Notes under the pieces: model-generated
Databases searched by the model: none
The model's input: only the letters and a program-made list of their open reading frames with translations
What the model was told of the DNA's origin: nothing
Made by a program: the position numbers and the translations under genes
DNA from: Botryllus schlosseri
Taxonomy: Eukaryota
Reading direction: 5' to 3'
DNA length: 64,000 nucleotides
NCBI GenBank assembly: GCA_051294905.1
Contig: CM119385.1
Span: 8,556,001 to 8,620,000 of the forward strand
Part shown: piece after piece, positions 1-64,000 of the stretch
Position numbering within the stretch: position 1 is the first letter of the stretch
How the letters are laid out: each line of letters starts with the position of its first letter

Positions 1-1652
1 GTGCATTAAATTAAGCGTGTTTTGTGTTTGTTTTTGATGAAGCTCATGTCCGAAAAGGCTGATTCACAACGATAAGTTGAAACATAGACGCTTGCAACCT
101 TCATAGCTGCTGCGCATACACCACTGTACTTTTCCGTATCAACAATGCACCAAAGTTTGCTGCAGACTGAGGTGGGGTCATTTTGCAGTGTTACAATTTC
201 AATCTCCAACTGTTCAGCATCCAGAAATGACAAGATTTCATTATACCGGACACCAGTAACGATTACAGAAAGTTAGAAACATGGTATATTAAACTGCGTC
301 GAGTGTAACAGAAACAAGCTCTGTCAAAAGATGCAATACGTAATGGGTATACAAATATTGAAAATCTGCTAGTACTTCACGGCTATCTGACTCCGAATAG
401 TAATATTTTTTACTACTTTGGCATTGTCCTGGTCGTCGAGCTATCGTAACGGAACCCCCCACCATTTCAAGAAGACCGTGAACGGCATTCCGTCAGGTCG
501 CTTTTATAGGCAATGCGCCGTATTTTGAATTTCTGGTGATTCTATCACAAACATCTATATATTACTAATTGTTAGGGCGGTTTTTTTTTGACATGTCAAA
601 ATTTGTCAAAATTTTCTCAAAATAGTAGCGTTAGGTCAAAATTTGTCAAAATTGTTCATAAAGTCAAAAAAATTTTGACGTCTTTATTTCGTTTGTATCG
701 TAGATTTTGCACTGTCGGTGAACGTATCATTTGATATTTTACAGCTTGCAGCCTACTTTATAGGCCTACTGTTGTAAACGGCTAATTGTCTGCTCATACT
801 GAATCATCAACGGTCAAATAAAACAAATAGGTGGACATGGTATTATGGTCAACGTACCGCAATATCCTAACTGGAACATCATTCTTATATTGAGTAGCGC
901 ATGATGAAAAATTGTAATAGATAACATTGTCAGAATGAAGCAACATGGTGTTTCACCAGTAGTGTATGCACAACTTAGGTGTTGTCAGCCAACAGCTGCT
1001 GCTGTTGAACGTCCTTGGCAAGTAAGGACATGCACTTTTTACCCACGAATATAGGAAAGTATCTCTCGTTGTACTAAAAATTTTTGAAAAATTATTTCCA
1101 CCATAATACGTATTGCAACAACTGGAATTCTTCATAGGGCCAGATTTCGTTAAAATATTGTTTTTTATATGTACAAAGTTGCCTGTTTCTATGCCAAAAA
1201 CGTTTTTTCAGGCCAAACTACTATATTGGGACAGCCAGTTACAACCGGAAATGTAGATAACTGGTACAATTTTGACATTATATGGGAAAACGCCTAATTT
1301 GCATACGTTAAGTCAAAATTTGGTCAAAATTCAGTTTTTTTAGGTCAAAAAAAGTCAAAATTTTGATTTTTTAGGTCAAAATTTACTTTTTTTTAGGTCA
1401 AAAAAAAAAACCGCCCTACTAATTGTAATTGAAGATATTTTCAAGTGTTTATATATGTAAGTTACATGTTAGTGTGTTTTAAACAAGAATAGCTGAATCA
1501 ATCAATCTATATATTTAAAAGCTCACTGGTAATAATCTGACGAATATTGGTAAATGCTGCTATTCCACATATTTGTAGAATGGGCTCGCGGGCTACTCAT
1601 CTAGTCCTCGCGGGCTACCTGGTGCCCGCGGGCACCGGGTTGGTGACCCCTG
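1..1652 (-). mobile_element. Degenerate, internally deleted hAT (Buster/Charlie-like) DNA transposon; other end lies outside the window
   Basis: The minus-strand frame at 6-233 encodes a hAT C-terminal dimerisation-like segment (YVSTYRCESAFSDMSFIKNKHKTRL). A terminal repeat CAGGGGTCACCAACCCGGTGCCCGCGGG (reverse strand) ends at 1652. Interrupted by the element at 573-1418. Confidence 0.75.
573..1418 (+). mobile_element. Non-autonomous hAT element (TAGGGCGG termini), copy 1
   Basis: Terminal inverted repeats TAGGGCGGTTTTTTTTT / AAAAAAAAACCGCCCTA, perfect 8-bp TSD ctaattgt (565-572 and 1419-1426), gtcaaaa subterminal repeats, decayed transposase C-terminus around 985-1080. Confidence 0.9.
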
Positions 1653-1706
1653 CACTAAATATTCACAAACGGAAAGCTGGTTTTACCGAGAAAATTTTTG
1701 CAACAA

Positions 1707-1865
1707 AGCAAGTAAAACTTTTAAGGTTGTCGAGATGCATGCCGCATGCTCGTTTAGCGTTGATTTTTTTTTATGCTGCCAGCACCATGCATGGAGTGGC
1801 CCGCAGTTGAAATGCAATAAATTTGAGTCAAAGATCTTATAATGGAGTGAAAATTACAATTTACC
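1707..1865. mobile_element. Single arm of the palindromic MITE found at 32612-32894
   Basis: Aligns with the reverse complement of the right arm of that element (gcaagtaaa...gttgaaatgcaataaattt...aaagat.ttataatg.agtgaaaatt). Confidence 0.6.
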
Positions 1866-1869
1866 AAAA

Positions 1870-1979
1870 GGTTCACAGTGCAGAACCTACCAAGGTTCTG
1901 TTGTGAACGCGAACCTCTAAATTTCCGAGGTTCACACACAGAACGCGAACGTGAACCTCGCGTCCACACCACCCCTAGT
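1870..1979. mobile_element. MITE end rich in GAGGTTCAC/GTGAACC motifs, related to the family at 30596, 31854 and 34651
   Basis: Shares gaggttcac...cgaac.tgaacc...cacaccacccta with those copies. Confidence 0.55.
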
Positions 1980-2003
1980 TCGATTGTCTGCGCTCATTCA
2001 TAG

Positions 2004-2230
2004 TGATTTATTCTCGTCGCTTGTAGAGATGCTGAACGCCTCTGTACCAATTCAAAGTGATATATTCTCATCACTTTGTGTAGAGTTGCTGAACGTTTCC
2101 CTATTATTCCAAATGATTTATTCTCCTCGCCTGTAGAGCTGTCGAACGCCACCCTACCATTTAAAAGTGATTCATTCCCGTCGCTTGTAGAGCTGGTGAA
2201 CGCCTTTCTACTATTTAGGGTGATATATAG
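2004..2230 (+). repeat. Minisatellite, about 54-bp unit, 4 copies plus the start of a fifth
   Basis: Units tgatttattctcgtcgcttgtagagatgctgaacgcc... start at 2004, 2058, 2114, 2168 and 2221. Confidence 0.85.
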
Positions 2231-2583
2231 AACGTCTGTTGGATCGGAGGTTCAGTAGCTTCTACTATGTTGGTCATTGTACAATTTCACTTTGCCCATG
2301 TGAATGGTGATTCGCGTAGTCGACTTATTTTGAACGTGCATTACAGTGATAATTCTGTTGACTGGGATCAGTCAAATGGGGGAGTGTTTGCGCTTGCGCA
2401 TTTCATCTGTCGATCTTCATTTTAGTAATTATTTGTAATCAAGCCTTTTCAGATAGGCTGTTCTTACCGCTATATAAAGCGTCTGCGAACCACCATTTGT
2501 TGGTTATTTACGTTGACGCAAAATTAATTGTAAATCTTACATTAGTTACGTTTATCTTGATTCTGTTACGTTCGCTGGCTGTA

Positions 2584-2622
<39 letters not shown>
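2584..2622 (+). repeat. (TGTTGC)n microsatellite, about 6.5 units
   Basis: Read directly from the sequence. Confidence 0.95.
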
Positions 2623-3425
2623 GCTAAGTGTCAGCTATCATCATCAAGTTGGGCGTGCTATTGTGTTATTAAAGTCATGGATCACGTGTATGAATTACAA
2701 CGATTAGCATCCGTAGATAACCCCATAGACAGGCTTCTGTGCCGATAATCGGCAGCGCAAGATTCGGACTGCCGCGCAGAAACAAGTGTCAAACGCATGG
2801 ATGAATAGGCTACCCGTCATATATAAGGACATCTCTCGCGTTCTGCTGGTGATAGACCTTTCTGTATCGTCTCTGTGAAGAACACATTTCGACAAAATTT
2901 CACTAACACCAAAACAACGACCCACAGCCAATTATAAATTGCAATAAGTCCAATGTTACTCAGCGTATAACCTCATCAAACTTGTGCATTACATGCAGGA
3001 ATCTATCAAGAGCTATCACTTAACGACCCATATAGTATGCTGTAGTAACGATATGCATTTTAAGCTTGTTTCAATGTATGGAAATCGACAAGCTGCGTCT
3101 ACCAAAGCTACAATATAATCGATATAGAATCTATAGAAGTGTATTTGCAATGTGCATGCTTTTGAATTTTCTGGATTTTGGGATCCAGAGGTAGGTTAGC
3201 TGGCTTTAAATTTTCGTTATAAGTACTCGAGTGTTTTCATGAGGCTCCATACATATACTCTGAAGTTTGAAATGCGGTATCGACATCCAAAAAGGTTAAT
3301 AAACTCCGATCTATAGTATTGTATTAGATATGTAGTTAGATGTATGTTGATGGAGCTTTTTGTTCTTACGCTTCAGCGAAAATCTGGGCTTCCCTGAGGC
3401 GAAAGTGTTCCCAGGATTAGTAAAG

Positions 3426-3462
3426 ACAAACAAACAAACAAACAAACAAACAAACAAACAAA
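3426..3462 (+). repeat. (CAAA)n microsatellite, about 9 units
   Basis: Read directly from the sequence. Confidence 0.95.
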
Positions 3463-6400
3463 CTGCTTTTGGGTGTAAAGGACGTCTCTAGTTCCTCTAG
3501 TCTCTCTCCTATCTCTCATCTCTCCACATCAGTTCATCCGTCTTCAAAGATTTACTGTCGACTCTTGTAGTTAAGTTCATATTTTGTGGTATGTTGGAGA
3601 CTCCGTATGCACTGAGTAGTTTTCAGTGAGGATCCTAGGTCAAATATGGAGTATAAATCAACATAGGATATATGAGACCCAACATCTCACAATTCTGAGG
3701 AATCTCCAGTCCATAATCTCAATTTGGTACGAAGAACGTAGTTAGACGGATGATTTGTCTTCTGCAGTACACTGACGCTATCCACGCGAAAAAATACCAG
3801 ACGAAATATCTAACATCCGGGAGGAATCCATTCAGATTAAAACAGCAGCAATATTCGTTCGAAGTGACGGGGAAGTACAATTGCGAGGCAGCTATTCCAA
3901 GAGAAATTGTACTTTGCACGGACACAAGTTTATGAAGACCGATAGTCGCCCTGGAAACGTCAGTCTCTTGGGACTAGGAAATTATGAAAAGTCGGTGGCA
4001 TGATTTCAAAGTGTCAGTTGAGCTTACGCGGTAAACTACCATAAACTCAGCGCAGGGAGCTTATACGAACCGCATTGCGTTATTGTACGTACGATTGCAG
4101 CAGTGTGGTGGTTGATCACGATGATCTTTCAAGATCTATCATAAGATTAAGGATGGGATTTTGGATCATGCAGAAGGCAGAATTCGTATGTAGAAATCTG
4201 TACTATACCGTCCATTATTTTTCCAACAGCATTTTAGAGATTTCCCAGAACCGCCGTGCTCCCGCATTGCATCATTTCGAGATTTTTCGATGTCTGAGTG
4301 GAATAGAATAGCGATTCATTAATTAAATTTGATCGACTGTTACTTATTCACAAGGGAACTCGTGATGTCTGTTAAACGTGAGGGATCTAAAAATGCTAAC
4401 GTAGCATAGATTGGTTTCGATCACTTCGATTTGTATCGGTACGTATATAGTCTTTCTGTATCACTTTGGATTGAGTTGTTTGAAGAGTTGATTCAACCGA
4501 ATTTCACTTTATGTAGCTTCGTGATATCTGGCGTTGATCTGTTAACAAAAGGCGTCCCATGCATTTGTAGGTAGCTGGAAACCGATCAATACAAATTGAA
4601 AGCCTTGGATGTAATCAGTGCGCATCATGCTCACCGTTGCGACACTTTAAACAAAACAGTTTTGCACATAGTAATCTTCCCATGGGATGATTTTCTAATG
4701 GTAAGAAGTGGCGGGGACCGTTAAAAAGCTCCACGATTAGGGATGCCTTACCGCGCGGCACTTTCTGCGCACAATGGAGTTGGGTTCGCGAAGATTGTGC
4801 GGCGTTGCAAGTAAATCAATATTCCCCCGAAATAGGGTTTTGCTCGCAAATTCCACTGCTTATCGAATGTGCAAAATAGCTTACAATCGATCTTACTGAA
4901 AGCTGAGTATGTCGATTAAACACAATGCGCACACGCTCCCATCTCAAACTCTGTAGTTGATAGCGTGATGCGTTTGGTTTTAGATACACAATGTAAGACA
5001 GTGCAGTACTAGAGTGATAGGGCAATTTCAGCAGAGAACATGGACATCGTATAAGGAGCTGAACGGTCAAGAGTTTGTTTTTTTAATTTTTCAAGTGTAA
5101 ATGTCATTATCTTATGAAGTTGGCTACGTCAAATCGATATTTTAGGTAGTCTCAACACAGCTATACCAAAAGTTACATTTTGATTGACACGTCATATTGC
5201 GCTACAGCACGCATGAAAACTGGAATGTTTTGTCCTGTAATTTGAATAAAACTCGAATCGCACGTACAAGGTTTTAAAACATTGGTTTTTCGATGGTCAT
5301 GACTGTATACTGTTTTGAGGAGATTGACAAGAACAATCCGTACGGGGCATCCTCGTAATGATCCTCAATATATAGGTTTACGAACAACGCTGGCGTCAGA
5401 CCATATGAATATATTGTCAATACCTGTTCACGACTTGCGCATAATTATGAGATCGTCATGCGATTGAAACGGGTCTGGCATGGTTCGAATCTAAGTTATA
5501 ATAATTTCCATTAAAGAGGTTATACAATAATCGTCTCTGCCAGTGAATAGTATAAGATTCTATAACCGTCTCATTGCATAGAGTTCATCTCGGCATAAAA
5601 GTCCGGCATCTATAGATTCGCTCAAATAAACCATGCAGTCAGTTATTGCCTAAGATAAATTCATCCCAGCGACTGCCATCGTAAATGGGCAACTCCGAGA
5701 ATTTAATATTAAACGGCGACAATCGAATTATTATTTTCCGCTCGCACCCATATGTCGCATCTCGAAGGTGCTTGTTGACTGGTATTGGCTGGAATCTTTT
5801 ACGCAAATACTGAATTTTCCCTCTTGATGTATTCGAGTCCGAGTCCGTTTGCTTATGCAGAGTTATGCCCATTCTCTCGAATATACGCATTCTCTCGGTT
5901 ACCCGAAATGTAGTGGCGTAGCTTCCGTATTCGATACAGTTGGGTAAACCTATAGAATGATATGAATGATATGAATTTATAATATCTTGTGTATAAAACT
6001 ACACCCTTGACTAAAGCTTGTGTACTTTCGCATTTATCACACGTACGTAACATATCACATTGCAATATTTCTGTTCAACAGAGTACCCAACTTGGAATGC
6101 TGTATGACCTGTATTAAAAAAACATCTGCTTTTATACTTTTATTCAAGAAATATTTTCACGTGACAAAATTACTCGAGCATGCATATTTATCCTTGAAAT
6201 ATAATCGATACTGACAAAATCTATAAGTTTAGAATGTAAGTATTTATAGCTATAGTTTATGTGCGCTAATTGTTGCAGTAGAAGTATAATAATGATAGAA
6301 AACCCTTGATCAAATGTGCGGGCGTACAATGGTGTACTACATACCAGTGATTTTGACCCGTTTTCTAAAAAAACATGATGGCGAGTTTATTTGTGTTTCC

Positions 6401-8639
6401 GTAGAGGTCGGTAATTCAGGAAGCATAAAAAAGAGATATATGGCCTGGTGCAAATTACGGTCCACGTCGAAACACATTGAATGCCAAAACAACAACAGCA
6501 TTAGGTTTCTCGAATCGTGATTAATACAGAAGCTTTCGACAAAGTTCATGGCCGCATAAGTAATAAGTGTCCAATGCAGGTACTTCGTAAGTAATCCGTC
6601 GTTGATATTGATTTGTGTAGTTCTCGACCACATCGTTTACGACCTTCGTAAATCTAATCGGAGTTATAAAATGCTTAGCGTAGATGACCTGAGGTGATGT
6701 GTGCATCATATTGCAAACGTAATAACATTGTCAATTTTGACATTCAATGACATAATTCATTAACTCTGATATATTGAGTTCGAACTACAGTCGCCAGATT
6801 AATCCATCTTCAAAATTCCCCCTTATGGTGATCCAGTGCTGGTTATTTTGTACTTGAGCTACGAATCCGATTCTGATTCTGTATACTGGAAATCATGTCG
6901 CATATAGCCTATGCTAGATGTAGAATTATATATCACACAATATCAACTATTTACACTGTACTGATGTGAACTGTGTGATTTTAAATAATATCTGGAATCC
7001 GACATTTTCGGTTGTAAACTTCACGCTGACACTTTTCGCCAATCAATGAATGGAGGATCAATGGTTTAGAAAAGTGTGAGAAATTCTCGTCCTATGAAGC
7101 TGCCTGATATGTTGGTATATGCTTTACTCCGACGCTATACTATACGTGAGACCTCTGTATGGAGAATAGACACTGTGTTTTGCGTCTATCAGCTGTTCTA
7201 GCATTAAAGCTGTACTATCGAGTGAACAACTGTACATGAAATGCGTTAATCAGAACAACACCAGTCTTCAAGTGGCTTTAGTTATCACGAGTAGAGACGT
7301 TACCTTTAGAAAGTTTGGGTGAGATTTTCTGACAATATCGAGGGTAGATTTTGGAGTAATAGTTGTCAATTCGAGTAGTACTGCTCTTTTTGGGGTCGAT
7401 GCCTTGAAATAACTAAACTTCGGAGTCGGAGTAAAGAAAATTTTCTTACTAATTTTAGCAACATTTTCGGCACGTCGAATTATTACTTTATTTCTTCAGC
7501 TGGGCGAATAAATTTTGTGTCCTTTCATCTTTTTAAGGCTACTGAAAAAAACTCAATGTACCAATCCGTGCACGTCGATAGGAGGTCCTAGCTTACCGCA
7601 AATTCAAAATTCGGTTGTCCAAGAACGGAAGCAAGACTGGGGATCCAGCCGAAGTCTACCGGGGTCCGCAATTTAGCCTGTTTGTTCGTTAACAATAATG
7701 TAGATTCTAAAAGGAAATGACACCTGTGCTCCTCGGATTTCCGAGCATTACCTCACATTCGTACAATATTCGGCAATTCAGTTTTGATAAGCCCATTCTT
7801 ACGGAACAAAGATCGTTTCATCAATGTCGCTTCGTTGATAGTCGTCATCTTTACGACGGCGTACCGCGTACCCATTCACGCTAGTGATATTCACCGACGA
7901 GAGAAACGCTGGAGAACCGTTCTGCTAATGTGATGGGATCCTTGTCGATATTGTGCGTAGCGCTTGCGTAAAAAATCGGGCCGATAGACATTGACAGATT
8001 GAACTAACATGACTGGATATATATGACTTGATATAATGCATAAGTCATTACTAATATGTTAACCTGGGCGATAAATGTCTCGATGGGGAAGTCCAAAAGG
8101 AATATGCTTCTTCAAAAAGCCGTGAGCTATGGGCAATTGCGCATACACCATGTTATTCGGCTTGCTGTGGGCAATGGGCCATTAGGCATACAACATGCGT
8201 TATTTACGACCACTATCGCCTCATGGCATTGATTGTGTTTCTACAACAATTTCAAAGTTCAATGCGAGAAAGTTTTGTAGTGTCATTGCAGAGGTAGGCC
8301 TACAGGCTTATGGTAGTGAGTTAAAATAGTTCCAGTCAGAAATGGAAAAGATTCAGCGAGTGATATGACTGATGAATTAGCTAGCGATATTTATTTCGAG
8401 AATATTGAAATTGATTTGTATATTTGTCGACTATGGTATTTAAAATTCGACATTAGTTTTCAACTCACTACCTAATGTAAAAATATGGAAACCCTCGTCC
8501 TTTCTTTGAACACGCGGTGTGTCGATGCATTAAGATTGTATTTTCAAATGATTCGAGACTCTTGTTAGGTTGTGTGCAATTCTGTCTCGCGCATGAGAAG
8601 GTATTTGAGCGTTTGTGTGTTTCACGTTGAGTTCATAGC

Positions 8640-9482
8640 TAGGACAATTTTTTTGACATGTCAAAAAAGTCAAAATTTTGTCAAAATTGTAGCGTTCGGG
8701 CAAAAAATGTCAAAATTGTTCACAAAATTAAAAATATTTTGCAACCTGCATTTCGTTTTTATCGTAGATGTTTGCTCTGTGGGGGAACTTATCATTGATA
8801 TTTTACAGCTTGTAACCCAATATATTGCCTACCGTTGTAGATGGTCCATCGTCTGCTCATTGTGAATCATAAACGGTCAAATGAGAAAAATAGGTTGGCA
8901 TGGTGTTATGCTCAACGTACCGCAATATCCTAACTGAAGCAAGTCTGCGTGGGCATTGGTTTTTATATCAACAAGCGCATGATGAAAAATTGTGATGTAG
9001 ACAAATTTGCCAGAATGAAGCAACATGGTGTGTCACCAGCCATGTGGGCTTGCTGTACACACAACTTCAGTGTTGCCAGCCAACAACTGTTGAACGTTCT
9101 TTTTCCATTCTTGGCAAGCTACTTAATAAGGACAGACACTATCTACCCGAGAATGCAAGAAAGTATACTTCGTTGTACTACAACAAAAAATTAATTAGTT
9201 CTACCATAATGCGTGATGTAACTACTGGAATTCTTCATAGGTCCGGGTTTAGTTAAAATAAAGGGTTTTTCAGGTCAAAAATGTTTGATCAGGCTTAACT
9301 ACTTCGTAATGACAGACAGTTCCAACCAGAATTGAAGATAAGTAGTAAAATTTTTGGATTTTGTGGGAAAACACCTTACCACATACGTGAGGTCAAAATC
9401 AAGTTGTTTTAGGGTCGAAAAAGTCAGAATTTAGATTTTTTAGGTCAAAATGTTTCGTTTTTTAGGTAAAAAAATCGCCCTA
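8640..9482 (+). mobile_element. Non-autonomous hAT element, copy 2 of the 573-1418 family, with transposase dimerisation-domain remnant
   Basis: Colinear with 573-1418. ORF 9044-9256 contains PTTVERSFSILGKLLNKDRHYLPENARKYTSLYYN. Decayed TSD ttcatagc / gtcataac (6/8). Confidence 0.85.
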
Positions 9483-11121
9483 GTCATAACGAATCATTTA
9501 ATCGCCAAATCACACAGCGTGGGCCGCCCTCGTAATCATAAGACCATCAAACTGTTATTTGATATCACTGTAGTCACTACATGTCTGTCGTTCCCAAGAT
9601 CCCCATACCGCTTTGTCTGAACGCTCAATCAAGTCCCGCGGGGCGCACTTACTTTTGAAAACAAGTCTGTAATGACCGACCCTTTATCTGATATGAAACT
9701 GATAATGTTGTGTAGTACATAACTCAAGTATCGAATTTGTTTTCCTTTCACAATCGTATTCAATATTCAGTGTGGACCTACAATGCGCCCGCTTTTCCTA
9801 AAATATCTGAAAGCAGGCACTATGAAACTCGTGTCCTCTTGATAGTCGAATGTGAGTATAGGAATCGTTGATTCATAAAAAAGTACCGACCAGTTTACAC
9901 AGTTTGCACTGAAGTTCACTGCAAACGGTAACGCATGAAGAAACGATAATACGCGAACTCAGTATTAAGTGACTGTTTTTATGTCTCTTGTGACTAATTG
10001 CATGTTTTCGTTTGATTACATCAGAATAATGGTATGCCTTAACCACTGAGGGACCGGACGTCCCCATCCTGTATAACTCGTACTATAACCGGATATAATA
10101 CATTGGCATATCAGTTTCAAATTTGACTGCTTATAGGAAATACAATACTCAAGATGCCTATTAAGCTTGCGGTAAGTTCACCATGCTATTTTGTCTCGGT
10201 AGTTTAGCTAATGATGCAACCCGTCAATTAGTATTCCCCGGGTAGTTCGTCTGATTTGGCAACGAGTCGAAATTCTCGATATCGCCAGTCAACAGCTGAT
10301 GCTTAAGCTTGTTGTCATGCAACACTTTGTTGTTGTTATGTTTACAAATGAGCTGATGAAGATGGTTATCGCTTCATGGCTACGTCACAGTGAGATAATG
10401 ACTGATTACAGAGTCACAGTTGCTTAGCATGAAAACAGGATCATGTTCCGGTCCATTCAATTAGAAGATCTGAAAATTGAATATCATTGTGGATCCAGTG
10501 TTCACATTTATTCATGAATTTAAATCCATCATGGATCTTCAAATTCGTTGTATTCTGACAAATCGAATCCTATAGCTTTACTATTCCTATCATTAACGTT
10601 ACATACTATTGATGCGTCTTTCTTCTGGAGAATTGACCGTTTGTCGTATCTTGCTACGTTTTCGCAAATATATTTTCGCATATACGTGTGTGTAAAATTA
10701 CGCAGGTAACATGTTCTCAATTCCCACACCTTTCGCAATGGTAGTGGGGTGGTGGACAATCGTCATCCTGTGGTATTTGGTAACATATGCAGCAGTGCAT
10801 TTGGAGTGTGGAGATCCACAAATTTCTTCACGTATGATTTGATTACACAGATCCATCTACGTCTTGTAGTTTCGGAAAAATCCTTGCCTGGCTGTGTTTC
10901 ATGCTTTCAGAGTACAGCAATCAGTCATGCTATCATCATTCACAACATTGGTTAATTTTAGGCATGGTAGGCATGGCGTTTCACTATAAATTTATATCGT
11001 CTCACATTAGGACGAGCATGCAGCAGCGTCAACGGTATTGATTTCAGACACACGCTCGTAATTACTACAAGATCAACTTGAGACCAGTAGTAGTCTAGCC
11101 CGAAGCAGATATCGTTCGATG

Positions 11122-11749
11122 CAGTGGTTCTCAACCTTTTGACCTCGCGGACCGGTAAAACTTCAAAACAAATCTCGCGGACCGGTGAACCTTCGAAAAC
11201 TCAAATGCTCCCTAAAATTAATTACGACAATTTTAATGTAGTATTGGAAACTCCATTTATTGATGCCTTTTTGATACTAGATAGTTATGCTTGGTTCTAT
11301 TGAAGTTTCTGCAAGGCGAAGTTAGCGAAGTCCTGTTAAAGACAAACTTGATTGTGATTGTTCGGTGTCCCTTGAAAGAAATGTGAATTTGCAATAGGCT
11401 TTATTATACTGTCAAGAGTTGATCAATTGAAGTTTGTTCACAAGATTTCGTAGCTTTCACATATAACTTGTCCGAAACGAGTTACAGGTTATACTTTCTG
11501 ATCGTTTTTTTATAACACTTGTACCATCGTGACGAACGCCAAAAGTAGACGGTCAACTCCTTATTGCGACGCCATGCAAAAAATACGTTACACGCTTCTG
11601 AATATAACTAAAAAATTGATGTACATTTCTCTAATCTAATCAATGGACAAGCACCCATCTTCTTGCATTTTCTGATGGACATATACAATTCTAACACATC
11701 TGGCGGGCCGGCAGGAGACTTGTCACCGTCCGGCGGTTGAGAACCACTG
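11122..11749. mobile_element. hAT (Buster-like) MITE
   Basis: Terminal repeats CAGTGGTTCTCAACC / GGTTGAGAACCACTG; decayed TSD gttcgatg / gtttgata (6/8). Confidence 0.85.
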
Positions 11750-14723
11750 GTTTGATAGACTGCGGGAAGTATCGGGGAAAACAGTCAAGCGGCGTCATCC
11801 AACTAGCATCTGACACGCTCTTGACAGTGTCTGACAAGTGTTCGATGTCATCACATAACATATCTAGAATAACTTAAACACAAGATAAAAACATGCTATG
11901 GATACTTGCGTTTACGTATTTATTCGTTGAAATTGTCAACGTGAGCCAAACGCCTCTGAAAAGCATTATTACATATTGAAATGTGTATAAGTGAATTTAC
12001 AGGGTAATGTCAGTGAGGAATGCATACTTTTGGGAGTGTAGTATGTGCTGCACTAATCGTCTGAGATCCGTACCCATAAGCCCGGAATTGTGAGCCGTTC
12101 CGAATTCCGAATCGAATCCAGTTTCCAAAGAAACAGATCGATCCTGGCTGTTGTGACTGAAAGTTCGAGGTTTTTGTACATCCCCGATGTACGAAAAATC
12201 TATACTCACCGTCCGAATCCTGGAAGCATATCATTCATATAACACAGCTCTATCTTGTTTATCGGCCATGTGGTGCGTTTTTTTTCAAGATCCTAATTCC
12301 TATTTGCAACCTTCAGCGTCACAGTATCTCAGGAAATCTTCGATGCGAGGAGACTTATGAATACAGATGCACTAAATGATGTTAACACCGTACAAATTTC
12401 TTCCCGTCTGCAATAGACGTTTGGCGATCATAGAAATTATTCCACTCCCTGGTGAATTGACGCTGTTTCACGAATAACGTGACTATGTTTCTCTAAATTT
12501 GGCGTGAGATTCGCTACATGTCTAAGGTTGGGTTAGATCATGGTAGCCACTAGTCAGGTTGCATGTGGAAACCAAGAGGAAGTTTTTTTTTACATAGAGG
12601 TAGTTTGTAACCATGTAAATATACTTAAAAGTAAAAGTAAAAGTAAAAGGAAAAGTAAATATGTTTATGCTTTTTATGATACGCAGGTAAGCGTAATAAT
12701 CAACTCAACATTGCCGCTGTACCAAAATCGCAAATATACTTACAATATTGTGAATATGTTTGGGCGGCATTCGCTATCACAAGTTGCCGCGAAAAAGTTT
12801 GTTTCGAATTGCGACGAGCTGTTTACAGATACACGTCCAACATGTGTAATCTCGTGCTAGTTTTCAAGCTTCCTAAACTGTCCAGGCGAGTTTATTTATG
12901 AGCATAAAAATTCAATGGTTTCATTTGGGAGTGCGTATCTCAGGCGATAGACCGCGGCAACTTGCGAAATTGCATAATATTGAGTCCGAGACGAACGCAG
13001 AATGGCTAATGACGGTAAATAGGTTAAATGCGGAGATATCCCGAGAAATACAATCCTCCAGTGGTAGACTTAACATACCTGATCCGAAGCTGAAGTGGAT
13101 ATTACGGCTTATAAGGATAACCCGATAAAGTCCGTGGCGATGATATTTGATGTGAAAGCTTACCACTTCCGGTCTTCTTGCTTGTCCTTGATCTCTATAC
13201 ACATGCTCAGACCCAGTAAGGATATTTGCTACGTTGCATATCGGTAGCAGCTTCAACTTTATCACACTTCATGATATCATGTTTCAAAACCATACTTTCG
13301 AGTTTAATGCACTCTCTCGGTCCATCCGCAGCTTAACGGTATGCCCCGTCTAGCACTGTTGCTAGAAGGTAAAAACCACACACAAGATGATTTATTGGCC
13401 TTCGAGTGTTTGGTATAATAACGCATGATGGACTTCCACAAAACGCCACTGACAGGACACAAAGTGGCGACAAAGGATGGCCCTTACGTGGTTTCTATAC
13501 GTCCGCTTCTCACGCTTGCCTATTGGAATATTGATGTTCCCGTATGATTTTTTGCAATCCTTTAAAAGCATAAAATGTATCACGAACTCTTCGGACCCAC
13601 TTGTAATTAAGACATGCTCGAAAATTCCTGTCCCGTTATGGATATAATTCTTACGAATGCAATCTATTTGATGTTATCCACAATGTGTACCCCATAATTA
13701 TACATTCTTATGGTCACAAAAGCTTCATTTGGCACTTGCCTTCTGCCTGCGGCGCGATATTCCATTAGAGTTTAATGAGAGTAAACGGTTTAAATCGACT
13801 TAGCCATTGATTCTAAAGAGTATACCCAAAGAACAGTCTTTAGTATCCATCGATCTGGAATGTATACCTCAATCAAACGGATGTGTAGGTCTAATTCGTT
13901 GTGAACCTTCTAATACGAAAGTCAGCGTCTGATCAGTAAGTACCGGATTAAAGGGTTGCTTTGTTTATCATATTATTCATGAGATGGTAGTTTTGGAGCG
14001 ATTGATTTTTGATGTTTTCGCTCGTGTTTTTCGCACGTACTTCGCGAGGGCTTTAAATGTTTGAAAATGAATTTTGTCACTTTTCATGCAGATTAATGAC
14101 TCGAGGTGATCCGTCGCGCCTACTGGCGATAGGAAAATCATAATGATTGACGTTGGACAAATAATATTGCTGGCATCGTAAGAGAATTTACTTTGAAAAG
14201 GCAACTCAGAATAATCGATTGCAGGGAGGTATTTTTCCCGACGTAATTCGTTTAACGCGCCCAGAGCGCGCTGAAATCGACACGGTTCTGATGACGAAAT
14301 TGTATTGGGTATGAAAATTGCGCACGACATGGCCAATATACATCTTTGCTTGCGTAGTCAGCACAGTGTTCTCATAGATCACCGATCTACACGTAGATCA
14401 CTAACCCATAGTCCACACGTGGAATAGCGTAACATACACTCTCCAGGTAGCGTAAAATACTCATTCAGGGCATAGCCATATGACTAATTTAGGGTCGGTC
14501 GGATTATGGTAGGATATTTTGAGTTTATCAGTCCTAATGTGTGTACTGATCTTGATTGGATGTGCTGGTTGTTTTATTAGCCAGGGGATTTCGGACTATA
14601 ATAGGTTGTCGAGAACAATTCTGAATTGTAAAAAGGACATATTCATTACAGCCAATTTTCATTCCTATTATCTAATTCTAATGCACGATTACACTGTTAA
14701 CGTCGCTAAGACGTCACTATAGG

Positions 14724-15845
14724 TAGGGTTGCCATATTTTTGTGAAGCAAATTCCGGGCACTCTTTAGCGCCCACTAGCGGATTTTAAAATGAGGTGTAA
14801 CACATTGACCGTCAATATGACGTCACATTAGCAAAGCATTGTCCATCGACTATATACACGATACAGGAATGAAGTGGAGCATAGGTCATGAATTGGGCCA
14901 TCTGTAATTTGAGCTCTGGTGACTGCTACTTGCTAGGGTTTGCAATAGATTCCTCCACGGGCCGGATGAAATCATCTTGCGGGCCGTGTCTGGCCTGTCA
15001 GGATTGTGTTTGACAGCCCTGCTATACAGTTAGGTCGGTGCGGCTATCTGTTTATGTGTTTTAATCAGGTCCGAAACAACAATCCCATCCCCCCCCCTTT
15101 CCGCCCAAAAAGCACTGATCTTGGGCCCACCATAGGGTAGTCGATGTAACTTGTTGGGCACTTACTATATGCATTTGGCTGTTAAATTTTATGTATGAAT
15201 TCTGTCAATAATATTGATTCTTCGATATATTAGGCTACTATAGAATGCACCAGCAGGTTGCACATCCGGTGATCTCCAACCTTTTATGCTCGCAATCTCG
15301 CAATCATTTATGCTCGCCCTACTTGAAAATGTTCTGTGGCAAAGCTCAAAACTTGATAAGCTGATTACTAAAAAAATTCAGCCGGCCCAAACTTACTCAC
15401 GGCCTAGGAAACTGATTACGTCCAACATCTTCGCGATCTCCAGATAAAGGCGGACGACCCCAAGATTTGGAACCACTGTCTGTGATTGAAGCATCCAATC
15501 GGCCTAAACCAACTCTAGGAATATACCGTTAGCTTATAATTACGATTACAATCGCACTTATTTCAGTAAATGATGGTTATTTATATTTATTTTGATTGCA
15601 TTTTTTGACGAGGGTGGTGCCTGCAGCCCATACTAATATCATTATACGTTGCATTAACTCACGCGCGGTGCGAAGAACAATTTTGAATAGCATAAATCTG
15701 CTTGAAAATAATATTGCTTATGTTTATTTACGAAAAACTTTTGAGCCTGCTTCAAGCCTTCAAAATTCCGGACATTTAGGCATATTTTAGAAATTCCTCC
15801 CGGACGCAGATTTTTCAGTGAAATTCCGGACGTATGGCAACCCTA
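14724..15845. mobile_element. hAT MITE (TAGGGTTGCCA termini) with nested MITE remnants at about 14933-15020 and 15266-15478
   Basis: Terminal repeats TAGGGTTGCCAT / ATGGCAACCCTA, flanking duplication (a)ctatagg on both sides, internal tccgga subterminal motifs. Confidence 0.8.
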
Positions 15846-17010
15846 CTATAGGACATAGCTGAACATCACACGCTTGTACATAATATATACATATTCTTGG
15901 TAAAAATTCAACCTCGTAATACGGGAACGAGACACGATTTAGTCTGCTGAGATCACTGTTCCTTAGTCTGCATTGTCTGAGTTTTATTACGATACGGACC
16001 TCTCGGTCTGTCCATATCACGTGTTGTTACTCCAAGGTTAATTATTGTTATTAAATAGTTCAACATGTAATCGAGCTTATTCGCCATTTGGTATAATCGT
16101 ATAGCTCAATGAATTCCGCACGTTCTCCTGGACACACAAGTGTTTATTTGTCATGTTGCGGCGAATTTCCGCATCAGTTCATGGCATGATAACTAAAGTA
16201 GGCTATATGTTACGTGTTGCAAGGGTTCTTAAGTACCATTCGGTGCGACCCAAACAAATTTGTTCCGAAGACCCCCAATCCAAGCAATCTGTGATTATGT
16301 AATTTCGTGAAAAATATCATGCGGTTAAATATCAATTAAGTCTGGTCGTGCCAAATGGTATTTTATTGCAAGTAGCATGCAACTAGTTCCTCGTTGTCGC
16401 ACTCTTATGCTCTTGTTAACTGATAAAAATGTTAGGGAATGAAAAATGGAAACTTGACACATGAAACGTAGAAACGGACCAACGTTTTTATTTACCCTGA
16501 TGAGAACTGTATATCGGACCCTCGCTGAGAGCACAACAAATCATTTTGACTTTCAAGTTTAGATAGGGAAAGTGGTCAAATATTTCTGTATTAGTTGGCC
16601 TACATCCTCTATTTTCTCCTCGGATGATTTGTGTGTATTTTCGACGTTGACTTTCTTTATCGGATGTTTTCTTCAGCAACCAGTTTTTCTACATTATCCG
16701 TAAATAAATATATACAGCTGGAAAGCCCTTAACCCTACTAATTCAATAGTTGATGAGCAATGTCTTAACCTCACGAGCCTTGCGCTACATTCAACAATTG
16801 GAATGATCGAATCTCATTGGGAATCCAAGCGCCGTTTTATTAATATAACCTGTTTTGGCACTGTATAGTGCAGTATTACTTTGACTTTTGATAAGTATTT
16901 TATTACACCGATCTGATGATTTTATTCAAGATAAATGTAAAATATTGCCCGACCAAAATTGAATGGTATCGCGACCCGCTATTTGACAGCCAGTGTGCCA
17001 ATGAATTGTT

Positions 17011-17284
17011 GGTTTGTTTTGGGGTATTCATGGTGTTTGTCGACTACTATGGACATTTACACCAGGCCGACATTCGTAATTGCATTCGTTCTCCGTAACT
17101 GCCGACTGCACGGCCCACCTCTGGGCTTTTTGTAAGGCACCGCTGACGCGGATGAGGTGGCGAGGAGGAGCCTAGGTAAACCTCCAACACTTAGGTATCG
17201 GAATTCGGAACTCGACCTCGGTCGGACTCGAACCCGCACCCATTGGTGTTGCAGCCGCGGATTATACCACTGCGCTATCTCGCC
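17011..17284 (-). mobile_element. Full-length tRNA-derived SINE (274 bp)
   Basis: Minus strand begins GGCGAGATAGCGCAGTGG (Pol III A-box) and contains GGTTCGAGTCC (B-box). Perfect 15-bp TSD tgccaatgaattgtt at 16996-17010 and 17285-17299. Confidence 0.9.
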
Positions 17285-17360
17285 TGCCAATGAATTGTTT
17301 TAGCTCTCGTGCGCTTGCGTACTGAAATGGGTGGCGATTTAGAACACAGCGTATCCACAC

Positions 17361-18305
17361 CAGTGTTGGGATGACTCGAGTCACCTTTTTCGTATGACTT
17401 GACTTGACTCGAGTCACTTTGCTAAAATGACTTGACTTGACTTGACTCGGCGTATCAAAAATGTGGATTGACTCGTGACTCGGAGCAAGATTCACGAGTC
17501 AATTTCAAGTCATCAAGTAATCGGTGTCGATAAAAATCCCTGTATCTTGCATATGGTCGGACTGTTCGCTAAATGCTGGTGTAACCCGTGAGAGCGACCA
17601 ATCTTTCAGTGATCATGCGCTTTACTGAACCTCCATTGTTCTCTCACAAATAAATTGACCGCGAATGAAGTTATCGAAACTTACAGATTACGTTGTCGTA
17701 AACTAGTACAGTAAAGTACTTTAATAGCAAAATGTATATTTCTATTCTCTGTTCTTTCCTTAATCAAACCTCTTACTTTATTAAAATTGAATTCAAATAT
17801 AGTTGATAAAGCCTCAACTATCAGCGTAGGCTTGAATTGTATCATATCAATTAGTAAATAGGTAATGTATTGCATCTTATCAATTCATTTCGCTATTCTC
17901 TATTTTGGCTGGTAACTATAAACTGAGGCTGTGCAATTACTTACGTAGTTTAGCAGTTCTACGTATATGTGAGCGATACAGGGCCTTCTTACGTGTATAT
18001 TTGACTCTATATTCGCTCATTGGTTTAGAATCAATGACCACTCAATCTGTATTTCAGACAGCTAGCAAAATGCAATGACGTAACCATGCCTCATACTTTA
18101 AAAAGGCAACATGACTTGAATTGTGACTTGACTCGTGACTTGATTGACTTGACTCGACTTGACTCGAGTCACCTCCAAAAATCGAGTGACTTGACTTGAC
18201 TCGAGTCACTTTCGAAAATCGAGTGACTTGACTTGACTCGAGTCAAAATGTGCAATGACTCGAGATGACTCGTGATTCGAAGGTAGTGACTTGATCCCAA
18301 CACTG
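17361..18305. mobile_element. hAT MITE with TGACTCGAGTCA / TGACT subterminal arrays
   Basis: Terminal repeats CAGTGTTGGGAT / ATCCCAACACTG; perfect 8-bp TSD atccacac. Confidence 0.92.
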
Positions 18306-18506
18306 ATCCACACATCAATCAATGACGCCGCATTCCACAATCTGAAAATTGCCCGCCTTACCAATGAAATCCAAACGAGAGCTAATTCATGACCGAATGA
18401 ATCAAATCGCGAGTTATAAACCGATGGACAAATTGTCAGTGCCTATTGTTTCATACCGTTTTGTTCATATCGTACAGAGTATGTACAAAATTAACGAATG
18501 GCTATA

Positions 18507-18743
18507 CGAGTCCGACCGAGGTCGACTCCATAATTCCTACCTAAGTGTTCGATGGAGGTTTATCTAGGCTCCTCCACGCCATCTCATCCGTGTAAGCGGT
18601 GTCTTACAAAAGCCTAGAAGTTGGCCGTGCTACAAGTCGGCAGCTACGGAATAAAAATGAAGAACATTGGCCTGGTGTAAATCACCATAGTAGTTTACAA
18701 ACAACACAAATACCACAATCAAACAAGGAATGAATGAATGAAT
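18507..18743 (+). mobile_element. 5'-truncated copy of the 17011-17284 SINE
   Basis: Aligns from the B-box remnant (cgagtccgaccgaggtcga) through ggaggtttat/cctaggctcctcc to ggcctggtgtaaat; ends in a (GAAT)n tail. Confidence 0.85.
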
Positions 18744-19705
18744 ACATTAGATTTTGACCCCCCGCATTCTCAGTGTCATCTCATATACGTGGATCGGCAT
18801 TCTTTGCGTGAGGATGTGTTTAGCATGAAGATTGCAAAGGCGGTTTTCAGAAAAAATATAATTCTAGTTACTGCTTGCCGATTCGCCGACGCACAAACTC
18901 TTCCCGTCGAGTACCAGTGCTGTTATCAATTCAGGCGCTATTCCGCACGCCCGTACCGCGCGCTTTGTGCTCCCAGTTGAAATACTAATATTGCCAGGGA
19001 ATCGGAATTGCAGTTTCGTAAACGCTTTATCTTATCTTGCATGAATATTTCATGAAAATCTGCGCGTCACGGTCGCGTGGCTTCGGCATTTCAATCATCG
19101 TTTGGAAATGGCGCGGACACCGTAGATCGCGCCTAAATTTGTTCGCAGCTCCGTAATTAATTATTGGCGCCGAATAGGGCTGTTAGTCGTGATTTAACAG
19201 TTTTTTTAATGACTTTCGTAAATGTGAATGGTTTTGACATCTTCGCCACACGCTTAACAAACAAAAGGATCTACATACTTCTGTATCGAAATGGCGTGAT
19301 TACAAATTACGTATTATGAAAGCGTCTCGAATCAATCACGCATAAAATGTCGGCAGTAGATTGAGCGCATTGACGGGTCACAGATCACTATACTGGTATA
19401 ACAAAAAGACATGGATAATTACAAAATGCCCAAATATTCAGAAATCCACCTCAGGTGGGTTGCCCCTATACTTGCACTTATTACGTGGTCCATTCTGATT
19501 ATGTTGTTAGACAACTTCCACTTCTGCTTAACAGTTTTTAAGGCAGAACTAACTTACTTTTTAGATTTTGGATTTTGTAAACTGCAAAGTACCTTTGGGC
19601 GATGTTTCCATCACCTTTACGAATGCCACTGGCATAGCAATTTGTCAAAATAGCCCCTTTACATATACTAAAATAACGGGATTTGTAAATTACATCTATT
19701 TTTAG

Positions 19706-19781
19706 CGGTATGAATCATTTTGAATCGCGAAGGTGCACACTGCAATTTCATAAATGGTCGCACCGGGCTACGTGTTGCCAG
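19706..19781 (+). CDS. Candidate first coding exon of the long Nav isoform (ATG at 19710; MNHFESRRCTLQFHKWSHRATCCQ)
   Basis: Acceptor ctatttttag ends at 19705, ATG at 19710, 24 open codons, donor CAG|gtatgc at 19782. Its phase 0 end is what exon 21601 needs. No homology support. Confidence 0.35.
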
Positions 19782-20444
19782 GTATGCGACCTCTTGACCA
19801 AATCTATCTTTGGAAATACTTGAGTACTTTTAAGACAATCTTCATCTTCTACTTCTAGCAGTAGTTTTGATATGTCTTGAAAATCGCTAGCTGTGCTGGT
19901 GCTGTACCAATGTCTATAAGACTGCTGACATTGGTTACAGACAAATAATTGTGGAAACGGCACCAGTGCTTTGTTTGATAAACCTTGTATAAAATTTGTC
20001 CAACTTGTCCGCACCGGTTCCTACGGGTATACGGATGCAACTTGCATCAGTTAAGAAGTGTTACCGACAGGCGATATGTATATCATCTTTGAGATGATGC
20101 CGGCATAACTTGGGTGATGGCGTTAAGCGGCATAGAAGCCATAAAATGCACACTCGCTTAACCTACAGAAGTGACGTTAAAGCCGGGATAATTAAAGATA
20201 TAGGCCTACCTGGGAAAATCTGGCAAAGTGACAGCAAATCATTTTGTGATATAGACATATGTTACCTGTCGTCTTTTCGACAAGTTGATCAATTCTCATT
20301 GACATTATATGTGACTCGATTCTTTTCTTCTGATTGGACTTCGACCAACCATTGTTATATTACTTCTTTGGCAATTGATTTGCGGGAAAAGCAGCACGTG
20401 ACATGTCAGCTAGTATTACGGGCATTATTTTACCGGGCTATTAG

Positions 20445-21308
20445 TAGGGCAAGTTTTATTGCACCAAAATCGGGTGAAAGTTGATTTAATGTTGACAAAA
20501 GTTGCATTCATAATTTTTATTGCATGTAGGATGTGAGATACTCGAAAGGTTCTGTTGTATAACCTAGTTCCTGCCGAGTTGTAAAATTTGGTACTTTGCC
20601 ATTTCACGGACATTCTGGCGGGACCGCCAGAAATTATATTTTTTCCCGGTACACAGCAAGAAAATTACGCAATGAAGGAATAATTTCCTTAAAAAAGTCA
20701 AACAGCATAGCGATAACCCCTCCCCCTAAAACAAGTCAAATAACTCCCCCCAAACCCCCTAGGTCAGCAAACGTGACCTAAGGTGTTGCGAAAAATCATT
20801 CTTGGCGACTTTAACAAAATCAATATCCCGAATAAGGTGACCCAGTGAAAATTTAATTTTCGGCGGTCTCGCCGGTGCGTCCGTGAAATGGGAAACTATC
20901 TCAAATTTAAACGACAGAATTACTAACGCTATCTATTTCATATTGTTCGGACACGGTCGTGCTTTGGCAGGGGTGGTTGTACTTCTTGCTTGCAAGCCAT
21001 TGTGTCATAGATAACATAGTGAGCTGCAACTAACCCATCATATAGCTCTTTGGTATGCAAACCAAAGATAATAGAACCGGACTGGAACTAGTTTATAGCA
21101 TTTTTTTAATCACTCCTTTACATTTTGACGTAATATTCGATAAAAGTTGCAGTAAAAATTGGTTCGAAAAATAGAGAAAAGTTGCAAAAAGTTGCACTAT
21201 AAAATCCCTTCAAACAGCTTAAAACATCATTCTAGATATATTCTGAGTATTTAGGAAGCTGTCGGAAGCTGTAAAAAAAAGTTGCAAAAGCTGCAAAAAC
21301 TTGCCCTA
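20445..21308. mobile_element. hAT MITE (TAGGGCAAG termini)
   Basis: Terminal repeats TAGGGCAAGTTTT / AAAACTTGCCCTA; TSD gctattag / gttattag (7/8); aaagttgca subterminal repeats. Confidence 0.85.
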
Positions 21309-21600
21309 GTTATTAGCTTCATGATATTGTCCTGAAGTCTACAAATGCATCTGTAAGCCTACGTGGATTGGGTATGTCTCTTTTGCGATGTTTCAGGAAG
21401 GATTTACTTTATAAACCGAATTGGTGAGTTGATGGCCATATCGGAATAATCAACCTTTCGCCAACGCAAGACAGTAACGGCTCCACTGGTCAAGTTACGG
21501 GCCGGGATATATTTTTGATAAGTAGAAGCATCGATAGGCATTTATTCCTAAAATTCAACTCGGTACTATAGGCTATACATAAACAATAACCTATTTTCAG

Positions 21601-21919
21601 ACTGTACAGAAAATATTCCAACACCGCAAGGGCGATCCCGTCACCGAACAGCGCAAATTGCTCGAGGAACGCGAACGCATCGAGAAGCAATTAGCCCAGA
21701 TCGAGGCCGCCCACAAACCACGTCCGATCTTCCGAGCACGGCCGCAATCGGCCGACAATAATGCAGGACGGTCCCAAGAGCAACGCCTGAAAGAACCCAG
21801 ACACGCGGTGAGGCACGTATCGTGGTCGGACGGATACAACTCTACGCGCGCACGCTCTTCTCTGGACTTTGTGGAAAGCAATACAGCGACCATGCCAGCC
21901 AGGGTGAATCTTGCCGCGA
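21601..21919 (+). CDS. Nav N-terminal extension exon ([42 protein letters not shown]...[10 protein letters not shown])
   Basis: Acceptor ctattttcag, donor A|gtaagt at 21920, open across 319 nt and GC-richer than its flanks. The phase 1 end joins exon 31277 (A+AA = Lys). An in-frame TAA lies just upstream in the intron (21580). Confidence 0.8.
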
Positions 21920-24900
21920 GTAAGTGCTTTTACACAATTCACTGCTGCCGTATTAAGTGGGACTGAAGTGACAAACCGTTTTGGGAACTTCAACCAAAAA
22001 AGACGAGATTAACAACATTGAAAGAGCCAGCAGTTAGGCCTACTTCTAAATTTGTTTGCAACTAAACTGAACATTAATGTGTCAGATCTGATCCTGCCTG
22101 GCTACCTATGGTATCCAGGCCTTATACATTTCAGTAATGATATCTTAGACCGCTAGGCGGGGTGCCAAACTCATGTCCTGCAGGGTGTGTTTGAACCATG
22201 CTATTTTATGCGGCCCGAATATGGATACATGAAAAGTGTGCTGCGGCCAAACTGACCACCAGACAGTAGTGTGTCTACATCAATGGTCGGCAACGTTATC
22301 ATGTATAGTGCAGTGTAAAATGGACAAGTGATAAAGTGGCGTGTTACAGGATGCGTTAATGATGACAAACGTTCGTTAAATATCGATCTGGCGATCTAAA
22401 ATCACACGCTACTATTTATCATGGAGAGAATGTTAGGATTTTGATTTGAAGGGGCTTTACCTGCCTCCAACCTTTTTCGTGTCCATGCGCACAGAAGTTT
22501 CTTGTAATCAATCAACCCGTCTCATTAGTTGAACATAGCCAACTGTGATGCTATATATGTGACCTCTTTTGAGAAGTCTACACCTGTCGCGCATGTTCTT
22601 ACCGGATCAAAATTGCTGGATTTGCAGTGATTAATTCCCTCTCAACTATGGCCCAATCAATCTCGAATAACCCGTTCTTATTGATATCTTTTTCATTAGC
22701 TGGTATAGTTCGTTTATTCGTTGGTGCTGTACGTGGACAATGTCCACTGGACATATGTAGTGGACTGCATTGATTACAAATTCAAAGGATTTCTGGTAAT
22801 AATGAACAACGATGAAACATGTTTTTTCATGCGATTCTCATTTGTACCTTCAGTGACCAACCAACCTCAACCAAATTTCTAGAAAAACACATGTAATTTT
22901 TTAATACGGGGTGTGATCAGACCAGTAGACCCTACGCAGAGTCATATCGATCACACCCTGTCCTGCGCCGTTAAGTTTCTTGAGTTATATTTTCATACGT
23001 TAGTGTGGTTTTCTTTTCGGTCGGAACAATCAATAAATACCTTCTCCTCCCATTCGAATGCTAGGCCTTTGGACCAGTGTTTGTCAGTCATGTCAAAGTC
23101 AAGCTACTTCTAAGTACCGGTAGGTGACGCTAGTTAGCTGACTATAGCTCAATTCTGCAGCGCGCTGTCGTTACAAATTTCAGACCAATCCCGCATGATC
23201 ACTGATGACTTGATCAGTCGTGCTTTGACGAAATGAATTGTAATCCTTCAATCCGCAGTGTAATTACTGCCTTTGTATCATCCGAATAATTTGAATTCTA
23301 GTGCTGGCCAGCTTGAGAGTTTTCGAAACGATTCGATGACGCACTTTTGCCCAAAATTAAATTACGGGCCTGTGCGATGAGCCCACTTGTACGTAATTGA
23401 CGTCTCATCATGGCGTTGGGTTGGTATTCGCGTGGGATCATAAGACGCCTTTCCCGGATGCGAATTGAAACTTACCTGGAAGTGATCTTCTTATATTGTG
23501 CCGCGCTGACTACCCGATGCTCTCGGAACAGTTAATCCATTACCTAAACATTAATCTTGCGAGCAATGTCGCTGGCCCACTTGAAAGTACTAGTATCGGC
23601 ATTTGAGAATTGTTGTTACAACTAATGTCGTTTCGAGATGTTTTCACGATTTCACTATTTCCCAGCAAATCCTTTTCGGAATATCGAAAATATCGTAACA
23701 ATAGTGTTCATATTGCCAAATTTATTCCACTCAAAGTTTTTCGACTGACTCTCATCAAGAGCGAATGGCAGTAAATGCTGTTATCCAAATTCCTAATACA
23801 GTATAGGAATAATTTTATCGTTGTGACGTAATAGTTACCATACACCGCAGACCTGACTACGACACATAACTATAGATTACTAACCGTACAGGTTAGTTAT
23901 CTATAGTATAACAGAGACGAATTCGGCTACAAGAAAAGCCGAATAAAAACACAGCAACACTGAAATATTTCCAGAGTATCTATATAGAATAGAGATGTTT
24001 TTTCTGGTTGCAGAGGATTGGCTGTTTCAGCTCTATAATGGTTGATTCAAGAACTTTTGAATGAATGAGATCGACCACAACTAACCATAGGGAAAACGTA
24101 TTGCTACTATAATATTTGGCGCATTCAGGGTGTTTTACGGGTGCAAATATTTATGCGTGACACTATGGGCCAAATTGTTTGTATGTGTATATTTCGGTTG
24201 TATTGTCTTGATCAAGCACAACATACCGCGCTGCCAGATTTTTGATGTAACTTGGACGGTGAGACGCGAACATTGACGTCCCATTATATTCAATTATTTG
24301 ATGTTTCGAGCTTGCCATGTGGACTAACATTGGATGTTAATTGACAACATCAGTCCTATAGTCGATTTCCTGAAGTATTAGCACCGAAAAGGGTGAACAA
24401 TATTATCGGTTTCGAGCTTAATCGTTCAAGAATGACTGTCCCGGATGTAAATGATACCTTGAGTCTGATATATATGACCAATTTACCTACCCTAGTCTTA
24501 TGTGCAATTGTACAGAACATATAAACTCAAGGTCGTCATAAGTTCACATCACATTGGCATACGCCATACTGGTTCGTACGATCAGTTCAGGGACTGTAAA
24601 ATGAATGTGAATGAACTGAACACTTTGAACAGACACTCGAACAGTCGCGAATACATTCTTCACCTCACTCATTATTGGGAAGCTTTCAATTCCACACTTT
24701 TATTATATAGACTTCATGGGACCTCAGTTCACATTCTAGCTTATGTTCAGTCAATGCTCCGTTCAGTTGTGATGATAGTAGACAATATCAATCTTGTATT
24801 TCCAAAATGCTTACATAACATGACATTCCTGATTAGGGTTACGAACGACCCCAATGTCAAGTTGAATAAAATCGTGGAAACGCCCACGTCAGTGCTATCC

Positions 24901-27900
24901 AAATCTATACGAATATATTTTATCTGAACGAGACACACACAATGTATAATGCGATAAAATGCACAATGATGCGATGCAATGAACAGATAGAAGGATGCCG
25001 AACGACCAGTTTCGGTTGCAGTTACGGTCTCAACTGCCATCCACCTGGGCCTAGTGCCCGATGTCGCACTTCTTTCCTTCGATGTTTGTCTCTATTCCGC
25101 TGCTCTTTCCATTCCTTGTAAGTGCGCTCTTTCAGCCGGTCTTTTTCTGGGCTTTTTTGTCGCCATAAGAACAGCGACGCGAGCAAAGAGGAGCCTAGAA
25201 TAACCTCCGTCACGGATTCGATCGGTAAGCGCTTATCATCACCGCTACGCTAGTAAAGCTCCATCCAGGTTTGCTGGCTAATAAACACCTATCATCTATA
25301 AAATCCGGATAAAACTGATGGAATATCAAGCGTAAGCTTGAGCTTGACTTCAAATCAGTAGTGTAACGCGCCCAGTAAGTCAATTGCTTCTATATTGAGA
25401 CCATGAGCAAGTCTGGGTGACCAAGACCCCAGCTTCGCTACACGTTAACCTAATCTACCCCCTATACTGCAATTTTCGATCTTAATTGAATGCCAACGGT
25501 AAGTGAATTTACGGAGAAGCTAGGTGCCAGTGTCCGCCGCAACATTGTCACTTAATCGATAATAATTGTGTGGAACTTGCGACGACCTCTCACTGTGAAA
25601 AGAGACGCGATTCGGTCGAACAATGCAAAACTCGGTAAGCATAGCCAGACAATATACAGGCAGCTGTGGTCTCTACTGTATTCCCGATTGGAAACACCGA
25701 CATATTATTGGATACGTAATGTCATACCCAAAGGTCGTCAAAGTATTCAGGGTTGTCATTGAAGGAGTCGAAGTAACGCAGTAAATTTTTACAAAATTAC
25801 AAGTAGGAGTAGCGGCTTCCAAGGCAAGTCAAAAGAAGTAGAAAGTGAAAGGACAGAAAATTACTTGAGTAAGTAGATGAGGGCTTGGATGCTTTTGGCA
25901 GTGGATCCGTGGTGGGATTAGGGTTGCATTTAAAACAAAAATCGATTTAAAACAAACATATTTAAAACAAGGCCCTTGTTTAAAACTTCTTTTTTATTGT
26001 TTTTTTTTAGCCATGACGTCATGATTATTTAATTGTGACGTCACAGTGGATTGACATTGACAATTGAAAATATAGGGTAAATATGGCTCCTTCGACGAAA
26101 AGGGCTTCCGATCACTGTCTTAAACATACCAAAAATATCTTTAACCAGGACCACATCGTTATGCAGCATTTTTGCGGTCGGCGGTCATCATCATCAGAAA
26201 ACCCATTCCGTATAGGCTACCAATGACATATATCTACGTGCAAAAACTATTATTGAACAGGCGACGATTTCGAGGGTTCCAGCCACACCACATCGTATAC
26301 GTCGACTATTTTGGGTGCAAATCTTCGGTAGGCTCACACATGGTTTTTCAGATGTATTTACACAATTATGGCATAATTGTGGCATAGACAAGGTTTGAAA
26401 AACAACAGCACAATTTTGTTTTTTCAAAAAGGCATTTGTTTAAAACACCGTTTACAACATACAAAGTGTTTTAAAACATCGTTTGTTTTAAATGCAACCA
26501 GGTGGGATAGTTTCGAAATTGCACGATCCATCCTCGCGACTAGTGCAAAATGACTGATGATAATGCAACTATAGGTAAAATCTTAGTCGACATATTCGTT
26601 TATAACTGTAATGGCTTTCTGGCCGTTCTTTTGGCGATCCAGCACATAAAATCGTTGCAAACTTTATCCCTAAACTACTGTATGTTTTTCAAATTCCAAA
26701 GTATGAAGGTCAGTAGAGTGTAAAACATAACCACCTGAGAAAGTAATTGACCAAGTAAGCAGAACCTATTTGAGTATATTGAAGAAGTAGAAGTACTTCG
26801 TTACTGACCTGGTATATTATAGCAGCGTTGGGCTGATGCCACTCCAGTCATAGTCGAGTCACGTTTTATGACTTGACTCGCGTCGCTGCCCTAAAATAAT
26901 GGGACGATTCTGATTAGCTTGCATAAGTAACGGCGATGACCGGTATCGTTTTAGTAAGTTAAGAAATGTCATGGCACCAAATTTCATCTGTCTTACATAT
27001 GCAAGTATACATGCACATCCGCACAGAAAATCAAGCGGCACAGATGTAAATATTTGGTGATTTGACATTACCCGAAATCGCAGATGTTCAGATGACTTGA
27101 CTTGAATTGACTCGCTTTAAAAATTTCCGTGACCTGACTCTTGAATTGACTTGAAAAATTCTAAAATGACGTAACTTCACGCGAGTCACGATTTGCTGTG
27201 AGTTAGTGAGTTGACACCAACCCCAAATGATTATTATTACTATTATAGTGTTTTGTCCTGCGTGCTGGAATATCGTCCGAGTATTGTTTTCGGCATGACA
27301 TAACATAGAATCAATGTTAACGAACAAAATAATGCTGCAATCATAAACAGGATTTTTGTTTCCTTTTTAATGGTGGCAATTTCGATGGGTAGTAGGCTTT
27401 TGCAGCGATAGCCAATCAATATGGTTAATCATTAAGATATGATCTAGTATTAGCGGACCTGCATTGAATTTCGCATACAGAAGCGATATCCACCGACGCA
27501 GAGTAATATATTTCGGTTTGCAAGCAACTTCACGTCCTTGGGCAAACGCGACTTCCGCGTCATAGACTGTTGACGGTATTCGCAGATTACAACCAGTCAC
27601 CAATCTATTCTCATGGTGCCTGTGTAATTTATGTATAATCTCCTCGATTTGTATACCGTGTTTATCGTCGAAGAAGGCATAATGCGCCTGCTGCATATTA
27701 ATTAATAAAATCCTACGGGTTCACGCGATCAATACAGGGTCCGTCATTAAAAATTCACAAATGATTCGCGAAGAGCGTGAAATATCACAAATCAGCGTCT
27801 ACAAATTTAGCGCCGAAGCTTTTGCAGTAGAAGCACATCTGTCGATTCCACCCGTAGTCCAAGCCAACCTAGAGCGAAAGACAGTGACACGGTGTGCGGT

Positions 27901-30900
27901 GGTATAGTGTAAAGTCTTGATTGGTTCACGTTATCGATAGCTAACTGAAAAAGAATCGATACCACAACGGCCTTGTAATTGATTCCCCCCTCTGTTATTC
28001 TCTAGCAGATATAAGAAAGCAGACAGATAGACGAGGCAATATTCAAACGCCAGAAAGGTATGATTTCATAGCGAAATCCGTACACGGATGGAGAAACGCG
28101 TGCGATCACTGCTTGATTGCCTATTTGAAAGACGCCAGTCACGACACAAGAGACGATCGCTCTCACGTGGATAATAAAACGGACCGAAAAGGGGAATCTG
28201 TGCCGAGAGGACTTCATATATCAGTAGATCAGCAAAGGGATAATCATTTTCCTGTCAGTTATCGTTGCCGAATGGTTGTGGAAGGTAGACTTTGTCAGCG
28301 TTTGGTCGAGACGTACACGGCTCGAGTCTACGCAACGGTATGGAGTTGGTTAAGAAACCATTCTATACTTTGTTTCGAGGACGCAGGAAGAAAGAACCCG
28401 ACGTGAATTGGTGCCGCGCCGTAATATATACATATATAAGGCACTTCTGGGGACATAGAGGTGAGAATCCATATCGTATGTATCTCGTACACGCGGCGAA
28501 GCTTTGGATTACCTGCACGTTCCTTTATGCAGTCGGATCAATGATATTTGAGGTTGTTTGGTCGTGGCCTATTTTCCGCTTCGAAAATGTTCTGTGGGCT
28601 GTGGCCCACCTCTCAGAGCAGTGGCTCTTCTCCGAGGTGCCGTGTGACCTTGTAGTGCCAGCAGGAATGCTCATTGCTGAAGGGTAGGCTACATCAAGAC
28701 AATGGCGACTGTGGACTATTACTTTGTTTCGCTTGCACCCGTAAGGTGCGGATTTAATGTATTAAAACCCGGTGACGTTGCGGTTTGTGATTGGAAGATA
28801 TTTGCGTGACGACGTAAACTTTGTCATGAAGCCTAGGGATACAACGCAACACAAACTGATGAAATTGAATAGTATAGGCCTATTCATATTGAAATGGACC
28901 CGAATATTTTCGGCTGACACTCGTCTGGGGTAATCGTCAGCAACTAGTAGAGAATTGGAAAGAGCATTGTATTTCAAAACTCGTATCACAAAATATGACG
29001 ATTGTTGATTTACAATAATCTTTCAATTCTCTGCTAGTTGCTGACGATTACCCCTGACGAGTCTCAGCCGAAAATATTCGGGTTCACTTTCAATATGAAT
29101 ATACTATGCAATAGTATATTGAAGTTCTGTACCTCCAAGAAGCTCTTTAAACTGCTGAAAATGGGACAGTGATGATGAGCATATTATGTAATAGTCGCAA
29201 GCTGTCATGTTTCTGAAGATTGCCAGTAAACTCGGACGAGGGTAAATTGGTATGGGTGATTTTCATATCAACGTGACTATGTTTATCTGGGTTTGCTATA
29301 CAATTGATTGTATTGCACCGAGTAGGTCGATGATGATATATTATTATCAGCAATCCAGAAGATTTGAAACCAACTCTTCATTGCTATTGCTGTTCTCATG
29401 TCATGCCCACGCGTGCCCGAAATCTACAATCTACATGCGTGATTTCAAAACTATCACTCATATTGCCCGTATATTTATCGTGTGCATTATGGCCGTCCGC
29501 TGTCCTACGTGAGTAGCGAAGAAGAACAATCTCATCAATGAGTTGATGAATTTACGAGTGGGAATTTTTAGACCGACTCCACAAGTTATGCGCTGGGCTA
29601 CACCCGCGATTTGTTGCTATTCGTTGAGGTGGCGCCATATAATCTTAACGGAAGTTGATCATAAATTGATCATAAATTCTAATGATGACTGGTATCATGT
29701 TGACCACAGTACCACCGTAACTACATCAAAGAAGCTTCAGTTCGAGTTTACTGGATAGCGTTTTGAACGGCATATGACGCAAGACCCTTGGAATACTTAG
29801 TTACTCCTGCCTTACTTCCACTCATCATATCATCGAATGATTCCTCCACAACTCTCCACACACAAATGATTCCAACACAACTCCACACTTTTCCAAACAA
29901 CTCTGTGTCTATCCTCAACATACTCCTGCGACCCACCTGCTGAAAACTCCTGGGCCAGACGGTTATGGGATAGGAATAGGATTATAGCGATCGATGCCGT
30001 GCCTGACTAGGCTGACACGACTAAATAAAGGTCGGGTGTTGCACTGAGCACTGAGCTTTAAAAGTCGGTGGCAGTGTGTGTGTGTTTTGTTTATGGGGGT
30101 TAGGGCGTTTATTGATAGGGCCACAGTTGCCGAATCAGTATATTGGTGTTATGCGCTATTGATCTATTACATTAAGGCTTGCGACCATCCGGCTAACAAC
30201 GCATTTCATTGGATACTAATATGTATTAACGGTGTCTGGGAAGTGGGCATATCCCAATATCGTTTCAATGGTAGGTGTTGAACTTGCGGGTGTGCCAACA
30301 ACATACGTTCGGCCCTGCGTAATGTGAATATTATGCTGGCTATTGGCCGCGATGTTTGGTGAATATCATAACCCAACCGACGGAATTTAAGGACAACGCG
30401 TCAATTTTTCTCCCGGCGTCTGGTTGTCTGTTTCATTGTCGATCCAACCACCTGGCAATAAGTAGCTGAATATTGGTAAAGGTGTGTAGGCTTTGGTGTG
30501 TAGGCTTTAATTAGGTAACCAAACAATTTTATCAAGTAGCCAGTACAATTTGAGAAAAAAATTTCGAACACCGCTCCTGTACATTAATATAGGCTATCAC
30601 TTCACTAAAATGTAGGGTTGGAATTAGCAATATGATGTCACATGACGTCATGAGGTTCACGTTCGCGTTCACACGAACCTGAACCTTTCAGGGATTCACG
30701 CCACCCCCACTACTTACTACAATGCAGTAGATACAAGTTGGATTGTGATGAAACACCCATCCTATATAGGAAGAATAGCCCCAAGAGCCGTGAGTGAGTC
30801 TATTATGACTGCGTTGTAACCAGGTCTCAAGTCAATCTCACTTTTATGGTTTTGACTCGAATCAAGACGAGTCATTTTCAATTCACCACCGAGTCAAGTC

Positions 30901-33900
30901 CAAGTCCAAGAGCAGAGGATTGAGCCAACGCAAGTCACCACCGAAAAATCGTGTCTCAAGTCAGACATGTTAAAACCCTGGTCTATGGTGCTGAATTCCA
31001 GTCAACGGCTAGTCCCGACTTAAAGTTGAGAAGGTAGGGACCCACAGCATACGCAGCAGGCATCTATTATTAAATATGGACTATGGGTTCAATCACACTG
31101 CGCTGTCACGACAGCAAATCTTAGTGTTAAATTTTAATAGAAATCTCGTCACTCTTTAAGCACGTTATCCGAGGATTGCTTGCCTTTCGTGTGGATTTCG
31201 GAATTGTGTATCCCCATAAGCTTGCATTCGCTATCCAAAATCCGTTCGATTGTCACCAAATTGTCGTCATTTTCAGAAAGGCGAAATGCAATGGGGCAGA
31301 GGCTGCACCGCAAATCGTTGATGCAAGGTCTCCTCAGTGTTACCAACGGTGAAGGGAGAAAACCGGATACGCTGCTGAAAGAGGGCAAGAAATTGCCCAG
31401 TTATCTCACTACTGATAGCGAGGACCACACGTACAGCATACCTGATTGTTGCTACAAGTCTCTGGCGGATCCGGACGAATTTTATGAAAATAAGGTACGG
31501 GCTTCCTTGTGTTATAGGTGACATCATTTTACTTGAGCGGGGTTGTTGATGAAAATATGGGAATTCACGCCGATGACATAAAAAACAAGCTCTAAAATAT
31601 GCACCTGATATATAGAATATGTATTTTCCGCAGTCGACAAAAATGTAGAACGCCGTAATTGAAGGCTCGGCGTAGCCAGGATGAAGTTTGAGCGGGGTGA
31701 CATTTTAACATAATGAGATGACGTCAAGAATATCCACTGGGACTGATGAGAAACGAATAACATATTTTTGAAGTCGCAAATTTACAAAAAGCATATGCCT
31801 TGCCCTTAGCTACGCCGTCGGAAGTACGTCTTTACATAACATATAGTCACAATTAGTAGGAGTTGTGCGAAGCCTGAAAGGTTCAGGTGCGTTTGAACTT
31901 GGACCTTTTTGACAGGTTCTGTCTGAACGCGAACGTGAACCTATGATGCCACGAGACGCCGTATTGCTAATTCCAACCCTACATTCCAGTGGAACGATAT
32001 ATTTAGGCACACGATACAGCGACGACTCAGGCCACATTATGCCCCGATGCTGAAGTATATGCTGACTTGTAAACCGTCGTCAAATGTAGGCCTATCAACT
32101 GTAGTTATCAAATGCTGTATAAATCCAAAAAAAATCAATATATTCTGTCGCTTTGCCAACAATTCCGACGAAGACTTGCAAGGACATATCAGCTTACGCC
32201 CAATCGGTCTAGGCAGACCGGAAAATGTATTCGGTGTCTGACTATTGCTACATTGATACTATGCAGGCAGAGTGTAAAACTGCTTTCTATACTTGCTACC
32301 GATATTTACCGATACCACAAGTTGCGCATTATAGCCAACGCCCCAATCGCACAGATTTGGATTTTCGTTCACAATCGAGATATATAATCAAGATAAATCC
32401 CGTACACCTGCTATATTTTTTACATTAGACAGCGATGTGTTCTTTATCAATTTCATTGATTGGTTGAATAAGCATCACTCGTGATTACCTACATGTGGTG
32501 AATTTCGTTCTTGATGTTATGTGATTGCGGGTCAAGTACAATATATTCACAAATATTTACAAATATTAACAAACTGAAAGCTGAATATTTCAAGCAAACT
32601 TTTCTAACAACGCATGTAAAAGTTTTGAGTTTGGCAAGGTGCATGTTTGTTTAGTGCCATGCATAGAGTTGTCCGAAGTTGAAATGCCAAGAATTTCTAC
32701 CAAAGATGTTATGATGACGCGAAAATTGTAACATGAAACTTTTTTGTATATTTCAATTTTCACTTCATTATAACATCTTTGTATGAAATTTATTGCATTT
32801 CAACTACGAGCAACTCTATGCATAGCGCTGGCAGCAGAAAACAAATCGCCATCAAACGAGCATGCACCTTGACAACCTCAAAAAGTTTACTTGCTTTGTT
32901 ACAAAAGTCTGCACGAAATATCCCGCTTTCTGTTTGTACATGTTTAGTGATTCACTGCTGTAAGCATGACCCTCAATCTCGCAACATCAAGAGCGAAATA
33001 CACTGCATGTGGTCAGCGAATGATGCTTATTCAACCAATCAATGAAATTAATATCGTTGTATGATGTAAAAAATCCAGCAGGCGCACGACTTGACTTCAT
33101 AGGTTTATTGTATCATAAAAACCAAACCCATGCGATTGAGGGGTTGGCCACTGCTGTATGACTTGTTAATGGGGTAATTTCGGTAGCAAGTATAGAAACC
33201 CATTTTACACTCTGGTCAATATCAACGTAACAATAATCAGACGCCGAATACATCGTCCGGTATCACCTAGACCAGGGGTGGGCAAACTACGGCCCGCGGG
33301 CCGCATGCGGCCCGCAACACCGTTATGTGCGGCCCGCGAGAGTCTAAAGAAATTTTTTTTAAATATTGATAAAATACATACTAAATATCGAATTAATGTA
33401 GGGACGTCATTAAAACTTTTTCTTAGTATATTTCCCCATGATAATTTTCAGACAATGGTTCCCAAACTGGGTAACACGCCCCCCCTTGGGGGTATGAAGG
33501 CATCTGAAGGGGGTGCGAAGCTGAGCTCAACTGAAAAAAATTTTCGCGCTCCGCGCGATTGTGATCCACCTCGTAATTATTGCTCTTTATTTAGTCTCAA
33601 TTTCATAGTTAAAAATCTCCCTTCCACAGTCGTAACCTACCATGCCATCAAACATGCTAGCATCTGGTTGCGTTTTTTGATATGACGATAAGGGGGCGCG
33701 AAATGTTTCACCATTATAAGGGGGGGGGCGTGTCTTAAAAAGTTTGAGAACCACTGTTCTAAGGTTAATACTTCCTATATTAATTTTTATGTTTAATTTC
33801 TGGCGCGACAGCCCGATCTCAGGGCCCACGCAGTTTGAAAGGTTTCAACTGCTAAACATCCCCGAAATACTAAACGAGATTGACATTATTCGGATCACGA

Positions 33901-36900
33901 GTGGGATTTCAGACTGGTCACTCCAATTTAATTATCTCAGTGATGTGCTTAGAAAAAACGATTCGCGCGTGTCTTAGGTAGATTCGTTCTCGGTATGCGT
34001 AGAATGGGGGTATTCATATTTTATCTACACATAGTAGAAGTGTGTTTGAAGCTATCATGGTTAGGCTATGATGCTGTCAGCATTGTGTGTCCTGGAACTG
34101 AACCAAAAGTGGAATTAGTAAATCTATGAACAGATCGCTGCTCACAGATTTAAATTTCAATCCGGTTCTAAGAATCAGATCAACCGACTTTCATCTCTAT
34201 AGTTTTGACAAATTGGTTATTGAGGTCGACCAGCTGATGAAATCTCGCCACTGTTTCTGACGGTGTACGATATCATCAAAGCAATGTTTGGTTTGTTTTA
34301 AATAAGCACATATATTAGCTCCATGTCCTCACTATATTATCAAATACCAATAGTGCGTTTTGGTTTATAATCCCAATTTTATATAGTGCGGCCCGCGAAT
34401 GGATTTAGATGTTGAATGCGGCCCGCGAGCTCAAAAGTTTGCCCACCCCTGACCTATACCGTTGAGGCGTTCCCTTGCACATTCTCGTCGAAATTGTTGG
34501 CAAAGTGACGGAAGATATTACTTTTATGGGATTATTAAATCATTTGATTGCACCAGTTGATACATTTGGCCAAGTTTAAAACATCAATATGTACTTTAGC
34601 ACTGTGGCATTATGTGGCCAGAGTCGTCGCTAGGTATGATTTACATTAATATATACTATCATTTCACTGAAATGTAGGGTTGGAATTAGCAATATGACGT
34701 CTCGCGACGTCATGAGGTTCACGTTTGCGTTCAGACAGAACCTTTCAAAAAGGTTCGCGCTCACACGAACCTGAACCTTTCAGAGGTTCACACCATCCCT
34801 ACTATTAACCAATCGACCGTAAGTGCAGATTTTCGAAACACAACCACTTTCTTTTGGCGAAGGTTCGTGGTACAGAGCTGTGCTCTGTCTTGATGATACC
34901 TATCCATATTTGATTGGGGAGTGTCTCTATTTTGTACCGACTATCGTAGCGCAGTGAAATACGTTATTGCTATTGCCTGGGATTTCGAGAACTGGCAGAC
35001 TACTACAGCTACCATTTTCTATATTGTGAGTTTCGAAGTGGATGATTATCAAACGGTGATATTGTTCGGAATCTACTATGTGGAAATTTGACTTCATGCC
35101 AAGATACGTTACCATCACAAATTCTCCAATAGTACATCCGTCAAGGTTTTATCGAAACAGATTTTGTGTTGGTCTATAATTTAGAAATTTACAATCCATG
35201 TGAAGGAAAACCATATCAGTATTTCCCACGCTGAGCATGAGAAATATATTTTCGACGTTGCCTCGATCTTGAACCTAATTATGTTATTGTCATACACTGA
35301 TTGACCTGAGTGGGTGACATATTCGCTCCTTCGCGGCACGCAGTATTTATCCACTCCAAGAGTTTTGTAAGAAATCGTGGAAAAACTGGTGGCGTTGAAC
35401 TACGAATCACATTTTATTCGATGATATCGGATCATAGTCATGTCTTGATGTTATCGCTTCAATCATCCGCAACACGCGTATACGTATTAAGTAACGTCCT
35501 GTCGACTATCATCTTTTATCAGCACCAGTTAATTGTCTATAACATTTTGTAAAATCAACACTAAACCTAAGGTAATTCAATGTTGGCTACTAGCAATGCC
35601 TCCCGTGAAGTTGCGTAGTAGTTGTAAAGAAGATACCGAGATTGATATCCACGAATTTCGCGACACGTCGCACACACGCTCTTTGATGAAGCCAATCGCG
35701 CGGAGATTATAAGGATTTGTCAACATTTAAATCTATTGTACCTTATTCTGGATAAACTCATCTGGAACACATTCTTCAATAAACAGTCGTTCTTCTCACG
35801 TATATCGGTAGTACGAGATCAGAAGCTACGAATATACACCGCGCTGTTGGGCATATCACATCAAACTATACTACTATTGCTATTCGTCGAATTATATTGC
35901 TTTCTCCATCACTGTCGTTGTTTTTTGTGTCGGTGACATAATTCGCCATTTGGAAATGATGCGATCCTGTTGTAGGTTCTTGCTTGTTCTCATCGGTCTA
36001 TACTCCGAAAAGCCCTAGGATTATCTAGCTTGACTTTAACCGAGTATTAGCATTGGGCCGTGGCCGCTGACCAGTTCATAAATACGCAGAAATACGTCGT
36101 GTTGTACCGAAATCCTCAACCTGACGTGTTTTGCTGCATTTTACAATGTGAAATTATCTGGAAATAATTGAAATCTTCATACAGTGAGTTTGAATAAAAG
36201 AAAGCCAGCAATTATGGTTTATTAATATTAATGCCGATTAAGAATTTAATGTTTCAAATTTGCGCAGGATTCAGGATCATTTGCGTTAAACCCATAGGAG
36301 ATGATGAACATATAGATTTAGAGCAAGACTACCGAAAAAACTTCACTTGAATATTTTCAAATCCAAATTGTTTCGCGAATTTGAGTGCCGAATTGGAGTC
36401 TTAATCGCGACTCCGGATTTATTTGATATCTTGTCCGAAACCTGCTATATTTGTACACCTGTACAATATACTCCATAAGTGTTGCCTAGAAGCCACGAGC
36501 AACCCCCTGTCATATGGTTTTCCTAAGTCCATATTGAAATCCAAATCCGGTTTTGCAAATACGTAGATTCAAACCGGATCCAATCAGAATTTTTCAGTAT
36601 ACCCAAACCTTTCTCGTCTATACTGGCGAACTGCAGAAAATAATCAGAAATGCTGTTACTTAGCACTATTTAGTATGCGTATACGATTACGGATACATAA
36701 ATGAATAATATCACCAGGTAAATCATCCCTGGCTTCGTCATAATACAGTGGTCGCTAATGACTGATGTTGCTGGCTACTCCAAAATTATGAAATCTACCC
36801 AATCGGCATAAGTGATTCGATCAAATCGAATTTCTTTTGTATTCGTATTCGGAACGAATTGCACGGCGCATGTCAATTTGATTGGATCGGATAGGACAAT

Positions 36901-39900
36901 GGAATCCTGCGCGAAAATAAATAGACGTGTATTAAATATTTATAAGGTTCTGTTCCATGCAATATCTCCAGGGTTGTGCGAAATATCTCTCCACACGGCA
37001 AACCTATCGATTGGTCAATATTCAAAATTGAGAGCCAACTAGATACTACATGGATGGGAATTTTACTCTACATCGGACCGAATAACAGATGGAGCGTATT
37101 CTGATTTGTCGAGCCCCAGCGAGTTAAATTATCACGCTTGCGGTAATCTAAGACCATGATTGTTCTACTTGCGTACCGCGTGTGTCACTTACGCCTGATG
37201 TACTGGAATCTGGCGCCTTGTATATTTCCCCCGCACTGTTAATAGATTGGTGGAAAATACGCGTATTTACCACATTTGCCACCACCGCAGGGTGCAGATC
37301 GGGAAATCGGCACTTGCTGGTGCAAAATTTTGCTTTCACACATATTCCAATGGGCGAACACGATGCAAATACACCAATATGTATGGAGATATATTCCAGG
37401 TGTGTCGTGGATTCCGTGTACCTGTAACACCGTTTTGTGTCTTCTTGGGGTGGTACATGAAGACGTTAGCCTCAACCCCTGGGATATATCTCCATAGGAA
37501 TTGGTGTGTTTGGCTGGTCAGTGGTCACCAATTGGAATAGGTTTGACAGCAAGCTTTTGTACCAGAAAGTGCCGCTTTTAACTTGCACCGTACCCTGCAT
37601 GTGGTGGCAATCGGCAAAATACACGATTTAATATAATAATGTGGATGAAAGTGCCAAATTACTTCAACAACTACTTTTTGTCAAAAGAAAAGTAGACGAT
37701 ATGATAGAATGACTTATGTTGTTGCTTTCCGGCCCGCCAGCCACAGAGGTAATCGTTGGTTTAAAAACTGTGTCGTAGGTCAACTGATCGGTGAGGTGAG
37801 CCTATTCTGATCATGTGATGTCATAAACCGAGCCCAACCTCGTAATTGGGCAGTCTTATTTTATATCCTTCGAGAGTTGCTTTGTCTCAGCTGTAATCTT
37901 TCATATGTTTACTTAGGATTTAGCCGGGCGTCATGTTTGTAACAATTGGTCGACCAGAAGTGTAATTCATCATATACTTCAGAATTAGACTCGCGAAATG
38001 CCGCATGTTCAATCCTGGAATTGCGCAAGATTTAATACCGAGCATATTCTGCGCATTCGAATTTTGACCGATGTGCGTGTAGCCAGCCATTTTCATTTTG
38101 GGTAACTTTCATTTAGACACTTTTGACTTTGAGAATTGTACAGCTATTGGTTGTTAAGTTTTTACGTTCTGGCCAAAGAAAGGGAAAATACGCACGGCGT
38201 GTTTTCATATCTATCTATTTTGGGTTGCATAATTAATGGATATCACATAATCAACCCGGGCTGACGCAGTTTTGTTATCATAACGAGAATATTTATGAAT
38301 TCGACATTGTCGAGCCGTCCCCTCATTTTCACAGTAGTAGCTCAGATAGGAAATTCTATATACGTTGGATAATAAATACACTGTCAGTATATCTATCTCT
38401 ATTATGGGTATAACGCGCCATTCGCAATTATGACATACATCATAAAGGTTTAGATAAGATCGTTTTTCCGCAAAGAAACCGACAACGCCCAATACACACC
38501 GTACGCTTGCCTACCAAGTACCGCAAAACTTCCATATACTGCAAACTTACATCCCGAAGTGACCCTGGTGCATTAATGGATATTGCACCGGCGAACTAGT
38601 CATTACGTTGTGCCCGAGTCAGGCTGGAGTTTATGGATCTGTCAAAATGCGAAAGCACTTAGAATCGCTGATGAGGAATGCAATTGATTAACAAGCGGCT
38701 ACTTGATATAAATGAATACGCGTTTATGGGATGTTTTAGAAGCTCGAAGACTCCTTCAGGGATACGAGTTCGCGATGTAGACTCTTTTTTGCGCGACGCT
38801 TTTCAAACAGTGGATTTTAAATCAAATTGTGTGTGTGGCTGCGTCGAGTGAGACGGAACTGGGCATTATGAAATTTGAACATTTAGTGGTATAGGTGGGC
38901 TCGCATGGATTGTTCAGCGTCGGATTCTAACAGGACTGCGGCGAGGGCAGGACTTTTGTAGGCTTTGACAGGGAGCTCCCTTGAGAATTGATCTCAAGCA
39001 TTTATTACATCACTTCGTGCGTTGTAGATATTCTCAAGCGTATGTTATACGCCAATTACTCCGGATGCAGGTTACGCAATATGACAATGACTCCCGAAAT
39101 TATTCACCGCCTTGTAGTGCGAGAATTCGCGTCGCTATGCGTGCAAGGGGAGTTATGACATGTATCGCTAAGCGTATTATATCCTTTCGTTTTCAATATA
39201 GAAGATACTTTTATTTGATTGTCCGATCACAATCAATCGACGATAAATTGGCATGGAAAAGATATACAGCAGTCTTTCATTATTATGGCCTTTGGTGCAA
39301 GCTGTGAACTGTCCTATGATAGTCCAGTTATTAGCGCTATGCTCAACGAGCTCGCTTTTTGAAGGTCGTGATTTGTTGTAAATGTCACTTTCAATTAAAT
39401 GTAGACGATTTTAGATATCTGTAATGATTTGATCGAGCATGCGGCTAGTATAGGAGGGTAGCGGTATTCAGACCGCTACCCCGGATGATAAGGTATTGTC
39501 TATCGAAATGGAGAAGATTCTTATTGACGCAGGAACAAAGGTAAGATGCTTTTTTATTTCATGTATAACCGCTATCCTGATGTTACAAGGATTTCCTGTC
39601 AATAAATCAAGTTGTTCAGTCAAAATCAGTGGTTCCCAACGTGGGCGATATTGAGAAACAAGGGGGAATACCAAAGCGGGCTACTGGGGGGGGGGGGATA
39701 GAGGGAGAAAATGTTGGAACTCCCAGTGAAATATATTCAATTAAAACGGTAAAAATCTCCACGTGGAGTCGGATTATTCGGCATATGACGCGAAAAAAGG
39801 TCAACTCAACTGACAGTAAACGCGGGAACCGGGCTCCGAGCACCTACCACCTCGAAAAATGGGATTTTGTTTAGTAAATTCACCAGCGATTAGAGTTAGA

Positions 39901-42900
39901 TGAATAAATGCCGTTTATATGTCCTCTTTTTTGCATCCGTTTATATATACGGGGGGCGAAACTTTGTGTCGAGAATGATACGGGGCGATGAGTCTAAAAA
40001 GGTTGGGAACCACTGATCTAAATAATGCGTCCTGTATCGCTGGCGTATGTTTCACTGTTAATGTGAGTATGTTAAGCTCAATTAGGTGGCGTAATCTACG
40101 CAAATCTACGCTATATTTTCTTATCGATTTTGGAATTCGTTCGCTCATGGCGATTACGATTTAACAATTAACCTTTTTCATGGTAGTGGTGTTCACTGTC
40201 CGTTAGATGTCAGTACTAGTCGAGCCAACTTGTGACGATTGACAAACGCGTTCTCGGTGTAAAACATCTCAAGGCCGAATACATCTGTACGCACATTAAC
40301 ACGCTGGGTATTAAACCGATGCTCGTAATCCTCTTGATATGGTAACTTATGACTTCGATACCGTTGGCAGTAAGGGCATCAGATACCAATGACTAGATGT
40401 AAACGCGAAACTTCTGCGTCGATGCGTAGACAGACACGCCAGACACAGATCGCGATATCGTGACTGGCATTGGCTTGCTAGTAAGCCGTTGCAAGAGAAT
40501 CAAGTGATCATTAATGTTATAATCCATTATGTATCATGTTGATATTTCATTATCTTGATTAAATTTGTCGTTGCGAAATTATTTATAAGACAGTGCTGGT
40601 AGTTTTGCAACCCGTCATGTAGTGCTGTCTCGCGGAGTTTCAAGATAGTAAGCAGGAATTAAATTAAATACGATAGATGAGATGAGAATTTAGGATCGTT
40701 TTCCGGCTACATACTACAGAGGAGATTTGCCAATTGAATAGGTCGCAGTGGTAACCGTTCAAACGTCTCGTCTCTCGTGGCTTGGACTATTCGAATGTTG
40801 TTTACACTTTAATCGTTCTATAGTACACATTAACATCGGAGTTGTGGCGTGTGCATTATGAAACTCTGTATTGTATGGTAGTTGCTTATTGGTCAATTCC
40901 CAACCCCACTTGTTGTCTTGTATGTGAGATTCTGACTTCATTTAAATAAACCTAATAGATGTCTTCCTTTAATTGCGTAGGATTTTGATATTTTCAATAT
41001 TTTCGTGCTTCGTTGCTGGAAGTTGCACACATCTGTTCAGTTACCTCGTTTGGCTCGCATTCCCTGCTATTTGTTGTTCCGGCATGATAGTTGTTTTCTT
41101 CAACTAAAAACGATGTCACGAATCACCTGATGAACAATAAGCAGAGCTCTCCCACAAGCTTCTTTTATCCAGCTTATGCGTTGTTGAAACTATCAGCAGA
41201 GAAGCTAATCATACAAATCAAATGTACGTTAATAAAATATACCAAAAACCGCGAAAGTAAGAAAACTCATTGTACGTTATCGGTGAATTCGCTCTTTCTA
41301 TAGACGCATACAGGGCACAGATACTCATAGTTTTGTGAATTCTTAATTATGATTTGTATTTCTCTTCCTCCAAAGTCTTGTGCGGAGACGACCAATTCCA
41401 ACGCTTCTTTTGGATTTCGTAACTTCACCATTAGGGTTGTCCATAATTTGGAAAATCTTACAAATCCTCGGTTGTAATGTCTTATTCGATAGATTATTGA
41501 TAAAAAACGACACTGAGCCTGAAAGAAGCTCACAGAAAGGCCGTTAAGATTTGTGCAAAGCGTTTGAAAGTAGCTGCCGAAGAAAGGGCGTGTCACCGAC
41601 CATAGAACGGCGAGAAGACTAGTAATCAAGAAACCACGGCTCTTGATTGGATAATCGGCTATGCTTCAATGACCACGTCAGCAGCAGCTTGCTGATTAGG
41701 TGAACTAGGAGTCTGCTACTGGCGGCGATTCTGAAAGCGCATTGTATGTAGGTTGACAGATAATGATTTAGGATTGATTAAGGGTATGTTGAGGTACGAA
41801 ATACATGATGAACAAACAACAGCTGCTTCACAAAAACGTCTAAAGCATGACCGCTATATTGTGAAAGAAACCGCCGTAGTCTATATGCCTTGTTTTCAAC
41901 GAGGGAAAGCATAGGCGCTTATGCAAGTGGCAATGGATTCCTAGTTTCAGAAATAATATAACATTATTGAATACAACGATAAAGCTTAACAATGACCCTA
42001 TAGTTTGTGTGATCTCATTGCGCTCAGGTTGTAGTACATAGTTGAAGTTTTGAAAGCTCCAAGGGTCGGCTGAATCAGCGGGTTATGCTTGGCACTTGCC
42101 AGATGCTTGCATCAAACTGTATTCACTTGCAAGTGTTGTCAGAGTCCTTGATGATGACGCAGAAAAGAGGCGTAAAAGTAAGCACATAATATGCTGGATA
42201 TGACATGTCAAATTCCTTAATAATCGCGCAGAAAAGGGGTATAAAGGTAAACACAGACAATGCTGCATAGTGCATAGTATCCAACATAGTTTGCATATCA
42301 TATCAAGCAGGGCCTGTGCTTGCATTTAAACCTCGTTTCTGCGACATCATTAGGGACTTTGAAAACATTTACAAGTGAATTCAATTTGCTGCAAACATCC
42401 GATGAGTGCTAAGCCTAACCGTCTGATTCAGCCGATCGCTAGAGCATTCAAAACTTCAACTATGTACTGCAACCTGAGCCCAATAAGATCACCTAACTTA
42501 TAGTGTCATTGTTAAGCTTTATCTTTGTATTCAATAATGATATATTATTTCTGAAACTAGGAATCCATTGCTACTTGCATAAGCGCCAATGCTTTCCCTC
42601 GTTGAAAACAAGGCATATAGGCTACAGCGGTTTCCTTCACAATGAAGCGGTCATGCTTTAGACGTTTTTGTGAAGCAGCTGTTGTTTGTACATCATGTAT
42701 TTCGTACCTCAAGATACCTTGAATCAATCCTAAATCATGATCTGTCAACCTACATACAATGCGCTTTCAGAATCGCCGCCAGTAGCAGACTCCTTGTTCA
42801 CCTAATCAGCAAGCTGCTGCTGACGTGGTCATTGAAGCATAGCCGATTATCCAATCAAGAGCCGTGGTTTCTTGATTACTAGTCTTCTCGCCGTTCTATG

Positions 42901-45900
42901 GTCGGTGGCACGCCCATTCTTCGGCAGCTACTTTCAAACGCTTTGCACGAAATCTTAACGGCCTTTCTGTGAGCTTCTTTCAGGCTCAGTGTCGTTTTTT
43001 ATCATAATCTATCGAATAAGACATTACAACCGAGGATTTGTAAGATTTTCCAAATTATGGACAACCCTATTCACCATCAACAAATGCTTGTGGTTTAGTT
43101 GCGCGTACGACGGTGAACAGATAGTTGAAATCCCGGCGGTAATGTGTTCATGAATCAAAGATAACTGAAAATATAAAGCGACCAGTATAGTGTCAGTTAC
43201 CATAATGAGGTCTGGGGACATATCGCCGTATTTCGCCGAGGACTAAGGTAGAGAGTGATGACTCTTAACCTAAGTGCGTATATGCCAATAAGTCTTCTGT
43301 ACCGTCTCGCCAACATATACTTGTAGACGATATGCCCAAGTCTGGACTAGCTGAGCTACCATGCTTTTTTGTGGATTGCAATATGAAATAGGAGTGTCAT
43401 GAACTGTGTTGTTGACAGTTGGTTCTTCGTTGGTCGAGGGTGCTAAGACTTAGCAGATGCAATAAATGAGCGACCTGGCGTAAGCCACGGTCCTGTAGCC
43501 GTCATATCAATCGGTCAACTTGTGACCGTAGGATATTCAAGTCGCGAATATTGAGAATAGTATACTGCAGCGTTGTCTATTCAAATTCCCTCAGTCAACG
43601 TGCCCTTTTATTCACTTCTCTATGGCGACGCGCGCATCTACACAATATATTATATTAGAGACGTGACGCAATTAAAGCTGGTTCAATGCTGGTTCGGTGC
43701 CAAGTTGATCTGTGGCCATTAATAGAGTCAAATTAATAGTATGTCTCTATGTAGTTGTGATAAAAAGAAGACATAATTCGGTGTAGTTGAGATATTGCAA
43801 ATACTAACAATGGTTGCATGCATGCAAATGCATTGGTTCATTGCTTTAGTTTTGTAGTCGTTTACACAAAATAAACTGCGAGCGACGGGATATGTAGCAT
43901 TGTATTATAGTTCTGTGTCACAATTTTCGGCATAGAAGAACGCCGTACGTGGACTCGTGGAGCATGCCTCGATGGTGATTGCGCAGCAATCGGGTTAGGG
44001 CTTAGGGTTAGAGCAGTGGTTATCAGCCACCGGTCTGCGTCAATTCCCCCTGTCCTTCAACTATATTACAATTTTACATGTCTATAACAAAATGCCAATT
44101 AATGCTTGTGCATTAATTAGAGGACTCCACATCAAATTTTAAATTGATTCAGAAATTTCGCATATCATGTCGTGTGGTCTACTTTTTACTGAACGTATAC
44201 GTCGCAATACAGCAAGTGCTATACGGTACCAAAGTGTTTAAAAGTAGCCTAAGAATACTTTTTGAAGTACCAAAATTCATTAAAATTCGACGTTACAACT
44301 AACGATATATGACAGTATAATAGATGCTAGCAAACTGCAGGTCGAAGTTCTTACAAAAGAAACCAAACATCAATATTAAGTTCGTCATTAAATTGAAGTT
44401 CCCACTGCTATTTACTTTGAGTAACATACACATTTGTCGTAATTATATTTGCAGGTGAGCAAAATTTCTTTTGAACTTTTATCTGTCCCAAAGCTAAGAA
44501 GGTTGATAACCACTGGGTTGGAGTAAGGCGATTAAATTGACCCGCTAAACTACACTATGCTGATAACAACCTGAAGAGATTCATCCTGTCCGCGCGAAAA
44601 GCGTATCAAAATTGAATACCCTCATATATGTCAATTGGGCTGGCCTCGCGGGGTAAGGACATTGTGCACGTCACAGCGAAATTATTCATTGAACGTTTGC
44701 AAAATTAATCATCCCCAATGTACGACATGCTAATTTGGAAAACGTCCGGATAACAAAAGACTTATTCTAAATCATTCATTACCGCCCGACGCGTATCGAG
44801 ATCACTGATTGAATAGTTACAGAATCTGGCTCCGCCGATCTACATTTGTGATTTCCGCACGCGGTCAGAGCATAATTTGGTGGATATGCTGGTAAATACT
44901 CACGATTCTGTCACGAGCAAAGTTTCTGCGAAGAATACCCGGATCTGAGCTCTCTAACGTTATTAGTAACGATCGCAAACTTCTTCTCAAGGCCACACCG
45001 CGGTCTTGTAGGCCCTGCGATAATTGTAATAGGGGATTTGTTTTGCGGGTTGCGTAGCGGTAAAGGCTCGTTCGAGTGCGCTGTGTTTTGCTTCTCTTGT
45101 AGCCTGGCTCTATCCGTGTATTGTGATACTTGATTTATGGATGATATATAGTTTCTCATAAATGTAGGAACAGAAATCAAAATTTATGCGGCTGATGCCA
45201 TTGACATGACATGACGCTAAGTTAAATTCATATTTACTGAGTTAATGTATGGAGATCGTACTGTTAGATCCGAGTCACAGAGAAGTTTACCGATATCAAT
45301 TGCGTTCCTAAGATTAGAAGAGATATTGGGATCAAGCCCTTGATCAAATTCGCTTGGCGACCGGCGTTAAGGCACCCTCAATCTTATCAATTGGCAAGAA
45401 TGCGTTTGAGAATTCTTGAAGTTTCCAATTCCGTGTTAGCGACCAATTGGCAGAATATAGACATTCGGTATTGCTAGAAAGATGTCGCATTATCGCAGTG
45501 CATTAATGACATTAAGAACCATTGTTTATTTATTAAAGGTGGTCGATGTTGTGGGAAATAAATTGTAACGTATGATTGAGAATAGATTACTATCGAGTAT
45601 CGAATAGCGGGCATGACATCACATGCTGTTGATGAATAAACCTGGTTGACGATTATCGAACATAGTTTCAAAGAAAGATTATCATCGCAACGTATATAAC
45701 ATCGATAAGTTGGCTTTAGACTCATTCTGATGGTTCGAAATGATAAAATTAGGAAACTAGCGACAGATACTTCTGGAATGTGATTTTTGGTAACTGCAAT
45801 CCGCGCACTTTACTGGTCCGAAAACCGGAAATACAATGAACTCTGAGAAAACATAGCTTTCGCGTTGTTTCGCTTCAATCGACACTTGGCGGCGTGGCGC

Positions 45901-48900
45901 ATAGATTCGGTATAGGCAACAGTCCGAAACTTCTACTCTTGACTGAATCATTCACGATTTTTATCGCCGCTCGCGGGCTGTCTGGGTAGCGTCGGGCTCT
46001 ATCGAAAGTGTATTATCGTTGTCTTCTTTATAGAAAGATAGTGAAAAAATGGCAATCTGAGTAAGGTGGTCGAAATCACAGCTGTTTTGCTCGGCGGTTC
46101 ATCATAGTTTGGTTGAGTTAGATTATTTTTAAGTTTTTGGATTGATCAGACTGGAATTAAGATTTCTGAATTTAACACACTATGGCATATTCGAAGGTGC
46201 AGATTGTCTGGTGTAGTCATGTTATTAGTCGGCCTCGGGCCGGGCACTGCAGTAGATCAGTTTAAATATGGCCGCCGCTTACGCACGCCAGCGTTCGTAC
46301 TCAGTCGATGAAATAGGCGCCTCCGCGCACAGGCCCAGTCTAATCGAACAGTGCGCCCAAAAGAGCGCTAGCACGCGCGATAAAATCGCAAGGAGAAAGA
46401 AAATAGAATATGCCTCCCTCCCTTGCCTGTCGCCGACAGACAAGGCGCCGTCCCTCTCGAGCCTGCACCGGGAAGCAAAACAGCGCGCGAAGCACAAGAA
46501 AATGCAGGAGTTGCAGCATCAACACGAACAAGCCAAGCTTGAAAAGAAAATACGGCGCCGCCGGAAATGGTCTTCCGGAGAGATGGCCACTCGCTCCGGA
46601 CACCTCATGAGAAACGTAGCCACTAGGATACGATCGTTCTTCGACACCAAGGTACACGGCGATTATGGCGATCTGAAACCCCAGGCTTTTTCGCGTCGCT
46701 TCGCCGGAACGCGCGCATTTTGTATCGGTAACCGACCTCGTAAATATCGGATAACTGTGTGCACTGTGCATCCTATCTCGTGTGATCAGTTCGTTCGTGT
46801 ATTTAGAATTTTAATCAATTCAAAACACCAACTTGTTTTGCGATAGAATGAAAAGATAACATGGTATCGACACCGCTGATATTAGTCGTTTATATCAAGC
46901 ACTTACACAACTAGAAGATATTCAATTTTTCAATCTAGTTATCCAAGTCTGACCACCTTGGCCGTGAACAGGTAAATAAGAGGCGTGGACAGTCGGCAGT
47001 AATCGTGATCAATCTGCTGTAATCTCTACTACTTATCGATTGGTAATTATTAATTATTAAAACATATAGGGATATTATCATGGATTGGCGCTTTTTGCGC
47101 GTTCATACAGTGCCGTTTGTTATATCGGTACGTCTCCATATTGTATTAATTTTGTTGGATAATGGGGGAACTGTTTTAATCACGTTCTTTTTAGTTTTGA
47201 GCTTTGAGGCGGGTCGGCGGCGAGCGGGATAAAACCGCGGCATCGGGGACAATATAATTAAACAACGTGCATTACCAAAACGGATTTACAAACATGCCGT
47301 AATAAGAGACGGATCAATTTTCTCAGCTGGCTCATGGCCACGATAATCCGTCGGGCAGATTCAGCTATCATCGATACAATGACAGAAATGCGACTGCGCG
47401 ATTCACATCGCATCGCCGCGTAACCATATCAATACAACTGTTCGCGCTGTTATTTTTGACGCACAAAACACATAACCTTCTGTTGGCTATCTTGCGCCTG
47501 TCTTGAATAGACGGGATACATGTGCTTATTCAGAGCCTATTCACTGATGATCACTGTGACACCGTGTCGGAATTGTGCGCGTGATTGGAAGGCGATTTTA
47601 TCATGGGTGATTTTGTTAAATCCTATCAAATTTCGGCTATTGTTGCAACGCGCGACTGTCAACTGTCAGCATATTGGTACCATTCCCGTGCCCTCTATAG
47701 CGGATTCATGCCGCATGTCAAACGGTATGAAGTTGTATGCGGGTGCTTCCGGCAATGTTATGTCCCGGGGCGTGTTGCGCTGTGTTTTGTGTACACATCG
47801 CGTGTTGTTTTATAGAATATGGCGGGGAATCAGTGTATCTTACTCGGATTTGGATTTTGGAAAATGTATTGAAATTGCATTTTAATCTTCGCGTTTTTCG
47901 ACCAATCTTTTTGAATTTATACATCTGTTGTTTATGTAAGAAGCGAGCTTCTGTGATTTGGTGTGATTTACGCGGTTCATGTGCGGTTGGCCAATCGGCC
48001 TTCATCATTGGTTTATTAGCAATTTTTATCAGTTCAATACACCACAAAAAATGCGATACAATGAATAGACAGGAAGATGTCGAAGCGACTTGGATTTGTC
48101 AATGGAATCGGACACCCACCTTGGCCTAGGCGTAGTAAAGAGGAGGCATGCACACTGAATGAAAGTAAAGAATACAGTATAGAAAAAGAAAGCGACAAGA
48201 AATAGGGCGGCATGTCATTGGAAGCCTACGATGTATCAAAGCACTCTGCCTTTTCCAACTGCGGTTTGAAGCGGTATATGGAAATAATTTCGTGGTCTGA
48301 TCGTTATTAACCCCATTTGCCCCCAATCGTGTCTGATGATAGGCTGGATAAAAGGATACGGCATTTTGCATGCAATTTCAAATTTATCAGAATACCGCTT
48401 TTCATAAAGCAATTTGGTCGAACCAAACAATTTCTGAATTTAGAATGCATTCTTAACATCGTTATTGAAACTTAATCGTCGTTTGAACGCTAATGACATT
48501 GCCTTGACAGGCCAGATTTAGCTCTAATATGGCTTGGTAACCATACGGTTGTGTATATAATACACTATAAATAATAATAACACTAATATTATGATATGAT
48601 ATAATAATGATAATAATGACCAAAGATGTATATTCGTCCACAAAGTTATTTGCAATTTATTCAAGTCGTGTTTTTACGTGATCAGTATTGTTACGTAAGT
48701 TGCAGCGTCGATTGTCACCATTATTTTTTCCCACGTTGTCTTTACTGGTTAAATTCCTTCTGGGGTGCGCACCTAGCAGAGCATCGTGATTATGTAACTA
48801 TAACTCAGGTATCTCGTATTGCTGGATCGCACCTTCATCCGCGAAATATTTTTGTTTCAGACTTACATCGTCCTCAACAAGCAAGGCACCACGTTTCGAT

Positions 48901-51900
48901 TCAGCGAGTCCAAATCCCTCTTCCTATTCAACCAGCAAAGCCGCGTCCGACAGTCTTGCATCAACCTCTTCATCCGTCCCATGTTTTCCCACTTCATCAT
49001 GCTCGTGATTTTGGCTAATTGCGCGTGCATGATGTTAGCCGAGCCTCCGGCCTGGATCGAAACGCATCTGGAGTGAGTAATGGCATCGTTAATTTGCGTG
49101 CTTGTAACGGGCCGTATATACTGATGTACGATCTTTGCTCCGAACCTTGTAAGTCGTCAAAAGCCTAATATTAGATATTCTAATTACCTCCACGCAGAGA
49201 TTAAGGCTGTTCCTATTAAACTTTCAACAATAATTGCTACTCATTTCGAGCTTAAATACAGCCTGCGAGTTTACGGCGTGCGTGTAATACACACAGCGCT
49301 AAGTGCTTGCACGTTTTTAAAATTCCCTGCAAGACATGGCTTTTTATGCTTCAGTAGTAGTACAGCAGTATCCGTGGTATTGTGACATTCGCATGTTTCG
49401 TAAAATCGCTTTGTGATTCGCCAATGTTGTTTGTCTGCGTCTGGCTGGTTGAGAACAAATTAAAAAGGACAAGTGACGTAATAGGTGTTGATTGCTACGT
49501 TTCTTTTTGTGTACGTAATTTGTCAGAAGTGTGCTCTGCGTGCAAAGGAGATTCGTGCTACCGAGCGGCTCGTGATATATCATTGTGACGCGTGCTCATA
49601 ATATTAGTGGAAACGACAGATACGTTTCGACAGCTTGATACAGTACTTTTGCGAGTGTGCCGCATGCAATATTGATCGAATGCCATTCGTGTATTCACAA
49701 TACGCAAGCTCACACGAATCTTTATGGGAGAAAGTACTACTCTTTTTTTGACCTGTGAATCACGGGTAACAATGTCAACAACATGTAAGCAACAGGCATA
49801 TTGCATATTTTTATAATTTCATATTTTCTAGGCGTATACCTGTTCTGATGAATATAATTTTTACACAAGCGATTCGGTAATGGACAGAATTTAGTCGGTA
49901 GGTGTTGCCTGAAAAAGGACAATCCACTTGAACTCGATTCAATATACGGCGGAATAATTTGGTTTCCAACATATGTAATCTTCAATTGCACGTTTCCTGA
50001 TGAGGACAATCATTATCGGAATGCACGTGTTGTTGTTTTGATACTCATGGTGTTTTGATGGACTATACTATGGTAGTTTTACACCTTGTCGGTATTTCTT
50101 ATTGTGATTCCTGATCTGCCGACATGTATAACCTACACAAGAGACGCTCTGCTATGTTTTCTTGCATCAATTTTTAGTGGCATTTGTCATTTGCGTAAGT
50201 CGTGACGATGCACCCTGCAGTTTCGAGTATAACCACCCCGAGCGGATATTCTTGACCTATCCTAATATTTTGAAACTATTTACTTGAGTAGTTGTCAAAT
50301 TTTCATTTTATACTCGCACTTGGAATAATTTCGACATTTCCTGCAAATTTCTTGCCATGTGTAATTTCGTAGAAATCTACGTTGCTACTATTGCGTATAC
50401 TTGTGTGTAGGGTTGCATTTAAAACAAAATCTATTTAAAGCAAACATGTTTAAAACAAGGCTCTTGTTTAAAACATGTTTTTTTTTAAGCCATGACGTCA
50501 CGAATTTTCAACTGTGACGTCATGGTGGATTGGCTTTGACAATTGAAAATATAGGGCAAATACAGCTCATATGACGAAATACCTACCTACTATAGCTGTT
50601 TCATCGACAGTTTTGAAGGTTCCAACCATCCCATATCGTAAACGTCTGCTATATCGGGTGGTAATGGTCCGTAGGCTCCTACAACAGTATTTACACAATT
50701 ATGGCATAATTATACAACTTAAAAAAACTCATTTTTATTAAAAAGGGCTTCAATTTAAATGTAAACCTATTACTTGTGTACCAAAAATGACTACCTCTGA
50801 GCATACTATCCGGAAGCTATTCGCTAGTTTGGATAAGTCTTCCTTCAACGCGGTCACAGAATATACCTTGTAAGGCAGATTGCGTCATCGCCATAATCAC
50901 TGCTTGTGACCCAAGAAGTACTTTCGACGTCTTTACTCAAAATGATGCGACGACGCAAGCGCGACGTTAAACTGTGACATTTCGTCGTTGGTGAAGCCTC
51001 GCCAGACTAGTGCTAACAACTGGATTTTCAAGATGCGTAACTAGAACTGGAAACTGCAACTAATTACCTTTAAAGATGCGCAACTAAATAACGAAAGAAC
51101 CTTACTAGTTTTAATTCCGAGGCAACTCCTTCATTTTAATTTTATCGGAATTGCATCGGTTACTGGAGATCGAATAATCGAATAATCGTTTCAAAAGGAC
51201 GGGGTTTCGACCAGATAACCCACCCTCTGGCTAGAACACTGTTCGTACTGATGGCTCTGGGCCATAATCGGGTGCATTAACATCATAAAACAGAGTACCG
51301 GCATCACGATTCATACGAAATAGCGACACTTGTTTTGTAGTTGTTCGGAAACTAATTTTTGCGTAACTAGAACTACTCAATTTAAAGTTTTGCGACTAGA
51401 ATTTAAGCTAGAACTACTACAAAACCAGTAGTTAGATGATGGTAAACTAAAATAACTAGATTGGCTGTTTGGGCAAGTTTGAACCGCGCGCCTTTCGTTT
51501 TTAGATATGTTTTCACCGCGATCTACTGTTTCGAGGCGGCCGTGAAGATTGTCGGGCGCGGGTTCGTCCTGCATCGCTTCGCGTACCTGAGAGATCCCTG
51601 GAACTGGCTGGACTTCCTTGTTATCTTATTCGCGTGAGTGCCTTTATCTCGTTGAGGCGGGTAATTTGCAGTTAGGAGCGGATAGAAATAGTTCTCATTC
51701 AAGTATAGATAGGGGAAAAGGAAAGACTTGGAGTAGTTTTTCAATCAAACTCAGACCTTGGTCTCTAGAAAACGGGGCTCTGAAACATTTTCACTGCGGG
51801 CACCTTCAAGTTTGTGGGTGGTTACGTACACCACCAAAATTTCAGAAGCCGATGGCCAAAGTAAGAAGACAGGTATTCCCTTCGCCGCCCAATCCTGATT

Positions 51901-54900
51901 CAGGGTATCTGACATTTTAAAAGCTACCCGATGTTTAAAAAAGGGTCTCCACTTTGTTGTTTGTGATCCTATCTCGATGTTGTCTATTTCGTGTCCTAAA
52001 ACGCTACCATGGTGACTAAAAAAGGTCATCGGTCATCAAACAAGCTAAATAGTGGCTAGATGAGGTATGCAATTCCACCCACGACGTCATTGCGAAGGAG
52101 TAATGTGGTTTCGCAGTTGATAATGCGTTTCAACATTGCCGTTTCACGGACCCAAAAGAAGTTCGGCTCTGCGAGACGTGCAAATAAGAGTCATGTATGT
52201 ATTAGACCTCCTTATATAGTTGGTGATGCAATATTATAGCATCAGGTAGCATCAGACAGCATGAACAATGGCCTTTACACCAGACCTAACCTGATGAGAA
52301 ATAGATAAACTGTTTTGCTGCACTGTTCCTCAGCAAAAGTAGGATTACCTCCCAAGGGTATAAACGCGGGAGCGAGGTGTTGCGTATGCGTTCCGAAACA
52401 TCCAAGTCGAAGTAGAGTGCCGGTGACTGTTGACAGTGGTCAGGTGCGATAGCATCGGGTGGATTGGAAATATTATGAATTATACATAATCCACTTGAAC
52501 CTGTGCTTTCAGTAAACACAAGTTTCCTGCTTGACGCGCTGGAAGCCGTAATGCATTAGCAGTGAGGTCGCGTTGTCCTTTTTGAGTGGGCGAAATTTAA
52601 TCGCTCGTAAAGATGGCTTAATCCTATCATATGGAAACTCATGCTACTTGCCATTCAATTGTTGATTATGTGTATCGCTGAGCGTAGAACGTCCGAAGTC
52701 CTTTACGTCTTTGTGACTGTTTCCTTTCGGCGGGTACACGCTGAACTGTCTTTTCCGCGATATGGATTGGTGTATGAAGTGGACAGTGATATTAGTCATT
52801 GCGACATCGTGGTGACGCGATAATTTCAGGCCGATTTCCATAAACGATAGCCCTGTGTCGTAAATGGCAATGTAGATTGTACACGATAACCGATTTATTG
52901 ATGAATATTTTAGCTTCTGCAACAACGACATAAAAACGCAAGTCCGCACAATAAAAAAGACACTCCACGTCGCAAGTGTCATAGGTGTCAACATAAAGCA
53001 AGTTCTGGTTTTAGTAGGTGCTAAGCAGGTAAATAGTTGATCAGATCTGATAAGTCTGGTATAGTAATGCCCATTAGGATAGTTACAAAAAAGTATTTCC
53101 AAATCTTTTCCGCTATTCGATGCGAAATTAATAAAAACTTTGCACACCAAATTTGCTCAATTTTAACTGGTAGATGTGAAGCTGCAGGAGTTGAAAAAAT
53201 TATAATTTTTTTCAAATTTGACTGTTAACCTCATGAAATTGTCAAGTTGTCTGAAAAAACGATGGTAAAAATTTTTGCTCACTTCCAACTGGGAGAAGCG
53301 AAGCTATTGCAGTTGAAAATTTTGGATCCGCAAAAATAACATTGACGGTGGGTAATCCCAGAATTAACTATGAAAAACTCAAATAACTTCGCTTCTACGG
53401 GTAGTAATTGATACCCATCATTTTTGAAATTTTCCAAATTTTGGACAATCCTACTGACTATATTTTTGAAGATTGCACCAATTTGTTGTGTCGTGAGTCA
53501 TTCTGCGTTAGTCGGTAAGGTGCGCCCTGCTATTTCGAAATTTGCCAACTTCAATGTACTATTAGAAGTATGCGGCGTCCCTACCTAATTTACTTTTTGC
53601 AAATACGTATTCTTGAGTAGCCTGCATTTAAAGTCATAGTTTTCTACTTCCAAGCCGTTTTTGAAATGTCTTGGAAATTTCTGCGATTACTGCTTTGGCG
53701 GACTCTGCTGTCGACCGATTTTGGTAAGAATGTATTGTTTACATCAGTTTTCTCAGAAATTCCTCCTGATCGATAGGAACTCTTTTTAAAATATCGGTCG
53801 ATGTTTCTACGGTCTTTGATACCGATATTCCCCCTATTTCCAGAATTGGTACTGAGATTATGAAAGCAACCATGCCGGACGACAGCGACCTGGGCCAGTT
53901 CTCCGTGCTGCGGGCCTTCCGAGTACTGCGCGCTTTAAAGACCATGTCCGTCGTGCCAGGTGCGTCACGGTTTTGTCGCCGACCTCTAGATGTAATTAGC
54001 GTGTCTTTGTCCGTTACGTGCCTAACTAGCAATATGGCAGTCCTGTCTTCAAGGGTGTCTTCAAAGATTCTCACCAGCCTAAAAACAAAGGCTTTTTCGT
54101 TGCCGAATTAGTAGCGAAGAGTCCGCTACATTCAATTACGCAACGCGCGCGAACAAAGGCTTGTCTGGCATCGCTCAATTAGCGCTTCTATCCGCGCTGC
54201 GTACGCGAACTGAATCCGAAACCGCCAACATGATATGATAATTAATCGGACGTTGGCTAATGCGATCGGCTCGGAATGCTAATTACAGCTGACCGCGTTT
54301 TTTTCGGAGAAGATTTCAGGCCTTTTCTATTGACTCGGCGATGTGGCCGCTATATGGTGGGTCTCGCGATGCGTAATTACGTACGGTAGGACAATGCGTG
54401 ACTTTGGTGTCGTGTAAGCGGCCGTTTGCGTAATGCTTTAGAAGTCGTTGCGTTGGGGTGTGGAACGACTTTCGCTGATTGGTGTAGGAGTGGGGATGCG
54501 TCGGTGCGACGCTGCCGCCAATTGTTTTGAGGATACGAGCCGAATTTGTAAGTCCTGGCCATTTATGGCCATTTACTATTTATTCTTTGTAGATCTAGAG
54601 CCATAACATTTCCTTTTAGTTTGGCACAAATGACTACTTTAGGAAAATTTGCAAGCATTCGGATTGCGAGCATATTCACCTCCAATCCGAATTTTCACCC
54701 GGCTTTCACACCTATGCGTCTATACACTTTTCTCGATAATTATAAACAATCCAGAGAATTGCAATACTTATGCAATAAACACATACTCTATGAATATGGC
54801 TTATATCGTGTCCGTCATAGGCTGCTGTGACCTGTTTAGACTAATTCACTTACTAGTATTACATCATGAGTCTTAATTTTACGCGACCGCAATACATTGT

Positions 54901-57900
54901 AGATACCTCTGGTAAGCGCTACACGGGGGAATGTTCTTTCTGAATTGAAATCACATTGAGAATCATTACAACTCACTACTGAATATTCCTGTGGTATTTT
55001 CTTCCGCACAATTAGTCCATCTCGCCATCACGAGTGGTTACGAAGTGTGTTTTGGGTCTACAGCGTGGTTGGAAGTTGTGAAGTCGAAATGACAATGAAG
55101 TATGGTATCGGCCATAAATACTGCCTGTGACGGGAATACCAAATTTTCATTCAGACAGTCGCATCGGCCTCAATTATGCAAAACCTTATCCTATTTCTAA
55201 TGAGTACTTCTTCGGGGTGGTCACACTGAAATCGGACGCATAAAATTGATATTCACCCGCGCCGTAGAGCCATTTGCGAGGCCGATGATTGAAGCGTACC
55301 TGAATCGGCGTCTCCGCTCAAATATTTGAATTGTGCATATTTTGACGCCTATAACGCGCCATTTCACGCCGGACGATGTGAAATTTAATAACGCCAACTT
55401 TCCCACCTGGAATATATGAGTATAGCCCTGCTAGGCGAAAAATATATTATTTAACTAAGGTGTCTCCGATCTCTCATCGCCCGCCGCTCGCTACGAAAAA
55501 AACAAGGCTCTGGTGTCGACTGAACTTATTTGCGAAAATGTTGTAGTCACTATTTAAATGCAACTCACTTGTATCGTCTCAAACGACTGTGACGTCGCCT
55601 TGGTGACGGACGTTGAGGGTGCTAAGTGGCCGACACTTTTTGTTGTTTTTACGGACACTATGGATGGCACGTCTCGCTCGGCGGTGGACCGTGTCCCGTG
55701 CGGTTAATGAATATTTTGATATCAACCGTGCAGTTGCTTCTTTGATGCTGGTGCTGTTCGGTTCCGTGTCTATTAGCGTAAAGGGAGGTCGGATTTTCGA
55801 CGGGAAAGAATGCTATGGAATACTATCGGCGTCTCTCCAGCAATTAAAATAGTCATCGTTGCTACTCGGGTACAAAAGCAGACGTAACGTTGTAAATTTC
55901 TACTTAGTACAAGTAGAAATAGCGTCTTCCAAGTTAATAAAGAGCAAATATTCTGAACGGACTGTTGCCTAAACAAAATGTTAAGTAGAAGTAGTTTATT
56001 TACAATCATAAGCAGTTGAGTAAGTAGTCCAAGTAGGCGAGTAGAAGTACACGTTACTGACCACCTCTGGGCTCCGGTCTATGCCCTGTTTGTCCTGACG
56101 CATTTCGGGTGGTCACTATCTCCACTCGATATTTGTTAGGTTGAAAACAAATGCGTTAATGGATCAATTGTAAATGATCACGATCAACACGACGCATTAG
56201 CAGTAAGTGAGAAATTGTGCTGAAACCCGACACCCAAGATATGCTGATAGAGGTTGCGTCAACCTACTTGAGGGAATTTGGTTTTAAACTGCCTTTATTT
56301 GAACAGCCATTGAAGTCAAAGTATTTCGTATTTGCACAATTTAGTCAAGGAAAAGTGACCCCGTAAGGACAGATTCGTAATAGCGAGATCGCCAACGGAA
56401 TCCGGCCAACGGAGCGGCATGTCATGAGTCGGACTTTTGTCGGTCATCAATTGCTTTAGCATTAAATTTGTTTAATGTACCTTCGTCACAGTTTCTGCCA
56501 TACTATAGTAGAGTAGTAGTAGGATAATGCGATATCTAATTAATGAGATTATTCATAAAAAGTTACTCAACTCGTAACTCCTATCTTGTCTGTCGCTTGC
56601 GTAGGCGCGCTACAAGCTTCATACATTTCGATCACATGCTAGGATTAATATATTGAACAATTATATAATTCGTATAATCCTTAATGCGTCTGCTCGGTTA
56701 TACCGGTCAACGGGTGCATCTAAATTGCAATCTTTTTATTCACAAGTATCCTATGGTCTCTCTCTATATATAAATTTCCAGTGTGTAACCGATGCGATGA
56801 AAATACAATTTAAATGGTTCTCGCATATTAATTCATCAATATTGATGCCGGTGCCGCTCACCGATTCTATATACGTACCGGAGTCGGTCTCGTAGCTCGG
56901 GATCAAGTTTTCCGTCTCGTTCACGGTCGCGGAGTTTTAATTATTCATCAATTCACGCAAAGTTGGCATCCCCGTCTTGATAAGAATTCTATATCGGAGC
57001 GCAAATCAAATTTTGCCCGGATACTGGAAATAGAGCCTCGTCACGGTATAATTTCGGCATTACGGCGTCTAGTATAGTCTCAAGTGTGGATTGTGTAGTC
57101 GTGTGGAGTATACGGTCATTTAGGTTGTGCATGTGATGCTCTGCTGTATAGACCCGGATCAGAACTTGATGTGGTGGACTGTTTCAGTGACTAGGGGAGC
57201 ATTGGGGTTGTTCGTTCCGGTCTTTGCCTTTCATTATGGCTCACTTGAATCGAGCGTTGAACTTTACACGAAACTAACAGTAAATTTAAGCTATCGCAGA
57301 GAGTCACGAAATGTTCCCCATAAACACGCAGTTTCATCATGATTTGGACAGGAGATATAGTTCGTACATTTCAACTGTGCGCTATTCCGCCCCAAGTAGA
57401 GTAGTTAGTGAGATTGTCAGGAGTTTTACCACGTGCCGCGATGAACAACGACTGGTGAGGGGTGAACAATGAGCATGCGTCACTTCATAACCCTAAAATG
57501 GGTCTCATGCGTAATCGTCGCATGCTCACGAATCCGTTAGAGAACCGGTAACAAACTGCTCCCCGTTACCAGCACCGTACACAAAGTCATAACCCATATT
57601 CCTTCTGCCAGGTCTCCGCGGGATCGTCAAAGCCCTGCTGCGGTCCATACGAGCCCTGCAAGATGCCGTGGCTCTTACCATGTTCTGCGTGTCCGTCTTC
57701 GCACTCATCGGCTACCAGCTCTTCCACGGCACCCTGCGTCACAAATGCGTGCTCAAACCAGGCTACATCGCCGACGGTCCGGACGCGTTGTACCTAGCCG
57801 ATTGGGACGCGTCCAACACCACCTACCTAGCGGGCCCCGCCTTATTTCAATTCGACCCGGGCCGGACTACGCCGCCTTCCGTCGAATGGCATAATTTCAC

Positions 57901-60803
57901 CAAAAATCGCGAAATTGACAAATATCTGCCCATGTCGCTAACGCCGCTTTTTTCATATCACATTAACGAGACTTGCTACGATTGCTACCCCGAATGGACC
58001 CCTTTTTATAACACTACGTGGACCGAACACGACACTAATTTAACGAAAAATATGTTCGCCACAATCCACCACCAGCTATTGAACGCTTCGTCCAGTTTTC
58101 GCCGTGATACGCAGTCAAAGTCGGCTTCGTGCGTAGATATTCTAAATGAATGCCTAGTGTCTAGCGATATGCGACTGTACACAAACAGCAGTAATTCCAG
58201 CTTAGTGCAGGAGATGCTACGATCCCAAGCCGACCCATACGGCCATTTTTACGAGACCGGTTGTGAATTTCTAAGCGGTAATTCCACGCGGAATTTAACA
58301 TCGAGCGATTCGATATGCAATGTCTCAGTCACTGCGTACGCGGGAAATATTACCTGCATGTATGAAATCCTAGGCTTCAACCGGACTAACGACACGCTTT
58401 TGAGGTTTCATGAATGCTTCGACAACAACACGTGGATTAAAACACTCGCTTTCGGCAAGGAACGCGTGCAACGGTATGAAACACGTAAAACGGCGATATT
58501 TTACCGCTTGCATCCTGTCCCCGGCGGTTCTGCCGGAATGAGGGTGGACGAAGCGTTTCGCGGCGGAAAGTCGAACTTGATATTTGAGGAGTATGAGCGC
58601 GAGGCTATGACTAAGGCGGAACTGACGGATTGGAATTGCACTGACGAGCATTACCTCATGAGAGACGTGGACCGGGGGATGTATTTTTATCCGAACTCGT
58701 CGAACAGACCCACCGACGAGCCGCGCTACTGCAAGCTGGCGGACACGTATGTATTACTCTGTTTATAGCAGCAGTGGTTCCCAACCTTTTTCCACCCGCG
58801 TACCATTTCGAGGTTTTACGCAGTGCTCGCGTACCACCTACATAAGATACGCACGCCGAAGGCGGTAAAAAATGTTTCTACCGTGTTGAGTTGCTGAATA
58901 CAGGGAAACAGAAGATAGCTGCCCAACGTGCCCATTTTAAGGCGCAGTATATGATTTCTGTAGTGGATCCATTTGGAATTCTTATGGTCAAATGTATCCA
59001 AACGAAATTTGATTAGGTAAGAATCCCAATGCTTTACGACTATAGATTTCTTCCCCGTAGGTCGTCATTGGCAGGGTTGCCCCTACCCACGACGACGACC
59101 TTACCACGAAGACGAAGGCTTCAAAAAACTAAAAATCAACCCCACCTGAACTAATAACTCCCTTCGGTCCAAAAAACAGAATCCACTCCTGTGCCACCTG
59201 GAAGACCTTCGCGTACCACTACGCGCACCACAGGTTGGGAACCACTGGTTTATAGATCATCATGTCTTTCGTGCTCACTGCTCAGCCTAGCATCGGTCGG
59301 ACTAAAAATGGTTTTATGTTGAAACGGGTTTAAGGTTATGAATGACGGGTTTATTTTTTTCTGTTTTTGTCGATATCCTGGTTAACTATACAAATCAAGT
59401 TAATTGTTCGGGATGGAAATAAAATATCGTCGATGATTGAACGGACGCGGCGAGTTACCATGGCCCGATAGGAGGATGTATCGCGTTCGATTTGCCTAAG
59501 TGTACATTTGACACTTTTCACTGTATTGCTGCGATTGGGTACTTGACCCGTCGAATCATTTTCCAGGTTCACATTTACACATGAATACTAGAGATACTAA
59601 TTTCAATGAATATAGACATATGTGATAATTTAATAATCAGCATTCAACTTCTCCTGCAGCCAATTTGCTCTTGTTATCATTAAGACATTCGTTGACTATA
59701 TCAAATTTCCTATCTAATGAATTATATATCTTGAAATATCCCTGATATTACAGATTTTTAGCGATGCCGATATCTGGCAATATGGGTGTGCCGATGTATC
59801 ATTCTCGCATATAGAGATAGATAACAATTTCCAATAATATAAATAATACACTTTCGTTCGAACTACGAGCAATATTTCTGTATATGAATTCACTAGAATG
59901 TGCGGGTAGCGCGAAGGCACTCATAGTTCCCATTCGCCGGACCGGAATATTTACATTGCTGACATTCATGCATCGTGGGAACGTCCGGGGTTGTTGCGGC
60001 GTTGTGACGCGACACGCATCGGCCGACTCATATAGTTTGCACGAATTTTTAAATCGCATCCCCGGCGAACCGTGACGTTGTTGTCATATTTAGTATAGAA
60101 AGCGTCTCGGACATGGAGCGTTGTTTATAACGCTTTGCCGTTCGTTCGATTGTTGGAAAACACAAGGGCTGTACTGTTGTCATGTTATGCGGTGACATAT
60201 AGCGTGTAGGTTGCGTCCTATTGACAAACTGTTGCATTTTACGCACTGATAATAATAATTGGGACTGGGCACCACGATTCGAGTATCAATTGTAGCCGTT
60301 CGTCGAGTCGATTATCGAGAGTTGATTTTTCAGGTAACGAAAATAGTCGTCATCCTGCTACTAGTTACTCCGTCAACTAAAACAAAACATAATTTTTATA
60401 CTACGTTCCCGCTGGCGAGCAGTAATACGTCGTTGGTCGTACGTCAGCATCCGAAACCAGCTGTGCAAGGTTACGCATGTTCGACATTTCTCGGAGTTAG
60501 TGATCAACCCTCGGCATTGTCATAAAGCGCTATTCAAATTATTTTTGATGACGTGTACCTAGCGTTCTTTTACTTGAGATTTGAATCATTCATTCGCACA
60601 TTAGACGATTTACGAATCTGTATTTCGAATGTCTAAACACCACCTTGATCTCATCCAGCTCTGTTTGCGGCGCTTCCCACGAATGTCTGGAAGCCGGCGG
60701 CAACCCGGACTCCGGTTATACCAACTTCGATTCCTTCTTCTGGGCGTTTCTCACCTCGTTCCGCCTGATTAACCAAGATGCCTGGAGTCGCCTCTATTAT
60801 TTG
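21601..60803 (+). CDS. Voltage-gated sodium channel alpha subunit (Nav/SCN family), 5' part: N-terminus to DI pore loop; multi-exon gene continuing beyond the window
   Basis: Seven phase-compatible exons with canonical AG/GT ends join into one ORF containing Nav hallmarks: [17 protein letters not shown]|[78 protein letters not shown]. The specific orthologue cannot be assigned from the window, so no gene symbol is given. Confidence 0.97.
25000..25262 (-). mobile_element. Related SINE subfamily, degenerate; 3' boundary approximate
   Basis: Minus strand has A-box TAGCGTAGCGG, B-box-like GATCGAATCC and the shared core GGAGGTTATTCTAGGCTCCTC...AAAAAGCCCAG; the 3' part differs from the other copies. 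Confidence 0.6.
25780..26812. mobile_element. Decayed MITE (AAGTAGAAGTA repeats, GTTACTGACC end) hosting the 25919-26500 insertion
   Basis: The right end gtagaagtacttcgttactgacc matches the end of the copy at 55850-56069; the left boundary is approximate. Confidence 0.45.
25919..26500. mobile_element. hAT MITE (TAGGGTTGCATTTAAAAC termini)
   Basis: Long terminal repeats TAGGGTTGCATTTAAAACAAA / TTTGTTTTAAATGCAACCA; perfect 8-bp TSD ggtgggat. Confidence 0.9.
26823..27224. mobile_element. Degenerate relative of the 17361-18305 MITE
   Basis: cagcgttggg start, tgacttgact / gagtca arrays, ttgacaccaac end. Confidence 0.55.
28881..29101. repeat. Hairpin or small palindromic MITE, about 90-bp arms and 40-nt loop
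   Basis: tattcatattgaaa...gagaattg.aaaga..attgta matches the reverse complement of the right arm at about 90% by eye. Confidence 0.85.
30596..30713 (+). mobile_element. Short dispersed repeat (TAGGGTTGGAATTAGCAAT family), copy A
   Basis: Aligns with 34651-34804 (same strand) and 31854-32001 (opposite strand); lacks one internal block. Confidence 0.8.
30821..30980. mobile_element. Small decayed MITE with caagtc/gagtca arrays
   Basis: Repeated tcaagtc/cgagtca motifs ending in aaaaccctg. Confidence 0.45.
31277..31494 (+). CDS. Nav N-terminal domain exon ([12 protein letters not shown]...[10 protein letters not shown]...[11 protein letters not shown])
   Basis: Acceptor cattttcag, donor AAG|gtacgg. 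LKEGKKLP and [11 protein letters not shown] match Nav LEAGKxLP and LEDLDPYYxNK. The phase 0 end joins TYIVLNK, the same intron position as in vertebrate SCN genes. Confidence 0.92.
31854..32001 (-). mobile_element. TAGGGTTGGAATTAGCAAT family, copy B (inverted)
   Basis: Its reverse complement aligns along the full length of copy C. Confidence 0.8.
32612..32894. mobile_element. Palindromic MITE with long imperfect terminal repeats
   Basis: Left arm gcatgtaaaagttttgag...tgcatagagttg...gttgaaatgc pairs with right arm gcatttcaact...caactctatgca...ctcaaaaagtttacttgc. Confidence 0.75.
33273..34451. mobile_element. hAT (Buster-like) MITE with a nested MITE at 33453-33756
   Basis: Terminal repeats CAGGGGTGGGCAAAC / GTTTGCCCACCCCTG; TSD acctagac / acctatac (7/8, central TA); gcggcccgc subterminal repeats. 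The inner element has caatggttcccaaac / gtttgagaaccactg ends. Confidence 0.9.
34651..34804 (+). mobile_element. TAGGGTTGGAATTAGCAAT family, copy C
   Basis: Aligns with copies A and B. Confidence 0.8.
37255..37629. repeat. Imperfect palindrome, about 150-bp arms and 75-nt spacer (foldback MITE-like)
   Basis: ttgccaccac.gcagggt...ggcactt.ctggt.caaaa...tattccaat...acaccaat..tatggagatatat.ccagg pairs with the reverse complement of 37478-37629. Confidence 0.8.
39627..40015. mobile_element. hAT (Buster-like) MITE
   Basis: Terminal repeats CAGTGGTTCCCAAC / GTTGGGAACCACTG; TSD gtcaaaat / atctaaat (6/8). Confidence 0.85.
41432..43069. mobile_element. 1638-bp foldback-type element with hAT-like ends, about 780-bp inverted arms and 80-bp spacer
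   Basis: TAGGGTTGTCCATAATTTGG termini; perfect 8-bp TSD ttcaccat (41424-41431 and 43070-43077); the arms align from the termini to about 42213 / 42291. Confidence 0.95.
44014..44515. mobile_element. hAT (Buster-like) MITE
   Basis: Terminal repeats CAGTGGTTATCA / TGATAACCACTG; TSD ggttagag / ggttggag (7/8). Confidence 0.85.
46268..46651 (+). CDS. Alternative first coding exon giving a different 128-aa Nav N-terminus ([15 protein letters not shown]...RIRSFFDTK)
   Basis: ATG at 46268, 128 open codons with GC-rich composition like the other exons, donor AAG|gtacac at 46652 in phase 0, matching the exon 48861 acceptor. No Nav homology within the exon. Confidence 0.75.
48861..49072 (+). CDS. Nav exon: end of N-terminal domain and DI-S1 ([23 protein letters not shown]...[27 protein letters not shown])
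   Basis: Acceptor tttttgtttcag, donor GA|gtgagt, 212 nt, phase 0 to 2. Clear similarity to Nav TFIVLNKGKxIFRFSAT...ILTNCVFM. Confidence 0.97.
50408..50750. mobile_element. Truncated copy of the 25919-26500 MITE
   Basis: The left terminal repeat TAGGGTTGCATTTAAAACAAAA and internal sequence (catgacgtca...gtgacgtca.ggtggatt...gacaattgaaaatataggg) are colinear; the right repeat is missing. Confidence 0.8.
51505..51633 (+). CDS. Nav exon: DI-S2/S3 ([43 protein letters not shown])
   Basis: Acceptor tttcgtttttag, donor GC|gtgagt, phase 2 to 2. Its 129 nt equal the length of the vertebrate SCN exon. Not in the ORF track because it has no start codon. Confidence 0.98.
53844..53959 (+). CDS. Nav exon: DI S3-S4 linker and S4 voltage sensor ([39 protein letters not shown])
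   Basis: Acceptor cctatttccag, donor CCAG|gtgcgt, 116 nt, phase 2 to 1. The R..R..R..K gating-charge pattern is intact. Confidence 0.97.
55850..56069. mobile_element. Partial MITE end (GTAGAAGTA repeats, CGTTACTGACCACCTCTG terminus)
   Basis: Terminus shared with the element ending at 26812. Confidence 0.5.
57612..58746 (+). CDS. Nav exon: DI S4-S5 linker, S5 and a very long extracellular S5-pore loop
   Basis: Acceptor ttccttctgccag, donor AC|gtatgt at 58747, 1135 nt open in frame, phase 1 to 2. Starts [12 protein letters not shown]...[18 protein letters not shown] and ends PRYCKLADT. Confidence 0.96.
58772..59247. mobile_element. hAT (Buster-like) MITE just downstream of the giant exon donor
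   Basis: Terminal repeats CAGTGGTTCCCAACCT / AGGTTGGGAACCACTG; TSD gtttatag at 58761-58768 and 59248-59255, with an extra cag at 58769-58771. Confidence 0.9.
60659..60803 (+). CDS. Nav exon: DI pore loop ([48 protein letters not shown])
   Basis: Acceptor tcatccag, donor TTG|gtgaga, 145 nt, phase 2 to 0. Colinear with Nav [47 protein letters not shown]. Confidence 0.97.
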
Positions 60804-63800
60804 GTGAGATATCTATGGTCGTTCCGCCATACCTGTTATTGACTCGATTTCACCTCGACCTCTCAGTATGTGAATGTTTTCTTAGACTTGACATGTCTCT
60901 GCGACCCCAAATTATGTTGGGAAAGTAATGGACTGTTGACCCGGTGTGCATACTGTTATTTCCGTAGCGGTGGTGCGTACTGATCACCAAATTGGTCGAT
61001 TGCATATAATTGACCAATATTGGGTCAGTAAAGATGGCTTACCATTGGGTATGATATGTGACTTCATTAGAAAAGACTGGAATAGCCATTCTCGGTTATA
61101 GGTCAGGTCATTCTAAAGATGAAAGGTTAGCCGATTTCATTAGGTAAAATGGCTGAATGCGTCCGAATCTGTAACCTGTGTCTTCATGACTTTGTGCTCT
61201 CGGCAGTCGCTGTCGGTCACTAGTTAGAGTCGATTGTGTGATTTTTTTGTTTCTTCAATAATACAGTGCACCCCCTGTGCTGATATATACTGATATATAC
61301 GTACAGCGTGTTGTGTGCTATCTAAAAAAAGCCCCGATTGGATTTTCCAATGAAATACACCAACACGTACGATCGCACAGTATTGTTCGCTACATTTTGC
61401 AATATTGACGTTGGAGGTCACCGGATTTTCATTTGAAGTAACAGATTATCCTTGAAAAATACAGTATTTACATTGTTAATCCCGATTTGAGGTGTTCTAA
61501 CGGGGCTCTGATGGATAACTCAGCGGGTAAATCATGTGTTGATGGAAATGGCATGATTTTGTGCCTGACTGATTCGAATACGCTAAGAAACGGGCTGGCT
61601 AGACTCGATATCTTTTCGTTAAATGTACGCGCGGAATCTGAGGTATTGTCGCGTTGCATGCTAACCTATCTCATGCGTGCCCTCTGCCCTATTATCTTCG
61701 CTTTTATTGAGATACGTATTAGAATTGGGATTTAAGTCTAGGGTGAATGCAATTTCGCAGTTCGTTTGAGCGGTCACTTATGGGGTAACTGTGTGGGCTT
61801 ATTGTGATTGACGGCAACACGTACGCGTTCTGACAATCTCCGTTATGATGTCTAATATCATGACATGCGCCAATTCACTGCTTCTACGAGTATGTTTGAG
61901 AGTGAAATTTACAGATATACTGTAATACCCATACCCTCAAATATTCGAAATGCACGTATCGCCGTGAAATGTGCGTCTCTAAAATTTTATGAAATCCGCG
62001 GCGCCATTAGTTGGTCCATTTGTGGTATGCAGATCCAGTATAGTTATTCAAGTTTTCTACGCAAAAACGATATTTTTAGCCTGCTTGCAACAGTGTTGAT
62101 TGAGCCATCGTACTTCTGTCAAGTGCCCTGCTGACAATTAGACGTTCCGAGCAATTGACGCCGCAGGTTGTCCGGTACTTTTCAAGTGATAAATGAATAT
62201 CTCCGTACGACGGCGATAATGAAGTCCTTGGCTGTTATGAAATTTTAATGCCGAATTGCTTTGCGAGACTGTCAAAAGTTGTATACTTGTATACAGCCCG
62301 ATTTGTGTGACGCATACAGCAATACGTGAAACTACCGCGAGTTTTTCGAGGGATGGGTAAACTCAGGCCCCGGTAGCAATCCTTAACACTCTAAAAATAA
62401 ATATGTGATAATACATTCGGCAATGTGAAAGCTGTAACAGTATATGAATGGGGTTATCGGGGGCTCCACATTATATACATTTGCTTATAAATGGGCTTCT
62501 ACCTAACTAGGGCCGGGTTATGTGTAGTTAGCAATCGTAATCATTCGAGTGGGATAGAGACCTAGAGAGGGATGATTTTTTTCGAGAAATATAGATCGGT
62601 GATATCTTCCCACCATGGGACCCTCGAAACCTCGATTGATCGCACCACGACACCCAAAACATACTGTACACAAGGCTAGGAATATTCATGGAACGGCATT
62701 TCTGCGAAGCATAGTAGCCGTCACGCAGCATGGTTACAGAGCAAGGTCAAAAAAATGCAAATTCATTTCATGTCATTAATTTTCTTCGCTGCGTGGAAAA
62801 GGCACATGCTGAATAACATACATATGACGTCATAATCTGTTATACTCGAATACTTCTTAAACCTGTGGTTACGAATTCGGGTTCTGCTAAAATTTGTGGG
62901 ACGCATTATTCGATTTCTGATAAGTAAATGATACTAAGAATGAGCGGGAATATGTTGCTAAATGTACCGATATGTAGCAGAAAATACAATGCTCTTGCAT
63001 GTTGTGGTCCGTTCCTATATTAAGAATCTATCTTGAACCGCGACATCCGAGTTTCTCTGAGTTGCTAATACAAGCGGCGTTGTTTCACATCTCGAATCGA
63101 TCAGACCAAATTATCAGTCAATCTTATTTGTTCGTTGCGTGACTTGCGTCAGTCAGCCGTTTCTGCATTATAACGCGCCAGATTTGGTTACATATCAACG
63201 ATGTTATCCGAAATACCAGATAACAATCAGTTTCTTGCGGTCATTCATGCGTAACCGACATCAACTTGGATACATCAAGCTTTTCCGCCTTGCCTATATT
63301 GTAGGAATGCACCTAACGTGACATTATGAGTACACTCCGCACTGCCCACTCCACACTTGCGTGAAACCAAGCCCTTGTTTAAGGTTTTGGTTGGCGTTAT
63401 TTACATTGCTATTGCGCAGCAAGTCCTAAGAACAGATTGTACTATAGCAGGACTCCACAGCCTCTTTTACTCCGTGGCTTCCTTTGGAAATTTTGAAAAT
63501 CAATGGTCACACTTTGAATACATGAAGAATCGTAAATTTTGATTAAAAAAACAACAACAATAAACATGATAGTACATTAATTAGATATTACGTATGCAGT
63601 TAATATGATGTTCGAGCTTGTTTTTGTTCTGACTATGTCTTACTTGATTGTTTGGTGTATGGTAGACGGAAGAAAGTACCGTAAACAAAAGATCAAGAAG
63701 TAGCATATTGCGGTACTAGTATTTTTATCATAGTTTAAATTATTTCTTTTGTTATAGTCATATAGTGGAGATGATATAATTTTCAAATTCTCTTATGGCC

Positions 63801-64000
63801 CCCGTAAAAGTGGCTCATGGTCCCCAGGCTGGGAACCCCTGTACTAACGGATGCTCCGTTGAATATATGATACGATGAGTATACCCACATCGATAACGAA
63901 TGGCATCAATTTGGCACAACGGCAATATGCAGTTCATAAGCCAATATCCTTACATCATACTTTTAACGTTTTGCAGTTTTGTGTGCAAGCTTCGGTTCGT

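Follow-up and report, generated by a model that had tools for sequence, protein, structure and literature searches.

The segment 46268-46651 of the window (the whole 64,000-nucleotide stretch of Botryllus schlosseri DNA that was analyzed) is best explained as a genuine alternative first exon, coding for protein, in a Nav1-type gene of a tunicate (a stolidobranch ascidian), and this exon is spliced into the channel message. A probability of about 80% is assigned to this reading. An internal promoter in intron 1 is likely to drive the exon and, with somewhat less assurance, both N-terminal heads of the channel are probably used in a regulated manner.

The first-pass annotation had proposed that two first exons, both ending AAG/GTA in phase 0, face one single acceptor at 48861, ahead of the motif TYIVLNK, and this arrangement was verified in the sequence. 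All the features concerned lie on the + strand. The candidate canonical first coding exon occupies 31291-31494 (68 codons ending in FYENK, donor AAG/GTACGG, phase 0). The alternative first exon is coding over 46268-46651, where 128 codons beginning with the ATG lead to the donor AAG/GTACAC at 46651, also in phase 0, and its translation is identical to the 128-residue peptide with its own ATG reported earlier. It is separated from common exon 2 (48861-49072) by an intron of 2,209 nt with GT..AG borders (46652-48860). The acceptor of exon 2, tttgtttcag/ACT at 48860/48861, is common to both candidate first exons, and the exon opens with TYIVLNK and includes DI-S1. The end of exon 2 was corrected to 49072, with donor GA/GTGAGT in phase 2, the next exon being 51505-51633; this common exon 3 (DI S2-S3) has a tttttag acceptor and is found in the same RNA contig as the alternative exon. 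A young, high-copy repeat of 224 bp was also observed in the 46652-48860 intron, at 48002-48225.

Exon 2 matched in the PDB the N-terminus and DI-S1 of Nav1.4 (best E = 2e-13), Nav1.5 and Nav1.7, ahead of Cav chains. By its sequence from the N-terminal strand through DI S1-S3, on which the class was judged as the window stops inside domain I, the host gene is that of a Nav1-type sodium channel alpha subunit. The genome carries at least two further Nav paralogues.

The splicing of the alternative exon into the channel was studied with reads and contigs from four runs, placed on the 5.2 kb between 44200 and 49400. One of them, X2, consists of Logan contigs whose RNA label is a guess, but it is cDNA because the contig concerned contains spliced joints. 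This contig (969 nt, depth 23.9) is made up of 30 loose letters, 46194-46649, 48859-49072, and then 269 letters. Its joint skips 2,209 nt and, after a 2-nt shift, coincides with 46651/48861 and GT..AG borders. The junction 46651-48861, which had been put forward as the way to check the proposal, was thereby found at a depth of 23.9, in one assembled contig from one run, with a raw-read support of fewer than three reads. The first 30 of the 269 letters past 49072 are an exact match to the window from 51505 onward, so that in one X2 molecule form the alternative exon is followed by two or more other exons of the channel. The exon does not belong, then, to a separate nested transcript, since the contig continues through exon 2 into exon 3.

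Concerning the other three runs, a second study (X3) provided a contig covering 46220-46612 at a depth of about 5, plus a downstream contig (2,581 nt, depth 11.1) which enters exon 2 from intron position 48733, reflecting either intron retention or the path taken by the assembler where the graph branches. Raw bulk RNA-seq reads of X19, sampled at 6%, were few on the alternative exon and about one on exon 2, while the raw reads of X23 gave none on either exon. Several studies also had words of the alternative exon in contig sets that are small and of transcriptome size.

The candidate canonical exon, with which the alternative one has to be compared, has an intact frame, a good ATG and a good donor, and an acceptor-like ttttcag occurs at 31276/31277, 5′ of its ATG. 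It contains the motifs LKEGKKLP ... DPDEFYENK and aligns with the N-terminal exons of two Nav paralogues in the same genome, both of which carry the classical motif: L022:3186-3323 (E = 0.007), reading ...DLEQSKTLPEYL...LLDIDPYYADK, and L018:1963-2067 (E = 0.7), reading ...GEVLPQYYG...PLADLDPYYK. The canonical exon alone gave no match in the PDB. It is because the exon 31291-31494 is intact and homologous to paralogue N-terminal exons that 46268-46651 can be called alternative. The alternative peptide, for its part, showed no detectable likeness to the canonical exon, neither by BLASTP (E = 4-5, two tiny collinear matches) nor by hhalign (probability 0.2), and within 40 kb upstream of exon 3 of two paralogues no sequence like the alternative exon was found. 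The earlier claim that the N-terminus is swapped for a quite different one is supported by these comparisons. An origin of the alternative exon as a diverged duplicate of the canonical one, considered in view of the collinear elements HRxSL, LP and F[FY][DE]xK, was left unsupported by the same BLASTP and hhalign scores.

It could be argued that 46268-46651 is the main or only first coding exon, the exon 31291-31494 being little used or vestigial, that is, that a lineage replacement has taken place. In agreement with this, X2 has a single contig covering exon 2, and it is joined to the alternative exon at an equal depth of 23.9, and in X19 the reads on the alternative exon (few in all) were no fewer than the reads on exon 2, although such abundance ratios are biased because the runs were chosen for holding the alternative exon. 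The canonical junction was not seen in 44200-49400 either, but this stretch, the one covered by placed reads, does not reach 31494, and the junction from 31494 to 48861 falls outside it. On the other hand, in X3 the depth of the alternative exon was about half of the 11.1 of the downstream contig, and the exon 31291-31494 keeps its frame, a good ATG, its donor and its homology to the N-terminal exons of the paralogues. A replacement is thus regarded as unlikely. The same doubt applies to the proposal that a divergent Nav1 paralogue of stolidobranch ascidians has gained a lineage-specific regulatory N-terminal module (phospho-site tip, long basic helix and RRRR patch) which is now the predominant head and has displaced a domain otherwise conserved from insects to mammals. 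If that were true, the module would be a switch for surface delivery or a tether to a lineage-specific partner.

Returning to the alternative first exon as such, its 5′ untranslated part spans 46194-46267 (+ strand), the contigs having their 5′ ends at 46194 (X2) and 46220 (X3), which are assembly ends rather than capped starts. The 5′ loose letters of the X2 contig are Illumina adapter followed by TTGTATT, without an upstream exon, and because the genome reads CG, not AG, right before 46194, an upstream exon or an AG acceptor at this position is excluded. In all four runs, depth was zero over 44548-46113. The abrupt onset of depth and the adapter at the contig end, with neither an acceptor nor a leader, are the reasons to infer the internal promoter. 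No contrast in CpG or GC marks the alternative start as an island, because the entire window displays a CpG observed/expected ratio of about 1.0-1.4. The alternative exon plus 1 kb upstream is single-copy in the 495.5-Mb genome, and a transposon origin of the exon (as a transposon ORF) or of its promoter was ruled out by this uniqueness.

A 5′ end that arises when a long pre-mRNA, transcribed from the upstream promoter, is processed, for instance by spliced-leader trans-splicing, was also considered, since AGs occur at 46251-52, 46254-55 and 46259-60, just 5′ of the alternative ATG. However, both contigs are collinear with the genome on the 5′ side of those AGs, to 46194 and 46220, respectively; what precedes 46194 in the contig of X2 amounts to adapter plus 7 nt, at a place where the genome has the CG mentioned; and the intronic interval upstream has zero depth. 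In the loose letters of the X2 contig, on which this was checked, no spliced leader joined at an AG was found; the contig of X3 carries 16 loose letters as well. This origin of the 5′ end seems quite improbable.

The coding character of the alternative exon was evaluated from several angles. Its start codon at 46268 has a good context, with A at -3 and G at +4, and an in-frame TAG stands at 46253-46255, 15 nt upstream. When the ORF is allowed to read through the donor, it extends over 192 codons and is the longest on its strand in the 17.4-kb first intron, a length reached in 1/500 shuffles; the 128-codon part by itself is not rare (29/500 shuffles). Codon log-odds, trained with the other exons of the window versus intron trinucleotides, gave the alternative exon +15.7 in frame 0, as opposed to -5.4 and -9.9 for the two remaining frames. 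Among some 1,870 intron segments of the same length, not one attained its score (mean -32.7, maximum 3.5). After splicing, the alternative exon, exon 2 and exon 3 together form a frame of 241 codons that no stop interrupts.

HMMER, run exhaustively against 1.84 billion representatives, yielded one true homologue of the alternative peptide, P0001 (E = 8e-34). This is an ORF of 153 residues in a Logan contig of 4.5 kb assembled from SRR25569784, a different public sample, and it is the single member of its cluster. Like the genomic ORF, that of P0001 reads through the donor. Identity between the two sequences amounts to 55% across residues 3-126; the alignment needs a single gap of one residue, the start is aligned, the frame is open, and the likeness ends at the donor position. 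The blocks kept in P0001 are RQRSYSVDE, EYAS-PCLSPT, a 31-letter block and the terminal F-D, with RRRRKWS among the conserved motifs. The three motifs pointed out by the first-pass annotation (RQRSYS, a charged helix and RRRRKWSS) were all found and all are kept in this single homologue; as they fall in blocks shared with P0001, they are conserved parts of the peptide. At the end of the P0001 contig there is a 58-aa ORF, a candidate orthologous exon 2. Two other matches in the representative library, a p53-domain protein and a bacterial SpaA-repeat protein, were discarded as low-complexity chance matches.

These data bear on whether the alternative exon might be an untranslated leader, perhaps blocked by an upstream ATG, with a regulatory RNA or an N-terminally truncated channel as the outcome. 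In the X2 5′ form, there is indeed an out-of-frame ATG at 46219, which opens 30 codons and overlaps the main alternative start. Against this stand the strong coding signature in frame 0, the preservation in P0001 of frame, start and motifs with a likeness that stops at the donor, the continuation of the frame into the channel without a stop, and the position of the next in-frame ATG, which occurs only inside DI-S1. An untranslated role is accordingly held to be very improbable. Least probable of all is that the alternative exon be an in-line cassette between 31494 and exon 2, included through a weak acceptor at 46255/46256 that is in frame with the phase-0 donor 31494 and with the alternative ATG and leaves the frame open, as a pyrimidine tract is absent before this site and both contigs pass through it into upstream genomic sequence, not into exon 31291-31494. 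Obligatory in-line inclusion does not occur, as the contig starts at about 46194 without an upstream exon. The earlier statement that there is no good upstream acceptor has to be qualified in that the weak AG at 46254-46255 would, if used, preserve an open frame, but it is used by neither contig.

With respect to the properties of the alternative head, it has a pI of 10.7, with 30 K+R versus 12 D+E, in comparison with a pI of 6.05 for the canonical head. AlphaFold2, run with a two-sequence alignment, predicted disorder at the tip (residues 1-24), a helix of low confidence at residues 25-49, then a linker, and one long helix (residues 63-127, pLDDT 86-98) that reaches the TYIVLNK junction. Searches of Pfam, PDB profiles, Rfam and the ESM Atlas with the alternative exon or peptide returned nothing meaningful, and a match of the peptide to syntaxin Vam3 (E = 0.018) was attributed to coiled-coil composition. 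In a word-indexed protein search, no match was obtained with the 128-aa peptide or with the exon 2 ORF, and the 192-aa ORF, scored on residues 1-128, had P0001 as its sole match; no spliced, transcript-derived protein, of this or another species, was recovered in that search.

In the mechanism proposed for the alternative first exon, transcription begins at about 46187-46220, inside the 17.4-kb first intron, and an internal promoter is its most likely source. The 5′ UTR of about 50-75 nt and the 128-codon open frame are provided by the exon, whose phase-0 donor at 46651 is spliced to the common acceptor at 48861. Translation would start at 46268, and the upstream ATG at 46219 may damp it in the longer 5′ form. 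The product would be a complete channel whose whole segment ahead of the conserved TYIVLNK strand is exchanged, a near-neutral canonical head of 68 residues being replaced by a strongly basic head of 128 residues. The latter would be composed of a disordered tip with the conserved RQRSYSVDE, a short helix, a proline/serine linker and a helix of about 65 residues, which would terminate in the conserved RRRRKWS patch, adjoining the membrane domain.

As far as its motif is concerned, RQRSYSVDE fits a basophilic-kinase/14-3-3 pattern. An RXR-type motif with adjacent serines and an RxRxxS site are both present in the head and kept in P0001. By analogy, it may be speculated that the RRRR patch together with RxRxxS resembles an arginine-based ER-retention signal relieved by phosphorylation or by 14-3-3 binding. 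Following this motif logic, the alternative head would govern when and where the isoform is delivered to the surface, or its regulation, rather than the pore or permeation.

The cytoplasmic N-terminus is a conserved part of Nav1 channels, and in mammals roles in ER export, in the binding of partners and in dominant-negative effects in disease have been ascribed to it. A natural isoform without the conserved N-terminus, and with the rest of the channel kept, would constitute a ready-made experiment on the role of this domain. The two heads could be directly compared because ascidian Nav1 channels are expressible in oocytes (PMC8192821). The finding also amounts to a correction of gene models, because an annotation limited to the canonical exon would leave out an isoform that may predominate in some samples.

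Vertebrate SCN genes (SCN1A, SCN2A, SCN5A) have alternative first exons that are untranslated and depend on several promoters, the protein being unchanged. The gene described here resembles them in that several first exons are joined to the common second exon of a Nav gene, and differs from them in that its alternative first exon is itself coding, with an ATG and 128 codons. An N-terminal splice form, Nav1.4bL, was reported from the electric fish Sternopygus by Liu, Wu and Zakon (J Neurosci, 2008), and it reportedly affects channel behaviour. The two cases would be alike in that the N-terminus of a Nav alpha subunit differs by alternative 5′ exon use; however, Nav1.4bL reportedly has about 50 residues added ahead of the normal N-terminus, whereas here the conserved N-terminal exon is discarded.

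Within the tunicates, Ciona Nav1a has been cloned, and CiNav1a/b/c and CiNav2 have been listed, in a text that makes no mention of the N-terminus or of splicing (PMC8192821). The host gene studied here is, like CiNav1a/b/c, of the tunicate Nav1 type, and a literature search for an alternative Nav N-terminus in tunicates found no paper.

The Cav1.2 gene (CACNA1C) has alternative first exons 1a/1b/1c, which give rise to N-termini that differ between tissues and affect trafficking and pharmacology (PMC5748662). There, and on the present reading also here, the alpha subunit of a four-domain voltage-gated channel would have mutually exclusive coding first exons from separate starts, with different cytoplasmic N-termini as the result, an arrangement well known for Cav1.2. 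Cav1.2 belongs to another family and its N-termini are short and functionally studied, whereas in the present case, known from sequence and RNA contigs, 128 residues are exchanged and the N-terminal motifs conserved in the family are removed. What is found here is new for Nav, and is an unusually large swap by an ordinary mechanism. First exons that are alternative and coding would then be a route to diversity in Nav genes as they are in Cav1.2.

The alternative first exon of the sodium channel gene (coding part 46268-46651, spliced to exon 2 at 48861) carries, 5′ of its coding part, a second ATG at window position 46219, which opens a frame of 30 codons (46219-46311) that is out of frame with the main ATG at 46268 and overlaps it. 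This upstream ATG is contained in the 5′ form assembled from run X2, which starts at 46194, while the exon contig of run X3 begins at 46220, one base past the A of that ATG. As the upstream ATG is thus present in the X2 form and cut off in the X3 form, the choice of start site could tune the translation of the alternative-exon transcript. The ATG of the canonical first coding exon lies just 14 nt 3′ of a good acceptor (ttttcag|aaaggcgaaatgcaATGG, at 31277). Such an arrangement is what spliced-leader trans-splicing, or else an untranslated exon further upstream, would lead one to expect.

The X2 and X3 contigs share five differences from the assembly (46231, 46369, 46388, 48931 and 48992), one of them in the UTR and four in coding sequence, namely two synonymous changes and two residue replacements (A41T and N24S). 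Three of the five (46369, 46388 and 48931, the last in half of the reads) were also present in the raw run X19, which has few reads here. The five differences are probably common alleles unlike those of the sequenced individual.

The downstream channel contig of X3 (2,581 nt) reaches exon 2 from neither first exon, entering it from 128 nt of intron (48733-48860), and X2 yielded an intronic contig of low depth (2.4) at 48585-48782. The intronic sequence at 48733-48860 could reflect intron retention or pre-mRNA, or else a minor third start site; no ATG occurs where the frame of exon 2 is extended into it. Further upstream in the same intron, which separates the alternative exon from exon 2, a 224-bp repeated element (48002-48225) showed very high depth in all four runs, with reads extending past both its ends into other sequence. 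More than 3,000 candidate copies occur in the genome, the 40 scored being 99-100% identical, and an Rfam search with the element gave no match. T-runs ahead of 48002 suggest the poly(A) tail of an element on the minus strand, and the repeat resembles a SINE-like or retroposed element of very young age.

Two Nav paralogues of the same genome were compared in their N-terminal parts and in exon 3, located at G000:C13:5777259-5777378 (stretches L009 and L019-L022) and G000:C10:22348108-22348230 (stretches L008 and L015-L018). Their exon 3 is 61-65% identical to that of the host gene. In the C13 paralogue, the equivalent of exon 2 appears to be divided between two exons (L022:6242-6361 and 7681-7806). 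Both paralogues have classical N-terminal exons, with the motifs DIDPYYADK (C13) and DLDPYYK (C10).

What the first reader, a model, noticed from the sequence alone, without database searches (positions are those of the whole stretch)
57612..58746. Giant glycosylated, cysteine-rich ectodomain inserted in the Nav DI S5-pore loop
The conserved cysteines of HKC and RYC are 328 residues apart, against about 45-80 in mammalian Nav1.5, Nav1.1 and Nav1.4. The exon is 1135 nt versus 334 nt for SCN1A exons 6+7, about 267 extra aa. The loop holds 17 N-x-S/T sequons and 9 additional Cys (including CYDC and CVDILNEC), shows no simple repeat, and stays open with exon-like codon composition in a genome where intronic frames close quickly. 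That looks like a folded, disulfide-bonded extracellular domain above the pore. Possible roles (all inference): a built-in substitute for the Ig-domain beta subunits, a ligand or matrix sensor, an adhesion module, or a glycan shield against pore toxins. I do not recognise the domain.
Basis: partly seen in the sequence, partly recalled or inferred. Interest (0 to 1): 0.87.

Follow-up and report, generated by a model that had tools for sequence, protein, structure and literature searches.

The report
Sodium channel with giant pore-loop domain
A sea-squirt-type voltage-gated sodium channel gene has one fully expressed exon encoding a roughly 330-residue, sugar-coated extracellular domain of unrecognised fold above the pore, where other channels have a 50-105-residue loop; related species keep it, but its role is untested.

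Summary
Window 57612-58746 is a real 1135-nt exon with an AG acceptor and a GTATGT donor. Spliced RNA contigs from two studies keep it whole. It encodes DI S5 plus a 327-residue S5-pore loop with 9 extra Cys and 17 N-glycosylation sequons, against 3.9 expected by chance.

The genome is a tunicate, not amphioxus. A neighbouring gene matches Styela best at 58%, then Ciona at 46%.

The gene is a divergent Nav1 paralogue with all four domains. Its pore reads D/E/K/E and its inactivation latch reads VFL instead of IFM. A canonical Nav1 and a Nav2 lie elsewhere in the genome.

About a dozen orthologous exons carry loops of 250-383 residues. Between species the loop gives dN/dS of about 0.2 or less.

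The loop matches no Pfam family and no solved-structure sequence. Residues 130-346 model as a compact alpha/beta domain (pLDDT 75, pTM 0.75), and no structural neighbour was found (best Z 3.8).

Published surveys put this loop at 60-105 residues in all four-domain channels, and I found no description of this insert.

My best reading is a built-in extracellular cap that takes the place of an auxiliary subunit. Its function is inferred only. I rate it a new variant of a known kind.

The parts
53844..53959 (+). DI S3-S4 linker and S4 exon (four gating charges, ...[19 protein letters not shown]). The 3' end is fixed by RNA; the 5' end is inferred from an AG only.
   Evidence: The RNA contig loose end maps to 53924-53953 and the junction is 53959|57612.
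57612..58746 (+). The giant exon: DI S5 plus the whole expanded S5-pore (L5I) loop, up to the second core cysteine.
   Evidence: Open frame and splice sites. Covered contiguously by spliced RNA contigs from two studies with no internal junction.
57612..57748 (+). S4-S5 end and the S5 helix, up to the first core Cys (HKC). This is the only part with a Pfam or solved-structure match.
   Evidence: Pfam Ion_trans matches residues 1-88, E 3.5e-6. Solved-structure hits to Nav1.3, Nav1.8, Nav1.5 and others cover residues 1-49 for most hits and at most 1-81 (Nav1.5).
57749..58000 (+). Variable N-terminal part of the loop (about 85 aa, 4 sequons, CYDC). It varies in length between orthologues and models poorly.
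   Evidence: pLDDT is 29-53 over much of residues 37-130. Gaps and length variation in alignments A1 and A2.
58001..58651 (+). Core of the insert (exon residues 130-346). Predicted compact alpha/beta domain: a four-stranded antiparallel sheet plus about six helices. It holds conserved W136, C180, C248, N256, R291 and W340.
   Evidence: AlphaFold2 on 12 orthologues gives mean pLDDT 74.9 and pTM 0.75. Conserved columns. No structural neighbour found.
58652..58746 (+). Conserved C-terminal motif of the loop (F/Y-Y-x-x-S-x-x-R-P-x-x-E-P-x-Y-C), ending in the second core Cys, then the donor site.
   Evidence: S362, P366, E369, P370, Y372 and C373 are invariant in 12 sequences.
60659..60803 (+). Next exon: core Cys 3 and 4 (C-x5-C), pore helix P1 and the DI filter Asp ([11 protein letters not shown]).
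   Evidence: Splice junction 58746->60659 in RNA contigs of X1 and X2. Translation. The same DAW(S/G)RLYYL signature follows the long exon in orthologous loci L002 and L011.

Best explanation
The exon belongs to a divergent Nav1-type four-domain voltage-gated channel of a tunicate, the kind of paralogue named Nav1b/Nav1c in Ciona. A lineage-specific insert of about 275 residues has been placed between the first and second core cysteines of the domain I turret. The insert consists of a variable, glycosylated stalk and a compact alpha/beta domain of about 215 residues, stabilised by conserved cysteines and carrying many N-glycans.

By topology it must sit outside the cell, on or beside the extracellular dome over the pore. 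In other four-domain channels this is where separate auxiliary proteins dock: the Nav beta Ig domains, Cav alpha2-delta and NALCN's FAM155A. I take it to work as a cis-fused auxiliary or cap module. It would help the channel fold and reach the surface, and it would shape access to, and the electrostatics of, the outer vestibule. I do not take it to be an enzyme.

Shown: the exon is real, expressed whole, conserved and under purifying selection, sequon-enriched, and an orphan in sequence and fold.

Inferred: the extracellular cap position, the disulfides, actual glycosylation, and the auxiliary-like role.
For: - Exon and splicing.
- All four domains with intact S4 charge arrays, and a pore reading D (NQDAW) / E (CGEWIE) / K (TFKGW) / E (TSEGW) behind canonical splice sites.
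- Tunicate host: the intronless CFAP221 neighbour matches Styela clava at 58%, Ciona at 46%, Clavelina at 44% and Branchiostoma at 40%. The canonical paralogue on C13 has the ascidian-type TTSAG|WA motif (PMC8192821).
- Orthologous exons P0001-P0013 carry loops of 250-383 residues, 4-10 Cys and 6-15 sequons. C124, C180 and C248 are conserved in 10 of 12.
- Selection: between-species loop dN is about 0.31 with dS of 1.5 or more, in two independent pairs. Within-species pN/pS is 0.32-0.7.
- Sequons: 17 observed against 3.9 expected.
- Core domain model: pLDDT 74.9, pTM 0.75 from only 12 sequences.
- No Pfam or solved-structure sequence match beyond S5. The loop alone finds only three relatives among 1.84 billion representatives, and it is single-copy in its own genome.
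- Ascidians lack Nav beta genes, and whether they have an auxiliary subunit of their own is an open question (PMC1971062, PMC8192821).
- The published L5I range is 60-105 aa (PMC6259924).
Against: - No functional data exist for this paralogue or its loop.
- The model is of middling confidence, and its coordinates could not be inspected, so the disulfide pairing and the closeness of the domain's two ends are unknown.
- The loop evolves fast (24-50% identity between orthologues), and within-species pN/pS is only mildly below 1 on small counts. Much of it may therefore be weakly constrained.
- The RNA evidence comes from assembled contigs of runs whose RNA label is a guess, although the GT..AG junctions show they derive from spliced RNA. 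Contigs cannot exclude minor isoforms that skip part of the exon.
- The raw RNA runs tested gave no reads on the exon.
- The gene model beyond the window rests on homology and splice motifs only.
Confidence: 0.5

Rival explanations
1. The insert is a glycan shield. It acts mainly as a scaffold for a dense N-glycan coat over the outer vestibule, protecting a filter feeder's channel from pore toxins, proteases or microbes. The protein fold itself matters little.
For: Of the loop's Asn residues, 17 lie in sequons, 4.4 times the chance expectation. High sequon counts persist in orthologues although the positions move. The sequence evolves fast. A language-model feature search finds only generic secreted-glycoprotein look-alikes.
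Against: The pore already lacks the main guanidinium-toxin contacts (DI A and S, DIV N), so a shield is not needed for that. The core has conserved Trp, Arg and Cys positions and a confident fold prediction, more than a pure glycan carrier would need.
Confidence: 0.2
2. The insert is a receptor or adhesion module. It binds an extracellular ligand, a matrix component or a partner on another cell, and couples that binding to channel localisation or gating.
For: It is a large, independently folding extracellular domain with an odd number of loop cysteines (9). That leaves room for a free or intermolecular Cys. It occupies the position used by adhesion-competent beta subunits in vertebrates (own knowledge).
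Against: It has no similarity to any known binding domain, whether Ig, lectin, VWA, EGF or CRD. It shows no conserved surface motif other than the segment next to the pore helix. No partner is known.
Confidence: 0.15
3. The insert is a tolerated, largely neutral expansion of a hypervariable turret in a paralogue released from constraint. It is kept in frame only because frameshifts would destroy the channel.
For: The loop has low identity between orthologues, variable length (250-383 aa) and long poorly modelled segments. Polymorphic amino-acid changes cluster in low-confidence segments. The paralogue as a whole is divergent: D/E/K/E filter and no IFM.
Against: Between-species dN/dS is about 0.2 or less. 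Cys, Trp and Arg columns are conserved. Sequon enrichment needs selection. The core fold is predicted consistently. The insert has been retained in about a dozen lineages, including a planktonic one from a TARA metagenome.
Confidence: 0.1
4. It is an artefact: a retained intron, an assembly error, or a pseudogene exon that is not part of the mature protein.
For: None positive. The only supporting point is that the raw RNA runs tested had no reads on the exon.
Against: The frame is open for 391 codons. Spliced contigs from two studies join the exon to both neighbours with no internal junction. The same single-exon arrangement occurs in independent assemblies of other species.
Confidence: 0.03

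Closest known systems
Divergent tunicate Nav1 paralogues (Ciona CiNav1b and CiNav1c; Kawai et al. 2021, PMC8192821)
   Same: They are Nav1-clade genes of ascidians that sit beside a canonical Nav1a and a Nav2. Their inactivation latch is only weakly conserved. CiNav1b has an altered filter, D/E/T/E, which shares Glu in domain IV with the D/E/K/E found here. They are functionally uncharacterised.
   Different: Orthology to b or c could not be tested because no Ciona sequence was available to the tools. The channel here keeps Lys in domain III. The paper never mentions an expanded DI extracellular loop: its text has no occurrence of 'extracellular loop' or 'glycosyl'.
Canonical L5I turret of Nav, Cav and NALCN channels (Stephens 2015, PMC4436565; Fux 2018, PMC6259924)
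   Same: The position between S5 and pore helix P1 of domain I is the same. The four core cysteines are kept, with the same C-x8-C-x5-C spacing before P1 as in gecko Nav1.5. Glycosylation is enriched in this loop.
   Different: The reported length range is 60-105 aa. Here there are 327 residues between core Cys 1 and 2, plus the rest of the loop. The extra cysteines and a separate predicted globular domain are not part of the canonical dome.
Extracellular auxiliary subunits that dock on the pore dome: Nav beta1-4 (Ig), Cav alpha2-delta (VWA/Cache), NALCN FAM155A (Cys-rich domain). This comparison rests on my own knowledge of the published structures.
   Same: Each is a glycosylated, disulfide-bearing extracellular module placed on or near the DI turret of a four-domain channel. 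Ascidians lack beta-subunit genes (PMC1971062, PMC8192821).
   Different: Here the module is covalently part of the alpha subunit. It shows no sequence or fold similarity to Ig, VWA, Cache or the FAM155 Cys-rich domain. Docking and a modulatory role are not shown.
Cysteine-enriched alternative L5II and L6IV turrets of invertebrate Cav3 channels (PMC7382465, PMC9694082)
   Same: They are lineage-specific elaborations of an extracellular turret with extra cysteines, and they change pore behaviour.
   Different: Those loops are tens of residues long, lie in domains II and IV and are alternatively spliced. This one is a constitutive insert of about 275 residues in domain I that forms its own domain.

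Membership tests
Four-domain voltage-gated channel (4x6TM), Nav branch | Four homologous repeats, each with an S4 array of positive charges and an S5-P-S6 pore module | tested here: met
   Ion_trans exon hits run from C15:8607494 to 8665266. Homology mapping finds S1-S6 of all four repeats and a C-terminal IQ-like region. S4 arrays are seen. Beyond the window the model rests on homology and splice motifs, not on reads.
Nav1 (sodium-selective, DEKA) | Selectivity filter D/E/K/A with Lys in domain III | tested here: not met
   The filter is D (NQDAW), E (CGEWIE), K (TFKGW), E (TSEGW), that is D/E/K/E. The outer ring is S/E/L/N instead of E/E/M/D. The domain III Lys is kept, so it is Nav1-like and not Nav2 (DEEA).
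Nav1 (sodium-selective, DEKA) | IFM fast-inactivation latch in a short III-IV linker | tested here: not met
   The linker reads G-V-F-L-T-D-E-Q: the central Phe is kept but the flanks are changed. The canonical paralogue on C13 has DIFMTEEQ.
Nav1 (sodium-selective, DEKA) | [quoted passage not shown] | tested here: inconclusive
   A pattern scan found no motif in this gene. It also found none in the canonical C13 paralogue, so the scan itself is not trustworthy.
4x6TM turret architecture | Four core cysteines in domain I around the turret | tested here: met
   Cys45, Cys373, and C-x5-C in the next exon. The spacing C-x8-C-x5-C is identical to gecko Nav1.5.
4x6TM turret architecture | L5I length 60-105 aa (PMC6259924) | tested here: not met
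   There are 348 residues from the S5 Cys to the NPxxGYT anchor, against 74 in gecko Nav1.5. Orthologues have 250-383 residues between the core Cys.
Nav beta-subunit-like Ig domain | V-type Ig beta-sandwich recognisable by profile or fold | tested here: not met
   No Ig family is found in Pfam scans of 12 orthologues. The predicted secondary structure is mixed alpha/beta with about six helices. There are no Ig hits in fold searches.
Mucin-like or low-complexity glycosylated stalk | Ser/Thr/Pro-rich tandem repeats | tested here: not met
   No tandem or internal repeat. Composition is T 9.5%, S 8.3%, P 4.9%, with a normal hydrophobic content.
Any described protein domain family | Significant profile or structural match | tested here: not met
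   Pfam matches Ion_trans on S5 only. The solved-structure profile search found nothing at E<=1. Foldseek against solved structures, AlphaFold DB clusters and viral models gave E above 0.2. The wide VIA-align search gave best Z 3.8. The ESM Atlas gave TM of 0.38 or less. A negative search on a mid-confidence model does not prove a new fold.

The most novel reading that the evidence does not exclude
The insert is a previously unseen protein fold that acts as a covalently fused extracellular regulator of a voltage-gated channel. It would be an integral 'auxiliary subunit' or ligand- or contact-sensing cap that tunes gating, permeation or localisation from outside the cell. Tunicates, which lack Nav beta subunits, would have invented it.
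Probability: 0.2. Interest if true: 0.85.

Novelty: new variant of a known kind. Interest (0 to 1): 0.62.

Why it matters
Surveys of four-domain cation channels treat the domain I turret as a 60-105-residue loop that builds the dome over the pore. Extracellular regulation is normally supplied by separate subunits. Here a Nav1-clade channel in the sister group of vertebrates carries its own roughly 215-residue globular, glycosylated module at that site. It is conserved across tunicate lineages and matches no known domain.

If the module modulates the channel, it gives a natural, genetically simple system for asking how extracellular caps control folding, surface delivery, vestibule electrostatics and toxin access. 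One polypeptide can be expressed in oocytes, as was done for CiNav1a. It would also bear on the open question of whether ascidians have auxiliary subunits of their own. Finally, it flags the uncharacterised Nav1b/c-type paralogues as more than degenerate copies.

Tried and rejected
- Amphioxus origin. I suspected it from the genome size, the roughly 19 large pieces and the high polymorphism. I rejected it after the CFAP221 neighbour matched tunicates best.
- Mitochondrial COX1 for taxon identification. None is present in the assembly.
- Pfam on the exon and on 12 orthologue cores. Only S5 matches.
- Solved-structure search by sequence and by profile. Nothing beyond S5.
- Fold searches of the whole-exon model. 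The S5 helix dominated them and they were uninformative. I repeated them with the core domain alone and still found no neighbour. The weak, recurring resemblance to P-type ATPase N domains and roadblock/PAS-like sandwiches (Z 2.5-3.8, TM 0.3-0.38) is too low to use.
- Language-model atlas. It gave only generic glycoprotein look-alikes.
- Paralogous copies of the loop in the same genome. None found.
- A channel gene 160 kb upstream, suspected to be a tandem Nav paralogue. It is NALCN-like.
- Ankyrin-motif scan. It was uninformative because it also missed the canonical paralogue.
- Raw RNA runs X24 and X21. They gave no reads on the exon, and X21 gave none at all, so start sites, strand and expression level could not be read.
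- DNA for the closest orthologue, P0001, could not be fetched, so there is no dN/dS for that pair.
- Earlier notes of this scan on the same window (s1-300995, s1-300929) say similar things. I count them as leads only.
Full report
**Observation.** In the frame starting at 57614, the stretch 57593-58765 is open for 391 codons. The other two frames and the neighbouring introns carry about 5% stop codons. An AG precedes 57612 and GTATGT follows 58746.

The 377-aa translation starts with a Nav-type S4-S5 end and S5 helix. The first core cysteine (HKC, Cys45) and the RYC cysteine (Cys373) are 328 residues apart. Between them lie 9 more cysteines and 17 N-x-S/T sequons. Shuffling the loop gives 3.9 +/- 1.7 sequons, and none of 20,000 shuffles reaches 17. 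There are no tandem or internal repeats.

**Is the whole exon in the mRNA?** I laid four runs on 55050-60950.
- A 2581-nt contig of run X1 covers 57606-58746 without interruption. It continues across a GT..AG junction, 58746->60659, into the 145-nt pore-helix exon (60659-60803), and extends further on both sides.
- A contig of X2, from another study, shows the same junction.
- The loose end before 57606 in X2 is the end of the S4 exon (53924-53953). The upstream junction is therefore 53959|57612.
- No junction lies inside the exon. Depth is 11-49 on the exon against 0-8 on the flanking intron.

The runs are labelled RNA only by guess, but the spliced junctions show that the contigs come from processed transcripts. 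The two raw RNA runs gave no reads on the exon, so level, strand and minor isoforms are not known.

**What gene is it?** Ion_trans matches and homology mapping against two paralogues place exons for all four repeats between window position 48945 and C15:8,667,825. All four S4 segments keep their charge arrays.

The filter residues read D (NQDAW), E (CGEWIE), K (TFKGW) and E (I-S-T-S-E-G-W, behind a clean AG acceptor). That makes D/E/K/E. The outer ring is S/E/L/N rather than E/E/M/D. The III-IV latch reads V-F-L instead of I-F-M.

The same genome holds two other Nav genes:
- A canonical Nav1 on C13, with filter residues D/E/-/A confirmed in three domains (domain III was not read), DIFMTEEQ, and a candidate loop exon of about 90 residues.
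- A Nav2 on C10, with a D-E-E filter.

A channel gene 160 kb upstream is NALCN-like, not a Nav.

**Which organism?** I first suspected amphioxus. An intronless CFAP221 gene just upstream settles it. Its best named relatives are Styela clava (58%), Ciona intestinalis (46%) and Clavelina (44%), with Branchiostoma at 40%. The canonical paralogue also has Ala after TTSAGW, the ascidian peculiarity described for TuNa1 and CiNav1a (PMC8192821). The genome is therefore a tunicate, closest to stolidobranch ascidians.

Kawai et al. (PMC8192821) describe two uncharacterised Ciona Nav1 paralogues, CiNav1b and CiNav1c. Both have weak latch conservation and no ankyrin motif, and CiNav1b has a D/E/T/E filter. 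The present gene is of that kind. Exact orthology could not be tested.

**Conservation.** Word-indexed and profile searches found about a dozen exon-sized open frames from other assemblies (P0001-P0013). All have an almost invariant S5 and a long loop: 250-383 residues between the core cysteines, 4-10 Cys and 6-15 sequons.
- Identity to the window's exon is 53% for the closest and 25-39% for the rest; over the loop alone the closest is 49%.
- Conserved positions include C124, C180 and C248 (10 of 12 sequences), W136, N256, R291 and W340.
- The motif S-x-x-R-P-x-x-E-P-x-Y-C before the donor is also conserved.
- Two loci with enough flank show the same gene layout and the same unusual DAW(S/G)RLYYL pore helix.
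- One orthologue comes from a TARA Oceans scaffold, so planktonic tunicates probably have it too.

Between species, the loop has dN of about 0.31 with saturated dS (1.5 or more) in two independent pairs. S5 has dN of 0-0.03. Within species, pN/pS is 0.32 (window against the RNA haplotype, 10 non-synonymous to 9 synonymous changes, an incomplete list) and 0.4-0.7 among three haplotypes of another species. The loop evolves fast but is under purifying selection.

**Is it a known domain?**
- Pfam matches only S5.
- Solved-structure sequences match mainly residues 1-49, and at most 1-81 in Nav1.5 chains. A profile of the core finds nothing at E<=1.
- The loop alone, scored against 1.84 billion representatives, finds three proteins, all of them these orthologues.
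- The loop is single-copy in its own genome.

AlphaFold2 on the whole exon gives pLDDT 62. S5 and residues 130-346 are well modelled, and the first roughly 85 loop residues are poor. The core alone gives pLDDT 74.9 and pTM 0.75 from only 12 sequences: four antiparallel strands and about six helices.

No fold search found a neighbour:
- Foldseek against solved structures, AlphaFold DB clusters and viral models gave nothing below E 0.2.
- The exhaustive VIA-align search gave best Z 3.8, below the usual background for unmatched models.
- The ESM Atlas gave TM of 0.38 or less.

The fold is therefore unrecognised. With a mid-confidence model, that is not proof of a new fold.

**Comparison with the literature.** Fux et al. 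(PMC6259924) give 60-105 aa for L5I across all eukaryotic four-domain channels. Stephens et al. (PMC4436565) describe the core cysteines. In a gecko Nav1.5 fragment the S5 Cys to pore-helix anchor distance is 74 residues with C-x8-C-x5-C before the helix. Here it is 348 residues with the same C-x8-C-x5-C. The insert of about 275 residues therefore lies between core Cys 1 and 2.

Ascidian genomes lack Nav beta genes, human beta1 and TipE do not affect CiNav1a, and whether ascidians have their own auxiliary subunit is called an open question (PMC1971062, PMC8192821). Six literature searches found no description of this expanded loop. Only the Kawai paper names the paralogues.

**Interpretation.** Identity is secure, at about 0.9: a real, constitutively included exon encoding an extracellular, glycosylation-selected, cysteine-bearing insert with a folded core, in a divergent tunicate Nav1 paralogue.

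The mechanism is inferred. Topology forces the domain onto the extracellular face at the DI turret, the docking site of auxiliary proteins in related channels. My preferred reading is a cis-fused cap or auxiliary-like module that supports folding and surface delivery and shapes the vestibule (about 0.4-0.5).

The rivals, in order of weight:
- A glycan shield.
- A ligand or adhesion module.
- A weakly constrained expansion.
- An artefact, which the RNA and comparative data essentially exclude.

The already neutralised toxin-site residues argue that a shield is not needed against guanidinium toxins. The absence of any known binding fold leaves the sensor idea without support.

**Verdict.** The finding is real and more than chance. 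It is unusual for the channel family and is not described in the literature I could search. It is a new variant of a known kind, with an orphan domain whose function needs experiments.

Noticed in passing
window 60771-60791, and G000:C15:8648792-8648809, 8657064-8657078, 8664954-8664968, 8657903-8657926: The channel's pore reads D/E/K/E with outer ring S/E/L/N, and the III-IV latch is V-F-L instead of I-F-M. The main guanidinium-toxin contacts in DI and DIV are neutral. Ion selectivity and fast inactivation may differ from a standard Nav1.
   Followed up: partly
window 58770-59380 (intron after the giant exon): A repeat or transposon-like element. RNA-contig depth reaches about 578, with many loose ends and small internal rearrangements, and the only raw RNA reads laid on the stretch fall here.
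   Followed up: no
G000:C15:8437761-8451805 (+), about 160 kb upstream of the Nav gene (L021-L023): A NALCN-like four-domain channel gene, recognised by an S4-like segment ...RIIRLVKLSPTLEGFVYK. It is not a tandem Nav paralogue.
   Followed up: partly
G000:C13:5777241-5798141 and G000:C10:22348066-22376934: The other two Nav genes of this genome. C13 is a canonical Nav1 (D, E and A of the filter confirmed, IFM latch, ascidian-type TTSAG|WA, a loop exon of about 90 aa at 5780846-5781142). C10 is a Nav2 (D-E-E filter).
   Followed up: partly
L020:3694-6348 (G000:C15:8535694-8538348, +): An 884-codon intronless CFAP221 gene. Its best named relatives are tunicates, which is how the host lineage was identified.
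   Followed up: partly
L024, L025, L026 (one ENA assembly, ERZ25067590): Three haplotype-level copies of one orthologous long-loop exon, 97-98% identical as protein, lie on separate contigs of one assembly. This fits a highly heterozygous or pooled (colonial) sample.
   Followed up: partly
L029 (TARA Oceans metagenome scaffold) and L028: A distinct subgroup of the long-loop exon (P0007 and P0009, 66% identical to each other). P0009 is carried on a TARA Oceans plankton metagenome scaffold and P0007 on a short contig of another ENA metagenome assembly. At least the former probably comes from a pelagic tunicate.
   Followed up: no

Follow-up and report, generated by a model that had tools for sequence, protein, structure and literature searches.

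Candidate non-canonical sodium channel of Botryllus schlosseri: the domain I pore motif NQDAWSR lies in a probable tunicate-specific Nav1 paralogue

The window we analyzed, a stretch of 64,000 nucleotides of Botryllus schlosseri DNA (NCBI GenBank assembly GCA_051294905.1, contig CM119385.1, positions 8,556,001 to 8,620,000 of the forward strand), holds the 5' part of a gene for a four-domain cation channel. The gene extends from about position 21600 of the window to about 48 kb past its end (about 8577600-8667800 of the contig), and its features within the window are listed in Table 1. All 27 core exons were open and had GT-AG borders in a guide-based splice search; the exon models for domains II to IV (DII-DIV) are based on GT-AG splice logic and on near-identity to the protein of Styela clava. 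Ion_trans matches on the exons, together with the spliced model, yielded four six-transmembrane domains with positively charged S4 segments, and the S4 charge ladders of the model were normal in all four domains (for example, LRIIRLFRVTRILRLIK).

Table 1. Features of the channel gene in the window (positions are those of the window)
Feature	Position	Strand	Evidence
N-terminal cytoplasmic exon	21610-21924 (approximate)	+	tblastn match only: 40% identity, Styela orthologue residues 49-156
N-terminal cytoplasmic exon	31258-31488 (approximate)	+	tblastn match only: 58% identity, Styela orthologue residues 149-225
End of N-terminal cytoplasmic part and DI S1	48861-49072	+	72% identity, Styela residues 228-306; 48861 is the tblastn match start, not splice-site-verified; donor 49072 from splice search
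DI S2-S3 exon (43 aa)	51505-51633	+	Ion_trans E=8.4e-12; tblastn to Styela, splice search
DI S3-S4 loop and S4 exon (24-aa stretch)	53844-53959	+	Ion_trans match; tblastn to Styela, splice search
DI S4-S5 linker, S5 and very long glycosylated extracellular S5-P loop	57612-58746	+	RNA-derived contigs, tblastn, splice search
DI pore-loop exon (48 aa)	60659-60803	+	X7/X11 contig junctions; guide-based splice search; Pfam Ion_trans E=9.5e-7
DI motif NQDAWSR: filter Asp, Ala (TTX aromatic site), Trp, Ser (outer-ring Glu site), Arg	60771-60791	+	translation, alignment, RNA-derived contigs

The initial annotation of this DNA had singled out the domain I (DI) motif NQDAWSR as a non-canonical pore, and the translation of the window together with two independent sets of RNA-derived contigs (run X7 of study P4, 2020, and run X11 of study P6, 2015) bore out its presence. 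Contigs of both runs cover 57606-58746, cross the junction 58746>60659 over a GT..AG intron of 1912 nt and set the exact limits of the pore-loop exon, which has ag/gt borders. They then run past 60803 into the next exon, where the loose end ACCCTACACACAATCGGAGAG codes for the DI S6 residues TLHTIGE. Both junctions flanking the pore-loop exon were also recovered by the splice search, independently of the RNA evidence. Over the exon the two contig sets showed 0 differences from the genome, including at the codons GCC (Ala), AGT (Ser) and CGC (Arg), for which a check in reads had been suggested. Because the spliced contigs from two studies are identical, the three codons are not a sequencing error and the exon is expressed. 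An assembly or sequencing error, to which we give practically no probability, is thus refuted; at the equivalent place Styela clava has AQDAWSR. A DNA-like contig from another sample (run X5) spans the same exon. The raw RNA reads of run X24, of which about 6% were read, did not cover the gene, suggesting that its expression is low or tissue-restricted. No second copy of the DI pore exon was found on the contig, so this exon is not one of an alternative-exon pair. The gene is intact and is transcribed, as seen from the spliced contigs of the two studies.

In an alignment to solved Nav structures, NQDAWSRLY matched TQDCWERLY of Nav1.5 without a gap, so that the Asp falls on the DEKA position, the Ala on the TTX aromatic/Cys site and the Ser on the outer-ring Glu, as the initial annotation had assigned them. 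The Arg that follows had been counted as a further non-canonical, charge-reversing residue, but it is present in Nav1.5 and in other Nav1 rows (TQDSWER); the local charge change stems from the loss of the Glu and not from the Arg. Among the fetched sequences, the DI outer-ring Glu was found in 130/130 Nav1/Nav2 rows outside the tunicate Nav1b clade and in 0/16 inside it. The clade rows read WSR, WGR or WNR in 16 of 16 cases, and all 130 other Nav rows read WE. We propose from this comparison that the absence of the DI outer-ring Glu, followed by Arg, might be a signature of the tunicate Nav1b clade.

The other three filter residues lie beyond the window, and we found them to be Glu, Lys and Glu. 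The inner ring is therefore D/E/K/E (DI NQDAW, DII CGEW, DIII TFKGW, DIV TSEGW), neither DEKA nor DEEA, and the departure from the canonical D/E/K/A is the Glu at the DIV filter position (STSEGW). A natural DEKE filter is previously undescribed. The outer ring is S/E/E/N (DI WSR, DII EWIE, DIII GWLE, DIV GWN) in place of the canonical E/E/(D or M)/D, and its DIV Asn, which also lies beyond the window, is the exact equivalent of D1532N (Nav1.4 numbering). In the III-IV linker GEDGVFLTDEQ (GEDGVFLTDEQKR), VFL replaces IFM, with the central Phe kept and conservative changes on its flanks. Elsewhere the inactivation triad is IFL in lamprey and MFL or VFL in the Nav2 rows. The ankyrin-G motif [VA]P[ILV]A..[ED][SD][DE] was found in none of the plus-strand frames between DII and DIII, and it is likewise absent from CiNav1b and CiNav1c of Ciona (Kawai et al., J Biol Chem 2021, PMC8192821).

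A phylogeny against the Nav1 and Nav2 clades, which the initial annotation had called for, was built by maximum likelihood from 29 proteins over 1586 columns. The gene fell inside the chordate Nav1 clade (support 100), which comprises the vertebrates, including lamprey, the tunicate Nav1a of Ciona savignyi and the Nav1b group; the Nav2 rows fell outside it. It paired with the Styela protein (99), and the pair joined the Ciona/Phallusia/Clavelina group (99), making Nav1b monophyletic with a support of 99 for its six rows (this gene, Styela, two Ciona species, Phallusia and Clavelina). Membership in Nav2, with D/E/E/A and a DIII Glu, does not agree with the DIII Lys or with the placement in Nav1, and the Nav2 of Botryllus is a separate locus on another contig, C10 (TLDFWEN, TFEGW). 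Identity to the Styela orthologue was 76% over 1315 columns and 77-94% in the core exons. The best full-length match of the DIII exon was a Ciona savignyi protein with D/E/T/E; where Ciona has Thr, this gene has Lys. All retrieved orthologues (Styela, Ciona, Phallusia and Clavelina) share the DI state D-[A/S]-W-[S/G/N]-R and the DIV Glu, which stands as STSEGW or STSEAW in every Nav1b member with DIV data. The motif is not peculiar to a single gene but conserved throughout this clade of a tunicate paralogue. The DIII residue varies within this clade, being K in Botryllus and Styela, T in Ciona, N in Phallusia and Clavelina, and M in one further protein (P0035), so the published D/E/T/E describes Ciona and not the whole of Nav1b. 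This variability gives a hint that selection may maintain something other than strict Na+ selectivity.

The long Nav1b stem branch (0.4 + 0.4 + 0.31) and the loss of canonical motifs (DEKA, IFM and the ankyrin motif) might suggest a decaying or functionless duplicate, with the odd residues a product of relaxed constraint. This reading is very improbable and close to refuted, given the open core exons with canonical splice sites, the spliced transcripts in two studies, the identity to Styela and the conservation of the odd residues in all retrieved ascidian orthologues.

Ascidian Na+ currents are as a rule insensitive to TTX. The prediction of the initial annotation that this channel is insensitive to guanidinium toxins is strongly backed by published mutagenesis, and the equivalent of D1532N adds to it. 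In Nav1.4, E403Q raises the TTX IC50 4521-fold and D1532N 43-fold, and a figure of 6.2 kcal/mol is cited for STX beside these values; for TTX, Y401A gives more than 600-fold and Y401S about 7000-fold. Since three resistance substitutions are combined in one vestibule (Tyr401Ala, Glu403Ser and Asp1532Asn in Nav1.4 numbering), it would be unable to bind TTX or STX, and insensitivity to both is very likely, judged from mutants made in mammalian channels, whose background differs. The same positions are resistance sites in newts, pufferfish, snakes and mutagenesis, and the DI and DIV changes might be nothing other than a filter feeder's adaptation to guanidinium toxins in its diet, with no change of permeation. 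Kawai et al. (PMC8192821) suggest that ascidian TTX insensitivity may be adaptive for filter feeders, and Nav1a of the same Botryllus genome also has the DIV outer-ring Asp replaced by Ala (GWAELL). A single change suffices, however: CiNav1a is insensitive to 10 uM TTX, which the authors ascribe to the DIV change GWD -> GWA (PMC8192821). Three to four changes, a filter Glu and a variable DIII exceed this need, and the filter change from A to E, the VFL triad and the loss of the ankyrin motif are left unexplained. We regard resistance as the full explanation as possible but rather doubtful.

The initial annotation had also expected altered selectivity or conductance from the DI changes. A change of selectivity is not expected from DI alone, as E403C and Y401C leave the reversal potential of Nav1.4 essentially unchanged, and E387Q, cited as lowering conductance, changed peak current only modestly. 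Thus the residue assignments of that reading stood and its toxin prediction gained support, but the Arg is no oddity and a DI-driven change of selectivity is not expected. In Nav1.4, E403C, Y401C and A1529C have near wild-type selectivity, K1237C is non-selective and Ca2+-permeable, and D1532C raises K+/NH4+ permeability (PK/PNa 0.20 vs 0.05). Judged from these mutants, any change in selectivity more likely stems from DIV (filter Ala -> Glu, outer-ring Asp -> Asn) than from DI. The A1529C result says little on A1529E, and in the literature we found no data on a DIV-filter Glu, either alone or combined with a DIII Lys. The K-to-E and A-to-E double mutant (K1422E + A1714E; DEEE) is Ca2+-selective, and the Botryllus gene retains the Lys. 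Because the DIII Lys is kept, the channel would most likely still prefer Na+ and exclude Ca2+ as a permeant ion.

The same residues could be read as those of a channel that has given up Na+-selective spiking and conducts cations with little selectivity or under Ca2+ modulation, or that acts as a sensor or leak channel, much like NALCN (EEKE) or Nax, with a different role in permeation and with toxin insensitivity as a by-product. The filter has an extra acidic residue and two of the four outer-ring carboxylates are gone, D1532C raises K+/NH4+ permeability, and sister lineages have T, N or M in place of the DIII Lys, a residue without which Nav1.4 loses its Na+ selectivity and lets Ca2+ through. 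With no ankyrin motif and an altered IFM, the channel is also built unlike Nav1a, the axonal spike channel of the same genome. We nevertheless consider this unlikely, as Botryllus and Styela retain the DIII Lys, the main determinant of selectivity for Na+ over K+ and Ca2+, and full charge ladders in four S4 segments and the inactivation Phe are kept. NALCN and Nax are not known to keep the S4 ladders and the inactivation Phe as the Botryllus gene does.

We consider it probable that NQDAWSR belongs to the DI pore loop of a tunicate-specific Nav1 paralogue which is intact and transcribed and is the orthologue of Ciona CiNav1b, with the properties given here. The product would be a voltage-gated, probably inactivating cation channel whose outer vestibule should not bind TTX or STX and which most likely remains Na+-preferring. 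The filter Glu and the DIV outer-ring Asn would probably give it a somewhat higher K+/NH4+ permeability, an altered divalent block and a lower unitary conductance. The toxin, selectivity and inactivation properties are all extrapolated from mammalian-channel mutants in a different background. A bolder and rather improbable extension is that the Nav1b clade forms a natural allelic filter series (D/E/K/E in stolidobranch-type species such as Botryllus; D/E/T/E, D/E/N/E and D/E/M/E elsewhere), in which the rest of the vestibule is fixed and remodelled (DI Glu lost, DIV Glu gained). DEKE would then be ancestral and the spike role would have been left, and the clade might represent a physiologically undescribed type of voltage-gated cation channel, weakly selective or modulated by Ca2+, that arose independently of NALCN and Nax.

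Few features of animal sodium channels are as conserved or as well studied as the DEKA ring and the ring of outer carboxylates, and this gene departs from both. It is an expressed chordate Nav1 paralogue, conserved in ascidians, in which the critical Lys is kept, a Glu is added beside it and two outer carboxylates are dropped. The Nav1b orthologues might serve as a natural set for testing how inner- and outer-ring charges affect selectivity, conductance, divalent block and guanidinium-toxin binding, and they bear on the roles of non-canonical Nav1 paralogues in the closest invertebrate relatives of vertebrates. A modest claim is warranted: both the orthologue in Ciona and the change in its filter have been described before, ascidian TTX insensitivity is usual, and our account of the channel's function is a sequence-based prediction.

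Among known systems, the vertebrate TTX-resistant channels share a non-aromatic DI site (Cys in Nav1.5, TQDCWER; Ala, Cys or Ser in newts and pufferfish), and Nav1.5 also shares the Arg after the outer-ring position. They differ in keeping the DI outer-ring Glu and DEKA, with one to three substitutions and an untouched inner ring. The Botryllus residues mimic E403 neutralization (E387Q/E403Q) and Y401A in the rat Nav1.2/Nav1.4 mutants and match D1532N exactly, but each of those mutants carries one change on a DEKA background. NALCN is a four-domain channel with an EEKE filter, a DIII Lys and a DIV Glu, and Nax has lost the DIII Lys. The Botryllus gene resembles NALCN in the DIII Lys and DIV Glu, and its Phallusia and Clavelina orthologues resemble Nax in lacking the DIII Lys; it differs from NALCN and Nax in its DI Asp instead of Glu, its complete S4 ladders and its placement within Nav1. 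The canonical ascidian neuronal channel CiNav1a/TuNa1 belongs to the same chordate Nav1 clade and is TTX-insensitive via GWD -> GWA, but Nav1a has DEKA, a DI Tyr and Glu (AQDYWEN), IFM and the ankyrin motif; the Botryllus Nav1a with GWAELL lies on another contig, C13. CiNav1b (UniProt H2ZPU3_CIOSA, F7AUQ0_CIOIN), with its D/E/T/E filter, no ankyrin motif and a weak inactivation latch (Kawai et al., J Biol Chem 2021, PMC8192821), belongs to the orthologous clade and shares the DI Asp, small residue, Trp, Ser and Arg (ALDSWSR in Ciona), an identical DII core (RIQCGEW), DIV STSEGW and linker core, and the lack of the ankyrin motif. It differs in its DIII Thr in place of Lys, in DIV GWD in place of GWN and in Ser in place of Ala at the TTX site. 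The nearest relative is the predicted Styela clava 'sodium channel protein type 3 subunit alpha-like' (P0164, 2993 aa), whose name is an automatic annotation after vertebrate Nav1.3 and does not mention the pore. It has the same D/E/K/E filter, DIV GWN and linker, reads AQDAWSR in DI, and differs from the Botryllus gene in Ala instead of Asn two residues before the filter Asp and in LFYL instead of LYYL.

The motif NQDAWSR is encoded on the + strand by AAC CAA GAT GCC TGG AGT CGC, within an open stretch flanked by ...cag on its 5' side and gtgaga on its 3' side. The DI pore exon matched Pfam Ion_trans, and its best solved-structure matches were Nav1.5 chains aligned with no gaps, which identifies the Asp as the inner-ring (DEKA) residue of DI. 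In this alignment, Ala falls at the position where Tyr, Phe or Cys determines TTX sensitivity, and Ser takes the place of the outer-ring Glu (E403 in Nav1.4, E387 in Nav1.2), in agreement with the roles that the initial annotation had assigned to the three residues. The annotation had also read a charge reversal into the motif; the loss of the Glu stands, but the Arg that follows is no oddity, being normal in Nav1.5-type channels (TQDSWER in other Nav1 rows).

We aligned public sequencing runs to window 57500-61000 to define the exon limits and expression. Contigs from both X7 (study P4, 2020) and X11 (study P6, 2015) skip the intron before the pore exon, match the window throughout the exon and continue past its end with ACCCTACACACAATCGGAGAG..., coding TLHTIGE of the exon that follows 9 kb farther on. 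Since these contigs are spliced and identical over the exon, the three odd codons, which were to be confirmed in reads, are real and the exon is in the mRNA of two independent studies; the same contigs and the Styela sequence rule out a sequencing error. The expression claim was based on these spliced contigs. A DNA-like contig from a further sample, X5, spans the pore exon (coverage only), and the X24 raw RNA reads, covering about 6% of that run, did not reach the exons, which has little bearing on expression level. The 48-aa pore exon had no match in a 5.8-billion-protein set, a blank that is uninformative because the search covers proteins of ~26-84 aa only. Mutually exclusive alternative DI pore exons were ruled out by the single copy on the contig.

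The borders and expression of the giant-loop exon, which carries the very long extracellular S5-P loop of DI, were also confirmed. The X7/X11 RNA contigs show 19 differences from the window over this exon (window 57606-58746) versus 0 in the 145-nt pore exon, suggesting a polymorphic ectodomain beside an invariant pore loop. The intron after the giant-loop exon contains a high-copy interspersed repeat or mobile-element fragment, at which contig word depth in run X5 rises from ~80 to a maximum of 180,000; X7 and X11 show jumps of similar factors, and short contigs and loose ends are numerous in this part of the intron.

The window corresponds to G000:C15:8556001-8620000, and we located the remaining domains in the 160 kb downstream of it. 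The gene model was built by searching for frame-keeping GT/AG sites, guided by the Styela clava orthologue. The core model consists of 27 exons, all open, with those of DII-DIV at G000:C15 8640258-8667825. The splice search, which made no use of the RNA data, also arrived at the two junctions around the pore exon, 58746>60659 and 60803>next exon. The pore loops of DII, DIII and DIV in the spliced model are FRIQCGEWIENM, MQVATFKGWLEIM and FQISTSEGWNTFIE, respectively, the last interrupted between FQ and ISTSEGW... by an intron whose cag/gta borders are clean. The inner ring is D/E/K/E, and the outer ring is S/E/E/N compared to the usual E/E/D/D. The III-IV linker is GGEDGVFLTDEQKRYYNAIKR, with VFL in place of IFM; the Arg/Lys ladders are complete in all four S4 segments, and no ankyrin-binding motif was found in the II-III linker ORFs. 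The open exons, splicing, expression and conserved unusual residues contradict a pseudogene. A short-period repeat lies ~10 kb past the model's last matched exon; it looks coding, with every + frame open (CRQCHQ..., PMSPMS..., VANVTNV...), and the array is microsatellite-like.

Coordinates of the features in the B. schlosseri genome (G000)
Feature	Location	Remark
Giant-loop exon	window 57612-58746	DI
Intron before pore exon	window 58747-60658	GT..AG, 1912 nt
High-copy repeat or mobile-element fragment	window 58770-59250	
DI pore exon	window 60659-60803	
NQDAWSR codons	window 60771-60791	+ strand
DIII pore exon	G000:C15:8657058-8657246	outside window
Short-period repeat	G000:C15 ~8677440-8677740	region 121440-121740
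Canonical Nav1a	G000:C13:5783623-5797985	L019, L025, L026, L029

When the DIII pore/S6 exon was searched against the full library with HMMER, the best full-length match was Ciona savignyi H2ZPU3 (ALDSWSR / CGEW / TFTGW / STSEGW / GEDGVFLTDEQ), the D/E/T/E channel called CiNav1b by Kawai et al. (J Biol Chem 2021, PMC8192821). Ciona has three Nav1 paralogues, of which CiNav1b is one; it has a D/E/T/E filter, no ankyrin motif and a weakly conserved inactivation latch, and is functionally uncharacterised (PMC8192821). With H2ZPU3 as the query, we retrieved orthologues in C. intestinalis, Phallusia mammillata, Clavelina lepadiformis and Styela clava. The Styela and B. schlosseri proteins (76% identity) paired with a support of 99 in an ML tree built from 29 proteins (1586 columns), and this pair joined the Ciona/Phallusia/Clavelina group, also with a support of 99. 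The Nav1b group fell within the chordate Nav1 clade together with Ciona savignyi Nav1a and the vertebrates (support 100), with Nav2 outside. Two of the follow-ups proposed in the initial annotation, retrieval of the DII-DIV pore loops and a phylogeny against Nav1 and Nav2, yielded a D/E/K/E filter and a Nav1 placement. The DIII Lys and the tree rule out a Nav2 identity, and a Cav identity was ruled out by the Cav loci found elsewhere in the genome, which read TMEGWTD.

Pore motifs of Nav1b orthologues
Source	DI	DIII	DIV
B. schlosseri Nav1b	NQDAWSR	Lys	SEGWN
Styela	AQDAWSR	Lys	SEGWN
Ciona	ALDSWSR	Thr	SEGWD
Phallusia	ALDAWGR	Asn	SEGWD
Clavelina	TLDAWNR	Asn	SEAWD
P0035 (metagenome-derived relative)	SLDAWSR	Met	

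The DI outer-ring Glu was present in 130 of the 130 non-Nav1b rows versus none of the 16 Nav1b rows among all fetched sequences, where the rows include many isoforms and the independent lineages number about six. Every retrieved ascidian orthologue has this DI state along with the DIV Glu, and both are fixed features of the clade. The filter residues of DI, DII and DIV are constant (D, E and E) in B. schlosseri Nav1b and, among the orthologues, P0001, P0162, P0163 and P0035; the normally invariant DEKA Lys of DIII is the sole filter residue that varies (K/T/N/M). Nav1a and the outlying relative P0030 have Lys as well, and its codon is one nucleotide change away from each of the Thr, Asn and Met codons, making it likely that Lys is the ancestral state of the clade, kept in B. 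schlosseri. P0035 is encoded by L030 (ENA ERZ23498693, scaffold_8295), a metagenome-labelled, intron-free, 6.9-kb sequence. A second ORF contains VFLTQEQ and DIV S1-S5, placing a frame break within the III-IV linker; L030 is probably a transcript from a marine tunicate relative.

The substitutions bear on the predicted toxin response. In Nav1.4, E403Q raises the TTX IC50 4521-fold (5.2 kcal/mol; STX, 6.2), D1532N raises it 43-fold with an STX cost of 6.2 kcal/mol, and Y401C costs 4.8 kcal/mol (PMC2852835); in natural channels, Y401A confers >600-fold and Y401S ~7000-fold resistance (PMC8476164). CiNav1a is insensitive to 10 uM TTX, which the authors credit to a DIV outer-ring change (PMC8192821). 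B. schlosseri Nav1b combines the Y401A equivalent, neutralisation of E403, the exact D1532N change and a Glu at the site of the small Ala. These stacked resistance-type substitutions, along with the insensitivity of CiNav1a, make it very likely that B. schlosseri Nav1b would be insensitive to TTX and STX.

For permeation, the reversal potential stays near wild type in Nav1.4 E403C, Y401C and A1529C; K1237C abolishes selectivity and admits Ca2+, and D1532C shifts PK/PNa from 0.05 to 0.20 (PMC2219431). We would expect B. schlosseri Nav1b to prefer Na+ because the DIII Lys is retained. The DIV Glu and Asn would be expected to loosen its monovalent selectivity somewhat, reduce conductance and alter divalent block. 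The literature search yielded no data on a Glu at the DIV filter site with the Lys kept, and no open paper with data on the A1714E single mutant. The intact S4 ladders and the Phe kept in VFL point to a channel that is voltage-gated and inactivates. A genuine alternative is that the Nav1b clade has left the Na+-spike role to provide a weakly selective or Ca2+-modulated channel, as favored by the K/T/N/M variability in DIII and the missing ankyrin motif; the Lys kept in B. schlosseri argues against such a departure and for a Na+-preferring channel. The vestibule may have been remodelled under toxin pressure or for a new role in permeation, two causes between which sequence does not discriminate.

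The Ciona paralogue and its altered filter have already been published, and the TTX insensitivity of ascidian Na+ channels has long been known (PMC8192821). Our literature search found no description of a natural or engineered ‘DEKE’ filter, and a 2018 review of eukaryotic Nav channels mentions neither DEKE nor the tunicate Nav1b pore. We found no prior description of the D/E/K/E filter of B. schlosseri and Styela, the absence of the DI outer-ring Glu throughout the clade together with Ala/Ser at the TTX site, or the DIII K/T/N/M series.

Three Nav-type loci were found in the B. schlosseri genome: Nav1b on C15, Nav1a on C13 and Nav2 on C10 (TLDFWEN, TFEGW). Three queries, with only the best candidates scored, did not recover a CiNav1c counterpart as a fourth Nav locus, and this absence is provisional. 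The canonical Nav1a reads AQDYWEN in DI and VATYKGWMD in DIII, with Tyr for Phe before the Lys, and has the IFM linker GGQDIFMTEEQRK. Its DIV loop reads ...SGWAELL, and the change of the outer-ring Asp to Ala is shared with TuNa1 and CiNav1a, both of which are TTX-insensitive.
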